A stretch of DNA of 64,000 nt, taken from assembly GCA_951804945.1 (NCBI GenBank), contig OX638154.1:44764001-44828000 (forward strand), given 5' to 3'. Every line of letters starts with the position of its first letter. Position 1 is the first letter of the stretch. This document shows, piece by piece, positions 1 to 64,000 of this stretch. The notes under the pieces are model-generated. The model did no database searches and was not told the origin of the DNA. It worked only from the letters and a program-made list of their open reading frames with translations. This DNA is from Podarcis cretensis. Taxonomy: Eukaryota. Both the position numbers and the translations under genes were made by a program.

Positions 1-400
1 CCACTCTGAGTAGAACTAATGTTCACAACACATCCCATGCCTTCCCTCCAAAATGGGGTCCAATGCAGCTTACAAAAGGCAATCAGAAGTTAACAATGGG
101 GCCTGGGCACCAAAGTTCCCTTCTCCTGAAGTGTCATATGTTCTTGGGCCACCCAGCCTTGGAAATGTCCATCTACTGCCATCCTTGTTAAATTGCAGGA
201 GAGGGATTAAAAATAATTTATCTCCCTGTGCTTCTGATTGAACTGTGGCATGATCTTCTACTGCTGCTTTGGAGTTTAATTTTGCCTCTTTGTTTGACTG
301 CTGCCCTTCTGCTATTTATATTTTATTTTTTGTAACTTGATATTTAATGCAATTCAACATACACACCCCTCTTACATATGTGGTTTGGATTGAGTGGAGG

Positions 401-757
401 CAGTGCTTTTTTTCTTAAAAATGTTTAGGGGTACTCTCATTTTCCTACTCAAATTGAAATACTGCCCCTCGATGAGGCCAAACTTACATCTGAGGAAGCA
501 GGAACAGAAGGGCGAACTCTCGGCCATGTGGCTGTTTAAATGCCACTAGCCACGCCCCCTAGCCAACCGGATTGGCCAGCTGTGGCCATGACATGACTGG
601 GATTCCCCCAATGGTACAGGGGACTAGCCATGCCCCCCTGCTGGATGCAGGAAGAGTCTGAGGCCTGACCGCAACACAGCCCACCTTGGAAGGCGACTGG
701 CTTTCACAAAATGTTTAGGGGTATGTGCACCCTGTGTCCCCCCAGAAAAAAGCACTG
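401..757. mobile_element. Non-autonomous hAT-like DNA transposon (MITE)
   Basis: TIRs CAGTGCTTTTTT / AAAAAAGCACTG; perfect 8-bp TSD AGTGGAGG (393-400, 758-765). Confidence 0.8.
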
Positions 758-1146
758 AGTGGAGGAATTCCTTTGGTCATTTCAACCAGTGCAATCCCAC
801 CAACCCAGACCTTGCCCACCCCACCCACTGAATCTGCAGGCATGCAAGATGCTAGCCAGGGATATCGCTGCCAGAGCAGCCCCACAGAAGACCCTGAAAT
901 GGGATCTGCCCAAGCTACTCTCCCAACTAGTGGCACCAGCAGAAAGCCTGTTCCAGACCCAATCTACCTTTCCCCACCACCACCTTCTGCTGAGTAACCA
1001 GATTGCAGATGTAGCGGTAACTCCACCACTCCACAGAGCTTCATCAGTATTGCACGCCCATGTTGTGTTGTTAATTTATTCTGGATCTCAGCAAGGGTAT
1101 TTTGGCATGTTAAAAGGTGGGTTGTCAGTTCTCAACAGACTGATAT

Positions 1147-1702
1147 TGTTATGAGTTTGTGGGTACCAGACTCCTCTAAATTCCTGGGTCCAGTAGGGGC
1201 AATTGTTAATACAGTGTATAAGATAGGCCAATTTTCTGAGCGGAAAAGCAACTGAGATTATGGGCCATTAGAAGGACAAAAGGAAGGTGCTAAACCATTA
1301 AGAAAGCCGTTAAGACAGAAAGGCTCTGTACTAGATGGCAAGTGGTTGGGAACTCTCCTGCTCAGAAGAACAAAAGAAAGGGTTTAGAGTTGGCTGGAAT
1401 GTGACCTGGAGGGAAAAGGTTGCAGTCTGGTAAAGGCAGCAAGCTGCAGAGAGGGTTAGAACCCATGGCTGGTGTCTATTTGAATCCAAGGCTATGGAAG
1501 AAACAAGACCCTCTTGTTTCTGTTAATGCTGTGGGGTTAATGTTGTGAACCCCTCCATCATAGGGGGGTTAACGCTGTAAACCCCTGCATTGTAGCCTCA
1601 GGTTATGTAAATAAACACACCACAGTCTCCATTGTGCCTCACTTCCAAAAGCAAACATGTACCCTGAGTAAGCACACCTGGAACCTCTGGAATCTTGCAT
1701 CA
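1147..1702 (+). mobile_element. Possible solo LTR
   Basis: TGTT...CA ends, purine-rich interior and AATAAA near 1610. No TSD found. Confidence 0.3.
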
Positions 1703-2365
1703 CTCAAAGATTCGGATGACGTGCAACACTATTAATTTGGGCAGAATCCAGCCTAAATTAAGATACTGTTTATTATTGTTTGTTTGTTTTTCTATGATGG
1801 AATGGGGGGCAGAATACACGGAATTCCTGGGCAGTTTCACATCTAAGCAATCGCCACACTGAGATTGGACTGGGGAGGGATGCTTAGCATGCTGAAGGTT
1901 TAATCTTTGGCATCTCCAATTATTATTATTATTATTATATATTGGATTTGTATACTGCCCTTCATCTGAAGATCTGAAGTTCACAACAGAAAACTACAAA
2001 ATGAGATCAGGTAGCAGGAACTGTGAAATACTATCTGCCTGGAAATCTAAAGAATCTCTGCCAGCCAGAGTAGACAATGCTTGGCTAGATAAAGAAAACT
2101 TCCTCTGTTGCTAGTATTAACTTTAACAAAATTGCTGCATCGTATGCCTTTGGATTATGCCCTTCCCATTTTCAAGTCCCTTTGGTGATTCCCTCCTATG
2201 CACAAGCCTATGTTGGGTAAGCCACATTTAGCTCCATCTTGCCCGGGACATAAAAAGCCACATCTTCTTCTTTAAATTTATCATGAATGAAAGTAAGGAC
2301 ACCCAGCCAATATATTTTACCAAAAAGACATCAGCACAAACATACTTTAGCCATGCCTGGTAGAT

Positions 2366-2371
2366 TTTATT
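2366..2371 (-). terminator. Polyadenylation signal of the single-domain chitinase
   Basis: AATAAA on the minus strand about 80 nt after the stop codon. Confidence 0.65.
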
Positions 2372-2452
2372 TGTAGGCAAAGGGGTCTGCTGTGGACCAC
2401 AAGGCTACATAATTTTAATCATCTCTCCTTGATGGAAACCACCGGTTAATAT

Positions 2453-5400
2453 TTAAGGGTAGTTGCAGCACTTGCAGCTGTCATCGAAAACCAATCCAGC
2501 TGCACAGCTGAAACTGTGAGTCTGATGGTTAGCGCATACATAGAATTTGGTCTTGTCTTCTGGGTCCGCATGGATACCATCCGGTTGGTTGGCACAAAAG
2601 TTACCAGGCACTGGGGGCCCCACAGTTGTTGTTGCAGGAGGAGGAGGAGTAGGACCTGTATCTCCATTAGTGGTAGTAGTAGTAGTTGTGGAAGGCGTTG
2701 GAGTTACACCACCAGGGCAGTCTGGCACAATAGGCTCTAAAATTAATATTTAACAACACAGTGAGAAAATCATATTCCTACTGAATCATACTAAAGGACT
2801 AAGCCACCCAGGGAAGGTGTGTTTACGCAAACAGGTCATATCAATTTAGATACAAATAAATAAATAAGAAAGTGCTCCCAGGCAAAGCTCATTGTGTGCG
2901 TATGTAAACAAACTAAAGATGTCCAGTCTACTTGCCTTCTTGCAAATGCTATTCATTTCATTGAGGTACATGATCAACTAGGGGCTGACTTGCACTTCAC
3001 ATGGGAGACAGGCTTAAGGCTTGGGAATTTGTGACTCCCATTGAACACAGAACCCTGTAAAGGAATTCTGTATGTTCATAATTATATGGGATCATATGAT
3101 CATATTATATGGGATCATATGATGGATATATCAAGGGGAATCCCCAACTGGTGTTGCTTATTTCCACTGTTTGTTTACAGGCATGGTCCTCTTCTCACAC
3201 TTTAGAAAATGGCTTCATGATTGATTGATTGATTCACAACATTTACCGGTATATGCTGCTTGATTGTAATAAAACCATTAATGAATTTAATTACAAATAA
3301 ATAAAGTATTAAAATGATCAATAAATTTGGCGGTAGCGCACTTCTGCGCATGCGCAGATGGCAGAATCTGCTTCCGCGCATGCACAAATTGCGGCAAACC
3401 CAGTGTTTACTTCCAGGTTTGCCGCGGACACAACTTGGAACGTCCGTGAGACAAGGCGTATGTAAGTCGAGGTTCCACTGTATAGCATATATTCAACACA
3501 AAAAACAGCGACATTTTGTTGTTGACAAAGGACAGCTGGACATATAAAGGGCCCCATTACCATCAGTAGCTTAGGGCCTCATGAAACCTAAATCCGGCCC
3601 TGTGTGGAATCATTCTGAGGCTAAAATAATCCCAGGATATTATGTCCTAAGTATGAGAAGCCCAGGGAATGCAACATAAAGAAATAAAGGGAAACCTTGC
3701 TCCATTCCGCACTGCCAATGTGAGTGTCCTTGTGTGAGCAGCAGAGGCGTAGCAATTGTGCTAAGATCCTGACATTGCTGCAGTGCAAGGTCACCAGTTA
3801 TGACCATGTGCCAGAGACTGAATCCTTAAGCATTCACACTGTTTCTGGTGATTTAGGAGCAGTATATAACCATTCCTAGTCTTGAAGCAATATTGGAAGC
3901 ATTATTTAAACAGTAAGTCAAATATTCTATTTACTTAACCATGCCTATTTACTTAACAATAACATAATTGAGCAGGAATAATTTTTCCAAGTGTCCTAGA
4001 TCATTGAACAAAGGAGTTACAGATGGAAACTTCAGTGGGAAACCGCTGAACTATAGTTTATCAGGCAATTCATTTCTGTCACTGGTAGCTTAAACTGAGA
4101 TTAAGTTAATGCCAGGGTGTCATCACGATTACTGCTGCCTTGCTAATTTGTCACTGTCACTATCTTGCTTTCAGGTAATCAACACAGTCTGTTATTTCTG
4201 CATTTCATTTTCCTCTTACCTCAGTCCTTTACATCCCCACCATCACCCTTTTTGTTTGTATATCTGTTTGCTACTTCATGCAACTCATGCCATGAACTGT
4301 ATCCATCCCATGAACATTTCTGCCATAGAAAATTTGCTCATCTTTAAGATGCCACAAGATCCTAACATGGATACCCTTCTGGAAACAGCTTACCATTTGA
4401 TTCAAGAAGTCTCTTCAGCTCATTTATTAAAGGATATTTTCCTTCATTACAGAATGTACCCAGAAAATCATCCAGATCAATTGCCCAAACCATGGCACCT
4501 CCAAAATTGTTCTCTTTCAGGTATTTGACCTGGCAAAAAACAAAACAAAAAGCTATTTAATAAAAAATTCCACAGCATTTTTCCTTTTCATTTCATATCT
4601 GTTACTCAAACCACTTCTTATTTGGACAGCGATAATTCACATTTTTGCTAAATCCCATGTCAGTTCAAACATGCAGTCCACGTATGTCCTAATTTTAGAA
4701 AAATGGTAAAAAGAAAATGAAACACATTCATCTTACTTTGTATTTGTAGCTGCAAATGTCATCATATCCAACCCATTCATTACCCTTGTAGGTATATGGA
4801 ACTTTCTGGTCATCAATCCATTCTTTTGTGGCAGTTTTTAAAAATGTGCAAATCTGTGAAAACATTACACACACAAAAATCATTCTGCAATTCTTAATAC
4901 CAGAGGACATCATTGTGGGCTCAGCTTTGGCCCCCGTTTTGTGCTGATTCAGGCACCTAAAAACTAATAAGGGTTAGGGTTTCCTGAGAAGGATTTTCTC
5001 TCATATCAGAGCATCCCCTGACACATCTATCTCTGAATGGCCACATGTGTCTAAGGCCTTGATCTGAACCTCTGTGTAGAGTAAATCATTAATATTTCAA
5101 ACTGGACCTCTAGAACAAATCTAAAAGGAGAGGGTGGACCTGGAAACAGAGGATAAGAAAAGCAAGCCACAGCTAAGCACCTATTATTGAGCACAAGATA
5201 TCACATCTGATAAGGTAAATGTCTGATACTGTTTAAAATGCTGGCATAAGCATGATAGCTATAGAGAGAAACATTTATGACAAAACTATTGTAGTCCGGT
5301 TCCCTAATTAGGTGCTTAAATAATCTAAGACTGAGTATAGCATGTGGGCGGGGGGTTTTCCAACAATGCGACTACTTGGGAACATGTGCCAGCACTATGA

Positions 5401-8400
5401 GAACATGCAATCCATGAGTTTATCAGCCTTAGTCCGTGCCAACTGCGCTATGTGGTAGTCCTCTCATATTGCATGGGACATTATTAGCGGCTTGCAGACC
5501 TGTTGCCATTAAGCACTGTAGGAAGAGCACAAGATGGTGACAGGACATGGATACTAAGTCTTTCAGCTCCAAGGATACTTCCGCTTTCACCCTTTTCTCT
5601 AGAATTGCCATTTAATTAATTTTTTAATAAGATGCTGTTGTTCCAGGTTGTCCAACATACGCAGAGAAAGTGCTTATTAAAGCAAGAGGTCATTGAGTTG
5701 TTTTACAGCAGACAAAGAGCCTTGCTTACTCCTAGGTCTCCGGGCTTCTTCCTCCTACTCACCTCTACAGGAAGCTTCTTCTTCAAGTACTCCCCCTTCG
5801 ACCCAGGAACTAATCATATACACAGTCATTTAGCCTGCATGAAAAGCCTGACAAGCGGAGCAGAGCTTGAAAGAGAGTTGGGCAAGCAAGTTACCTCATA
5901 GTAGGCCCAGAAGCCTGCCTCACGGGTGTAAGGGCCAGCAGAGCCAGCCCCAGAGACAGGTGCACAAACACCTGTATCTGATGAAGTAAGCCTGAAAGTG
6001 CGCCCATAGGTGGGGAATCCCATAAGCAGCTTTTGAGCTGGGACACCATTGTCCTTCCAGTATTGCATGGCATAATCCTGAGGAAAAGGGGAAGGGTGGA
6101 ATTAGGACTCAGTACATTCATCTGTCTCGTGAAAAACACACAATAATAGCATTTCCAGGATCAGGAGGCTTTACTTACACAGTTGAAATACCTTAAATCA
6201 CCCTGGTCTTTGGATCCCACATACAATGGGCTGTTGTGTCCTGTGCAGGTATCCCAACCACCATGGAAGTCATATGTCATTACACTGATGAAATCTAAAA
6301 GTCTGGAATAAATCAAACAAAACCATTGCTATAGCTAGTACATGGTTTCTTATAGACCACCGTGTCTTAAGCAGTGAGCTGGGGACTACCAGTGGGCCTC
6401 GGACCACTTTTAGGTGGGCCTCAGTGCCACAGTACCTCCTCATTTTCCCACCTTGTGCCCCTGTCCCCTTAGCTATGCTGTAGTTTTTGGCTGGGCCAGT
6501 GCCAACACCTGCAGGTCCTCACACAGTGGTCAGGAGACAGGTGGAAAAGGAGACAGGAGACAGGAGGAAAAGGAGGTCTCCCTCCTCTGTGGGGATAGGG
6601 CAAGAGGAGGTGCTGAAGACAGAAGACTAATATTTACAGAAAAATAAATAAACTAGGAACAGAGAAGCGGATAAGAGAGGAGGAAGTAAATGTAAAAGGG
6701 GTAGAGAGGAAAGGTGAAAGAAACTCACAGTTTGGAGAAGAATGGGGTACAAGTGAAATGTAATAGAAAAGTGGGAGAAGAGATGGCAACACAAGAGTAA
6801 AAAAAAATACTTTGAGCAGCATGTGGGCAAGCAGAAGGGAAAATATAAAATAAAAAGCTGTCTTCACTCAGCACTTCTGGATTAGCAGATTCAGCCCGAA
6901 ATGAGGACTCCAAGTCACAAAACCTCCAGAGCTGATGTCTATACTTAGCTCGAAGAAGGCTGAACTATGGAATTCCTTGCCACAAGAAAATAATTGTGGA
7001 GAAGAGTTTATCAATTTCAAGAGAGTGATTAGATATCAGCAGAAAATGGTGTTGATATTTGCCAGCTTACTAGGCCAAGCTCCACCACCAATATGTGACT
7101 GGTTCTGGCTCTGAGCCAAGGTGGGCCTTGGTAGTTTTCAGTTATCTCAAGTGATGCCCTGGGGTAAAAAATATGAGAACCCCTGTCATGGAGTAATGAC
7201 ATAAGAAACGCTGGAAAATCCAATACCAGGCTATGGTATGACTCTATAATCTTCCTAGGTTTTCATCAGTGACACTGGTACTTAACTGCACAAAATGGAA
7301 ATTCTACCACTGATTTAGGAGCAGAGTTGAAATCCTCATTTGAGCTTCCTCGTACTTACTGTCCTATTGCAGCAATTTCATATCCAGCATCAATGGTCCC
7401 TTTGCCAGCAGAAACTGCTGCTGTGATCAAAAGCCTTTTCCCATTACATTTACCATTCTCAAAGGCAGCCAGCATTTCCTATGGAGACGTACAGGATTGA
7501 GAATCATGTCAAACCTTACTGTTGTTTCTCATGAGTATCTGTTATTCACGCATTTCTATAGGAGACATTGAAACAGCCCCAAATTTGTTAACATGTTACA
7601 TAAATTTATGGTTATTTCACCAGCCACCTTATTGGCATGTATGTCTTTTTTTTAAGTTGTCAAACACCACTTTGACCTACAGACATCTTGTACGTAAATG
7701 TTAGAACATTCCACACTATTAGCTTGTTGAACATTTGTTGCATTCATTCCAGTGCATTCATTCCAGTACATTTCCCTGCACTGGAAATATAATATTTTTG
7801 CACCTGGGGGAAAAAATGGGTTTCTTACCCCAAGACCTGCTTCCATTCCTTTTCTGAATTGTGAGTGAAACATAACAGTGCAAGAGCCATACCTATTGAT
7901 TTATTGATTTATTTTTGCACAATTACTGATGAGCAACACAACTACCCACGTAAACCAATTTGTGAACTTTTTTTAGAGCTACTGTTATTTAAAATGACAG
8001 GGCCTTGTGGGACTTCTCTTCCTCCATCTATCTTCTCCTGTCACTATGTGAGCAGGACTGGGGAGGAAAGGCCTAGAGCCATTTGAGAACCCATCACAGG
8101 CCACAGCCAGCTCAGAGGTCAGAAGTTCCCCACTCCTGCCTTAAAGATTAACAGACTAGTGTCCTATGGTGCTACTGAACTCTCTTCCATTGTTTTCTGC
8201 AAGTGACCAACATACCCCCCCATTAAAGTCATTATTATTACTAAGTTACTGGTCATGCCCTATTGCTTATATTTCAGCTGCTGCTGCTGCTATTCTTTTA
8301 AATCCTTGGAGGAAGAGTGTCACCTGCTGTACAGTGTGCAGCTCTGGTGTAGCAGTGCCAATCTAACAGTTGTGTTGTTTAAAGTGACAAAAGCCAGAAA

Positions 8401-10080
8401 GGCTACAAAATATTATGCCAAAAATATTTTGTCCCAATCATTTAAGCTTTCATGCAGTACATAGTACATAGCGTAGTGAATAACTGCACATAAACTTTAT
8501 GTACAACTGTAAGACATAAGGAAAGTGTGGTTTCAAAGGGGTTTGGGGAATCAAACATTACTGCTGATTTTCTGAAGCACAGATTGTGGGGGATTATCAA
8601 AACTAGTGTGTTGATTTCTCACCCGAATCAGGATTGTGAAGCGCTGCTTGTCTTCGGGAGGACTTCCCCTTGATCCTGGGTATTCAAAGTCCAGGTCAAT
8701 CCCATCAAACCCAAACTTACAAAGATATTCAATCACTGAGTCAATGAAGATTTTACGATTGGTAGCTGAGGCAACCATTTCAGTGAACCTAAGAAGAGGG
8801 AATTCTTAGATAGTTTCCCACATGCCCTTGCATGCCATTTAGATATAATTCCCTTTTTATTAAACAAAATATATTATCCTGTTTAATGCATGTATGCTCT
8901 CTTTTGTAACCGATATCACACATACTCCCATAATTAGGAGTATGTATAAAACACAATCACACAGTGAAAGATTAGTAGCGGATGCACAATTTACACCCTA
9001 AGAATTGCGGCAAACTTCTTCCCTTACTTAATGCATGCTGCTTTGTACTTTATAAACTTTATCACAACCATGATGGAGCCACTTCTCCAAGACCATCTCC
9101 CACACAGCTCAAGTAATGTTTAAATGGCCCAACCACTGGTCAGAGGTCTGATCATATAAATCTTTCCCATGTAACCGGCATTCCGGCATTCCTTCCTGGC
9201 AAAGCATTGATTCCTTGGCTGGAGTCTGTGCAATCAGTCCCCACTCATAGGGTTGAGTCCTTTAAATGTTGCTCTAGTCATGCAGAAGCTGCCCATGGGC
9301 AAGCGGCTTAGGAAACATTTAAGAGGAACCCAATAGAAGTATGACAGTTTGGACATTGCCTCATGCTCAGAAGCCAGAAGGAAGGCTAAGTAGGACAGGT
9401 CAAGCAGAGGGAGTTCCCAGTACCCTGGATAGCTCCTCTGGTTCGCCATATCAGATTACGTTGTGCAAATGAAAGAAATATATGCAAATATGCCCATTTT
9501 GTAATAATTTATACAGAACTCAGAATTATTGGCATAGAACTAGATTATCGTAGCACAAAATTGTGATTTGTTGCATTTGTGTTTTTATTTAGAACACAGC
9601 ATACACAGTTCTGCAGGTATCATATCAATCATCATCATTTTTATTGACCCTATTCCTAGTTAACAAGGTCACTGGAACCCCTCATCAAAAGTTGCTTTTA
9701 CCCTGTTGGAGTGGTTTGTTATCACAACCCATACCTTATTCCTCAACCAGTGTCACAATTTAATTTCAGATCATTGCTTGTCCATAGCTATCACTCTGGC
9801 CAGAACCTTACGTCTGCTTGCGTTTCAAATGCTCAACAGGAACACACTCTATGGGTTCAGAGTCTTAATACTGTCACAGTTTAGTATGTATGTGGAAAGG
9901 ATACTCACTTCTGTGTGCCAAAATTCCAACCTCCAATAGCTAGCAGTGTGACAAGATTGGGGTTGCTGTAAAACATGTAAGAGAATATCAGTCTAGAAAC
10001 TTGCATGGTGATTCCAGAGTCAAAAGTGAAATGTTAAAGGAATGTTGAAATGCTGAATAAAAACCAAGGCACAAAGTAAC

Positions 10081-10131
<51 letters not shown>

Positions 10132-12381
10132 TGTTATTTCAAGATCTCTTGCAACAATTTCTTGAAATTGAAATTTTAAAAAAGGATCCATGTTACATGC
10201 TTGTACAAATAGACAGGGTTTCTTCAGATGACCTATTGATTCATCTTGATTTGCTTGCATGAAGCTTACATAGTAATTAGACTATGGGCCTCTCCAAATG
10301 TGTTTGTTATTGTGCATTCGTGATTATTTGTGCTCACGTTTGCATCAAAACAGTTATATGTGATTCCGTCTTCAATACTATTTGTGCCTCCATACATGGA
10401 AAATCGTGTTTGGAAAATCACCCGTTTTCACTTCATTCTGGAGAAAGAAAATACTGACCTGTTCTTAAGTGCTTGAAATTCAGGGAAGAGCCTGTCCTCA
10501 TCATTCCATTCATAAGGGGCAATCTTATGTTGATTCATAGTGGCAAAGGCATATATCAAATGAGTACAGAGATTTGGATCAATGTTGTTTGGGAAGTATT
10601 TGGCCGGCTCTGGCCTATACTGAGACCAGTTGGTGAAATAGCACACTAGTTTGTAGGCAGAACCTGAAAAGGGGTGAAACCAAGATGAGCAACATTTGCA
10701 GGGCTCATTTTCATTCTTGCTGTCATTGTGCCTTATACAACTATGCTATAAAAACTATTCTAGCTAGTAAAATAGCCACTCGCTGCAAATTAGCCCTTAT
10801 TGGGCATCTCCCACATCCACCTCCCACTGCCCACTGCCCACACAGGGAAGGTGTCTGTAAAAGGGGACCTCCTTGTGCATATTAGCTCTCCCTGCTCAGA
10901 GTTCCAAAACAGGGAGAGTTTGTGCATGTATACCAGGCTCTCCTTTACAGATGTCTGTCTCCCTCCCCTCCAAAAAAATCGCATGGATTGGCAGAAGGGC
11001 TACTTTGTTTCAGAACTGGAGGGTTTCAACGTGTTGTTCAAAGTTGGAAAAATACATGCACAGGGAGCCTTTATATTTTCCTCAGTGGGTGGGAAAATAG
11101 CTAGGGACAACTATTTTCAAGGATGAACAGGTGGAAGGGTTAAACATCCCCTTTTCCCACCATGTCATAGCTGTCAATGTTTCCCTTTTTTAAGGGAAAT
11201 TCCCTTATTCTGAATAGGATTCCTCGCAAGAAAAGGCAAACGTTGACAGCTATGCACCATGTGTCCCATGCAAGACTGTGCTGTGATTTTTTAAAAAAAT
11301 GAACAACTGGAGGAAATAATCACATATAGCTTGAAATAATTCCACCATCTTTCAGGGAAGTCTAGTTTGCTTCTCACTGATCCTACCGAGATTACAAAGT
11401 TGTTTCCCTATGGCATCCTCATGCCAAAATATCTATAAACTATACTTTTAAAGAGCTTTATCCCTTCCAGACACCTTAATGCTATAATAGTCATTTGTTA
11501 CCTAAGCAGTCATATTCACTGTGTGACCCCTTGTGGACTATAACAGCATAGAGAATATGGCTGGTTTAAATACTCTGCCTCACTAGAAAGCCACCCTTAC
11601 TTTAGTCTCATTAACCATATACGGAAAGTTTCTCACCAAGCTGCAGCTGCAGCAGAACTGCCAAACCTGCAAAAGAAAAGCAAACGTGTTAGAAAAAGAT
11701 TAAAAAATTTTCATCAGTATGTAGAAATAGAGTTGAATCAAAATGGAGGGGCCATGCTTCACACAATGCACCACCTGTGCGATGAACCAGCACCACCCTA
11801 TACCCATTTTTGGGGTTATTTTGGGGGTTCTGCCACAAGGCAGAACAGAACAGTTCACCAAAAGCATTGCCTTCACTCTGATTTGGCTTTGTAAGATCAC
11901 TGTGTAGTCAAACCCAACTGATTACGTGGCATCACCAAGAAGCCTGAGTTTCCAACCCTCACTCTGATTTGGCTTCATGGCATCATCACATAGCTATATT
12001 TAACAGACTGAATGATGACATGATGAGATAGTGTTATCTAAGTGTTTTCTAAGTAGATTCTGACTACCTGGGATCACCTCAGGAAGATGCCTTCTATCAA
12101 AAATATTGGAGAAACCCCACTCTCAGTAGCTCCACATTTCCCCCATACATTTTATGTTGGAACAAATTTGGCATAACTCTAATAAAAAGAGTTCCAAAGC
12201 ATGTGACAGCATTTTGAACATTATTGCTCATTCTTAGAAGACAACACTGTGAAACCTGTTCTAGAACACATTCACCTTTTAAGACCAACTCTGTAGGAAA
12301 TCTCTGTCATCCTAACAATTGTAGTAGGAAGATTGAAAACTGCAAGGTATACTCACCAAAGCACAACAGACCCTTCCCCAT
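2453..12381 (-). CDS. CHIA: Acidic-mammalian-chitinase-like GH18 chitinase, canonical single catalytic domain (signal peptide, GH18, Thr/Pro linker, CBM14), 11 coding exons, 481 aa
   Basis: Exons (minus strand): 12357-12381, 11637-11666, 10459-10663, 9909-9965, 8623-8788, 7360-7478, 6179-6302, 5895-6077, 4737-4853, 4394-4529, 2453-2736. All introns GT-AG, phases consistent, total 1446 nt. N-terminus [21 protein letters not shown]|[10 protein letters not shown]; motifs [20 protein letters not shown] (DxDxE intact), [20 protein letters not shown]; C-terminal 6-Cys CBM14 FCANQPDG...CKCCNYP*. The symbol is family-level only; exact orthology among CHIA paralogues is not determined. Confidence 0.93.
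10081..10129. repeat. (TTA)n microsatellite
   Basis: About 16 perfect units in chitinase intron 3. Confidence 0.95.
11166..11254. mobile_element. Very small (89 bp) hAT-like MITE
   Basis: TIRs CATAGCTGTCAA / TTGACAGCTATG; perfect 8-bp TSD CACCATGT (11158-11165, 11255-11262). Confidence 0.8.
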
Positions 12382-12429
12382 CTTCCTGGTTTTTCCAACT
12401 GTGAGTGCCCAACTCCCAATGGTAAGATC

Positions 12430-12560
12430 TGCTTTATGTAGAGGGCAAAATCCCTCTTATCATTGTGGGACCCAGGCACCTGCAATGAGGGAGATAAGAC
12501 TTCCAAAAAGTTCAGATGAAATATCACAGGTAGAAAATTTCGTTTAGTCAAGGTCAGCAA
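12430..12560 (-). promoter_or_regulatory. Proximal promoter of the single-domain chitinase
   Basis: Minus strand: TGATAAG (GATA, 12456-12462), TTGCCCTC, and TATA-like CATAAAG (12432-12438) about 50 nt above the ATG. Also an E-box CACCTG near 12477, AGATAAG near 12492 and TCAAGGTCA at 12548-12556. The layout is conserved with the paralogue promoter at 37057-37084. Confidence 0.6.
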
Positions 12561-13070
12561 CTGCTGAGAAGCCTTCACAAAGATAAAATCTCCCAAAGTC
12601 CCCTAAAGATTACAGTGGCATTGACTAGCCAATGGGACAGCTACGTCACCAAGTAGTTGCAATGAAAGTTGTGACAAAGTCTAGCTCCTGATTCCCAACC
12701 ACAACGGGATCCTAGGCATGTTTAATCAAAAGTAAGGCTGCGTACACATTACCAGCTTAAAACATAGCAAGGTTGTTCTTTTTCTCAGTTTGGATTAAAG
12801 CTGATTTTGGAAGGGGCAACTCATCAAAACTTAGAATTTCATATGAAACCACCGGATAGCTATGAATTGTGGCTGATATAACGTGTGCCAGCATTGAGAA
12901 TGTACTGGATGCAGCTTAAATGGGAATGTGTGCACAGCCTAAGTCTCATAAACTTCAGTGGGACTTTCATTCAAGTAAGTATGCATAAGATTGCAGCCTA
13001 AGGCAACTTGCTAACAAAAGCTCGGCAGCAAACTAAAGGCTGCCATTCTCTACCCTAGAATGGAGTAACC

Positions 13071-13289
13071 TAGGGCTGCCATACGTCTGAGTTACAGGAA
13101 AATGGCATCTGGGCATATCTTCAGAAAATATGCAAAATGTCTGGGGGAACCCAGACATATGGCAAGGTGAGGGTTAAGAGTTTTTTTAAAAATCATTTTA
13201 AAATTCAAAAAAAGGCTGAAAACTTCGGACTTTGGGGGGAAGCAAGCTCAACAACTTTGTCCAGATATTTTTGGAATATGGCAGCCCAA
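13071..13289. mobile_element. Degenerate hAT-like MITE
   Basis: Inverted ends GGGCTGCCATA / TATGGCAGCCC. TSD not clear. Confidence 0.5.
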
Positions 13290-14032
13290 ATTAAACTCAA
13301 TGGGACTTACTTCTGAAGAGACATGTACAGTATAGGATTGCACTGTGAGTTACATAACTCAGCCCGTCACAAAAAACCTTGATCTCCTTGGCTGTTATCC
13401 ACTGAACTGCCTTGCAACCATATTGATAAGAAGCAGAAAACCCTACAGGGTATTGATAGGAGCAAATCAGCTGTCCTGGTTTCTGGTCTTGTTAAATTCC
13501 ATGCCTGCCAGGTGTCAAAAGGGCCAGTGTGCCCTTCAGACCATGATGAATGGCCTATAAATCACCTGCCTGCTAATCACTAAAGTCGGCCAAGGCAGTT
13601 CACTCTGTCCCAAATCCACTCTGAATCTGCCAATTCTGCAGGGAGAAAAATCAGCTGTTTGGAAACAGATCTTGGCTATTTGGTTGCCAAGGAGGCCTGG
13701 TGTGTCCCTGATGACACCTTAAAACAGGACTGCCTTGGAAAAAGGAGCAGCCTTGGCAATCTCTGCATTGTAATAATTTTGTCACTGATGCACATGCCCC
13801 GGATACCTTTATTTACCATGGAATATCTCTATTTCCTGGTCTCTTTGTCTCCATTTTGTCTTTTAGAAAGATATGTGTTTTTCAAGTTGCCACTTTTCAG
13901 GTCTCAGCTGGTTCCTCAGAAGCACAGGAGAGACTGTAGCTCATATCTCTGAAGCTCCATCTAGAAAAGTGGCCACCAACCCATCTAGGGAGAAAGGTCG
14001 ACTGTGGCCCTGACTGACCTGGTCGTCGTTGT

Positions 14033-15175
14033 CTTCTTCTTCTTCTTCTTCTTCTTCTTCTTCTTCTTCTTCTTCTTCGATCACTCGTAGCCGAGTAAGA
14101 TTGTCTTCCATAAACACGGTTTTAACAATGAGTCCGTAGGTAACGTCCTTCCGCAGTGGAGACATAGGTTTATGGGCACTCGCAAGCCAGTGCTTCTCAG
14201 TTGTTGGTGTTTATACTACATTTTTTAAAATTTGCCTTGAGACAGTCTTTAAACATCTTTTGTCGACCACCAGCATTACGCTTTCCATTTTTAAGTTTGG
14301 AATAGAGTAGTTGCTTTGGAAGACGATAATCAGGCATCTGCACAACATGACCAGTCCAATGAAGTTGATGTTGAAGAATCATTGCTTCAACACTGGTGAT
14401 CTTTGCTTCTTCCAGTACACTGGAAGAACACAGTTCAGCTGTCTTCCCAAATGATGTGTAAAAATTTTTGGAGACACCGTTGACGGAATCGTTCGAGGAG
14501 TTGGAGATGGCGTTTATAAGTGGTCCATGTTTCACAAGCATACAGTAAGGTTGGTAGTACAATAGCTTTGTAAACAAGCATTTTGGTTTCCCTGCGAATG
14601 TCCCAGTCCTCAAACACTCTGCACTTCAATTGGGAAAAAGCCACACTCACAGAGCTCAGGTGATGCTGGATTTCGGCATCAGTGTCGGCCCTTGTGGATA
14701 GATAACTGCCCAGGTAGGAGAAGTGATCAACATTTTCTAATGTAACACCATTGAGATGGATCTGTGGCTCTGCAGAGGGTTATTTTGTACTTGTTGGTGC
14801 AGCACTTTGGTTTTTTGGATGTTAAGCAATAGGCCAAGCATTTCGTAAGCTTCTGCAAAGATATTTAGGAAGGTTTGGAGGTCATCCTCTGAGCATGCAC
14901 ACACTACGTTGTCATCAGCATACAGAAGCTCTATAACGGAAGTTACAGTAACCTTACTCTTTGCTTTCAGCCTGCTCAGATTAAAGAGCTTTCCATCTGT
15001 TTGATATATGATTTCTACTCTGGTGGGGAGTTTCCATTCAACAAAGTGTAGGATCATGGCAATGAAAATAATGAATAGAGTTGGGGCAAGAACACAAGCC
15101 TGTTTAACACCTATCCCACTGTGAATGGTTCACTTTGAGAGCCATTGTTATCTGCGATTGTTGCTGTGACAATGC
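14033..15175 (-). mobile_element. 5'-truncated, frameshifted RTE-clade LINE with (GAA)n tail
   Basis: Minus-strand ORF fragments carry RT motif LLYADD and RTE-typical LLYACETWT and RLPKQLLY. The 3' end is the (TTC)n run at 14033-14078. Confidence 0.85.
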
Positions 15176-17431
15176 AGGCTTCCCCACCCTCCATCCCCTC
15201 CCCACACACCCAAGATTACTTAAGTAATTATAGGGTGATTGTGATAATGAAAAATCCACCCTTAATCAGGGAAAATCTTGAGTGAGCAGACTTTGTGGTG
15301 GCTCTTCTAAACGAGGCTTTTGCGGTGTGCTCACCCTCCCTTATTTGCTGAATACTTCAGAGGCTCCTATTCTTAAATTTCTCCTCTTCTTAAAACAAGT
15401 TGTCATTCTTTAAATGGAGGCTGTCTTTGCCTGTCATGTCACATATTTAAAAAAACATTTTTTAAGAATCCAGAGGGGGGACAAAGCACAGCTCAGGGTG
15501 GGGGAGACAATGACTGTGCACCGATTTGCCCCATCTTGGCTACAGGACTGGTCCTTGATGTGATCATTCATTGGTTACTGCTATGCCTGAAAGTAGTGGA
15601 TATAAAAGCTCCAGGTTCAGTCCCTGACATCTCCAACTGGGCCTGGGAAAGACCCTTGCCTGAAACCCTGGAGAACTGCTGCCTGTCCATATGGATAATA
15701 ATGTGCTAGGCTAGATAGACTGGTGCTGTGACTTGGTAATGTACAATACAACTTCTTAAGTTCCTATTAGTCCAAGTACTGCAAAACTACTTCAACTCAT
15801 TAGCAGCTGTGGTGGAATCTACATATAAAAACTGTTCTGAAAATGCTTTTTAAAGCGTTTTTAAAAATACATTGAATTTTCCATAAGGCATACCATCACC
15901 ATCTAGTGTCACATTGTATATTGCACTTAAAACACACTTAACATGTTTTATTTGGAGCTGTATAGATGAGTCTTGTAGGAGGCATTCTGCCATAAAATTC
16001 TCTTGCAAGAAATGCAGTAGGACAATAGACAATTCTTGGTTTTGCAAGTGAGAAGTTGTGCAGCCTGATCTATATTGATGCATTTGGGCTATAAGACCAT
16101 TACAATGAATTAACTTTGGCATGTGAGAAGGAAGGGATAGTGGTAAAAAAATAACCAAGGTTTAAAAGGATGCCACTACATGAAAGTTTGAAACTGATTT
16201 AAAAGAACTAAGTTTGTGTTAAGTAGACTTAAAAGAATTGAATGCATATAGTGTCCTGAGGAATTTGTTCCATTGTCTAGATATTTTTAAGACTCTTTTT
16301 CATAATTGCATCCCCATCAGCAAATGCATAATTCATGGACAAAATACAAAAAGTAATCTCTGGGCAGGGCTGAATGTTATGGGGGATACTTTGCTGCTGT
16401 TGCTGAAACCAGCAGTTTTGCATCTCTCCTTGCTAGTAACAAGCAGTGAAAGATCTCACACGTCGTAATGTCATCACAAACCATTCCTCTGGTTTACACA
16501 TTCACACTTCATTTCTGCTAGTGAGAAGAAGGTCTTGTGGCCCCAGCATCATTTATTAGAAACAGCTTTGCATAGCAACTGGAACGCCTTTGAGACCCTC
16601 AGCCGGTTCATAAGGTTTCTCTCACTTGTGTTGATAGACAGCAGACCATCTGCTAGCCAAGAGGGCAAATGCAGGCAAATGCTGCAAGCTCCAGAGTCCT
16701 AATAGGGTTGTCCAGCAACCGGAGTAGAGAATGCATGATGCCTTGACAGCTCAACAGCCATGAAAATTTGCAGGGGTATCCACAGTTGCATCCCCTTCCT
16801 TGAATTACATAACTCTGAAAGGCCCACATACATTCTCTGAGTTGCAGTCTGACAACCATAGCCATACATTCAACATTTCTGGCTCTGACCAGAAATAAAC
16901 AACACACAAAAAGTGCTGGCATGGCAATTTTGGGGTACAGGCTTTCAGGGGTGCTGGGGAAGAGGAGCAAAAAATCTTGCTGTAGCTAGGGATGGGGGGA
17001 GAACAGTGGGTCTCAAAATTCAATGGCGCCTTGTGCAATGCCAATATTTGATGTCCCCCCCCCTTGCCTTCCATTCAACATTATAATTGTGGCCCCCCTG
17101 CAGCACCCCCTCTCTGCACTCAGTGCAACCAAACCAGTCACACTCCCTTAAATCCACCTCTAGGGATTCAGTCCATCTCACAGTTTAATAAGAACAGACC
17201 TGGTCTGCATTTCCCAAAAGAATCTGTGATTCAAAACCTCCTTTGATATTCACACTGCTCCACCAAAAAAAAAAAAAAGGAAAAGTGTACAGAAGTGCAC
17301 AGATTAGGGAAAGTATGCACAAAATGCATAAATTAGTGAAAATAACATAAATGAATTGAATCATGTATGGACTTCATTCACATTAAATTCTCCTCCATCC
17401 CTAGCTGTACATGAATGTGAGGAGACAGCCG

Positions 17432-18270
17432 TGTTGTGGTCTCCATATTGTCTTGCTTTGACCTGGGAGTCATGGTGGTGGGAAATCCGCTCCCCTTCCT
17501 GGGGCGGGGCAGAGTTGCAGTTGGACCTCACGCTCTACCTATGCACAGCGGGGGGGCGTGGCGATGCCACCTGCATTACAGGGAGTCCCTGGCCGCGTCA
17601 CAGCCCCTGGCCGACCAATCCAGTCAGGGGGGCATGGCTTGGGCTATTGAACCAGCCACGCAGCCAGGGGGCTCTCCCTTCTTGCCTACTCGTGCTTCGG
17701 ATCTCCCGCCCTCCCACCCTATTTCCATGCATTCACCATCTTGGCCTTGCTATGGACCACGGTTGGTCACCTGTTGAGGAGACCAGGTAGGAATTTTCCC
17801 ACTTGGCAAGTTGGCACCAGCCATGTGGTTTTTGCCTGCGTTGTAGCAATTGTCACAACTTTGTAAGGTTTGGTGGTTAGGCATTGGAAAAACCTGGTTT
17901 ATGGGAGGGGAGGTTGTGGCCTTCACCTGCCCCTCCTCTTTAAGGGTATTCCGTTAAAGGGATCTGGGGGTGTACATCTTGTCCGAAGCCTGAGTATGGG
18001 CTAGGGCCATGCCACGACGCCATCAGGGACCCTGCGGGAGCTCACAATTGATGTACATCAACAGGGCTCCCCCTATTGGTGGTTGACCCTTTCTAGACTA
18101 CTGTACCTGCATGGCAGGCAGGGGTCAGATATAGTCGGTTCTAGTCCAGTGCCTAAGCCAATACCACTCACATCTGTAACCAATAAAGTTGTGGCCCATT
18201 AACCCAAATTTTGGTGTCCGTGTGAGTTATTATCCAGAAATGGGGGGGGGGCTCGGGGCCTTGACGTGCA
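17432..18270 (+). mobile_element. Possible solo LTR or GC-rich interspersed repeat between the chitinase genes
   Basis: TGTTG...TGCA ends, GC-rich relative to the flanks, CCAAT box, AATAAA near 18183. No TSD confirmed. Confidence 0.35.
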
Positions 18271-19108
18271 ATGGCAGCACACTCCTGCACTCACTATGAC
18301 CCCACCAAAAGGTTAGCATTGGGCATTCGGGAGCACAGTAACACCATTGGGAATGGCTGGGCAAAAGAAAAGAGAGAGGTCCTCCAGGAAAGGAAGCCTG
18401 GTCAGGAGGTGTAAAGGCAGAGCAAGCTATAGCCTCTCCTTCAGCAGAGACTTAGGCACAAAGGATTAAAGGGAAAGCAAAGATGACCAGAGTCCTCAGA
18501 GAGCTGGAAACAAGGTAAAGGATAGGTAGCTGCTGCACACAAAAGGAACCCCTAGGATGCAAAGGGTTCTTGTCTCTCTGTGGAGTCAAGGATCCACCTG
18601 TCAGTACCTGAGGGAAGGGCCTGTGTTGGGGATCTGAGGATCCCTTGTGGGAGGGGATAAATTAGGCAAATAGTAACATCCATGTCTGACAATGAATTAT
18701 TGTACAATGCCCGAGAGTCCCTGGATGAAGGGCAGTTTAGAAATATTCCTAATAAATACGTACATTGTAAAATAAAATACTTTTGCTGCCAGCTCTCCAA
18801 AGTTCCAACTTACATCCTTCCACCCAACTCCTCTCGTTAAAAGATGGTCTGAAAAAAGTATTATTCAGGGATCTAATGTGAAGGTGGATGTTCTTGGTGG
18901 CCAGAAACCATTCACATGCAGACAAAGTGTGCCAGTCAAACACACAGAGAGAGAGAGTTTCAAGTGTTATGAAATGTTTGCACTGAATTTCTCTCCGTAT
19001 ACAATAGTTATGTTGGTGCACCTAAATTGGGCTATATTGGCCAGTGTCCTCCTGCTGCCTCCCGAAATAATAAACAAAACATCAAAGCACCAAGATCCAT
19101 GAATAAAT

Positions 19109-19114
19109 TTTATT
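19109..19114 (-). terminator. Polyadenylation signal of the double-domain chitinase
   Basis: AATAAA on the minus strand about 80 nt after the stop codon, the same spacing as in the paralogue. Confidence 0.65.
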
Positions 19115-19195
19115 GCTCCATATGAAGAGAAAGGGAGGTGCTACAGGCATTGTAAGAAGAGGTGGTTGTTGTTAGCACCTTGCATCTGAGAGTCC

Positions 19196-22100
19196 TTAAT
19201 TCAGTGGCCAGTTGCAACACTTACAACTTTCATCAAAGACCAGGCCAGCTGCACAAGACATGGGGAATGTTGCAGTTCCAGCACAAATGTAGAATTTATT
19301 GGGATCGACTGGATTAACATACATGCCATCAGCTTTGTTTGCACAAAATTCTGTTCCAGGAGGAGTGGTGGGAGCATCTGGATCAGGTGTGGTTGTAGGC
19401 CCCGGAGTAGTAATAGGTTCAGGAGTGGTTGATGGTATTATGATGCTTCCTGGGTCACCACAAACTGAAAGAAACATGCAAAATCAGGAATCAGACATTT
19501 GCTTTCATCCACCAATAACTTCTTCCTAGAACTATTATAGTCTACGAGTATAAAAACCACCTGCTTTAGGAAGGAGGAATAGTAGTGAGCTGCACTTTCC
19601 ATAATGGGAAATATCATTACTCTCACATAATGTATGTGACTGGGTGTCAGAGCATTATATAATATGTTTGTATAAAATATCATGGAGGCAAAGCTTATTA
19701 TCCTGTATAAATTATTTTCTAATAAAATTCAGACACTCTGTATACAATGAGATTCATTTTGCTAAATAATGTTTTAAGCCATGCAGCAGCAACTGGGCAT
19801 TCAAAATAATGGATGCTCTAAAAGGAGCTTCTCACTCTGCTAGCTTGGTGGTTTAACACTAAACTAGAAATGTAAAAGCAATATTCCCCAAAATGAAGTA
19901 CAGTTGAACCTTGTTTTTTGAGCGTCTCGGAAGATGAACGTTTCGGTTTCTGAACGCCCGAAAACCTGGAAGTAATTGCTTCCATTTTCGAACGCACCTC
20001 GGAAGTCAAACAGCTTCCAAGGCACATTTCTCAATTTTCACCATTGAAATTGCCAACTGCCCTTTGTGCCTCACTTGTCAAATGTTTCAGAAGTCGAATG
20101 GTCTTCCAGAACAGATTACATTCGACAACCAAAGTTCCACTGTACTATGTTGTGTATGATTTGGTGTGATGGTCCATAGAAGCAAATGCCATGTGAAGTG
20201 ACTGTGCCTTTTTTGCCATACGCCCTGGTGAAAATCAACACAGTTGACTTTTAAGGAATGCATGCACTGCAATAAGTTCATCTGCTTCTTCCTTCATTTA
20301 AATAGCGCACACTAAGACATCGCGTGGCGAGATGAGCTTTTAAACACCATGTGCTGGTTCCAAAACATTTGCCACTAGGCTGGTTTGGACAATGAATGTG
20401 CATCTTTCCCATTACTGAAACATAGCTGCAAAGAGTCAGGTGTGGAATCTAAACAACTGTTTGGCTTTTGATAACTCCCCCACCTCCAATGATCCTTTGG
20501 TACCATCTTACCTTTGCCTGCAAGTAGGTTCTTCAGCTCATTTATGAGAGGGTAAGGTCCTTCACCACAGAATGAGCCACTGAAGTCATCCAGGTCAATA
20601 GCCCATACCATGCCACCACCAAATTTGTTGTCCTTCACAAACTGGGTCTATAAACAAAAAGGATAATGCTTTATGGCAAGCTCTGCTCCCAAGCAAGCAG
20701 TGAAAATTGTTGAGAAAAACCCACTAATTCAACACCAGTATGGCACCAGGAAAACTACCAAACAGGCTACTTGGCAAAATTACATCAGCCATTAATCTAG
20801 TCTTGATGTTTGTATCCTGAATGTTTGTGGGTTGGTCTACGTAGCCAACCAAGGCCACATTCACACTGCACCTTTAAAGCGCTATGATTCCCCTTTAAAT
20901 AGTCATGGCTTCCCACAAAGAATTCTGGGAGCTGTAGTTTATTAAGGGTACTGAGCATTGTTTGGAGACCCCTCTTCCCCTCCCAGAGCTCCAATCTCTC
21001 TTCACAGGGAACTCTGGGGATTGTAATTCTGTGATTGGAACAGGGGTCTCCTAACAACCCTCCGTGCCCTTAACAAACTACAGTTCCCAGAATTCCTTGG
21101 GAGGAGCCATAACTGTTTAAAGTGGTATCACAGGGCTGTAAATGGATGAATTACCATAATCCCTGGCCATGTGCCATGCTGGTTGATGGGAGTCCAACCC
21201 ACAATGGCTATTCCTGGTCTGCAATATGCAACTCCATTCTTCACTGCTGATGCCCTCTAAACATTCTGCCAGTCATGTGTAAACAGCTTCGTTTCCCCAC
21301 AGCTGGGAGAACATTTAAAGGACCCAACCATATGGGGGTATAAATGTTTTTCTAAGCAAGCAGCACCCACAGCACAATGTAGATTCCATGGGAAAAACAT
21401 GTGCAATAAAACCCTGCCCACATGGTTGAGTCATTTTATGTTATGGTTTTATTGTGTATTTCAGTGTATGATATAAATAAATCATTATACTTCAATTCCG
21501 CACTCTGAATAAACAAATAGTTGAGTAAACAAATAGCTCCTAAATGGCTGGGACAACATCTAAAGGTCACTTAGATCTGTAAATGAGAAATGGCAACTCC
21601 TGTGTTCAAATTATGCAACACAGGCATTCAGTACAGCACTGTGGGTAATAAGGCAGCATAAAATAAAAGGTCATAGTCAACAAAGGCAGCCTTACTTTGC
21701 ATCCATAGCTTTTTTTGTTGTCAAATCCAACCCACTCAGAACCTTTGTAAGCATAGGGAACACATTGGTCTTCAATCCATTTCACTGTAGCATCCCTTAT
21801 AAAGGTACAGATCTGCAAGCACAGTACGGTATTAATAGATTAATGGATTTGAATCAGATTAATCTGGTGGAACATGAAATTAAAGTCACAACAGAGAAGT
21901 TATTTGGTTTTAAATTATCTAATTCATGGAAACCACAGAAACAGAACTTTCTGTCCCAGTTAAGAGAGGAACACAGCAGACATCGCTGTTGACTTTTGGA
22001 GATGGAGGGCTACAGCCTTTGCAGGATGCCCTTGCAGGAACAATATGACTGCACCATAAAAGCTGCTTTGCAGACTAAGCAGCTGTTGTAAAAGTGGAGG

Positions 22101-25100
22101 TTTGAATTCCCCTACAGATTTGTTGTGTGGGTAAAACTACTCTGATATATGCAGATACCAAAATATTAGAAATTCAGCAAATAACCTCACACAACCGTAG
22201 TAACAGCTGCTAAGAAAAATTGTAATTTATCCAAATCCAGAAGGCAAGTAGAAAGACAGCATGATATTTATTTTGTAGCGTAATGTTGTCAAAATATTTC
22301 AGTGTGTTAGGTTCAAGATTTTGAAGGCACTTGTATATAAAATAATTTTGGCTCATTTGGTTTATATATTCTGGAAAAAAATATGAGAATGGCAGCAAAC
22401 CATGTGCAGTGCAGTCCTAAAGTATAGTTATGATGCAGCTTAATTCTTAGTAAGCGGGCATAAGATTGTAACTGTATTAGAGTGCAATTCTATATTCAGA
22501 AGCATGCTCCACTGAATTCAATAGGACTTATTCGCAGACAGGTAAGCATACATAGGACTGTAACCTGTTACCGGAAAAATCTGAGGGCTCCCTTGGACAA
22601 AAAGTAAAGACACCAACCAGAGTAAATTGGAGCAAATCAGCAGCCTGTAGGCTTGGTCTTTATTGAAGAAAGACTGTCGCGACAGGGTGCTCCCCTCACT
22701 TGCAGGTGAGAGGAAAGACACAGAAGAATAGTGTGCAAGGTCTTATAAAAACTTTTGAAATTCCCCTCCTCTAGGTCTAGCCCAGCCCCAGAAACATCAT
22801 GCATACATTACAGAAAGGAGGGGTTGAGGGAGGAGTTGTGGTGGTAACATCATGCATACATTACAGAAAGGAGGGATTGAGGGAGGAGTTGGTGGTAACC
22901 TGAGTGTCTTGTCACCTGGCTGGTTCCTCCTTTCCCCCTCCCCATGAGTCACTTCCAGGAACTTCCAGAAGACAAAGGGGAGTTTGCAGTTTCCTGCCCC
23001 CTGAGGGAAGATCTGATCAGTGTCCTTTGTTTCAGTCCATGCTGAATCCACTCCCATATGCAAGTTCTTTGTGATCTTGATTGTCTTCTGTCTGGGACCA
23101 TCAGGGTTGGCATAGCAACTGGGCAGGGCACCTGTGTATGTGCTGGGATGCTGAAGGGATTATGGCTGCCCTGTATCAAGTCTGCCCCATTTTGTAGTCT
23201 TTCCTTCATGGAGTAAAATAAAAGTGGAACAGTGCAAATCCAATGTATGGTTGATTTTCTATGAATTTATAACAGAAGCATAGCGTATGTAGTGCGTGAG
23301 TGTGAGTGTGTGTGAAGTTTGTACAAACAGAATGATTGGGGTGGGGGGGTTCCTGCTACAACCTAAAAGGCATCTTGCCCTAGGACTTCTCCAGCATCTT
23401 ACCTCATAGTAAGCCCAGAAACCAGCTTCACGGGTGTATGGTCCAGAAGAGCCAGCCCCAGAAGCAGGAGCACCCACTGATGTATCACTGGTAGTAAGCC
23501 TAAAGGTACGTCCATAGGTGGGAAATCCCATCATAAGCTTCCCAGCAGGAACACCATTGTCTCTCCAGTATTTCATGGCAAACTCCTGCAAATATGACAG
23601 TGTGAATTAACCTCACAATCGTTGTTTACCAACACTGTTACCGGGAAATTGGAATGGGGGTGAGAGACCTCCCCGCCCCACACAGCAACATCTACAACAT
23701 CTACAATCTACAAAGGCATTGCATCTGCAAGGGAAGCTCAGCTCAATTTGCAGAAGGAGCCTGCGACTCGCCTCTGAGCCCCAGGTCTCCAACAAAGGAA
23801 AACAGGGGAAGTGTCAGTACTAAATGTAGCAATTCACTTGATAAATGTATCTACGTACTGGCTCAATGGGAAGACTTTAGAAATTCATAAGAAATCACTC
23901 ATATCAATCTTCTCAGTTACAATGGCATTTAAAGGTAAAGGTAAAGGTACCCCTGCCCGTACGGGCCAGTCTTGACAGACTCTGGGGTTGTGCGCCCATC
24001 TCACTTAAGAGGCCAGGGGCCAGCGCTGTCCGGAGACACTTCCGGGTCACGTGGCCAGCGTGACATCGCTGCTCTGGCGAGCCAGAGCCGCACACGGAAA
24101 CGCCGTTTACCTTCCCGCTGGTAAGCGGTCCCTATTTATCTACTTGCACCCGGAGGTGCTTTCGAACTGCTAGGTTGGCAGGCGCTGGGACCGAGCAGCG
24201 GGAGCGCACCCCGCCGCAGGGATTCGAACCGCCGACCTTTCGATCGGCAAGCCCTAGGCGCTGAGGCTTTAACCCACAGCGCCACCTGCGTCCCTGGCTA
24301 CAATGGCATTTAGGACCCAGGAAAGTGAGGTATAAGGGGAGGGGTGTATGAGCCAACCATAATCCCCAAGAGATGTACAGTCATGTTTGCAGGGCCAGAC
24401 AGATAACCATCTCAATCACAATGCCTACCCACCCCATAGTGGGATGAAGCCCGGACAAGACAAAGGGCTGTATTTGACTTGACTTGGCAACCAGGGAACT
24501 GTAAATACTTTCCTTTGTACTGTGATGGAGTAAGTGTGAAAGACTATATTTGAGTGACATGGGCATGCCTGGATCTCACAATCTACCGAAGACCACACCT
24601 TTTCTGTGACATATCCATGATGTCTTGATGATGCATCCTGAGATGTATTATGGGAAACTTTGGGAAACTTTAAAATACTGGTGTAACCATTGTTCGGGGC
24701 TTCTGGCTGCTTCGTCTTTGTGGTAGTGGGAAGTCTTGTTGCAACGATAAAGATCAGGCCTACAGGCCACTGTTTTGCTTCTATCTCCTATAGCTAAAGT
24801 CTCATGTTTGTGACACCTGACCTGAACCTATGGGAGTCAAAGTTAGGCAGTTGTGGGGTTCTCCAAGGACTCCATGTTACAACACAAAGCAACCCGCTAA
24901 AGAAAATAAACCGTGCTTTATATTCTTACACAGTTGAAATATCTGAAGTCTCCAATATCAGCTGAACCAATGTACAGTGGGCTGTTGTGGCCTGTAAAGG
25001 TGTCCCAGCCACCATGGAAATCATAGGTCATCACGCTAATAAAATCCAGATGTCTGAAATGAAAAGTGCAGTTTAGAATTAGGCTGATTCAAACAACCAA

Positions 25101-28100
25101 GTCTAGGTAGGTTTTGTTATGTGGAGGTTCCGCACCCAGCACAGAGTGAAATAAACTTTTCACATCAGCATATTTTTGCAATGAAAACGTTTTTCAGAAC
25201 CTTATCAACCTCACCTGCAAGGGACCATGGGTCTGAGAGACCATCAGTCAGAATGTGGGGTAAAAAGCAAGTCAAAAGTCAGTCAAGGCCAAACTCTATG
25301 TGATGCTTATGTCTTTTCTGGCCTTGCCCAGAGGCTGCTGTGGTGGGGACTGAGAGTGAGAACCATGGTAGGGGACCATGCTTCTAACTGTAAAAAGCCC
25401 CCCTTCTGCACTTGCTATTCACAATGGAAGGAAAGCTCTCCCATTGACATCAAGGATGAAGGAGGGCAATTCTGATTGGGATTATGGTGGTTGCAAATTG
25501 TTAAAAACACCTTCCTGCCTGCCTTCACTTCATGGTCTTGATCTGGAGGGGGCGGAGGGCAGTATGCCTTAAAAAAATCAGCCATGTGAGGCCAAACAAT
25601 GCAACAAGTCTCGCAGGATGTTTGGCCTTTGGTACTCATTTCCAGTTGGCAGTCTCAGCTCTGGCAGCATGTGAAGCAATAATTGGAAAGGGAGTACACC
25701 TCTGTATGTAGCTTCCTTTAGCATCAAGTGATAAGGTTTACAGGCCATAGGACTGAAATTCCAAGCAGGCTTGATCAATTAAGCATTACTATAACTGCAT
25801 TTAACAAAGCTCTTTTTTTCTCTCCACTTACTTCCCTATTTCTTCAATTTCATATCCAGCATCAATGGTCGGTTTACCGGCAGAGACAGCTGCTGTCACC
25901 AACAACCTGTTGTTCCCAGTCTCTTTGGCCTCTTGGTCAAAAGCTGCTACCATTTCCTAAAGGAAGAGAATGAACTATTATCCCAGCCTTTTGTTAAGAA
26001 ACAGTCCTATTTCTACAGGTCTCTACAAACCTCTTCTGAGCAGCAAAGCTTTCTTCCCCAACTGCGAAGCCTGACCAGCCGGATTGCTGAACTTACTGAT
26101 CTCATACCTGGATCAGGATAGTGAAACGATGCTTGTCCTCAGGGGGGCTACCCCTAGAACCTGGATATTCGAAGTCCAGATCAATCCCATCAAAGCCAAA
26201 TTTGCGGAGGTATGCTATAACTGAGTTTATGAAAGTCTTGCGGTTGGCTGCAGTGGAGACCATGGTAGTGAATCTGAAGGAAACAAAAGCAACAGTGGAG
26301 TCTGGCAGCACCTTCTTAAAAGAGCATTCCTAGGCAAGAGTATAGCCTACCTTCATCCAATTTACCAAGGTACAGTTCTGCACCTCTGTTTTTCTTGCAT
26401 CTGTTGCTAGTATCTTTCCTTTTCTTTTGTTTTTTGTCAGCCAATCCAACTGCACATTGCTTTACAGACTATTTTTTTCTGTTCCTCAGCTTTGTTTTCT
26501 TGCTTTCTTTGCTTTATGCAGTTGAGATACTTCCATTATCAGCCACAGTCCTACCCTCAGTTATATGACATTTAGCTTTGCATAAATCTGTGTTTGGGTT
26601 TGTTCCCCCCCCACACACACACACCCTACATCTTGGTCTGCAGCACCTTGCAAGAGAGGGTGGAAGGCCAAACTTTCCTTATCTCTTCATGCTACCTGAA
26701 AGTGGAGAGTGGGGAAGGAAAGGCCAGAATGCATCTGAGGAAAGAATGGACTAACATCTCCCATGGATATCCCCGGTCTGGTCTGGTCAACATATGCAGT
26801 AAAAGAAGAGGGAAAGAGCCCTGAGGTGGTAAAATGGGCTGTACCATTTCAGTCTGGAGAGGAGGGTTGCTTTCAAATTTTTAGTGCACTTTGTGTTAAG
26901 AGTTTTCTTCAAGTACAAAGGATAGAACACTAAGATGCAGGCTAAACCATAATCTGTCTCTCATGTATTTTTAATCTGGAAAGGAACATTTTTAAAGTGG
27001 CATTATTGATCTGCAGCCTGAAATGGTACAGTCCATTATGCGCTTCAGGACTGTACCACCTCAATTTACTACAAATACAGACCAGGCATCTGCCTCCATT
27101 CCTGCCTTCCATCTCCTAAGGAAGGAATAAGAAAGCAGCAAACCCTGAATGTAAATATACAGCTGTCTATAGCTGGGTGCACATTATACCTTTAAAGAAC
27201 GCTCTTTCCCTCAAAGAACTCTGGGTACCATAATTTGTTAAGGGTGGCTGGGAATTGTCACTCCATGAAACGTAAACCACAGTGCCCAGAATTCTTTGAG
27301 GGAAAGAATTTGTTTCAAATGTGCTTTAAGTGTGTGATGTATACACAGTCGTGGGCACTGTCACATCTAAGAAGGAAGTGACTGAATTAGGCATGTCAGA
27401 GAATAGCTCTCCCGTCTCCTTGCACTTGCCATTCTCAGTCTCTTACTCTCCTGTTACAAAAAGTACAGAGAGGTCAAACAGACCTGGAATCTTGAGGGAG
27501 GGCATCCCAGATGGCACTGCTTAGCTTACAGGAGTCTGATTCCACTCACAGTCTGTCAGTTGTCAAATACTATCATGTTCAACAGTTGTATGCTGATTAC
27601 CACTCATGTTTCCAAAGTTATAGAGAAAACTTACTTCTGTGTACCAAAGTTCCACCCTCCAATAGCCAGCAATGTCACCAAGGCAGAATTTCTGTGAAAA
27701 GGAAATATATATATATAAACAAAAACTGAAAACAGATTTGATGTAGAAAATATACAGATATTGTTCTTGTTAAAACTAAGCTGCTCACTATTTATATCTT
27801 CTGCCTGCCAAAATTTCCCGCTGACTTCTACTTAATGCTTATATAAAGTCAAGTTTACATTACGGAACAAGTTCTTTCTTTATGAGGTCTACTGCTACCA
27901 ATGTATCATTATCACCAGATCAGATGGCACATCTGCAATATCTGTACAGTGGTACCTCGGGTTACATACTCTTCAGGTTACAGACGCTTCAGGTCTGTAA
28001 CCTGAACCAACCCAGAAATATTACCTCGGGTTAAGAACTTTGCTTCAGGATGAGAACAGAAATCGTACGGCGGCAGCAGGAGGCCCCATTAGCCAAAGTG

Positions 28101-31100
28101 GTGCTTCAGGTTAAGAACAGTTTCAGGTTAAGAACAGGCCTCCAGAATGAATTAAGTTCTTAACCCGAGGTACCACTGTATCAGTTTATGCTAGAGAAAT
28201 GTCTGGTGGACCCACAGCTTCTGTATCAGCTGCTAGAACAGCTCAGAAGCATCTTACAAAAAGTTAAGCACCTCTTTTACCCACATCACAGTTACATCTT
28301 AATGTTGTTTCTAAGAAAAAGCTGACCTCTGCTTTAGCGCTTGGAACTCTGGGAAGAGCCTGTCCTCGTCATTCCACTCATAAGGAGCAATCTTATTGTC
28401 GTTCATAGTTGCAAACGCATACATGAGGTGAGTGCAAAGATGTGGGTCCACGTTGTTTGGAAAGTACTTGGCTGGTTCAGGGCGGTACTGAGCCCAATTG
28501 GTGAAATAGCACACAACTTTGCAGGAATGGCCTGGTGAGAAAATGGAGATGGTGCCATTGTTGACACAAAGTCATGTTCAGAGTTCATTCAGTCATTATC
28601 CTCTAAAAGCGTGTCTGGACTGAGGATTTTTAAGCGGCAGACATAACAATTATGCAATCTTTCCTAGCTCTAAAGACAGTCCAGGGGCTCTAGTAGGAGT
28701 GGGGGCTACAGCACAAAATCCCAGAGCTAGTTTGTCACACAACTTTGAGATATCATTCCACAAGCCTACCATTTCCAATTTAAAGCTATAGTTCAGTGAT
28801 GGGGAACCAATATTGTTTCTGAAATAATACATGAACCCAAACACAGCTATCCTTCAAATTTCACATTTATCCAAGTTTTTTGATGCAGTTCTCCAATCAA
28901 GCGAAGTTTACTAGGGTTGCCATATTTCAGTGTTGAGCTTTTTTCAGTTCTGCCCAAAGTTGTTAAGCTTTTTTGCCAAAGTTGTTGAGCTTTTGTGGAT
29001 TCTTTTTTCAAATTTCTGTCTGGACACTGTTGCCGACTGCAGTATTCAAGATAAGGGAACCCTATGTTTACGAAACTGCATGTATGTTGGGAAAGATATA
29101 TAAAAATGAAGATATGCATAAAAATGAAGGTATTAATAAAAATAAATTAGTTAAAAATGCATTATATTAGGGGAAATGGCTTGCGAAAATGTGTTTATGA
29201 ACTGTCTATTAAAAATGTATTTATTAGGAGAAATTTGTATGAAAATGCTGGTGAATTTTCATGTGGTTTTTTTTTTTATTGCAAATTGCTGCAAAATGTA
29301 GGGAACTGAATCTAAGATAGGAAAAATGAGAAGCAAAGAGAACCTTCCTTTCCCTACTTATGGTCAACCTTTTGGAGAGTGGAGCCAGAAACCAAAGTGT
29401 GCAGATGTGTTCAAAGTGGCAAATGTTGGCAGAATATTATGCCAGAACATCACCTAGACAACTAAAATACAGATATCATATTAAATACATTTTGAGTGTT
29501 TATGTCTCTCCATTTATACATGTTTTTCACACACACACACGCGCACACACACATGCACAAATAAAATTGTGGACATATTTTATCACATCTTCACAATCAC
29601 TTGCTAGGCCACCAGAAGCCAGTTTAAAAATTGTTCCAGCCCATGAGCTGCTCCATCCCTACATCTTCCTACACCGCTAACTGTAACTTTTGTCCACAGC
29701 AAACTCACCATCCTCATCGGGATTTTCACTTGGCTTAGGAGTTGTTTCATCAGGAACCTGAGTAGTGGTTTCTTCAGGAGGTGGTGTTACGTCATCAGGA
29801 AGAGTAGTAGTTTCATCAGGAGGTATGGTGGGAGGATCAACAGTTGGAACATCACCACAGCCTAACAATAAGAAGTGCAGATGTTCAGAAAGGCATGTGG
29901 AAATCGCGAGTGCATTTAATATGTATTTTGACTTATGTGGCTTCTTTGACAATACTGAATTTGTTCAGTATTTTAAGCTGTCAGTAATATCTTATTGCTC
30001 TACTGACCTTTTGAGAAATACATTTAAGCTCCTGTTTTGATGGGAAATGGAATTTAATCTTTAAAAAATAATTACTCTGAGATTCACCTGAGACCTCTGA
30101 TCTAGGTTCACTACTGGTGTACATCATTGGATGGGCAAGCAGTAGGTTACATTTTTATTGCTAAAAAAGACCAAAGTAGCTTGCTGTTCCATAAGAACGA
30201 AACCTGATGTTGGAAGCTACAAAATCTGCACTTGGTCACAAGATAGAGGGCAGGAGGCAATAGCAAACTTAATTTGTATAGACAAAGGACCTACAAATTG
30301 GATACTATGCGGGAATTTGTTGCCAGATTAGCTAACAACCGAGGAAAGTCTCTGACATTGTCCCAGTGAGCCTCAATTGAGTGTAAAGGTAAAGGGACCC
30401 CTGACCATTAGGTCCAGTCGTGGCCAACTCTGGGGCTGGGGCGCTCATCTCGCTTTATTGGCCGAGGGAGCTGGTGTACAGCTTCCGGGTCATGTGGCCA
30501 GCATGACTAAGCTGCTTCTGGCAAACCAGAGCAGCACACGGAAACGCCGTTAGCCAGGTACAAATCAAATGACATGGGGGAGAACTTCATCAGTTCACAT
30601 TCTGCACTGAAGTCCCTTTGATACATGCTAGGGAATCAGATTTGCTGGAATTTTCCCACTGGCTACATACATACATACATACATACATACATACCTACCC
30701 ACCCAAGGAAGGAATGTCACACTGTTGTAAATAGGGCCACCTTGTATTTGGAGAGCCCGTGGAGGATCCTGCTTCACACACAGTGGAGCGCAAGATGGCC
30801 TTTGATGCTACATTTAGATGCCTTACCTCCTGCAAGGAGACTCTTCAGTTTGTTTATTAATGGGTAGGCTCCTTCACCACAGAATCCACCACTGAAGTCG
30901 TCCAAATCAATTGCCCATACCATGGCACCCCCAAACTTATTATCCTTCACAAACTGGGCCTGCAAGAGAATCATCATCAGCATCAGCATCATCATATTCC
31001 CATGATGCCATTTTCACATCAGGAGGAAGCTTCAGTTGCATCGGGCCTCTTCTTGTGCTATTCATATTACCATCTGACTTGTATTTCATTTAGTTGCTTT

Positions 31101-34100
31101 TTAAAACATTCATGCCCCACCCTTAAAAAGACCACTCGGGGCAGTTTTCAGCATATAACATTACAATTTCACGAAACAATATGGAATAATGCACACACAG
31201 AAATGGTATCTGCTTGTACATGGAACTCATTGGTTTTCCACACACTGAATCTTTGGAAGGGGAAGTCTTGCATGGAAGAAGTCACTTACATTACAACATG
31301 CAAATTGTGATAGCACAAAACATGACAGAATACACAAAGTTGAGAATGCTGATAACGATGTCTGTGACAAACCAAATGTAAGGGGGAAAGCTGTATGCAA
31401 AAAGGGTTCTTACTTTGTACTCATAACTCTTGGCATTGTCAAAGCCAACCCATTCGTTCCCTTTGGAGGCATATGGCACCTTCTGGTCTTCAATCCAACT
31501 AACCGTGGCATCTCTTATGAATGTGCAGATCTGCCAAAATATTATGATATTAGCAAGAGGACAAAATGAAGAAGTAGAATGGTCATGTCAAGAAAACAAT
31601 GACACTCATTGTGCTTAGAAATTACCACATGGTTAAGAGGCTTAGGATCATACCTGCAGCAGCTCTGCCTGTCACTTGCAGAAGAGGGCTCCTTTGTGAA
31701 TTTACTTGTATCTTTTAAATGTAATTGTACTCAATTGGTATTCAATTTGATTAGCCTCCTATTATAATAAATTTGCATAGGAGCCTATGCTTGTACCCAA
31801 AGATGCATAGGCTTCTCTACACATGCAGTCTGAACCTTCCATTTTGGCAGTTTATGGATTGTTTTTAGGGTACCTGTCTTTCCTGTGCAATCATTTCAAC
31901 TGTGTGGGGAGTGGCCAGTGGGCTGGCCACCTGTTCATAAGAACCCAGGAAGCTGCTTTATGTGCCCTTCTGAGATAGCTCAGTTGACACAGCATGAGAC
32001 TCTTAAGCGCAGGCTCGTGGGTTCAAGTCCGACCTTGCGCAAAAGATTCCTGCATTCCAGGTTGGACTAGACAACCCTTGTGGTCCTTTCCAACTCTACA
32101 ATTCTATGATTCTAAGTCCCACCATTCATCTATCTAGCTCAGTACCGTCTGCACCAATTGGTGGCAGCAGCTCCAGGAATACAAACGGGGGTGTCCTTCT
32201 GTAGCCCTATCTGGCAATGCCGGGGATTGAATCTGGGACAATCTGCATGCAAAGCAGATTCTCTGCCACTGAGCTACAGCCTTTTGTCATGAATATGCAT
32301 TAATACTTACCCAGAATGAATGCATTCGTGCATGGAATTGATGGCAGGCATTAATACTCATTCAATGAAGAAACAACCTGAATTTTCCTCACATCATTAC
32401 CTCATAGTAGGCCCAGAACCCAGCTTCTCTAGTATAAGGTCCAGAAGAGCCAGCCCCAGAAGCAGGAGCACCCACAGATGTATCACTGGTAGTAAGCCTG
32501 AAAGTGCGTCCATAGGTGGGAAATCCCATAAGAAGCTTGTTAGCTGGAACACCATTGTCTCTCCAGTATTTCATTGCAAACTCCTGTTTTGGGAAAAAAA
32601 GAATATGATATGGAGGGGGTTGTGGGATTTAATATCTGTCTTATTCTATGGGAGTTGGTCAAATCTATTCTCCATCTCCTTACACAGTTGAAATACTTTA
32701 AGTCACCCTGGTCTTTGGATCCCACATGCAATGGACTGTTGTGGCCTGTGAAGGTGTCCCAGCCGCCATGGAAGTCATATGTCATCACACTGATGAAATC
32801 CAGGAGCCTGGAGGAAGTTGCACAAGAAGCAGAGTTAACAGCCAACATTCTGACACAGGCACTAGGAGTGTATCTAAGAGAAGCCAAAGTCAGAGAAGGG
32901 GGCTATTATGAAGAAAATGCATGTTTTCATTTACTTACTTTCCTATTGCGGCTATTTCGTACCCAGCGTCAATGGTTCCTTTCCCTGCAGACACAGCTGC
33001 TGTGATTAGCAGTCTGGGGCGACCTGTGCTGGCAGCCTCAGCTGTAAAGGCCTCCAACATTTCCTAAAGAGGGAGGAGGAACTATTAGTGAATACCTATT
33101 AGCGGAGCAAGAGCAAACACGTGCCATTTTTTTCTGGAACTAGGCAGCTGTGGTCATTTTAATTTCCTACAATGCATTGCATCAATGTGGGGCACTGATG
33201 CAAATTAAAATGACAGTGCCCAAACAGTAGGATGCCTAGGCACCCTAAACGTGGAGTCAGACATGCCTATTAGAAGGTCATTTGTCTTTCTGACCATGAG
33301 GTTAAATGACCATTCTAAAACTGACAATGGTATCAGAGATCTCAGTCAAGAGTACCAATTTATCAGGGATTCTCTCAGTAACTAAGTCAGAAAGCTGAGC
33401 TAGTCCAGCGTCTTGCCTTTCATCTCAAGAGATCCATCTGAAAGGCCAGAGCCTAAGCTTATAATCTGGTCTGCCTCATACTGATCTAGCTTTATATCTG
33501 TGCCATTTAGCAGCAAAGTTCCTCTTCACATGTTCAGCAATTGCCAGATTCTAATGTATATTTTCCCCCCTTTGTGATACTGAGAGGAAAACATTTTAGC
33601 TCTGAAAATGGTAACAATATATCCCAAACATTAATCTGTTTTTAATCTGCAAAGATCAGCAACATGCTGATTAACACAATCCCGAAAAATGCTGGGTTTC
33701 TGTTATTTCCAAGACAGGGTTGGATAAGCAACTTTAGGGGGAACCTTGTATATAAGTTGAGGTTCTTGGTATATAGCCCATTTAGGGGCAGAAACAACTC
33801 AACAGCATATATCATCCATTCTACTTATGAGATTTCTATGTTTGTTAAAAGCTTTCAGTAGGCTAAGCTAGCTATGGAAGTATACTAGATCTGTGAGAGA
33901 ATGCTGGGCTGGTACCTCACCTGAATCAAGATGGTAAACCGTTGCTTATCTTCAGGGGGGCTGCCTCTAGAGCCTGGGTACTCAAAGTCCAAGTCAATCC
34001 CATCAAAATTAAATTTGCGGAGATATGCTATCACTGAATCAATGAAGGTCTTTCGGTTGGCAGCTGTGGCGACCATTGTGGTGAATCTAAAAGGAACAGA

Positions 34101-37012
34101 TCTCATTCTTAGTATTGCATTTTTAATGTGGTACTAAGGAAAACTTACTTTAAGGTAAAAATGCCTCCCTTAGAGAATGTATGAACACTTGCAAGAACAT
34201 GTTCGCAAATAAATTAATACTTAGCTCTAGCCCTGCCTTTTCGTACAGACTACTTAATTTCTCTTTATTGCTGTGAATTTTCAGAATTTCTAACATCTGC
34301 TAGAGCTTAGTGTGGTTTCTAACCATCTGGTTGATTCATAATTTGAACTCTTTGTCAGTGTAGAGGTAAATAAACAAAAGCCGTTCTCACTTCTGAGTGC
34401 CGAAATTCCACCCTCCGATAGCCAACAGCTGAACCAGTTCGGAATTCCTAAAAGGCACAGAATATATTAATATATTAAAGTGAATAGAGAAACGTTTTAA
34501 AGATATAGGTTTATACACTCAAGACAGTATTATACACAACAGTACAGCACCATTCCCTGTGCAATTATGTATTTATGCGGCACATGCATCAATCGGATGA
34601 ATCTAACCCAAAGGAGTTGCATTTAGGCCCCACTGAAACCAACTAACTTTTCACACATTTATTTCTATAGGACCTAAGTGTGTCTAACTTTAGTTGGATC
34701 CAACCCAATGCTTATTTCTTTATCACATTTGTATCTTCCCTTTCTTACAAGAAGCCCAAAGCAGCTTACATGGAATTATCCTATTTTATTTCTACTAACA
34801 ACAGTGTTGGTCAAGCTAAAATGTGGGGATTTGCCCAAGACCAATTGGTAAGTAACATGGACTGAATGAATATTTAAACCCAAACCAACTTCCATGTGCT
34901 ATTCACTTCACCCGAGTGTGCAAAATTATTGCATACATTGGAGAAAGAGGGCAAGGAGGTTGTTTTCCTCTTCTCTCATAATACTAGAACCAAAGAATCT
35001 AAGTGTTGGGAGACACAAGATGGAAAAAAGGAAATCCTCCTTCACACAGTTGCTACTTCAAGATACAGTGATGGCCACCAACCCAGAGACCTTTAAATTC
35101 ATGATGAATAAGGCTAGTCACAGTGTTTCATTGCTGCCTCCAGGATCAGTGGCAGTATGTCTCTAAATACTAGTTGATGGGGAACACAAGTGGAGAGAAT
35201 GCTATTGTGCTCATGTCCTTTCCATGGGCATCTGGTTGGTCAATGTGAGGACAGAATGTATACTTTTGACCTGATCTACAGGGGCTCGTGTTCATTCACT
35301 CTACCATGGACTGTTAATGCCTTTCAGTAAAACTCTTCAAACTTCTAGTTAGTATATTAGTATTAGCATGCGAAGAACCATCTTAGTATGAATTCACATC
35401 CATTCTCTAGTTCAGGCATAGGCAAACTCCGGCCCTCCAGATGTTTGGGACTACAATTCCCATCTTCCCTGGCTAACAGGAAGGACCAGTGGTCAGGGAT
35501 GATGGGAATTGTAGTCCCAAACATCTGGAGGGCCAGAGTTTGCCTATGCCTGCTCTAGTTGATGCAATCAGAGTTAAGGAATTGTGGGCCTAATATTATA
35601 AACCAATCGCAGTGCACGGCAAATATTATATTGCAGCTAGAAGCAAAGTTCCTAAATAATAGCTAGTGATGGCATGGCAAAAGCTGATGTAATGCACAGC
35701 AGCAAGCGAAGACTGAAGCAGCTGACATCACCACATTAGCTGAAATGTGTCATGTGAAGGGACACTGTTCAGAAGAATTCCTATCACCCTGGCACATAAA
35801 TTGACAGTTACGTGGCCCTAAACAGACATCCATATGTGAAATGTTGCTCTGCGGTTTTGCATTGCTGCTTACTTTTGCTTCAGTGCAGTAAACTCTGGGA
35901 AGAGCCTGTCTTCATCATTCCATTCATAAGGGGCAATCTTATTTTCATTCATCGTAGCGAAAGCATAGATCAGGTGGGTGCAGAGTTGTGGGTCCACATT
36001 GTTTGGGAAGTATTTGGCTGGCTCTGGCCTATACTGAGCCCAGTTGGTGAAATAGCATACAAGTTTGCATGCCGAGCCTGATCAGAAGAAACAAAACAAT
36101 GAAGCAGCTGTTTAAAATACTCATTACATCTCATTTTTTAATTAAAATCCCTTCCCAACCGTATATTTATATGCCAGGTAAGCATGCAAGGACTGTGTAG
36201 GAAGCAAGAACAAAACCCCTACGGGACAAACTTTTGGAAAGATGGGATGTGGCTATTTTAATTTGTACCATTTTGCCAAAAGTCTTCGTCACTCAGGCAA
36301 ATTTTGCATGAAGCAAGATGATAAATTGTCGAGTGAGGGAGAAGACTTGGAGTATATATATACAACCAGGAGTGCCAACTTGAATAAAATATGGGGGGGG
36401 CACTGGTTAATTTGAGTTAAATAGCAGTTCTGATTATTTGTAAATATTTCTTTCACATGGAATTCCCAGGATTCTTGATGGCTTACCATATAAATTATCC
36501 CTTTTTTACCTTTGAAATGACTCTAAAGTAATGAGACATGTCTACCTGGGATGGCTAAGGTAGAAGGAAAGTAAATCTGAGCTTCTCAAGTCTGAAATTC
36601 AGTTGACAGCACCATGCTGGGTAGAGTATGTTTTATCGCTTTTTAAAATTATTATTAATATTCTGTTGGGAGCCTACCAGAGTGGCTAGGGAAACCCAGC
36701 CAGATGGGCAGGGAATTAATTAATTAATTAATTAATTGCATCTTCTGCACACACACGCACACACAAAAACACACTACTCATCCCTAGTTAAGGAATGGAA
36801 TAAGTACTTACTGATTTGCAACTGCAGCAAAACAGCCAAACCTGCAAAGAACAGAGAAGAGAGTCCAAAGTAATGGAAAAATTGCGCAGTGTAGCTTAAC
36901 AAAGCACCATTCTTGGTGTCTGTGAAAAGAAATCCCACCTTACAAACCTTAAGAGAGACAGTCTACAAAATATTATAAATGACTCACCGACCCACAGCAG
37001 CACCTTCCCCAT
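19196..37012 (-). CDS. CHIA-like chitinase with two tandem GH18 catalytic domains (SP, GH18a, acidic linker, GH18b, linker, CBM14), 20 coding exons, 899 aa
   Basis: Exons: 36988-37012, 36812-36841, 35873-36077, 34391-34447, 33921-34086, 32939-33063, 32684-32807, 32401-32583, 31414-31530, 30827-30959, linker 29709-29861, 28327-28531, 27635-27691, 26108-26273, 25832-25956, 24930-25053, 23403-23585, 21696-21812, 20512-20647, 19196-19464. Total 2700 nt, open throughout, all GT-AG. Only one ATG/signal-peptide exon pair ([21 protein letters not shown]) and only one CBM14/stop exon. Chitinase identity is near certain; the single-transcript model is inferred from splice signals. Confidence 0.85.
19901..20142. 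mobile_element. Tc1/mariner (Tigger-like) MITE
   Basis: TA|CAGTTGAACC ... GTTCCACTG|TA, imperfect TIRs with TA TSD. Confidence 0.65.
20855..21145. mobile_element. Palindromic MITE-like repeat (related copy at about 27170-27345)
   Basis: Long imperfect inverted arms GAATTCTGGGAGCTGTAGTTT / AAACTACAGTTCCCAGAATTC. Confidence 0.55.
22793..22898. repeat. Tandem duplication of an approximately 53-bp unit
   Basis: AACATCATGCATACATTACAGAAAGGAGGG(G/A)TTGAGGGAGGAGTTG... occurs twice, inside an LTR-like segment starting at about 22566. Confidence 0.8.
23932..24298 (-). mobile_element. Full-length young Sauria SINE
   Basis: tRNA-like head (GGGACGCAGGTGGCGC...GGTTCGAATCC), (ACCTTT)n tail, 14-bp TSD TACAATGGCATTTA. 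Confidence 0.9.
27947..28178. mobile_element. Tigger-like MITE
   Basis: TIRs CAGTGGTACCTCGGGTTA / TAACCCGAGGTACCACTG with TA TSD. Confidence 0.85.
29709..29861 (-). other. Phase 1-1 inter-domain linker exon (153 nt), acidic and Pro/Thr-rich
   Basis: Acceptor cttcttattgttag|GC and donor GATG|gtgagt. Encodes [51 protein letters not shown](G). No CBM14 cysteines follow. Confidence 0.88.
30384..30552 (-). mobile_element. 5'-truncated Sauria SINE
   Basis: Reverse complement of the 3' half of the copies at 38541 and 57001, with an ACCTTT tail. Confidence 0.8.
31972..32113 (+). mobile_element. tRNA-Lys-derived SINE with CR1-like 3' tail
   Basis: TAGCTCAG...GAGACTCTTAA...GGTTCAAGTCC head followed by GGTTGGACTAGA...TTCCAAC...(ATTCTATG)n. 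Homologous to 58681-59300. Confidence 0.7.
35413..35552. mobile_element. hAT-like palindromic MITE
   Basis: Near-perfect hairpin CAGGCATAGGCAAACT ... AGTTTGCCTATGCCTG; 8-bp TSD CTCTAGTT. Confidence 0.88.
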
Positions 37013-37054
37013 CTTGCTTTCACATGAAGGAGCGCCAGGTGAAGCTCTGAGCAG

Positions 37055-37110
37055 CACTTTATAGGAGGGCAAGGCCTTCTTATCGCCGTGGAACCTGCAC
37101 ACCTGGACTC
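37055..37110 (-). promoter_or_regulatory. Proximal promoter of the double-domain chitinase
   Basis: Minus strand: GATAAG (37079-37084), TTGCCCTC, TATAAAG (37057-37063) 45 nt above the ATG; E-box CACCTG near 37100. Confidence 0.65.
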
Positions 37111-37284
37111 TTGAGAAGGTAGGATCACAGCAAAACAAGTCTACTGAACTTTTTAAAAATAGTAATTAATCATAATGAAGTCAGTAAGAAGAAACCCCTA
37201 ATGCTTTGGATTCAGACTTGGTGGGGATTAAGCCATACTGTGTTATTTTATCTATCTAGATTCACAATCTAGATATCGAATCTC

Positions 37285-37491
37285 GGGGACGCAGGTGTCG
37301 CTGTGGGTTAAAGCCTCAGCGCCTAGGGCTTGCCGATCGAAAGGTTGGCGGTTCGAATCCCTGCGGCGGGGTGCGCTCCCGCTGCTCGGTCCCAGCGCCT
37401 GCCAACCTAGCAGTTCGAAAGCACCTCCGGGTGCAAGTAGATAAATAGGGACCGCTTACCAGCGGGAAGGTAAACGGCGTTTCCGTGTGCG

Positions 37492-37522
<31 letters not shown>

Positions 37523-37662
37523 CCAGAGCAGCGATGTCACGCTGGCCACGTGACCCGGAAGTGTCTCCGGACAGCGCTGGCCCCTGGCCTCTTAAGTGAG
37601 ATGGGCGCACAACCCCCGAGTCTGTCAAGACTGGCCCGTACGGGCAGGGGTACCTTTACCTT
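37285..37662 (+). mobile_element. Full-length young Sauria SINE upstream of the double-domain chitinase
   Basis: Nearly identical to 23932-24298; internal (GGCTCT)n expansion; 12-bp TSD TAGATTCACAAT (37257-37268, 37663-37674). Confidence 0.9.
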
Positions 37663-38540
37663 TAGATTCACAATGTGGTAACGTGGGTATTTTTACTGAG
37701 TGCCCAACTGCCTTGCTTGCTACATTTTTTATGAAAAACACAACTAGGTCGAAGTATTCTGCAGATGATGCTTTATGTTTGCAGTCCACACACCCTTCCC
37801 ACCAACATCCCCCCATGGACTGGATAAGGGGGGTTTTTTGGTGCCTTTCAAAGCTGTTTCGCACCCTGCCCAGCTGCTCACACCTGCAGATTCCGTTTGT
37901 TCCTGCTTGTCTACACGCCAGGGGGCACTGACAGAATGTCTTTTCCTCTGTGCCATGGTGTTCACACTTTGAGTGAAGAACTCCAGTCAGTGTGAAGCTG
38001 GTTTGAGAAACAATGAATCCTGTTGTACCATATAACGAAGTATAGAATACATACCCATTTTGGTTAATGCCTTGTGAACACAGACTAAAAAGCAGAGCTG
38101 GAAACAGTGAGTGTACATTAAATGGAAATGTGACTGCAGCCTTATGTTTGCTGAAGCATTTTATCAGTGTCTGCTATAATTTATTAGTCAACTTGAGTCA
38201 GCCAACATCCACTCTCCATGGCCATGTATCTAGCATACTTACCTGTATGACATAGACTGAATGAAAACAGGATTTGGAGCTGGGTGCCATCAGAATATTG
38301 CTGACACCAAACTCCAAACCAATCTCTCGTTTTCTCACCAAGCACTTTGCTATTGAGCATTTCCTCTGCAACACACTTCAGAATTGCAAAGTAATCCCCC
38401 ATCCCCTTCTCTGGCTGAAACCAGCCACCATATTACAGAGCTATTAATTCATTACAGTACTTTTCTTTGAATCAGTGGATTCATGAGCAATTATTCCAAG
38501 CTTCAGAAACCGCAGCTTGTCTTTTGAGTAAGACTAGCAA

Positions 38541-38901
38541 GGGACACGGGTGACGCTGTGGTCTAAACCAGAGAGCCTAGGGCTTGCCAATCAGAAAGTC
38601 AGCGGTTTGAATCCCCGCGATGAGGTGGGCCCCCGTTGCTCAGTTCCTGCTCCTGCCAACCTAGCAGTTCGAAAGCACGTCAGAGTGCAAGTAGATAAAT
38701 AGGTACCGCTCCAGCGGGAAGGTAAACAGCATTTCTGTGCGCTGCTCTGGTTTGCCAGAAGCAGCTTAGTCATGCTGGCCACATAACCCGGAAGCGGTCT
38801 GCAGTCAACGCCAGCTTCCTCAGCCAGTAAAGCGAGACGAGTGCCACAACCCCAGAGTCGTCCGTGACTGGACTTAACGGTCAGGGGTCTCTTTACCTTT
38901 A
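38541..38901 (+). mobile_element. Sauria SINE (second, more diverged subfamily)
   Basis: GGGACACGGGTGACGCTGTGG head, conserved body, TTTACCTTT tail. Confidence 0.85.
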
Positions 38902-39839
38902 CTAGCTATGGTTCTTATCCATAACATGGAGGGTGGGTCCCCATTTGTGGAATGCCTGCTAATATTGAGGGGTAAAACATTCCTGTTTACCAATAAATTT
39001 GATGGTTAAAATAAACTGTTCCAAGAAATCCTTGAAATCAGCTGTGAGGATATTTGGCTTTAAATTTGCTATTGCATTGTTTTGCTGTTTTGTTGTTCGA
39101 CACTTAGGGCTCCTTTGGGAGAAAGGTAAGACAGAACTTTAAATAAAGAATGATGGTGGTGATTATGAAAATGCCAGGGGAGTCCATTTTCTTTCTGCTT
39201 CTCAAAATCAAGTGTTACATTGACTATTGAGATATGAGGAGAACCAACAAAATGGTTACATAAACGCAGGCTTATCAGCCTTGAAGCTACTGGTACTCTC
39301 TATCTTAGTCGGTCAAGGTCCCAAGGTCTCAAAGTCATTAACCTGCACCTAGAAGTCAACAGCTCCAATAGAAATGGGTGAAGTGAGCTCCACCTTCTCA
39401 AACCCTGGGATCACACCTCCTGCTACCAAGAGGTGCACCTGCATACAGGTGCATGCAGACAAATGCGATTACATTATTTCTATGGCACCATTTCATTTTG
39501 GGCTTACAAGCAAAATCTGCCATCGCTCCTTCTTTCATCTCTAGTTAAGTCAGTCATGACTAGCAACGTATTTCAATAGGTCTACTAAACACTATGGTTT
39601 ATGTTGAACACAAGCTATTGATTCATAAAAATAAATTCCACTACTTTCAGTGTCAGTAATTTGGGACAACCTAAAACCAGTCACATTTAATTTTTTTGCA
39701 AGAATTAATCTGTTTAGAGTTTAATCTTTAATTGCCTCTATTTGAAGCATAATATTAGCTAGATAAGCCAACATTCTTTGATTTTGCATTAGACACCCAC
39801 TTTGTATTGTCATTGTTAAGACAGGTTCTGGAGCTTGTT

Positions 39840-41008
39840 TTTTTTTTTTTTTTTATAAAAGATTTTTATTAATTTCCAATTTTTTAACAGAAACAAAAAA
39901 CAACAAAAGAAACAGACAAACAAAAAAAACTCATGTTTTCATAACCTTATTTTCATAACCCTCTTTTCCCGGACTTCCCCATACCTTTCCCTTTTTGCAT
40001 CCTTAATTTAGTACCATTATTCAGCAACCTATCTTGCCCAATTAAATATAAATTTATCCTCTTTCTCTATTCCACCCTTAATTTTAAACCCAATTATCGC
40101 TGCAATTCTACATCTTCTTTTCCCTCAGCATTTTAACACTCCTCAGTTTTATAATAATTCTTAAGATACGTCTTAAATTTCTTCCAATCTTCTTCCACAG
40201 TCTCTTTCTCTTGGTCGCGGATTCTGCCGGTCATTTCTGCCAGTCCCATAAAGTCAATCACTTTCGCCTGCCATTCCTCCAGCGTGGGTAGCTCTTGTGT
40301 CTTCCAATACTTTGCTAGAAGGATCCTTGCTGCCGTAGTAGCGTACAAAAAGAAATTCTTATCCTTCTTCGGCACCAACTGGCCGACCATACCCAAGAGA
40401 AATGCCTCTGGTTTCTTGTTAAAGGTGCACTTAAGCACTTTCTTAATTTCATTATAAATCATTTCCCAGAAGGCCTTAATCTTTGGGCAGGTCCACCAGA
40501 GGTGGAAAAAGGTACCCTCAGTCTCTTTACATTTCCAGCATTTATTATTGGGCAAATGATAAATCTTCGCAAGCTTGACTGGGGTCATGTACCACCTATA
40601 GATCATTTTCATAATGTTTTCTCGTAAGGCATTGCATGCCGTGAATTTAATGTGGTCCATAACTGCTCCCAGTCAGCAAACATAATGTCATGACCTATGT
40701 CCTGTGCCCATTTAACCATAGCAGACTTCACTGTCTCATCTATTGTATTCCACTTCAACAGCAAGTTGTACATTCTTGATAAATTCTTAGTATTGGGTTC
40801 TAACAATTCTGTTTCCAATTTCGATTTCTCCACCTGGAAACCAATTTTCCTGTCTTGTTTGAAAGCCTCCATTATTTGAAAATAATGGAGCCAATCTCGT
40901 ACCTTGGACTTTATTTTCTCATAACTTTGTAATTTAAATTCACCACCTTCTTGTTCTAAGATCTCAGAGTATTTCGGCCAATTGGTTGTCATATTAAGTT
41001 TCTTTACT
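39840..41008 (-). mobile_element. 5'-truncated L1-clade LINE (ORF2 C-terminus, 3' UTR, poly-A)
   Basis: ORF 40133-40660 has the CCHC knuckle CWKC...HLWWTC; a frameshift at about 40650 separates it from ORF 40609-41034; poly(T) on the plus strand at 39838; 17-bp TSD AGGTTCTGGAGCTTGTT (39823-39839, 41009-41025). Confidence 0.9.
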
Positions 41009-41362
41009 AGGTTCTGGAGCTTGTTATTCTGCAACTCAACTAAGAATCTCTTTCCTACTGGACCATTTCATAGGCTTTAACCTGTTATGTCCTCTCCCTA
41101 CTCTTTGAAGGAGATGCTACTTTGAAATGCTACATGCTTTCGGGGGGGGGGAGCAGGACAGAATGTGAAAAAGTACTGACATCAGTCGAGGGCTCAAATT
41201 TAGATGCTGCTACACAGGAAAAGTTTAAAAGCTAGTCGTGCGTTCCTCAATGCTATGGAGAGGTAGCAGATGTCTATGAGATTCAAGGAGAATGGACAAT
41301 CAGTTCCCATGCAAGACCAGTCATATAAAACAAAGACTCAGTTTGACTTATGCAGGCACCAT

Positions 41363-41490
41363 TTTATTATGAACTGAAAAAATAAACTATTTTCACTATT
41401 TGTGTATATTTGGCTAACATTTTAAATCGCCCAAAAACCTAACCAGTGACCAAAAATATATAAATGTATAAATATACAACTGTCTTTATT
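41363..41490 (-). terminator. Candidate TAF8 polyadenylation signals (3' UTR about 2.8 kb)
   Basis: Minus-strand AATAAA at 41485-41490 and 41363-41368 in AT-rich sequence with several TGTA motifs. Confidence 0.4.
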
Positions 41491-44273
41491 TACATTTGTA
41501 CATACAAGTATATCAGCAGAATTGACAGTGAAAGAGTTTTTTGGCAAATGAAAATGGATAACAACAGTTTTTCCCCAAGATTGCCATGGACAGAATAATT
41601 TGATATGTGAAAGACTTTCCTTTCCTTTTTTTTTTTAAATGGCAGGGGAAAGCAATGCAGCTTATCTTCTAGAACCTGTGGTCCTCAATGTTTTTGGACT
41701 ACAACACTCATCATTCCTCACCATAAGGCTGATGGAAGTTGAGGGGCCAATATCTGGAGCACCAGAGTTTGTTCATCCCATCAATAGAAAGATTCACAGC
41801 ACCAACAGACAGCAAATGTTACACTCGCCAAAATCTGTGAATCCATTTAGCCTCACAGGCTACACTGAAGGAAAGGGAATGAGATATCAATAAAAGCTGC
41901 TTGGATATTATGGAATGAAGGCTATAGCAAAAATGACTGTTTAATAAGTGCAAGCTCTTGGGATATTTTGAAAAGAAACTCTGCTAAGTTTATTTCCCTT
42001 CCACACCAACCAGTTCTTTAATGCTGGAGCCTTCCTTTCGCTGACTCTGCACCTACAGAGTCGTGGGGAGCCCTCCACATACTGCTGGGATTCCAACTCC
42101 CATCAGCCCCAGCCATCATGGCCAGTGGTCAGAGATGGTGAACACTCTAGTCCAACAACTAAAAGGACCTAGAGGAAAATAGCTGATCATTTGGGGCAAC
42201 TCTACACATTTAAAGGGCACCATGACTTTCTAATGTCTCTTAATGAGCTAGAAGAGCATTGAATTATATGGCAAATCAGCAGAGGAATTTTGTTACCAGC
42301 TTACTTAACTGGGTAGATGAAGAGATAGTGCTATTAAACTAGTATTTTCCACAGGTATGAGCAATGCAGAGCAGATGTATACAGAGATTTAGAGAGCAGC
42401 TGCTGTAATTTGCACTTGCACTAGAGAGGTGCTGCAAACAAAGCATAACAGGGTATTAACTGAGCTCCGAGTATTTCCAAATGGGCCCATTGTGAAGCTA
42501 CAAAGCTACAGCACAATTCTGTTTTTACATGGCATAATTTGCAGTTCGTGTTCAACTTCACATTTTGGAAGCCCTTCTTATTAGTGTTGCTGTGGTTAAA
42601 GTGGATTGATGCTAATTTGAATTGTTACTCACCAAACAGAATAGTAAAGTTATCACCCAAGACCAACTAGCACAACCAACTAGCACAAACCAATTAAGAC
42701 TATCTTCCAAACAACTGCTATAGCTAACCAGGAGTGCATCCAAACAACTGTTTCAAATCATGTTTTGGAGGTTAGTGCTAACCACAGTCTACCTGACTGA
42801 GACGTCATGTAAAACTATGGTTAGAGGAAACAAAGAAATAGAGGCACCTGAGGGGTTAAGACTGAGAGTAAGAGCTGCAGCATACTCTCAGCTCTTCAAA
42901 CCATAGCCTGGACAATCAGGATGTGACATCTGAACCAGGTTTCTTTAGGCAATCTCACTGTTCTTTATTTCCTTCCAGAAGCGGATGATGTAAAACTAAA
43001 TTCCCAAAAGGTAATCAGAAACTTTGAAGAAGAAAAAGCAAGGTGTGGTCTTTTTCTTTTTTCCTTTTAAATCAAGTATTTTAGGAAAGTGTACTGATAG
43101 GCATATAATACAAATAGCATGGGCACTTGAAGATGGGGTCAGGGAGTGATGCAGGGAATCTACTGCTACATCCCAGGCCTTGCTGGCACATGCTGGCCAG
43201 GGTGGAAGGTGTTGGGGGAAGAGAGTAGTTTCTCGCTTCTCTCTGCTGATGGGAGACTGAAGTACAGGCAACCATGCACATTCCTAACACACACCCACAC
43301 ACACACACACCCAGCCATCAACATCAAGCAGGGTGGACAGCTTATAATTGCATTCTGGGTGGCATATTTTTCCCTGTCTCCTATCACAGACAGAAATACA
43401 GCCTTTGTCAACATTACTTGGAGACCAGAGGAAGGTAGAAAAACTGCTGCTGTATTGCCAAGGAGAATATAAACCTAAGACTCTAAGCCAATACGCAGGC
43501 AATATGATTCAAAACAAAGAGCTCTCTCATCCAGGTGAAAACAAGATCTGCAATCAATATGCACTTATAAAAAGTGAGTTGTCTTGTGCTGTCAAGCATT
43601 GCAAATCTGCTGGGATGTTTCTCTTCTTGCTCTGTCACCATCAAATTTCTCTGCTCAGCTCTCCCGACAATTCAAACCAGAGATAAGATCAGACCAAACC
43701 CTCAGCTCCAAGCACACAGACTTTAGAAATTGTGTGGTTCTGAACAGCCTTGTCTTTTGCAAAGGCACAACAGTGAATATCCAGCTGAGGCCCTTGGCTA
43801 CCCCTCATCCAAACATGCCATATTTAGCAAGGTGATGTGGCATAAATCCCAGGATGAGTAGCACATATGAAAGGCAAGCAGAGATGAGAGATGATTCTCC
43901 TTCTGAAGTTCCAGGAGACCTGGCAAAATGTGAGGAAGTATTTTGCATTTCCTGCTAATCTGTCTGCAGTCCTCAAAAAAAGAAGGTACACTTGAGAATG
44001 GCAAGAGATGCTGTAGGTACTGCAAGCTGCAGCATGCTGTTCCCTGGAAGAGACAGATAGATTTCCATGTTTCTAGGTGAGCATTTCAGACTTCACCTTA
44101 AGTTATATAACAAACTGTTGGGGAGAAAAGGACCTGAACCAGAGAGACTGCTTTTCCATTTGGCCCTCAACCAGCAGCATCTTTCTGCCTTTCCTATGCC
44201 ACATCTCAGCAGTTGCAAGGACCACAGGAGGTCCAAAAGCTTCCTCCTATCCCACCCATCATCTTGCCACAGA

Positions 44274-47200
44274 TCACTTCTTCCTGCGGATTTTGGGCTT
44301 CTTCACTGGGCGAAGATAGGGATTGTCTATCAAGTTCTCATCTCCATTCCGGCTGCCAGAAAGCGAGGTGTTGTGCTGTAATACCGATGCATTCTCTTTC
44401 TCAGCTCCTGGGTCATCCTGGCAGGTAAGACAAGATGTGAACAATGTCAGGGTCTCAGCTGGCAAATCAGCACACCCAAGAACAAGCAAGGCAGAAAGCA
44501 ACAAGGACATGCAGGAGACAAACCAGCGAGCGATCAACGCTGGCACACAGAAGAGTTGGGTGCCCTCTGCTGGCAGGCAACAAAAATGTGTTATGGAATT
44601 CAAAATGAATTTTCCTAAACTTTGAAGATTCAGGCGTTATCCTGAACAAGGGATCACAGCGAGGGTTCGGGGCAAGGGGATACATGCACCACCCCACTAT
44701 ATTTATCCCATCCATGTTCTGTTCCTACCACCGATGATGAGCAACTGAATTGGGGTGAGGCATTGGCCTAATTGCTCCATCAACAAGGACATGGCTCCTC
44801 TTCTCCCCATACCACCCCATGCAAAGCTTCATAGCCTTCTATGGATGCGAACATTTGCTGAGAAGGGAGTGCATTTCACAGGAGAAGCCCACACTTGCCT
44901 TCTGCCCCAAGCATATTCTGCAGCCAGAACTATGTACATAAAATGTATTTGCCCAACAAATGCCACTTGCAACATCTCATTTGCACTTAAGTGACCGTTT
45001 AATACAGTGTTTCCAGGAATCTGAAGCCAACGTCACGCTGAATCGAACCGAGTCTCTAGGCTCTACCGTGCTCACGTGCAAGGGGAGGTTCTCTGTGTCT
45101 GTCTGATCATCTTGTTCGGATGAATCCGTCTCCTCCATCTGCTGCATCTCCAATTCAGAAGGAAGCAGAGCTGTCAAGTAGGGTATTGAAAAAGGCCTGG
45201 CGGCTATCACTAGGGATAAAGAAGGAAGAAGACATGATCTCAGATACTGAGATCCATCTCTCAGGTGTCCGGCCTAAAAGGTTGGAAGTGAGAGAAAACT
45301 CAAAGAAAGCCATGGACCATTGAGATTTATTTCCTACTATGCAAGCTTTCAAGGTCAAGGAAAAAGTTATACCGTAAACCTGTCACCACCACCAGCCTAC
45401 AGGTAAAGATGTCACCATCTGTGGTAGCTATGTAGAAGTTTTTGGCAAAGTTACAACAATGTCATACTTCATATTTGTAATTTGCCTTATTGCAAATGCA
45501 GCTCATTTGAGGAGGGTTCATTTACAATATAGGACAGCCCAAAGGCCAACATGGTGCCCGTGAGATGTTTTGGACCACAATGTCCCTGCTGGCCCTCCAA
45601 AACATCTGGAGGGGGCTAAGTGGATGAAGGCTGTGCTAGACACACAGCATCTTACTTGAAACAATGTGCCCTGCCACTGGATTGATTGTCTTACAAGGGA
45701 AGGTGCTGACATCATCCTTGAAAAGACTTTGTGTCTCTCCTGTCTTTGCCATGAAGCGTGTCAGAGCTCTTTCAACATCCCGTCTCTGAGAAGCAGCCTT
45801 TTCCCGCAGGATCTGATAATCCGACACAGGCTCCCGGTACGTCTGTAAGGCAAAGAGAGGGAAGCGACAATGACTATACACAGACTTCGAATCTGTATTG
45901 CTTAGAGTCACTGGTGACAATCCAGCCACTCCTGTGCAGTTAAGTTGACATCTATCCAGTAGACAACCAAATCCTCTTATTTAGGACCATTTTCAGAAAT
46001 AACGGAAAAGGAATAGCTCAGTGCACTTAAAACACTGGTCATCCCCAAAGGCTGAAAGTGTCTCCCAAAAACTTGTCTACCATCTCTGGTCAGTTTTTTT
46101 AAGCAAGGCAGGCCTACTTACTGGTGTCTTGATGTAAGTGTGAGGATCCGGAAACTCTGGGAAGTGACCAGGGATATGGGATGGGTGAGGCTTGTTCTGT
46201 CCTGCTGTCAGAGCTTTTGGAGTCACGGGCTGATTTGTTACAGGTGCTGCAATTGGAAAGAGAATTTCAGTCATGGCAGCCTCTGCCTCAGTGGTATCAG
46301 CCGAGTTTAAGAGGGAGGCAATCTCTGTTCAACTTAGCACAACCGATATAACAAAGCTATTTAGGCCAGAGCTAGGCAAACTTTTTTCTGCCTATGCCTG
46401 CACTCCTCAGGCAGGAATGGGGAACTTCAGGCCTGGAGCCCTCCAAATTTGTACAGGAGGCTCTTGGGACTCAGTCCAGGCTATGCACACTCTCCTCAAA
46501 CCACCCCCCTCATTGGCTCAGCTCTGCACTCTCCTCAAGTGCTTTTGCCTGGCTGGATTGTGTCCTTGAGCTGCAAGAATGCCTCTTGCTTGCCTGGATG
46601 GAATAGGAGAGATGTGTGAAGTGTTTGTGTATGTAGAAACCTCTGGCATCTGTGTGCCTGGAATGCAGCCTACTGAACAAAGGTAAGAGTGACATCAACT
46701 GCTTCCCTCACTTTTGGTCTCTGGCCCTTAAAGCCTTAAACATTTCACTGAAACCAAATGTGTGTGCTTATAGCACTGCAGCCAAAATTTCACTTCAGTC
46801 ACTGGAACTCTGTTTCAGCATATATTTACCTACAGATATGGCGTAACTAAAAAATATTAAGACTCTGCAAAAGTATGAAGAAGCCTTAAGTTATTTCGTT
46901 CTCATTCAAGGCCCAAGTCACACGCAACACATTTATTTAGAATCAAGTTCCGCATAATTCAACAGAGCCTACTCCCCAGCTAAGTCTGCTTAAAACTGCA
47001 GCCTTAGATGTGCTTCTTAAGAAATATTTAATGAAATAATGATCATGCAATAGCTTCAGCAGCCATGCAACATACAATTGGCAGAATACTAAATAAAGCT
47101 GAGTTTCAGTCTGTGATAAAAGCCAACAAGAACATCTTAAAGGGATCCACAGAGCCTAAATTGAAAAATAGTGAACTGCTTCTCCAACTGAATGAGTCTG

Positions 47201-50177
47201 CTGTAGAAACCACTCCTTTCCCTCCTGAGAATATGACATATAAAGTTAAGTATGAATAAAATAAAATGCATGCAAGAGCTCACATACGGGCAGTGATCAC
47301 CATCCGCTGGGACCGTTTGGCGTATGCAGGGAGTGTTTCCACATTAAAGCCTGAAACAGAAGAAAGCAAAGAAGCCTAAAACAAAAGAAAGGAAAAGTCA
47401 TTCTAGCAAGCCAATCCACAATGCGATCTTAACTCATCCACCACTGAAGCCCTGGCACTATGGCTACACTATGTGGGGAGGGAAGTACTAATTAATTCAC
47501 CAGCATTTGCTCTCCCTTCTCTGATTCTAGAGGGATCCAAACAGAATAGCAGATAGGTTTACTTGAATATATATTCAAATGAATGAATGAGTGCCTAAAA
47601 CACCGAATGGGCCGAATGGAGGTACGCCATCCACAGTAAGGAGGAAGATGACGTGGTGGATGGATTGAACTTTCCTCTGCACAAAGAGGTGACATGGAGC
47701 TTCAATAGCAGGAAAAGGGATTGGGCAGTAGGACTCTGGTATCCTTCCCAAAGATTCCCAAAGGATGGCAACCCATCTTTCATGCTCAATGGATCAAGCA
47801 TCCAATCAATGGTACATCCACTGTAGGAGTAATAGCTGTATCTGCTCAATGACTACACTTACACAATCCCTTCTGACCTCCCCGCAACTGCCATGCCTGT
47901 ACCATGTAATCCTGACACTCACCCATTTCAACTAAGGTGACGACAATATCTGAAAGGGTCGGCTGAGTCCTCGCAGTATGTTCACAGAAAGATTTGGCAC
48001 TCCTCCCAATTTCTGAAATGTCTGGCAAAGCAAAAATCACCACAGAACTGAGAGTCAAGATATATCATCACATGCTCACTTTAGCACTATTCTGAATTTA
48101 GGGAAGCTGAATTTCTAGAGACCATCATCCATCCATAGAATTTAGATTGCAGAGGAAGTGGGGGGAATAGAAACCTAGTATTCTACTGTGGAGTGCTCAG
48201 GATTTTTTAGAAAATGAATCCTTTCCCCCCAAAGAAAATAGTAAGGAATATATAAAACAAGAATTGGTAATGGTGTGTGTGTCATATTCTAGGTCAGGCT
48301 TCCTCAATCTCGGCCCTCCAAATGTTTTGAGACTACAATTCCCATCATCCCTGACTACTGGTCCTGCTAGCTAGGGATCATGGGAGTTGTAGGCCAAAAA
48401 CATCTGGAGGGCCGAGGTTGAGGAAGCCTGTTCTAGGTTTTAAGAACAGAAGTAAGGGTGAAGGTAAAGATATTTGATGCCATTTGCTACTTGCCACCAC
48501 CAAACAAACAGCAATGTGAAAAAAATACCGTACATGAAACTTGGACACCTACATGAAAGCAAAGCAACACCATGCGTTCCTATTCCAAACAGCTTATGTT
48601 TCCCAGTGGTCTGTCAGGCAAATCAAGATCACAGTTCTCCTAATTTGTTACATAATGTCAAGCAATCGCCAAAGGGCTTCAGTTGCTCAAAACAGAGTTT
48701 TGGCAGTGAAACTGATATGCAGGGTCATGCTGTCTACTTGACGGCAAGCATGTCAAATGGCAGCTCCAAAACTGTTGCAGCACCACACAGAAGGTGAAAG
48801 TACTGCCAAACATCTCCCTTTCAAGCCACTCCTGAAGAAGCAGAGCCCCCATTTTGGTCAGCTCCTCCTGCAGAAATTGCAAATGCCTGTGTCTGTTATT
48901 GTCCCTGGTGGGGAGGGTTAAGACTAATGTGCCTAATACTAGCAGTGGAGGTTTCTCAGTATTACACAGTTGGGGATACTCACAGCTCTGGAGCATCTCT
49001 GTCATGGTCTCCACAGCAGCCTTCTCAGAGCTCTCAAACCCAGCCTCTGTCAGCAACGAACTAACCACCACTTGAAGGGTCCTCCTTCGAGCCAAATAGT
49101 AGTTATCTGCCGGGGTTGAAGAGTGTTTGCCACCTGATCGCTGCTGGAACCAAACCCAACCAAGGAGGATGTGATTAGTAAAGGGAGCACATAAATAAGG
49201 AGCATGCGGAAGTTGTCAACAACGCCACTTTGGGTGGAATTCAACACTGTGCTATTATAAATGTTCCATTTGCACAAGTGTATCAGCTTGCAAATGGAAT
49301 GATCCTCCCTCCACTGTTCTGGGGGTTCTCCTGACTGCTTCCCAAGCCAATTTCAGGAGCACCGGGGGTAGGGTAGGTGGGGGGAGAAGGCCCTTGCACT
49401 TCCACTAACAGAGTTCGTTACGTGAGTCCCACCCTCAGTTACTGCTAAACATGTCTCAAATGGGTCCTTCTCCCAAAGTCCAACATGTGCTCTCACGTCC
49501 CACTTCTGACAGTGCTCTCTCTACTTTCCAAGTTTGCAAAATTAGCAAGAAATTAGCCTCATGCTTACTCATGGGAACAGGTGTGCAAAAGCAACATCCC
49601 TGATTTCTCCAGTTAAAGAGGATCTCAAGCAGCAGCTTTCAGAATTGCCTTTCCCTTCCGCCAGCGACCCCCGCCTTGGGTAGACATAGTACTGGGCAGG
49701 CAAGGTGAAGAAATGGCATGGTTCAGTATTAGGCAGCTTCCGGAAAGGGGGAAGAAGTTAGGGGGGGACGCGTGTGTTCAGACGTGACCTCAAGATTCGT
49801 GCACAGTTCTCGTGATCTTAGAAAGCGGTGTTTTTGCGCGCATGTTTTGGGTGGCCACCTGCTTGCAACGTTATCTGGCTTTCTGCAAGCGCAGAATCGC
49901 AGAAGAGGGAATGGAAAGGCGCTGCCCCCGAAACCCAGAGCAGACTGAAAGTGATCGGCAGCAAGCAATGGCGCCCCGCAAATCAAGAGGCGCCCGCCTC
50001 CCCCTTCCTCGGTGTCCTGACGCCGCCCCGCGCTGTCCTGAGAGCCTGAGGCGGGCACCTGGTGACCACAGAGCGGGCCCGCAGTTGGGTCGTGCCCCCC
50101 CCCCAAAAAAAAGAGCTCCGGAGCCCCAGCCTTACCGTGCCCGAGCTGCCAGAGCCGCCGGTCCCCGTGTCCGCCAT
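44274..50177 (-). CDS. TAF8: TATA-box binding protein associated factor 8 (TFIID subunit), 8 coding exons, about 306 aa
   Basis: Exons: 50136-50177, 48984-49140, 47923-48021, 47288-47350, 46122-46246, 45695-45842, 45067-45209, 44274-44417 (921 nt, phases consistent). Recognisable histone-fold region ARRRTLQVVVSSLLTEAGFES...CEHTARTQPTLSDIVVTLVEMG, HFPEFPDPHTYIKTP, ASQRRDVERALTRF and C-terminal basic NLS NPYLRPVKKPKIRRKK. Confidence 0.95.
48295..48430. mobile_element. hAT-like palindromic MITE in TAF8 intron 2
   Basis: TIRs CAGGCTTCCTCAA / TTGAGGAAGCCTG; 8-bp TSD TTCTAGGT. Confidence 0.88.
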
Positions 50178-50245
50178 CTTGGATCCATGGGAGGATGCGC
50201 GCATGCGCCTCTACGAACAGCATGGTGGGAGTTGTAGTTCGCGGT
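50165..50245 (-). promoter_or_regulatory. TAF8 CpG-island housekeeping promoter
   Basis: CpG-rich region about 49750-50480. YY1-type AAGATGGCGG overlapping the ATG (50171-50180), NRF1 palindrome GCGCATGCGC (50199-50208), ZNF143/THAP11-type ACTACAACTCCCACCATGC (50220-50238). Confidence 0.75.
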
Positions 50246-50480
50246 GAGGCGGCACGGTGGCGCTCCCCTCAGGTACTGTACTACTACAGTATTGATCGAG
50301 AGGGTTAAGGGCTGGTCCAGCGAAACGTTTCTGAGACGGTGAAGCAAAAGTGATCCTGAATAGGGATGACAACGAAGAGGGTTTTGGTTTCTTTGCCTCC
50401 ATAAAAGCTTTGCCTCAGATGCCTGCAATGTTTTCCCCCTCACGTGGCCGAGTGCGGGCGCTTCAGAGGGGTCGTAAACA

Positions 50481-50748
50481 AAGATTTTCTTAGGAGACCA
50501 CTGTAAGCAGATGAAAACATTAGCAGGATTTTAATTTCACTTGTAATGTGACAAATATTATGGATAATTTGGATGGATATAAAATATAGAGTACGGAATG
50601 ATATGCAGTTGAAAATGTTGGCAATAGGACCCATAGAGGGGATGGGGGGGAAGTCTCGAGATTCAGAGAATTCTCTATACACGGGTATGTATTTGGTATC
50701 GTTATCAATTTATATCTGTAAAATCAAATAATATTTTTTTTAAAAAAG
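50481..50748 (+). mobile_element. Probable short L1-like 3' end fragment
   Basis: AT-rich insert in GC-rich promoter flank, GGGGGAAGTC motif shared with the other L1 3' UTRs in this window, A-rich end, degenerate flanking repeat GGGGT(C/T)GT(A/G)AAC. Confidence 0.4.
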
Positions 50749-51502
50749 GGGGGGGTTGTGAACGTAGGTGGAAGGGGGCAGAGAAATCTAAAATGTGCAG
50801 CCTGGTTTTTTGTGCTTTTTTGTTTTTTTTGGTTTTTTTGTGCAACTCAGGATAACATTAGACAGTAGTGAAGTAAACCTGCTAGTGCTGAAGGAGGCTC
50901 AGAACTTCACTGTATTCTTTGCTGCAACAAACTCATGCAGCTACTCCTGTAAAAGTTATCACTCTTAATATTGTAGGCATGGTTGGGTTTAGGAGCCATG
51001 CAAACAGCACAGCAGAAGAGGTAAAGTGCACAAAAACAGTTATGAGTTGGGGGAGGAGAATGGAACAGAGTATCCCATGAGGGATCATGTCTGGCTTGCA
51101 ACATTTTGTTGCAGGTCTTGCCTGCTAATGGCTATTAGCCAATATAGCTAAATGGAATGCCCAGGTTCAAAGGGTGTATATGATGAAGTACTGTATCTGT
51201 TGCAAGAGGTGCTGTGAGGAGGCAAATGTCAGGAGAGGGCTACTGCTTTCATAGCATAGTTTTCCCCAAATCATCTTCTTTGCCACTGTGGGATACAAAT
51301 GTACTGTGTTCACTTGCGTTTTTATATTTTTTTATTTACTGAGAGCCTGAAGCAAAAATTTTAGGAGACAATAATGATGCAATTAATCTCTTCTGTAGTG
51401 TCTAGACTAATTTGGTTCATGAGTGATAATTTCATTGTTGGTGCCCTTTCTACACATTTTGAGGGAACTTCTATAGACACTGCTGAGCTAGATTTACCAA
51501 TA

Positions 51503-51728
51503 CAGTGGTACCTCTGGTTATGTACCTAATTCGTTCCAGAGGTCCGTTCTTAACCTGAAACCATTCTTAACCTGAGGTACCACTTTAGCTAATGGGGCCT
51601 CCTGCTGCCGCTGTGCCACCACCACACGATTTCTGTTCTCATCCTGAGGTAAAGTTCTTAACCCGAGGTACTACTTCTGGGTTAGTGGAGTTTGTAACCT
51701 GAAGAGTTTGTAACCCGAGGTATCACTG
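51503..51728. mobile_element. Tigger-like MITE
   Basis: TA|CAGTGGTACCTC ... GAGGTATCACTG|TA; same family as 27947-28178 in the opposite orientation. Confidence 0.85.
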
Positions 51729-51758
51729 TAGTCTAAGGCAGCATAAGGAATCGTTCTA

Positions 51759-53603
51759 GGGACTTCCGGGTTAGCGCGATCCGATTAATGGCGGATTCCC
51801 TCCGAGCTCCGGAGGGAATCGGCTCCGTTGCAGACGGGTCTCACCGCGACGGCGACGCGGGGACCCTCAGAAACCGCAGGCGCGGAAGCCTGCGGACCTG
51901 GTGACTCGGCGGGCACCTAAAGCGCCCCTCCGACCCACGAAGAGCCTTTTTAAAGGCTGCGGAGAGGGTACGGGGAGCGGCGTGGTGCTGTGAGTAGACC
52001 GCTACTGCAGTGGAGCGAAGCCGCGAGCCATGGCCGGAGACCGCTGACTTTCTTCCCTGAAATTCGGACTTTAATTAATCCGTGAGTAGATTGGAATTTG
52101 GACTTTAAAATTTTTATCCTTGAATTCGGCATGATCGGGGGATGTGCTAAAGGGAAGTCCGCACCCCCCTGCTTACAGAAAATTTAAAGCAAGGATCGGA
52201 GAACTAAGGTGGAGAGTTCTTTCTTTGGTGTTTTGTAAAAGATAATATTTGCACGAATTTGACAGAAGAAGATTTGTGCTGGAGAGTAAGAGTGGAATTT
52301 TAGAAGCTTTTGTTTAAACCTCCCCAGACCCGGGAGTGTCCCCTATGTGAGCTGGAGAAAAAGGAACGAGGAGTTTGACAGCTGTCAAAGGAGCTGTCAA
52401 ACGGGCAGCGAAAGTTAAAAACTTTATTATTTAACACCTTTCTGGACTTAATTTGCTACAATTTGAACTAAAGTGGTTGGAAACAAAGTAGGGAAATAAC
52501 AAGGTAAAGGACTATTGGGAAAAGACTATTAAGTAACCAGAATCCCCCTAGGGGAAACATTGAAACATTACAATGGCTGCAGATGGAAAATTACAGGCAG
52601 AGTTAGAAAGAATGTTTTTTCTTGTGGGAAAGCTGCAGGAGCAGACTACGGCTATGAGTAAACAACTTATAACCTTGAACTCTAAAATAAGTGACTCTGC
52701 TGAAGGCACAATGGACTTGACTGGGAAAAAATCTGCAGCTGAATCAGAAGAGATAACTTTGGAACAGGGGGAGAGTGAACAAGGGCCAGTACAGATGGAG
52801 AGTACCAACCACAAGCTTACATTGTTAGAATACAAAGAAGAAGACCCTTGGATTACAAATCTGCGAAAGACGCGAAAGAGGAGGGAGGAAGCCCCTGGAA
52901 CATTTGGAATATTTGAATTTAAAAGAAACAAGAAATATGACTGGGGCTTCATCTTCGAGTATGGATTGGCTGACCTTCTGCAGCAGCTGGTGTCAAGTAC
53001 TTTGGATGGAAGAAATTCTGATGAGACCGAGCTGGAACTTCCTCGAGACCCGAGGACCAATGAGGAGGGCTACCAACAAAACCGGCAAAGAGAGACTGAC
53101 AGGGACTTAAAGGCCTCAGATGTGAGGAATCCAGGCTAAAAACTGTCTTTGTGGACGTGGGGACATTGGGAAGGGACAGAAACCGGGGCTGGGGGGGGGA
53201 GGGAAAGGGAAATTTTTTTTAAAAAAAATGCTTATGACTTTTGTGTTTGATTGTTATGATCTATTTTTAAGATAAAAGGGAAATTCGTGGAAGGAACTCG
53301 AGTCGACCTTAGAAAAGGTTTTAATATTTATAAGAAAATTGGATAAGTAACATCTGGCCAAGTAAAAGGTTTTTTAAAAATATATATATACAATAATAAT
53401 ATGTAAAGGATGAGAGATATGAATTTGCTGAGTTAATTTAATTGAATTAGGATGTATGAAGGGGGGGTGGGGGGAGGTCAAGAACGGGGGTTAGGAAAGT
53501 AAGGTTATGAAACTTCATATGTGTTGTTTTTGTCTATGTGTGTGTATGTTTGTCTTTACAAAATGTGAAAATTTAATAAAAATTCTTATTAAAAAAGAAA
53601 AAA
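51759..53603 (+). mobile_element. Non-autonomous L1-related retroelement (HAL1-like), 1.85 kb, single 188-aa ORF
   Basis: 16-bp TSD ATAAGGAATC(G/C)TTCTA (51743-51758, 53604-53619); CpG-rich 5' end; ORF 52573-53139 with a heptad-like N-terminus; AATAAA at 53575 plus an A tail; 3' UTR similar to the L1 at 39840; no RT/EN coding sequence. Confidence 0.75.
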
Positions 53604-54371
53604 ATAAGGAATCCTTCTATGTTCGGGAACACAGAAATGTAGGTTCCCAAATGCAGGAAGAAGAGCAAGGTTACTGAATGTGTGGAAGAAAGCCTTCCAC
53701 ATGTATAGCTGTCTGAGCAGGGGTCTTTTCAGCACTGCAGTGAATGTTTGTATATCATCCTGCCACTACACTGCTGCCTACCTCTCATGACTATTAAAAT
53801 GTCTGACTGGGGTTGAGCACCTTTATAGGGTGATCCAAGCCAAAGGTGGACATGGTTCCTGTACTTTTAATAGTTGCACAGAACAGAGAATTTGGGTATG
53901 TGCGGCTTTTAACATTGGGATTAAATAGTAGCTGCACTTCCAGAAGTTTTCTTTTCTTCACATCTTTATGCATGAAAACATCAGTTTAAAGAACTGAGCA
54001 GAAGGACTCACAGGTGACAGCAGAAAGGGAAGAATCATAACTTGGTGGAGAGAAAATGCTTTGTATGCAAAAGGTCCCAGTCTCAAAACTGGCATCTGTA
54101 GTAGGGCTGGGAAAGATTCCTGCCTGAAACCCATAATAGCTGCTTCCAGTCAGTGTCAGTGATACCAAGCTGGATGGATCAGTAGCCTGACCTGAAATTT
54201 CCTGTGTCTCTTTTAGTGCTATTCCCTGACATGTGTATTGGTGCAACAGTTAAAATGCTGCTGCACCAGAGCCACCTCAGCTCCCAGCTTCCAGCGTGCC
54301 AGGCAAAAGACTCACTCATATAATTTTGACATAAGTGGCAGTGGCTACTTATATATAAATGTAAGCGGCAA

Positions 54372-54698
54372 GAGTTTTCTTGGCAGGAATACTGGAGTGG
54401 CTTGCCAGTTCCTGCTCCAGGTGGATCACATTTGGTCAAAACTCTCCACTATGACCTGTCCATCTTGGGTGGCCCTGCACGGCATAGCTCATAGCTTCTC
54501 CGAGTTATTCAAGCCCCTTCGCCACGGCAAGGCAGTGATCCATGAAGGGATGGACGAGATGGTTGGACAGTGTTCTCGAAGCTACAAACATGAGTCTGAC
54601 CAAACTGCAGGAGAAAGTGGAAGACATAAGTGCCTGGCGTGCTCTGGTCCATGGGGTCATGAAGAGTCAGACACGACTAAACGACTAAACAACAACAA
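54372..54698 (+). mobile_element. RTE-BovB derived element (internally deleted, with 3' end)
   Basis: AATACTGGAGTGG..TGCC and GTCCATGGGGTCA.GAAGAGTC.GACACGACT...(CAA)n are characteristic BovB terminal sequences. Confidence 0.8.
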
Positions 54699-56700
54699 GC
54701 GCCAAGAATAGTCAGTCTCTCCCATAGTCCCTTAGGCTTGTACAGTTGGACGTCTCTAAACCACTTGCCAATAAGAGGATGCATGTTCAGGAGCAATGAC
54801 GCAAGCAACTGTTTGAATTCTTGAGCTGATCATCCAAACTTATTCAACAAAAACAACAACGTTGTGGTGTCCATCCATCCATTTACCTCTTTTGCTGCAT
54901 TGTCTCCAATATCCATTGCTCCTAAGCTGTCAGACTGCATGGGTGGCTCTCAAACCATTTGTGAGTTTCTGCAGTGGGTGTGTATAATATTTAAAACATT
55001 AGTATATAAATAGCCTCCACCTCTTGGCTAGGTCTCCCAAACACTGGGAATGTTGTAGTGTTGTTTAATTTTTCAGCATTAATTTTTCTACTTGGTCCCC
55101 CCTCCCCTTCAGCTTCACTTTCTCTTCAAAGGTGATGATGTTTTGATCAAAACTCCACTGAGCATCAACTCGTGTGTTTTACAGACTGTGCAACAGGAAA
55201 CCCACCTCCTACAACCCCTCTGCTCTCCCCACTTCCTGTTCAAGTACAATGCATGTGGCAGAGAAAAGGCGTCACCGAAATGCAGAAATGTAAACAACTG
55301 TCATAACTCAGAAAAATTAAAGGTCTTATACTGTGTTGATTTAAAGCGCAACACCTATTCCAGTCAACACTGATTTCCTGGTAGTGATGGAAGCCAAGAG
55401 GATGACCATGAAAATATAAACTTAGGAAATGCTGGATTACTTTTTAAATATATGTACATCTGTATCAAAAGAGTTCTTGGTTGCCAGCTATGAGGTAGGA
55501 AGTGATTCCATTTCTTTAAATGTAAAAAGCAACAAAATAGTAATTCATGTCCTAAGGGCTTGCTAACGTGTTGCCTTCCAGATGCTATAAACAAGTTGGG
55601 GTGGTTAAAATAAGATGTTTTATGCTGAAATCCAAAGGGATATATACAGTAATGTGGGTAATACTCAGGACCTGAAAGAGCAAATACAGATCTGACTACT
55701 GGTTGGTCTGAGATGATATGTTTTATTTTTTAAATCAACTGGCTTTTAAACATACAGCAAAATGTGACTTTTAGAATAGGCATTTCTCATGCATTTATTG
55801 GCTTTACTGTTTGTGGTGTTTTGCTTTTCCTTCCACTGGTGTTGCTTTTTTGGCTTTCGTTATTCTATTATTCCTCCAATATTGGTGCTGTTTTATATTT
55901 TGCATCTTGGGTTCCTGGAGCCACATCCTGAGTTCAAAGTGTGTGATTGCATGGGTGCATCTGTGTCAGTCACAGTGTTTACCTGCAAACTTCATAAGCA
56001 ACCATTTTGAAAAGTATGATGTCCCCACCCACATATATTTTGCATGCCAACTTAGACTGTGATTTATATTTACAGGCACCATCTCAAAGACACGGTGCAT
56101 ATATGTTTAAAGGGTTCTGCAATCAGTTCCTGAATGTTGCTGATATCAAACCTGGCCAGTTGGTTGGTGCCACACCAGATCAAACATAATTATGTACACA
56201 TCTAACATTGTTTTTAAAGAGGGGTTACAGTTGCATTGCTTAGAGATGGATTTTGCTAAAGATTTGTGAGAAATGTTGCAATGAGGGGCAACAGTTCCAT
56301 CTCTCGTCTGATGTTGTCAAACGAATTTAAAAATAATAATCTGAATAACACTGTACCTCTCTTGCCCCAGGGAGATAGGTGTAATTTTCCTTTTTAATAT
56401 TTGGACAGGGGTCTGGGAGAATCTTGAATCTCTAGTTCATCTGCCTATTTGCATCTTTATTTCTCCTTCCTGTTGGAATCAATTGCCTTCTCAAATAAAT
56501 TATGGTGCTGCACTCTTTTTCTTTTAGAAGCTTCTAAAAATTTACCCCTTAATTTTGGCCAGGCCCTCCTGTCAGTGGCCTCTGCATTCAGTAATTGGCA
56601 ACAACGTCCTTGTATGTTATCGTATAAAACCTGTTTGAACTATTCCTTCTGCCTCCTGTCATAGTTTTGAATTTTGATTGTTAGACTGTAAACCTTAGAT

Positions 56701-56818
56701 CAGGCATCCCCAACCTTCGGCCCTCCAGATGTTTTCCCATCATCACTGGTCCTGTTAGCTAGGGATCATGGGAGTTGTAGGCCAAAACATCTGGAGGGCT
56801 GCAGGTTGGGGATGCCTG
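56701..56818. mobile_element. hAT-like palindromic MITE
   Basis: TIRs CAGGCATCCCCAACCT / AGGTTGGGGATGCCTG; 8-bp TSD CCTTAGAT. Confidence 0.88.
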
Positions 56819-57000
56819 CCTTAGATGATGAATTATTTGTTTTCAGTAAAGCCAGTGTGGGGTAGTAGTTAGAGTGTTGGACCCTGGGCCGATTAGCATT
56901 CCATCTGGGGCAGGAAGTGAGGTTGAAATCCTATCTTCACTTGTTTGGGAGTATGTCCCATTCAGCTTAATAGAATTTATTTCTGGGTAGACACATATAA

Positions 57001-57320
57001 GGGACGCGAGTGGCACTGTGGGTTAAGCCACAGAGCCTAGGGCTTGCCGATCAGAAGAGCTCCTGTTGCTCGGTCCCTGCTCCTGCCAACCTAGCAGTTC
57101 GAAAGCACGTCAAAGTGCAAGTAGATAAATAGGTACCGCTCTGGCGGGAAGGTAAATGGCGTTTCCGTGCGCTGCTCTGGTTCGCCAGAAGCGGCTTAGT
57201 CATGTTGGCCATATGACCCAGAAGCTGTACGCCGGCTCCCTCGGCCAATAAAGCGAGATGAGCACCGCAACCACAGAGTCGATCACGACTGGACCTAATG
57301 GTCAGGGGTCCCTTTACCTT
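57001..57320 (+). mobile_element. Sauria SINE with an internal deletion removing the B box
   Basis: Head and tail match the 38541 copy; 12-bp TSD TAGACACATATA. Confidence 0.85.
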
Positions 57321-57682
57321 TAGACACATATAGGATTGCACTGTGTGACTCGTTCATTAGTAATGCCACAGCCAAGCTGAGTACTGATTAATGGAAGAAG
57401 CCACCTAGAGGAAGCTTCTAATTAAAGAACAGGACCCACAAAAAGTTTTGATAGCATGTTGCTTGTCTGTATTAGACAGCCTGGCACTGCCACTATTTTA
57501 AATGGGCTGGGGCTCTCTTGGATAGATCTCCTCAGAGCAGGCCTGAAAAAAGTTGGGAGGGCAACAGAAGAGAATGCTGGAATGCAGCAGGCTGGCAACA
57601 GTGTCATCTGGATAAAAGGGAGTGAACAAAAGATGGCAGTTCCAGAATAATGGCAAGTGTGGTAGCCACCCTGTTCACTTAT

Positions 57683-58045
57683 CTTCTTCTTCAGCAATCA
57701 CTAGTAGCCAAGTAAGATTGTCTTCCATAAACACAGTTTTAACAGTGAGTCCGTGAGTGACTGTGGAGGCCAATTCTGGATCCACACATCCTTCCACAGT
57801 GGGGACATTGGTTTCCAGGCAGGAGTTGATCACGGTGTGGAAGTTTCTCCCTTCCATCCTGAGTTTGAGTGTCTTCAAAGCCCATGTCACCTTTGGTAAA
57901 GGCTGTTCTCCAACTGGAGCGTTCGCAGGCCAGTGTTTCCCAACTGTCAGTGTGTATGCTACATTTTTTTTAGATTTGACTTGAGACAATCTTTAAACCT
58001 CTTTTGCTGACCACCAGTATTACGCTTTCCATTTTTAAGTTCGGA
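57683..58045 (-). mobile_element. RTE-clade LINE 3' fragment
   Basis: Shares GTAAGATTGTCTTCCATAAACAC.GTTTTAACA.TGAGTCCG and the (TTC) tail with 14033-14140. Confidence 0.8.
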
Positions 58046-58680
58046 TTACTTATGTGCTCTCTGGGTGCCCCAAGACAGGTGTTTATATTGGGATGGGTAC
58101 TGCTCATGCATATTATATTTTTGCAGCATCCATCAAAATGTCAGCCTGTATTTTTTCATTTAATCTGTATCTATCTTTTCTGTGGAAAATCCATTGAATT
58201 AAAAGGAATATTGTGCCAGTAACCCATTTGCAATATCCAGGTGCCCCTGTCCGGAAGCACTGTCTTTCCCACTCTTTGAATATTTCTTTGCCACAAGGGG
58301 GCAGACTTCGACCAGTTAACAGTTCATCTGTTCTTATTTCAACTCAGAAGGAAACTTACTGCCACTTGCAAGTAAAAATCTGATTTAATTTTATTATATT
58401 TCTATGCCACTTTTCATTGAAATGAATTCCAAAAAATCTTACAAACAATAAATAATAATAACATGATTGAACAGGTAGCCGTGTTGGTATCTAAAGAAGT
58501 GTGCATGCACACAAAAGCTCATACCAATAACAAAACTAAGTTGGTCTCTAAGGTGCTACTGGAAGGAATTTTTTATGATTTAACATAGTAGAACATCACA
58601 CATAGAGCATAAATCCTATAGAATAATTAACAAATCATTGCAACCATTAATCTGTACAATCTATAAAACACTGTAAACAA

Positions 58681-59300
58681 AGCATAGCTCAGTCGGTAGA
58701 GCATGAGACTCTTAATCTCAGTCCTGGGTTCGACCCCCATGTTGAGCAAACGATTCATGCACTGCATGGGGTTGGACTAGATCAGGGGTCTGCAACCTTT
58801 AAGACAAAAAGAGCCACTTGGACCCGTTTCCGAAGAAAAAAAAAACTGGGAGCCGCAAAACTCGTCATTATAAAAATAACTTTTTTGTCACTTTTTTATT
58901 ATTTCTTTGTTTGACCCCTCAGAATTACTCAGAATTAGAAATAAATGTTAAATTAACAAGTTACCTTTTTGTGTGTGTGTGTGTGTTCTTCACTCCCCTT
59001 CAAAACAGTGACCAGCGTACATGCCCCTTACAATGTAGCGGGCGGGCGGGCGGGCGGGAAGGTGACGTCGGGACGGTGCGTGACTAACGCACGCACCGCC
59101 CCCATGCGATGTCACAGCCAGTACAGCGCCCGCCACAGTGGGGAGTGTCGGGGCGCACAGTGCGCCTCCTGCCCTCGCTAGTATCCGCCCTGGAGCTGCA
59201 GCAAAGGTGTAAAAGAGCCACATGCAGCTCCAGAGCCGCGGGTTGCCGACCCCTGGACTAGATGATCCTTGTGGTTCCTTCCAACACTATGATTCTATGA
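58681..59300 (+). mobile_element. tRNA-Lys-derived SINE with CR1-like tail, interrupted by a hAT element
   Basis: TAGCTCAGTCGGTAGAGCATGAGACTCTTAATCTCAG head (58685-58721); the tail resumes at 59256 with GACTAGATGATCCTT...ATTCTATGA. Confidence 0.75.
58783..59255. mobile_element. Non-autonomous hAT-like element nested in the SINE
   Basis: TIRs CAGGGGTC(T/G)GCAACC / GGTTGCCGACCCCTG; 8-bp TSD GACTAGAT (58775-58782, 59256-59263); CpG-rich interior. Confidence 0.85.
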
Positions 59301-61483
59301 TCACAATTAAAGCAAAAGTTGCATTACATGATTAACAAATCAATGCATCATTTATAATGTATAAAACAACATTAACAAAATAGCAACCAAAAGATAAACG
59401 AAGCACTGTTAAGTTCATATACATACTCTCCTCACCCCCATGATTCCTAACCTTTCACTCTATTCATTAAAATACACATTCTCATATGATGCCAATGGCA
59501 GCAACTCCCTTTTGATGGTTTCCTGGGCTGAAGATAGGGCAGCACAGGTGAACCAACCACCCCCTGATGGCAAGCAGTCTCTCTCTCCCCTCACAGTTTT
59601 TGTTAGACTGTGAGCTGGCAACTTATCCAAGACTACCATGCAGTCAAGCTGCATGAGAGAGCTGGTATTTGAATCTGCACTTCCCATATCCAAGCCCAAC
59701 AATCCAGCAGCCTCTGCAACCTACACAATGGCTCTCCTTTGACTTGTGCGATTTTTAATAGCCACCTGGTGCTGATGTGTCACTTACCAGCAGAGCAAAG
59801 CAAATTTAGAGTAAATCTGCATCTGTTCTCTGAGCAGCAGAACAAAATAGGGGACCTGTACAGTTGGCACTGAAAGACCATGCAGGGGTGGGGAACCTGT
59901 GGGCAGATATTGCTGGACTCCTACCAGGCCCACGCAGAATGGTCAATGATTTGAGATGATGGGAGTTGTAATCCAAGCACATTTGTAGAGCCACAGATTA
60001 GTTGTCACCAGGCAACAGCATGAACATCCTACCTTTTTATGGTATTCAAACCACATAAAGCTTCCTAGGTTGACTAATTTCCTTTTTCTCAGTGACCAGA
60101 CAGCACCCCACATACTGCTGTTCACACCATTCTGCATTTCTGTCTTGGGGGCAGGGGGTGAGAGTAAAGATGATGTAACCTTTTCCCCAGCCATGCTCTC
60201 TAGTGAATATGCTAAAGTCTCAGCGTCTGGACACACCTGGTGTGCAGTTTTCTCAGGACAGATGCTTTTTTTCTCCTCGAACTGTTTTCCTTATTCCTTG
60301 ACTCAGCACTTCTGTGAACTTGGCTAGGACCCTTCAGCTTGTAGTCAGAGACAGACATTTGATCCTGCTCACCTAATGGCTTCTGAAATCTGAGACATTT
60401 TATGTGTTTCGCCACCAAACTCTCTAAGATGTGTTGGGAGTAAAAGTACACAGTCATATTCCTGGTAAATTAGAAAAACGCAGCTCAGTTTCTGAGTCAC
60501 AGCCCCATGTCTAATCAAACAAGCATGTGGACCCACAGCTTTGACAGAAAGCCCCAAGCCTGGACTGCCGAGAACCACTAGAGATTTTTAGTAATTGTAT
60601 CACGTCTGATGGGTGACTCAGAAGATTTGGTTGCCCTGTCTTTTCCCTCTCTCTTCTTCTGCCAAGAACTTTGGGACTTGGAGGTTATAATGAATGAAAT
60701 CATCTGGTTGGGAAGAGGTTCTGGTTCTTTTATCTTCTTTTATTTGATGAGGTGACAAAATAATGGCTGCAGGAATATGTGAACTAGTGTTGCAGAATAT
60801 ATTAGGAGGGCAAAAGAGCTGAATGGGTGACCTCCGTGTATCAAGGGGAAATAATATTGTTGATGGTTAAAGAGTGTACACTTGTGTGTAATCCACACTA
60901 ATGCAGACTGGACCTTGATGTCTAATTAAGGCTGATACAACAAAAACAGCTTTGGTGAATTTACTGAATCCGGGTATTCCAGAAGGGCAGGGGTGCAAAA
61001 CCATTGCACAACTCCAGATGTTGTTTAATCACAGCTCCCATCATCCCTGGCCATTAGCCATCTTGGTTGGGGCTGAAGGGAGATGGGGTCCAACAAGATC
61101 AGGAGAGCCACAGGTTCCTCATCCGTTCAAGAAAGTATGCAATCAACAACCATAGATGTGGTAAGTATTAAGGCTCTTTACATTATCAGATTAAAATGCA
61201 TCTAGATCGTGGGGTTTTGTTTTTTTTGTTTGTTTTTTCAATTTAGATCAAAGCTGGTTGGGGGAAATGCATCAAAAATAGTATTTAATTTTTTTAAAAA
61301 ACTAGGATGGATACAGGGTAGATGTGGATTATAGCTAACACCATGTACACCACTTCCCAAACCAGCAGTAGGAATGGACTGGACATGCAGTAACTGGGAG
61401 TATGTACAGAGCTGTAGATACTTGAGTCCATATCATCTGGTCCTCCTCAGACAATGCCTATGATCTGAAGTGTAAATATGATA

Positions 61484-61724
61484 CTGTGGTACCTCAGTTT
61501 ACGAATTTAATCCGTTCTAGAAGTCCATTCTTAAACCAAAGCCATTCTTAAACCGAGGTGTGCTTTCCCTAATGAGGCCTCCCACCGCCTGTGCCCTTCC
61601 ACCGTTCGGCTTCCGTTTGTAAACCGAGGTAAAGTTCGCTAACCGGAACACTACTTCTGGTTTTGCAGAGTTCATATACCGAATAGTTCATAAAGAGGGC
61701 TGTTCTTAAACCGAGGTACCACTG
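61484..61724. mobile_element. Tigger-like MITE
   Basis: TA|CTGTGGTACCTCAGTTTA ... TAAACCGAGGTACCACTG|TA. Confidence 0.8.
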
Positions 61725-63015
61725 TACTGGAAACCTCAGCGTCATTAAAATGCATAGCATCTTTAGCTGGCTGCTAAAAACACAGGAGTTGAGCACAGGA
61801 GATCTGATTTACTGGCAACTAAAAGACTCAAGCTTGGAAAGGGAAATTAGCAACCCAGATTAGATTAGAATAAAAGTCTAAGAAACCTTCATTGAAACTA
61901 TACATGGATACCTCAGACTAGAGAAGCCCCATGTCTCCACTGTGCTACCCTGTGGATCCCATCCTGTGCCCACAAGTAATGCTGTATTTGCAACTGATGA
62001 GCACTTACAAAGACAAGCGAATACAATCCTTCTGTATGGTGTATCCCATTATAGCAAACTGTGCATGCACAAACTCAAAGAATACATTAGGCATTGTTTT
62101 CTAAATGCAAAGAAGCAACTACATTTAAGCTAGAGTTCTGAAAGGCGGGAAGGATGGTAACCTCTGCATAATCATGGTTTAGGTGAGAGCCAGAGAGCCT
62201 AGCTGGCTACACTGCAATCCTCTGTTGTATGCATTTCTGAAAGCTTTGCAAAGAGAAAGGTGTTGCAAGGTTACACCAATGACAGCTTTGCTCCCTGCGA
62301 CCTGCATTGACATCTATCTCTTTTCCCCAAAAGGGGCCGCTTATCTTCGCACTTTACCACATTAGGGTTTCTCACAATAATCTTCAACAAAGCAACTACA
62401 AAGCCTTCAGGAAACCACAGGAAGGGTGGTGAATTGCAGGGTGTGTGTTCTGAGTTGTGTAGGGGGAGGGTGTTCTTCCCAGTTGGCACATCATTAGGTT
62501 CTTCTACTTATACACTAAAAGAGTGGAAATTTTGTGAAGTTTAATTCCTTCCACACTAGTTGTTTAGTCTGAAATGGGTGTCCTTTGTTCACTTGGTTTT
62601 TACAGATAACCCAGATGATGTCATTGTTGAAAACAAGTTAAATTTCAGTACAGTTGAGGGTTTAGGGGACTAGTACCCCTTTAATTAGTAGCTTCTACTT
62701 TGTCCCTTTATTATAAAGTGGTTAATTAGTTGTTTCCTGTTCACTCACCTGTGGTCACTCCATTCATAAATTGCCTTTAATTAGTTCAGTTCTTGAAGGT
62801 TATATGTGTTTAGAAGAGGGGGGGGTCTTTGCAGCCAAACCATTCCCCCCTTTTTTCAATTAGAGCAATTTTTGCAATGGCAATATAAAATATAACATAA
62901 GTTAATGAGTTAAGTATTTTGGTTCCAAATAGGAAACCTGTAATCAACCCCCCCCCCACTCCCACAGGGTACTTGGGGGACCCTTTAGATGTATGTCTCC
63001 TGAGGGAGACTGCTA

Positions 63016-63105
63016 GCCCAGTTTATAGCAGATCTGCTCATTGTTCATCTGCAATATTTAGTTAGATTGCAGATGAACAATGAGCAGATCTGCTATAAAC
63101 TGGGC
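63016..63105. repeat. Perfect inverted repeat, 40-bp arms, 10-nt loop
   Basis: GCCCAGTTTATAGCAGATCTGCTCATTGTTCATCTGCAAT-atttagttag-exact reverse complement. Confidence 0.95.
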
Positions 63106-64000
63106 CAGACCAGAACCAGTGCAGAAGAGGTTGTTGTGGGACAGCTGTCTGGTGATATTGGGCCAGAAAATTTGTGTATAAGAGAAAATTTGCATCCTTG
63201 GCCAGGACCAGACTTCATGAGGTCCTTGAAACAATGCTGCCAGTGCCACACTCCTCCCCTCTTTCTGGCCAACAGATTTATGAAATGCAGACTTGGACTC
63301 TCATTTCAAAGTGGCACCACTGCCCATGCACTGCTAAAACACCACCCCTTGGCCAGCACATCTGTAACGGCCAATGAGGGGCCCATCTGATCTCCTAGGG
63401 ACCTTAGCCAATGCCTGACTTGGTCTCCCATTGGAACTGGACCTGTTGTTGGCTGTGCTGCTGTGCTGCTGCAACGTTTTGAGGGGCTCTGCAACATGTG
63501 CATTGTTGGCTCCTTTGAAGTAAGGAGACAGACGCAGAGCATAGAATGTGCTATTTTAAAACATGGCTTTGGAAATGAGTTTGATGTTTAAACACCCACA
63601 TCTTAAGCTGAATGGTTTAAAATGTACGTTTCTTGCTTCTCTTCATGTTTGCTGCATATGGGACAAGGAGCCTTGTGCTGAGTCGGAACAATTGCCCGCC
63701 TACTCTGCCTGGCAACATGTCTTCTTTTCCAGCCTTGCTTCCTGTGACCCTTCCACAGGAGATGGTGGAGCTTTTGTCATGAAATACATGTGTTTTTCTA
63801 CTGATAAATACCCTCTTCTTTGTAACAAAGCCCTGAAGCGGGGTGAGAAAGTCTCAACAAGCAAGGGTTATTAGACGGCCCACAACAGGCTACTGGAGGC
63901 ATCCCAGTCCAAAGGACAGAGCTTCTTGGGAGTTAAAAATTGTGGTTCTCTTGAGAGTTCTGTGACTTGGCTGCAAAACCCTCTGTGTATCTACCATACC

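What the first reader, a model, noticed from the sequence alone, without database searches (positions are those of the whole stretch)
19196..37012. A vertebrate chitinase with two tandem, apparently active GH18 catalytic domains on one polypeptide
Seen: two complete sets of CHIA catalytic exons (3-10) share a single promoter and signal-peptide exon pair (36812-37012) and a single CBM14/stop/polyA exon (19196-19464). Between them a 153-nt phase 1-1 exon ends in a strong donor (G|gtgagt at 29709) and joins in frame to the acceptor at 28531. This gives an unbroken 2700-nt ORF (899 aa): SP, GH18, linker, GH18, linker, CBM14. Both domains keep [14 protein letters not shown] and the cleft tryptophans (NW, GGW, HGGW, MVW). 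Known: mammalian CHIA and CHIT1 have one GH18 domain plus one CBM14, whereas multi-GH18 chitinases are familiar from insects (group II/III, Cht10/Cht7). Inference: a lizard gene built by tandem duplication and fusion, plausibly a digestive adaptation to arthropod prey and convergent on the insect design. I cannot verify whether it has been described.
Basis: partly seen in the sequence, partly recalled or inferred. Interest (0 to 1): 0.95.

Follow-up and report, generated by a model that had tools for sequence, protein, structure and literature searches.

The report
Two-domain chitinase gene in lizards
This lizard gene joins two complete chitin-cutting enzyme modules into one secreted protein, which is normal in insects but unusual in vertebrates, and the same model already sits undiscussed in public lizard annotations.

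Summary
On the minus strand, exons 1-11 of chitinase copy A (37012-29709) and exons 3-11 of copy B (28531-19196) add up to 2700 nt, or 899 codons plus stop.

- **Gene structure:** Copy B has no signal-peptide exons. Copy A has no working CBM14. The donor at 29709 and the acceptor at 28531 are both phase 1.
- **Public models:** The same fusion, with the same junction (…ENPDEDG|[12 protein letters not shown]…), is modelled in Lacerta agilis and Zootoca vivipara (both 899 aa). It is also modelled in four Podarcis species, the tegu and a cordylid.
- **Transcript evidence:** An 838-aa ORF on a 3107-nt public contig, too short to hold the introns, carries the junction.
- **Contrast with artefacts:** Ordinary merge artefacts of tandem chitinase genes keep an internal signal-peptide piece. 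This junction has none.
- **Conservation:** Both domains keep the catalytic motif. dN/dS between them is about 0.07. The A/B duplication predates the tuatara-squamate split.

RNA contigs laid on the window did not cross the junction. Isoform ratios, the tissue of expression, and the protein itself are therefore unshown. I found no paper describing this gene. It is a new variant of a known kind, with moderately high interest.

The parts
37058..37063 (-). TATAAA box about 50 nt upstream of the start codon
   Evidence: Read from the sequence. Not tested.
36988..37012 (-). Exon 1 of copy A: ATG plus the first part of the signal peptide (25 nt), donor G|gtgagt
   Evidence: Its only homologue in the window is exon 1 of copy C at 12381.
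36813..36842 (-). Exon 2 of copy A: rest of the signal peptide (30 nt), ends in phase 1
   Evidence: Its only homologue in the window is exon 2 of copy C at 11667.
30827..36077 (-). Exons 3-10 of copy A, the first GH18 module: 36077-35873, 34447-34391, 34086-33921 ([10 protein letters not shown]), 33063-32939, 32807-32684 (MTYDFHGGW), 32583-32401, 31530-31414, 30959-30827
   Evidence: Splice sites and frames. Pfam GH18. 95-100% identical to Podarcis and Lacerta models.
29709..29861 (-). Linker exon (153 nt, phase 1 to phase 1), rich in Pro, Thr, Asp and Glu. It ends in the donor G|gtgagt that joins to copy B.
   Evidence: No Pfam family. The modelled linker has pLDDT under 50. An RNA-like contig covers 29720-29863.
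29677..29708 (-). Read-through tail (EFAVDKSYS, stop TAG at 29679-29677). It is a remnant of the first roughly 10 codons of a lost CBM14.
   Evidence: Compare EFCANKADG in copy B, and the read-through ends of the tuatara and Tiliqua models. DNA further downstream cannot be aligned to a CBM14.
28532..29708 (-). 1177-nt intron between the two modules. It holds AATAAA at 29280 and 29225 and a repeated element at about 28840-29400.
   Evidence: Very high depth in the DNA run. No signal-peptide exon found.
20512..28531 (-). Exons 3-10 of copy B, the second GH18 module: 28531-28327, 27691-27635, 26273-26108 ([10 protein letters not shown]), 25956-25832, 25053-24930 (MTYDFHGGW), 23585-23403, 21812-21696, 20647-20512
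   Evidence: Spliced contigs show joints 27690>28327 and 26273>27635. Pfam GH18.
19196..19464 (-). Last exon: second linker, CBM14 and stop codon TAA (19198-19196)
   Evidence: Pfam CBM_14, E = 1.3e-11. Also.
19109..19114 (-). AATAAA polyadenylation signal of the gene

Best explanation
**Gene structure.** Positions 37012 to 19196 on the minus strand form one gene. Its promoter and two signal-peptide exons drive a transcript in which the linker exon of the first chitinase module (A) is spliced to exon 3 of the second module (B).

**Product.** The result is a secreted protein of 899 residues: signal peptide, GH18 domain A, a disordered acidic Pro/Thr-rich linker of about 50 residues, GH18 domain B, a second linker, and one C-terminal CBM14 chitin-binding domain.

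**Origin.** The gene arose from two tandem CHIA-like genes. The upstream one lost its CBM14, and a donor site now lies at the old linker/CBM14 boundary. The downstream one lost its promoter and signal-peptide exons.

**What is shown.** The gene structure, the conservation of the junction across lizard families, one intron-free transcript contig, and purifying selection on both domains.

**What is inferred.** Both domains keep the catalytic DxxDxDxE motif and the cleft aromatic residues, so both probably hydrolyse chitin, with the single CBM14 anchoring the pair to the substrate. Activity of both domains, any synergy, gut expression, and whether the protein stays in one piece are all untested.
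For: **Gene structure**
- Exon lengths sum to 2700 nt, and all exons are open in phase.
- The junction phases match.
- Copy B has no exon 1 or 2 homologue, and the spacer has no credible first exon.
- Copy A keeps only about 10 decayed CBM14 codons.

**Public models with the same junction**
- Lacerta agilis XP_033008598.1 and Zootoca vivipara XP_034977983.1, both 899 aa.
- Podarcis raffonei, P. muralis (three model versions) and P. lilfordi.
- Salvator merianae A0A8D0B9X3 (881 aa) and Hemicordylus capensis.

**Transcript evidence**
- The Logan-derived protein P0336 (838 aa) sits on a 3107-nt contig, which cannot hold the more than 15 kb of introns. It carries …ENPGDG|HPCKIVCYFTNW….

**Contrast with merge artefacts**
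- The A-to-B junction has no signal-peptide remnant.
- Obvious over-merged models keep one: the third domain in P. lilfordi and Hemicordylus, and the frog Leptobrachium.

**Other species**
- The Rhineura model keeps the signal peptide, 13 residues of linker tail and then domain B.
- The tuatara A models lack a CBM14, and the tuatara B model lacks a start codon and signal peptide.

**Conservation**
- A-domains and B-domains form separate clades that each include tuatara.
- Across families, A-A identity is 89-98% and B-B identity is 84-97%, with all motifs kept.
- dN/dS between A and B in the window is 0.066, with dS about 1.5.

**Structure and assembly**
- Each domain aligns over its full length to AMCase and CHIT1 structures.
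- The model shows two folded barrels plus a CBM14, with both linkers below pLDDT 50.
- The spacer is tiled by DNA contigs without mismatch.
Against: - **No junction read in this species.** No read or contig laid on this window crosses 29709>28531. One RNA-like contig stops at 28527 and another at 29720.
- **Some annotations split the locus.** RefSeq for Tiliqua scincoides gives a 446-aa A protein ending in read-through (…GDG|EFDVDQS*) and a 420-aa B protein starting at an internal Met. Ensembl for tuatara also gives separate models.
- **Possible A-only isoform.** AATAAA signals at 29280 and 29225 could end an A-only transcript.
- **Uneven depth in one run.** The tool warns that such holes prove nothing, and the species is not the window's.
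- **Predictors often merge tandem genes.** Gene predictors often merge tandem chitinase genes (PMC1945033).
- **No protein evidence.** No protein-level data exist.
Confidence: 0.78

Rival explanations
1. The locus gives several products and the fused mRNA is a minority. Most transcripts would either end by polyadenylation in the spacer, giving SP-GH18A-linker without a CBM14, or skip the A module by splicing exon 2 directly to exon 3B (also phase 1), giving an ordinary SP-GH18B-CBM14.
For: - A read-through stop lies 9 codons after the donor, followed by two AATAAA signals.
- The Tiliqua and tuatara A models end exactly this way.
- The Rhineura model shows a signal peptide joined almost directly to domain B.
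- The exon 2 donor and the exon 3B acceptor share phase 1.
- Run X1 shows deep copy B exons without copy A exons, which is weak evidence.
Against: - The donor G|GTGAGT is strong.
- RefSeq pipelines for Lacerta, Zootoca, Podarcis and Hemicordylus all chose the fused form.
- The only full transcript-sized contig found is the fused form.
- Run X2 shows copy A and copy B exons at similarly low depth.
Confidence: 0.15
2. These are two independent genes. Copy A is a truncated chitinase without a CBM14, and copy B is transcribed from an unrecognised promoter and first exon. The fused models would then be prediction artefacts.
For: - Tandem chitinase genes are often merged by predictors (opossum Genscan models in PMC1945033).
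- The Tiliqua and tuatara annotations split the locus.
- No junction read was seen here.
Against: - No signal-peptide exon for copy B is found in the window.
- No signal peptide appears in any B-only model; they start at an internal Met or inside the intron.
- The intron-free contig carries the junction.
- The junction peptide is conserved across Lacertidae, Teiidae, Cordylidae and a skink-like species.
- The Rhineura model keeps the linker tail in front of domain B.
Confidence: 0.06
3. The fused protein is made, but it acts as a polyprotein. The exposed linker is cut by gastric proteases or during secretion, releasing a free GH18 A and a GH18 B-CBM14 in fixed 1:1 amounts.
For: - The 47-residue linker is predicted to be disordered.
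- It is poorly conserved in sequence between families, while the flanking domains are conserved.
Against: - Pro/Thr-rich linkers of this kind are usually O-glycosylated and protease-resistant in secreted chitinases. This is general knowledge and was not tested.
- Nothing here bears directly on cleavage.
Confidence: 0.12
4. The tandem arrangement is an assembly artefact.
For: None was found.
Against: - Independent short-read contigs of the same species tile 28158-29182 and 29155-30204 with 0 mismatches.
- Copies A and B share only 73-90% exon identity and have no similar introns, so they cannot be collapsed or duplicated reads.
- The arrangement recurs in many species.
Confidence: 0.01

Closest known systems
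Predicted squamate proteins already in public databases: Lacerta agilis XP_033008598.1 and Zootoca vivipara XP_034977983.1 (899 aa), Podarcis models, Salvator merianae A0A8D0B9X3, and Hemicordylus capensis 'probable chitinase 10'
   Same: They share the architecture, the junction peptide and the length. The window's exons are 90-100% identical to them.
   Different: They are automated predictions named only by similarity. I found no paper that discusses them. Some are truncated at the 5' end or over-merged with the next gene.
Mammalian acidic chitinase (CHIA/AMCase; PDB 3FXY, 8FG5) and chitotriosidase (CHIT1; PDB 1WAW, 5HBF)
   Same: They share the GH18 fold, the catalytic DxxDxDxE motif, the exon structure, the signal peptide, the Pro/Thr linker and the C-terminal CBM14. 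Each lizard domain aligns over its full length at 510-540 bits.
   Different: The mammalian enzymes have one catalytic domain per polypeptide. The lizard gene has two catalytic domains and one CBM14.
Insect group III chitinase (Cht7; Ostrinia furnacalis ChtIII, PDB 5GZU/5GZV; PMC5786006)
   Same: It has two GH18 domains followed by a CBM14 on one chain.
   Different: - It has an independent origin. The lizard domains nest among vertebrate chitinases, and 5GZU matches at only about 276 bits.
- The insect enzyme's two domains were reported as non-synergistic and linked to chitin synthesis rather than digestion (PMC5786006 abstract).
- As I recall, the insect protein has an N-terminal membrane anchor. 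That point was not checked here.
Insect group II chitinase (Cht10; PDB 5Y29, 6JAV; PMC5827449)
   Same: It carries several GH18 domains on one polypeptide for degrading structural chitin. NCBI even named the cordylid model 'probable chitinase 10'.
   Different: It has four or five GH18 units with several CBM14 domains. It is an arthropod lineage and matches at only about 315 bits.

Membership tests
GH18 chitinases of the vertebrate CHIA/CHIT1 clade | Glyco_hydro_18 (PF00704) domain | tested here: met
   Exons of both modules match PF00704 above the curated cut-off. Each domain aligns over its full length to AMCase and CHIT1 chains.
GH18 chitinases of the vertebrate CHIA/CHIT1 clade | Catalytic motif DxxDxDxE with the glutamate proton donor, which distinguishes enzymes from chi-lectins | tested here: met
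   [10 protein letters not shown] is present in exon 5 of both modules in the window. It is also in both domains of Lacerta, Podarcis, Salvator and Hemicordylus.
GH18 chitinases of the vertebrate CHIA/CHIT1 clade | N-terminal signal peptide and C-terminal CBM14, one each per protein | tested here: met
   There is one signal-peptide exon pair (judged by reading, no predictor was run). There is one CBM_14, in the last exon.
GH18 chitinases of the vertebrate CHIA/CHIT1 clade | Single catalytic domain per polypeptide | tested here: not met
   There are two GH18 modules in one reading frame and in public models and a transcript contig.
GH18 chitinases of the vertebrate CHIA/CHIT1 clade | Chitin hydrolysis at acidic pH and expression in stomach | not testable with these tools
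The RNA-like runs are coded and give no tissue.
Arthropod multi-domain chitinases (group II Cht10, group III Cht7) | Two or more GH18 domains on one polypeptide | tested here: met
Arthropod multi-domain chitinases (group II Cht10, group III Cht7) | Common descent with the arthropod genes | tested here: not met
   Domains A and B are sister clades inside vertebrate chitinases. PDB scores are 510-540 bits to human and mouse enzymes, against 276-315 bits to insect ChtII and ChtIII. The lizard gene works like them but is not a member.

The most novel reading that the evidence does not exclude
A chitinase with two catalytic domains is an ancient feature of all Lepidosauria, more than 250 million years old and fixed before tuatara and squamates split. 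It is a major intact gastric enzyme whose two active domains act together on one chitin fibre through a single CBM14. Under this reading it is the only natural multi-GH18 chitinase lineage in vertebrates, fully convergent with insect Cht7/Cht10, and secondarily reduced in some lineages such as amphisbaenians.
Probability: 0.4. Interest if true: 0.75.

Novelty: new variant of a known kind. Interest (0 to 1): 0.6.

Why it matters
**Gap in the literature.** Vertebrate chitinases are treated in the literature found here as single-domain enzymes. Multi-domain GH18 chitinases are discussed for arthropods and microbes. Dietary-adaptation studies count CHIA gene copies (for example PMC5955627, PMC11789784).

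**What a conserved fusion would change.** A conserved two-domain fusion in lizards adds a different route to higher chitinolytic capacity. It shows that counting genes can miss catalytic domains.

**A natural experiment.** The locus offers natural comparisons for testing whether tandem GH18 domains act together:
- fused forms in lacertids, teiids and cordylids;
- a reduced form in Rhineura;
- single-domain paralogue C next door.

**Annotation value.** It gives a simple rule for telling real chitinase fusions from over-merged tandem genes. Real fusions have no internal signal-peptide remnant at the junction.

Tried and rejected
**Laying public runs on 26050-31600.**
- The RNA-like contigs confirm two copy B introns and cover the linker exon.
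- None crosses the A-B junction. The result is neutral, not negative.

**Searching exon 3B alone for short fragments with an upstream extension.** Only distant fragments came back, and none was from close relatives.

**Searching exon 8B against cluster representatives.**
- No close two-domain representative appeared.
- The search did supply longer proteins, which I used as queries to reach the squamate models.

**DNA alignment of the sequence behind the donor to a CBM14 exon.** The score was no better than shuffles, so the 'fossil CBM14' is limited to about 10 codons.

**Scan of the spacer for an alternative first exon.** Only weak donors and non-signal-like peptides were found, one of them inside a GT microsatellite.

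**Joined model.** Searches used single exons by reference, or public protein ids. The folded protein is the Lacerta agilis model, not the window's own.

**Other notes.**
- Six paper searches found no description of a squamate two-domain chitinase. The library lacks most subscription journals, so this is not proof of absence.

Full report
**What is in the window.**
- The minus strand carries three tandem chitinase copies of the CHIA type.
- Copy A has a TATA box, a start codon at 37012, two small signal-peptide exons, eight GH18 exons and a 153-nt linker exon ending at 29709.
- Copy B begins with exon 3 at 28531 and ends with a linker-CBM14-stop exon at 19464-19196. An AATAAA follows at 19114.
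- Copy C (12381-2456) is an ordinary complete gene with its own signal-peptide exons and CBM14.
- Copies A and B share 73-90% exon identity and no intron similarity, so the duplication is old.

**Checking the observation.**
- I fixed splice sites exon by exon with canonical GT-AG sites, open frames and matching phases.
- The exon sizes of A and B are identical for exons 3-9 (205, 57, 166, 125, 124, 183, 117 nt).
- The linker exon ends in G|GTGAGT in phase 1. Exon 3B follows a good pyrimidine tract and also starts in phase 1. The split codon reads Gly.
- Patterns built from exons 1 and 2 hit only copies A and C, with none expected by chance.
- The 1177-nt spacer offers no convincing ATG-signal-peptide-donor combination.
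- Pfam finds GH18 in both exon sets and CBM14 only in the last exon. The linker has no family.

**Reads.**
- Two copy B introns are confirmed by spliced contigs when laid on 26050-31600.
- DNA contigs tile the spacer without mismatch.
- A 167-nt contig covers the linker exon with 21 unmatched letters on its upstream side, as expected if it is spliced to exon 10A.
- No contig crosses 29709>28531. One stops at 28527 and one at 29720.
- Depth gaps cannot be interpreted, as the tool itself warns. This evidence is neutral on the key junction.

**Evidence from other species.**
- A joined model may not be searched, so I searched single exons by reference. I then used a returned gecko protein as the query.
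- This uncovered public models with the same architecture.
  - Lacerta agilis XP_033008598.1 and Zootoca vivipara XP_034977983.1 are both exactly 899 aa.
  - Podarcis raffonei, P. muralis and P. lilfordi also carry it.
  - So do the tegu Salvator merianae (881 aa) and the cordylid Hemicordylus capensis.
- The window's exons are 90-100% identical to the Podarcis and Lacerta proteins. Residue 380 of the P. raffonei model bridges 29707 and 28532.
- The cordylid cluster also contains a Logan-derived 838-aa ORF on a 3107-nt contig. An ORF of 2.5 kb on a 3.1-kb contig leaves no room for more than 15 kb of introns, so this is a transcript.
- That contig reads …ENPGDG|HPCKIVCYFTNW…. Its linkers resemble the skink Tiliqua most closely.
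- A chimera between paralogues would switch at homologous positions. It would not place a whole B module behind a whole A module at an exon boundary.

**Real fusion or merge artefact.**
- Predictors often merge tandem chitinase genes. An older paper noted two-GH18 Genscan models in opossum (PMC1945033).
- The junctions tell the cases apart.
- In the P. lilfordi 1361-aa model, the Hemicordylus three-domain isoforms and a frog model, the extra domain is preceded by a piece of signal peptide (…[19 protein letters not shown]…). These are merged neighbours.
- The A-to-B junction never has such a remnant, in any species.
- The Rhineura floridana model reads signal peptide, then 13 residues of linker tail (DEPTTPQPSDENG), then [12 protein letters not shown] and domain B with its CBM14. 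Even where the A catalytic part is absent or skipped, domain B depends on the A promoter, the signal exons and the linker-to-3B splice.
- B-only models in Tiliqua and Eublepharis start at internal methionines. The tuatara B model starts inside the intron without a Met. The tuatara and Tiliqua A models end by reading through the donor into a few CBM14-like codons.

**Age and selection.**
- In a domain tree, the A domains and B domains are sister clades with 98/96 support. Each contains a tuatara sequence. Copy C types lie elsewhere.
- The duplication therefore predates crown Lepidosauria. The tuatara models show the same two defects, so the fusion probably does as well. This last step is inference.
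- Across families, A-A identity is 89-98% and B-B is 84-97%. A versus B within a protein is 80-86%.
- Summed exon by exon, dN/dS between A and B in the window is 0.066, with synonymous sites near saturation.
- The catalytic and cleft motifs are intact in every A and B domain examined.
- Each domain aligns end to end with AMCase and CHIT1 structures.
- An AlphaFold2 model of the Lacerta protein has mean pLDDT 69.6. It shows two folded barrels and a folded CBM14, joined by two linkers below pLDDT 50.

**How it most likely works.**
- The gene makes one secreted protein with two probably active endochitinase domains on a flexible, probably glycosylated tether, and one chitin anchor at the C-terminus.
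- Activity, synergy, gut expression and integrity of the tether are inferred and not shown.
- An A-only isoform is possible, from the read-through stop at 29679-29677 and AATAAA at 29280 and 29225.
- A B-only isoform by exon 2 to 3B splicing is also possible.

**Comparison and novelty.**
- Each domain is a member of the vertebrate CHIA/CHIT1 clade, but the single-domain rule of that clade is broken.
- The gene resembles insect Cht7 and Cht10 in design only (PMC5786006, PMC5827449).
- The gene models are already public. Six literature searches found no paper on them.
- I rate it a new variant of a known kind, with interest 0.6.

Noticed in passing
window 32583-32401 versus 23585-23403 (exon 8 of copies A and B): Exon 8 is far more alike between the two modules than any other exon. 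DNA identity is 90% and protein identity 97%. The synonymous difference is 0.30, against 0.60-0.90 elsewhere. This suggests gene conversion between the two modules.
   Followed up: partly
window 12381-2456, minus strand: A third chitinase copy (C) is a complete ordinary single-domain gene. It has its own start codon (12381), signal-peptide exon 2 (11667-11642), GH18 exons and a CBM14 (2599-2456). It belongs to a different clade from A and B.
   Followed up: partly
public models P0323 (Podarcis lilfordi CAI5777633.1) and P0331, P0332, P0202 (Hemicordylus capensis): These three-GH18 models carry an internal signal-peptide fragment before the third domain. They look like over-merging of the fused gene with the neighbouring copy C.
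   Followed up: partly
public model P0320 (Rhineura floridana XP_061488240.1): This amphisbaenian model has a signal peptide, 13 residues of the A linker tail, domain B and a CBM14. It has no A catalytic domain. Either the A exons were deleted, or the model reflects exon skipping.
   Followed up: no
window 36070-36060 and 28524-28514; 29861-29850 and 19464-19450: Both modules carry an extra cysteine four residues before the CYFTNW cysteine (…ACKLVC…, …SCKVVC…). Both also carry a cysteine just after the domain end (…AGGC…, …GKVC…). These are conserved in the A and B domains of all species seen. The first is absent from copy C types (…AYKLVC…).
   Followed up: no
window 30378-30551, 23935-24107, 37510-37670, 38725-38902, 57155-57328: A dispersed repeat of about 175 nt (SINE-like) occurs in several introns and flanks. 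It shows enormous depth in DNA and RNA-like runs. Positions 27910-28280 and 28840-29400 are also high-copy.
   Followed up: no
window 35407-35558: A 152-nt stretch matches its own reverse complement at 86%, so it is a palindromic element. Related copies lie at 48288-48436 and 56696-56830.
   Followed up: no
window 40133-41034, minus strand: Two overlapping ORFs of 175 and 141 aa look, by reading only, like the C-terminal part of a LINE ORF2, with a cysteine-rich CWKC…HLWWTCP motif.
   Followed up: no

Follow-up and report, generated by a model that had tools for sequence, protein, structure and literature searches.

A spliced in-frame chitinase gene fusion in Podarcis cretensis and a likely seven-codon remnant of the lost chitin-binding domain at its splice donor

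The window analyzed here, a 64-kb stretch of Podarcis cretensis DNA, carries three chitinase catalytic modules on its minus strand, designated A, B, and C. All three contain DGIDLDFE, and the catalytic motif of GH18 chitinases is DxxDxDxE. The catalytic part of module C lies at 10663-4394 (minus strand), while the exons of A and B, when joined by their coordinates (Table 1), yield one 2700-nt frame of 899 aa with the order signal, GH18, linker, GH18, linker, CBM14. This 899-aa product is 97% identical to a Lacerta agilis model; Pfam recognized two GH18 domains plus CBM_14 on the protein of a relative (P0265), and the CBM14 of B in the window matches Podarcis models. Signal exons 1 and 2 are present for A and C. 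In the window, no copy of exon 1 or 2 was detected between the linker exon and B (best matches of 17/31 and 20/38, vs 25 of 31 and 29 of 38 for true paralogues), and the downstream partner B stands there without 5′ exons of its own. We predict a secreted, presumably active chitinase in which two intact catalytic domains share one chitin-binding domain. Minus-strand exons at ~44277-46328 belong to a neighboring, putatively TAF8-like gene.

Table 1. Features of the fused gene and of paralogue C in the 64-kb window, in order of transcription of the minus strand
Feature	Position	Strand	Remark
Exon 1 of fused gene, start of signal peptide	36988..37012	(−)	
Exon 2 of fused gene, remainder of signal peptide	36812..36841	(−)	
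Module A, GH18 catalytic exons 3-10, DGIDLDFE motif intact	30827..36077	(−)	
Linker exon, 153 nt, phase 1-1, Pro/Thr/Asp/Glu-rich	29709..29861	(−)	Both joints seen in contigs
Fusion intron, 1177 nt, GT..AG	28532..29708	(−)	
Likely CBM14-start remnant, seven codons, G-E-F-A-V-D-K in read-through, overlaps donor	29689..29709	(−)	
Splice donor GTGAGT used for fusion	29703..29708	(−)	Joint 29709->28531, GT..AG, run X17
S-Y-S-stop, would terminate the unspliced read-through form	29677..29688	(−)	
Later motif chain (GCTGGAAC, TGGCCT, TTGTGAAGATGTG), chance-level	29584..29640	(−)	
Module B, GH18 catalytic exons 3-10, DGIDLDFE motif intact	20512..28531	(−)	
Terminal exon: linker, intact CBM14, and stop	19196..19464	(−)	
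Paralogue C, separate, single-domain, with its own exons 1-2 and CBM14	2453..12381	(−)	Control

The fusion intron harbors one or more high-copy repeated elements at 28814-29330, which contain both of its AATAAA hexamers (29280 and 29225). An origin of this intron in the second intron of either A or C, and the presence in it of an old 3′ UTR, were considered and rejected as unconvincing (z of −0.1 to 2.3 in four tests). Beyond the window, at least eight intact CBM14 terminal exons, four per strand, occur in a 143-kb cluster (G000:C6:44640783-44783357). A 5′-truncated copy of the B CBM14 and 3′ UTR is found at L010:1497-1700 (G000:C13, ~6737123); it ends just past AATAAA, contains an internal stop, has Ala where B in the window has Thr, and is likely a retro-fragment of the fused-gene mRNA.

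Sequencing runs from close relatives provided evidence for splicing of the fused gene. That X15, X17, X18, and X20 are RNA is our guess; no run is on record as RNA. The DNA run X14 left most of 29486-29653 without coverage. A 586-nt contig of depth 916 from run X17 of a relative joins 29709 to 28531 with GT..AG intron ends, and its loose end reads by eye as module A exon 10; this joint was listed in one of the three guessed-RNA runs on that stretch. Because there is a single 899-residue frame, signal exons are missing ahead of the second module, and the X17 contig contains the joint, we conclude that the fusion is real, with the upstream linker exon spliced in frame to the downstream catalytic exons. 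An earlier sequence-only reading of this locus had proposed such a capture of downstream catalytic exons by the upstream gene, and the X17 contig supports the splice. In addition, a depth-4 contig from run X15 contains the exon 10-linker joint and continues 51 nt beyond the donor, to 29658, across the read-through stop, and may stem from incompletely spliced RNA or from a short isoform. The linker exon occupies the place expected for terminal exon 11, in agreement with the proposal that it is the old terminal exon, and would correspond to the 5′ part of the former terminal exon of module A.

The fusion donor reads G|GTGAGT, with 29709 as the last exon base. Reading through it gives G-EFAVDK, which had been likened to the CBM14 start G-TEFCANK. 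When the sequence behind the linker was scored against an anchored DNA profile of eight paralogous CBM14s, the score was maximal at nt 21 (p = 0.046), and no signal was added beyond that point (p = 0.58-1.0). At the protein level, the match of the same stub to a CBM14 profile (157 distinct CBM14s from 177 of 272 proteins, with A tails left out) was marginal (p = 0.016, and 0.084 after shuffling behind G-E-F). The G-E of the stub is forced by the donor consensus: the window has three more G|GTGAG donors, and these give G-E-S, G-E-Y, and G-E-K. Of 177 intact CBM14s, just 2 begin with G-[EK]-F-C, so the E/K at this position may owe its presence to the donor and not to inheritance. The intronic stretch has a stop at codon 11 and Ala in place of the first CBM14 Cys, and it gave no Pfam CBM_14 match at E ≤ 10; it is thus not a CBM14 in the sense of an open frame of ~50 residues with six Cys.

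Further evidence came from relatives. A search with the linker recovered one protein among 179 candidates, i.e., the Lacerta fusion, and further fused models were obtained from the Lacerta cluster and by a junction search. The fused junction was found in models from Lacerta, Zootoca, three Podarcis species, Salvator, and Hemicordylus, where the linker leads into G-H-[SP]-C-K. An assembled protein of 838 aa, which falls with the skink, has the same joint. Two split models, both automatic and considered at the protein level, read through the donor position: that of the skink Tiliqua ends in G-E-F-D-V-D-Q-S, while that of tuatara continues as G-K-F-C-V-D-K-A-G-E-G-Q-Y-S-N-T-E-V-D-M-V-R-H. Open over its 23 residues, the tuatara tail represents a broken CBM14 that keeps F-C-x-x-K-A and G-x-Y-x-N-x-E, and it matched the CBM14 profile over positions 2-16 (p = 0.0013 with random DNA behind a fixed donor, p = 0.0007 with shuffling; HMM E-value of 1.2e-4 for one comparison). 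The corresponding values for the skink tail were p = 0.095 and 1.0, and Pfam reported no CBM_14 on either tail at E ≤ 10. The sequence-only reading had pointed to relatives as a possible source of a better-preserved remnant, and the tuatara tail, at the orthologous place, matches the CBM14 start as such a remnant would (p ~ 0.001, in protein models only).

The stub in the window shares F-x-V-D-K/Q with both the skink and tuatara read-throughs (4/6 positions each), a degree of sharing reached in 28 and 29 of 200,000 null draws, respectively. Taking the tuatara tail as a broken CBM14 start and the window stub as the homologue of that tail, we conclude that the 21 nt at 29709-29689 are likely what is left of the beginning of the CBM14 that the first gene lost. 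Accordingly, the likeness of G-EFAVDK to a CBM14 start, marginal when judged from the window alone, holds up for these 21 nt through the relatives, and the better-kept tuatara read-through places the donor precisely at the Gly codon that opens a G-[EK]-F-C start, as expected if it arose at the linker/CBM boundary.

It could be argued that the resemblance is entirely donor consensus and that the donor came from elsewhere, e.g., from the downstream exon-2 donor via a deletion, with no CBM14 left. The G-E reading of the three other window donors and the marginal score of the window stub speak for this explanation. We consider it very improbable, however, because the tuatara tail retains both CBM14 patterns (p ~ 0.001), the window shares F, V, D, and K with it, and the fusion intron shows no alignment with the second intron of either A or C (at the 3′ end, z of 0.7 and 1.5; the only matches are TG repeats). 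We favor, with good confidence, the reading in which the linker exon is spliced to the second module, the 21 nt at and behind the donor are likely the start of the lost CBM14, and the motifs farther downstream are at the level of chance.

Those later motifs had been taken to extend the fossil to ~130 nt roughly collinear with CBM14. Their presence and spacing were confirmed at 29640-29584: GCTGGAAC occurs 66 nt past GAG TTT in the intron (69 nt in the intact exon), TGGCCT lies at 29611-29606, and TTGTGAAGATGTG follows at 29596-29584. To hold the chain together, three deletions (3, 6, and 6 nt) are needed, each of which preserves the frame. Collinearity over this length did not withstand testing, with the chain at shuffle level in nearly every test. 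Specifically, when 29709-29540 was aligned at the DNA level with both window CBM14s (six scoring schemes × two targets), z varied from −1.24 to 1.62 relative to 1000 dinucleotide shuffles, and 0 of 12 alignments reached p < 0.05; the positive control, B vs C CBM14, gave z values of 12-32. An nhmmer profile built from the eight intact paralogous CBM14s found in this genome had no match in the fusion intron at E ≤ 100, and the same profile picked up a real, degenerate copy elsewhere, on a different contig (E 8e-20). The collinear word chain (p = 0.24-0.46), frame-0 protein profiles over codons 8-50 (three profiles, p = 0.29-0.41), and a three-frame HMM search of the intronic stretch for CBM14 were likewise null. 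Two borderline results favored the chain. Taken alone, the 8-mer gave p = 0.02-0.03 when allowed ±3 nt around the diagonal and p = 0.17 in a ±20-nt band with either target. A best-of-eight paralogue match (L008, p = 0.04) was discarded, as improved nulls weakened it to 0.07-0.08 and it lay on another diagonal.

The final two letters of GCTGGAAC match a Thr codon of B, and this Thr is found in 3/3 Podarcis B sequences and in 0/7 others, which have Ala or Gly. Because this Thr is confined to Podarcis, it is younger than the A/B split and cannot be shared by descent; the match of GCTGGAAC to CBM14 is partly coincidental. In simulations, the power of the pairwise test was 0.55-0.98 at 0.3-0.4 substitutions/site and dropped to 0.04-0.55 at 0.55-0.75 substitutions/site, so that the null result is compatible with descent at the higher divergence. 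Similarly, a longer fossil need not be visible, given that the A-B paralogous introns fail to align in 7/7 cases and that four-fold sites of A and B show 0.74 differences/site.

A reading of all 130 nt as decayed CBM14 in the proposed alignment (A-G-T...G-L...C, frame 0) is consistent with an 8-mer only 3 nt off the diagonal, with implied deletions that are all multiples of 3 and keep frame 0, with a real upstream anchor in the stub, and with the low power of the pairwise test at the higher divergence. We nevertheless regard it as quite unlikely, since no pairwise test was significant even though power would be considerable at 0.3-0.4 substitutions/site, profile tests past codon 7 gave p = 0.29-1.0, and the Thr in GCTGGAAC postdates the A/B split. 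Over the length of a CBM14 domain, no alignment above shuffles was obtained.

To date the duplication and the fusion, we relied on a module tree for which 57 of 272 proteins were chosen; nine were dropped by domain pattern, and the remaining 48 gave 57 domain rows. In this quick search (SH-aLRT only, without bootstrap), A modules (92) and B modules (99) each formed a clade, A and B were sisters (92) apart from the C-type genes, and tuatara was the first branch in both the A and B clades. Since each clade includes tuatara, the duplication is older than the tuatara-squamate split (~250 million years) and, by this tree, predates squamates. Similarity among exons is uneven: exon 8 of A (32583-32401) is 90% identical to that of B (23585-23403), exon 7 of A (32807-32684) is 89% identical to that of C (6302-6179), and other exons are 65-83% identical, which suggests exon-wise gene conversion that can distort the tree.

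The fusion probably predates squamates as well, i.e., it would have preceded the lizard-tuatara split. In tuatara, fusion is suggested by module B, the exon of which begins G-Y-P-C-K (compare squamate G-H-[SP]-C-K) and which lacks signal exons in 4/4 models; this absence carries less weight because 2/4 tuatara A models lack them too. The lacertid framing of the sequence-only reading was, therefore, too shallow: the junction also occurs in teiid, cordylid, and skink sequences and probably in tuatara, and other lacertids could not settle the origin of an event that is not lacertid-specific. Among the matches listed (cluster representatives and at most 15 members), none was an unfused orthologue of module A that has kept its CBM14 intact, a negative of little weight given this sampling. 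In a Rhineura floridana model (P0006), signal exons lead to the last 13 residues of the linker and then to module B, with the module A catalytic exons lost or skipped and the fusion donor kept. Models from Podarcis lilfordi and Hemicordylus (P0009, P0016, and P0259-P0261) continue into gene C via exon 2 and contain three GH18 domains; these are probably annotation merges. No A- or B-type module was seen in gecko, iguanian, anguimorph, turtle, or crocodilian proteins (305 proteins, a thin sample), and the fused gene may have been lost in several squamate groups.

The order of events is less firmly constrained. A reversed order, in which the stub is a CBM14 remnant as above but the domain was first lost through a stop or frameshift, with donor and fusion following later and possibly in squamates only, would pass through an intermediate in which the upstream gene worked as an enzyme without a binding domain. 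The tuatara annotation consists of two separate models, our searches yielded no fused protein from this species, and the 23-residue tuatara tail is open and broken, all as this order would have it. Set against this are the G-Y-P-C-K start of tuatara B, its missing signal exons in 4/4 models, and the fit of G-K-F to a G|GTAAGT donor (deduced from protein), and we consider the reversed order possible but unlikely.

In the order we favor, with the donor arising before the CBM14 decayed, a tandem chitinase duplication would have occurred in a lepidosaur ancestor, after which the codons for G-x-F with which the upstream CBM14 begins would have changed to G|GTRAGT, creating a new donor. With this donor, the former terminal exon would have been cut where linker and CBM meet, in phase 1; as the downstream exon-3 acceptor has this phase too, the reading frame is preserved across the joint. 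The bypassed CBM14 and the signal exons of the downstream gene would then have decayed. Under assumed branch lengths, the probability that the stub survived neutrally in all three lineages is 0.002-0.05, a mild hint that splicing or a read-through product has constrained its retention. A bolder version of this scenario, which we put forward tentatively and consider possible but unlikely, is that a double-catalytic digestive chitinase arose once before the tuatara-squamate split through a donor on CBM14 start codons, and that the stub has been selected as the end of a second product without a binding domain, made by read-through and intronic polyadenylation. The retention of the stub, the X15 contig extending beyond the stop, and the Tiliqua model ending there are hints of such a short product. 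If this is true, one locus would switch between a one-headed enzyme for soluble substrates and a two-headed chitin-binding enzyme.

Among the closest known systems is vertebrate acidic chitinase (CHIA/AMCase-like, PF00704 + PF01607), which likewise has signal exons 1-2, eight catalytic exons, and a terminal linker + CBM14 exon; the catalytic motif is likewise intact, and the source names are 'acidic mammalian chitinase-like'. Unlike CHIA, the lizard gene has two catalytic domains in one frame, the first without a CBM14 and the second without signal exons. Two 899-aa lacertid models, XP_033008598.1 (97% identity) and XP_034977983.1, represent the same fused protein with the same junction; they are automatic annotations that leave its origin undescribed, and the orthologues of tuatara and Tiliqua are annotated as split.

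Two GH18 domains in one polypeptide are also found in the insect group III chitinase OfChtIII, in which, according to the abstract, the domains are non-synergistic and a role in chitin synthesis has been proposed (PMC5786006). The lizard modules nest among vertebrate chitinases in our tree, which argues for independent origins of the two architectures. Opossum gene models with two GH18 domains have been reported as well (PMC1945033); these are unverified marsupial predictions, and the available portion of that paper mentions no reptile, junction, or remnant. The accessible text of PMC5955627 does not contain 'reptil', and lizards appear only in the reference list in the portion of PMC13673647 available. 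A tandem reptile chitinase was in no title or abstract found by our literature search, while Hussain and Wilson 2013 may discuss reptile GH18. Thus, lacertid fusions are already known as automatic annotations, and no description of the fusion was found in the literature searched.

If our reading is correct, a vertebrate gene fusion of great age still shows at the codon level where and how it came about, and current tuatara and skink annotations divide one gene into two. Lepidosaurs would then possess a CHIA-like enzyme with two catalytic domains, and the lizard enzyme would allow the synergy of tandem GH18 domains on insect cuticle to be tested in a vertebrate.
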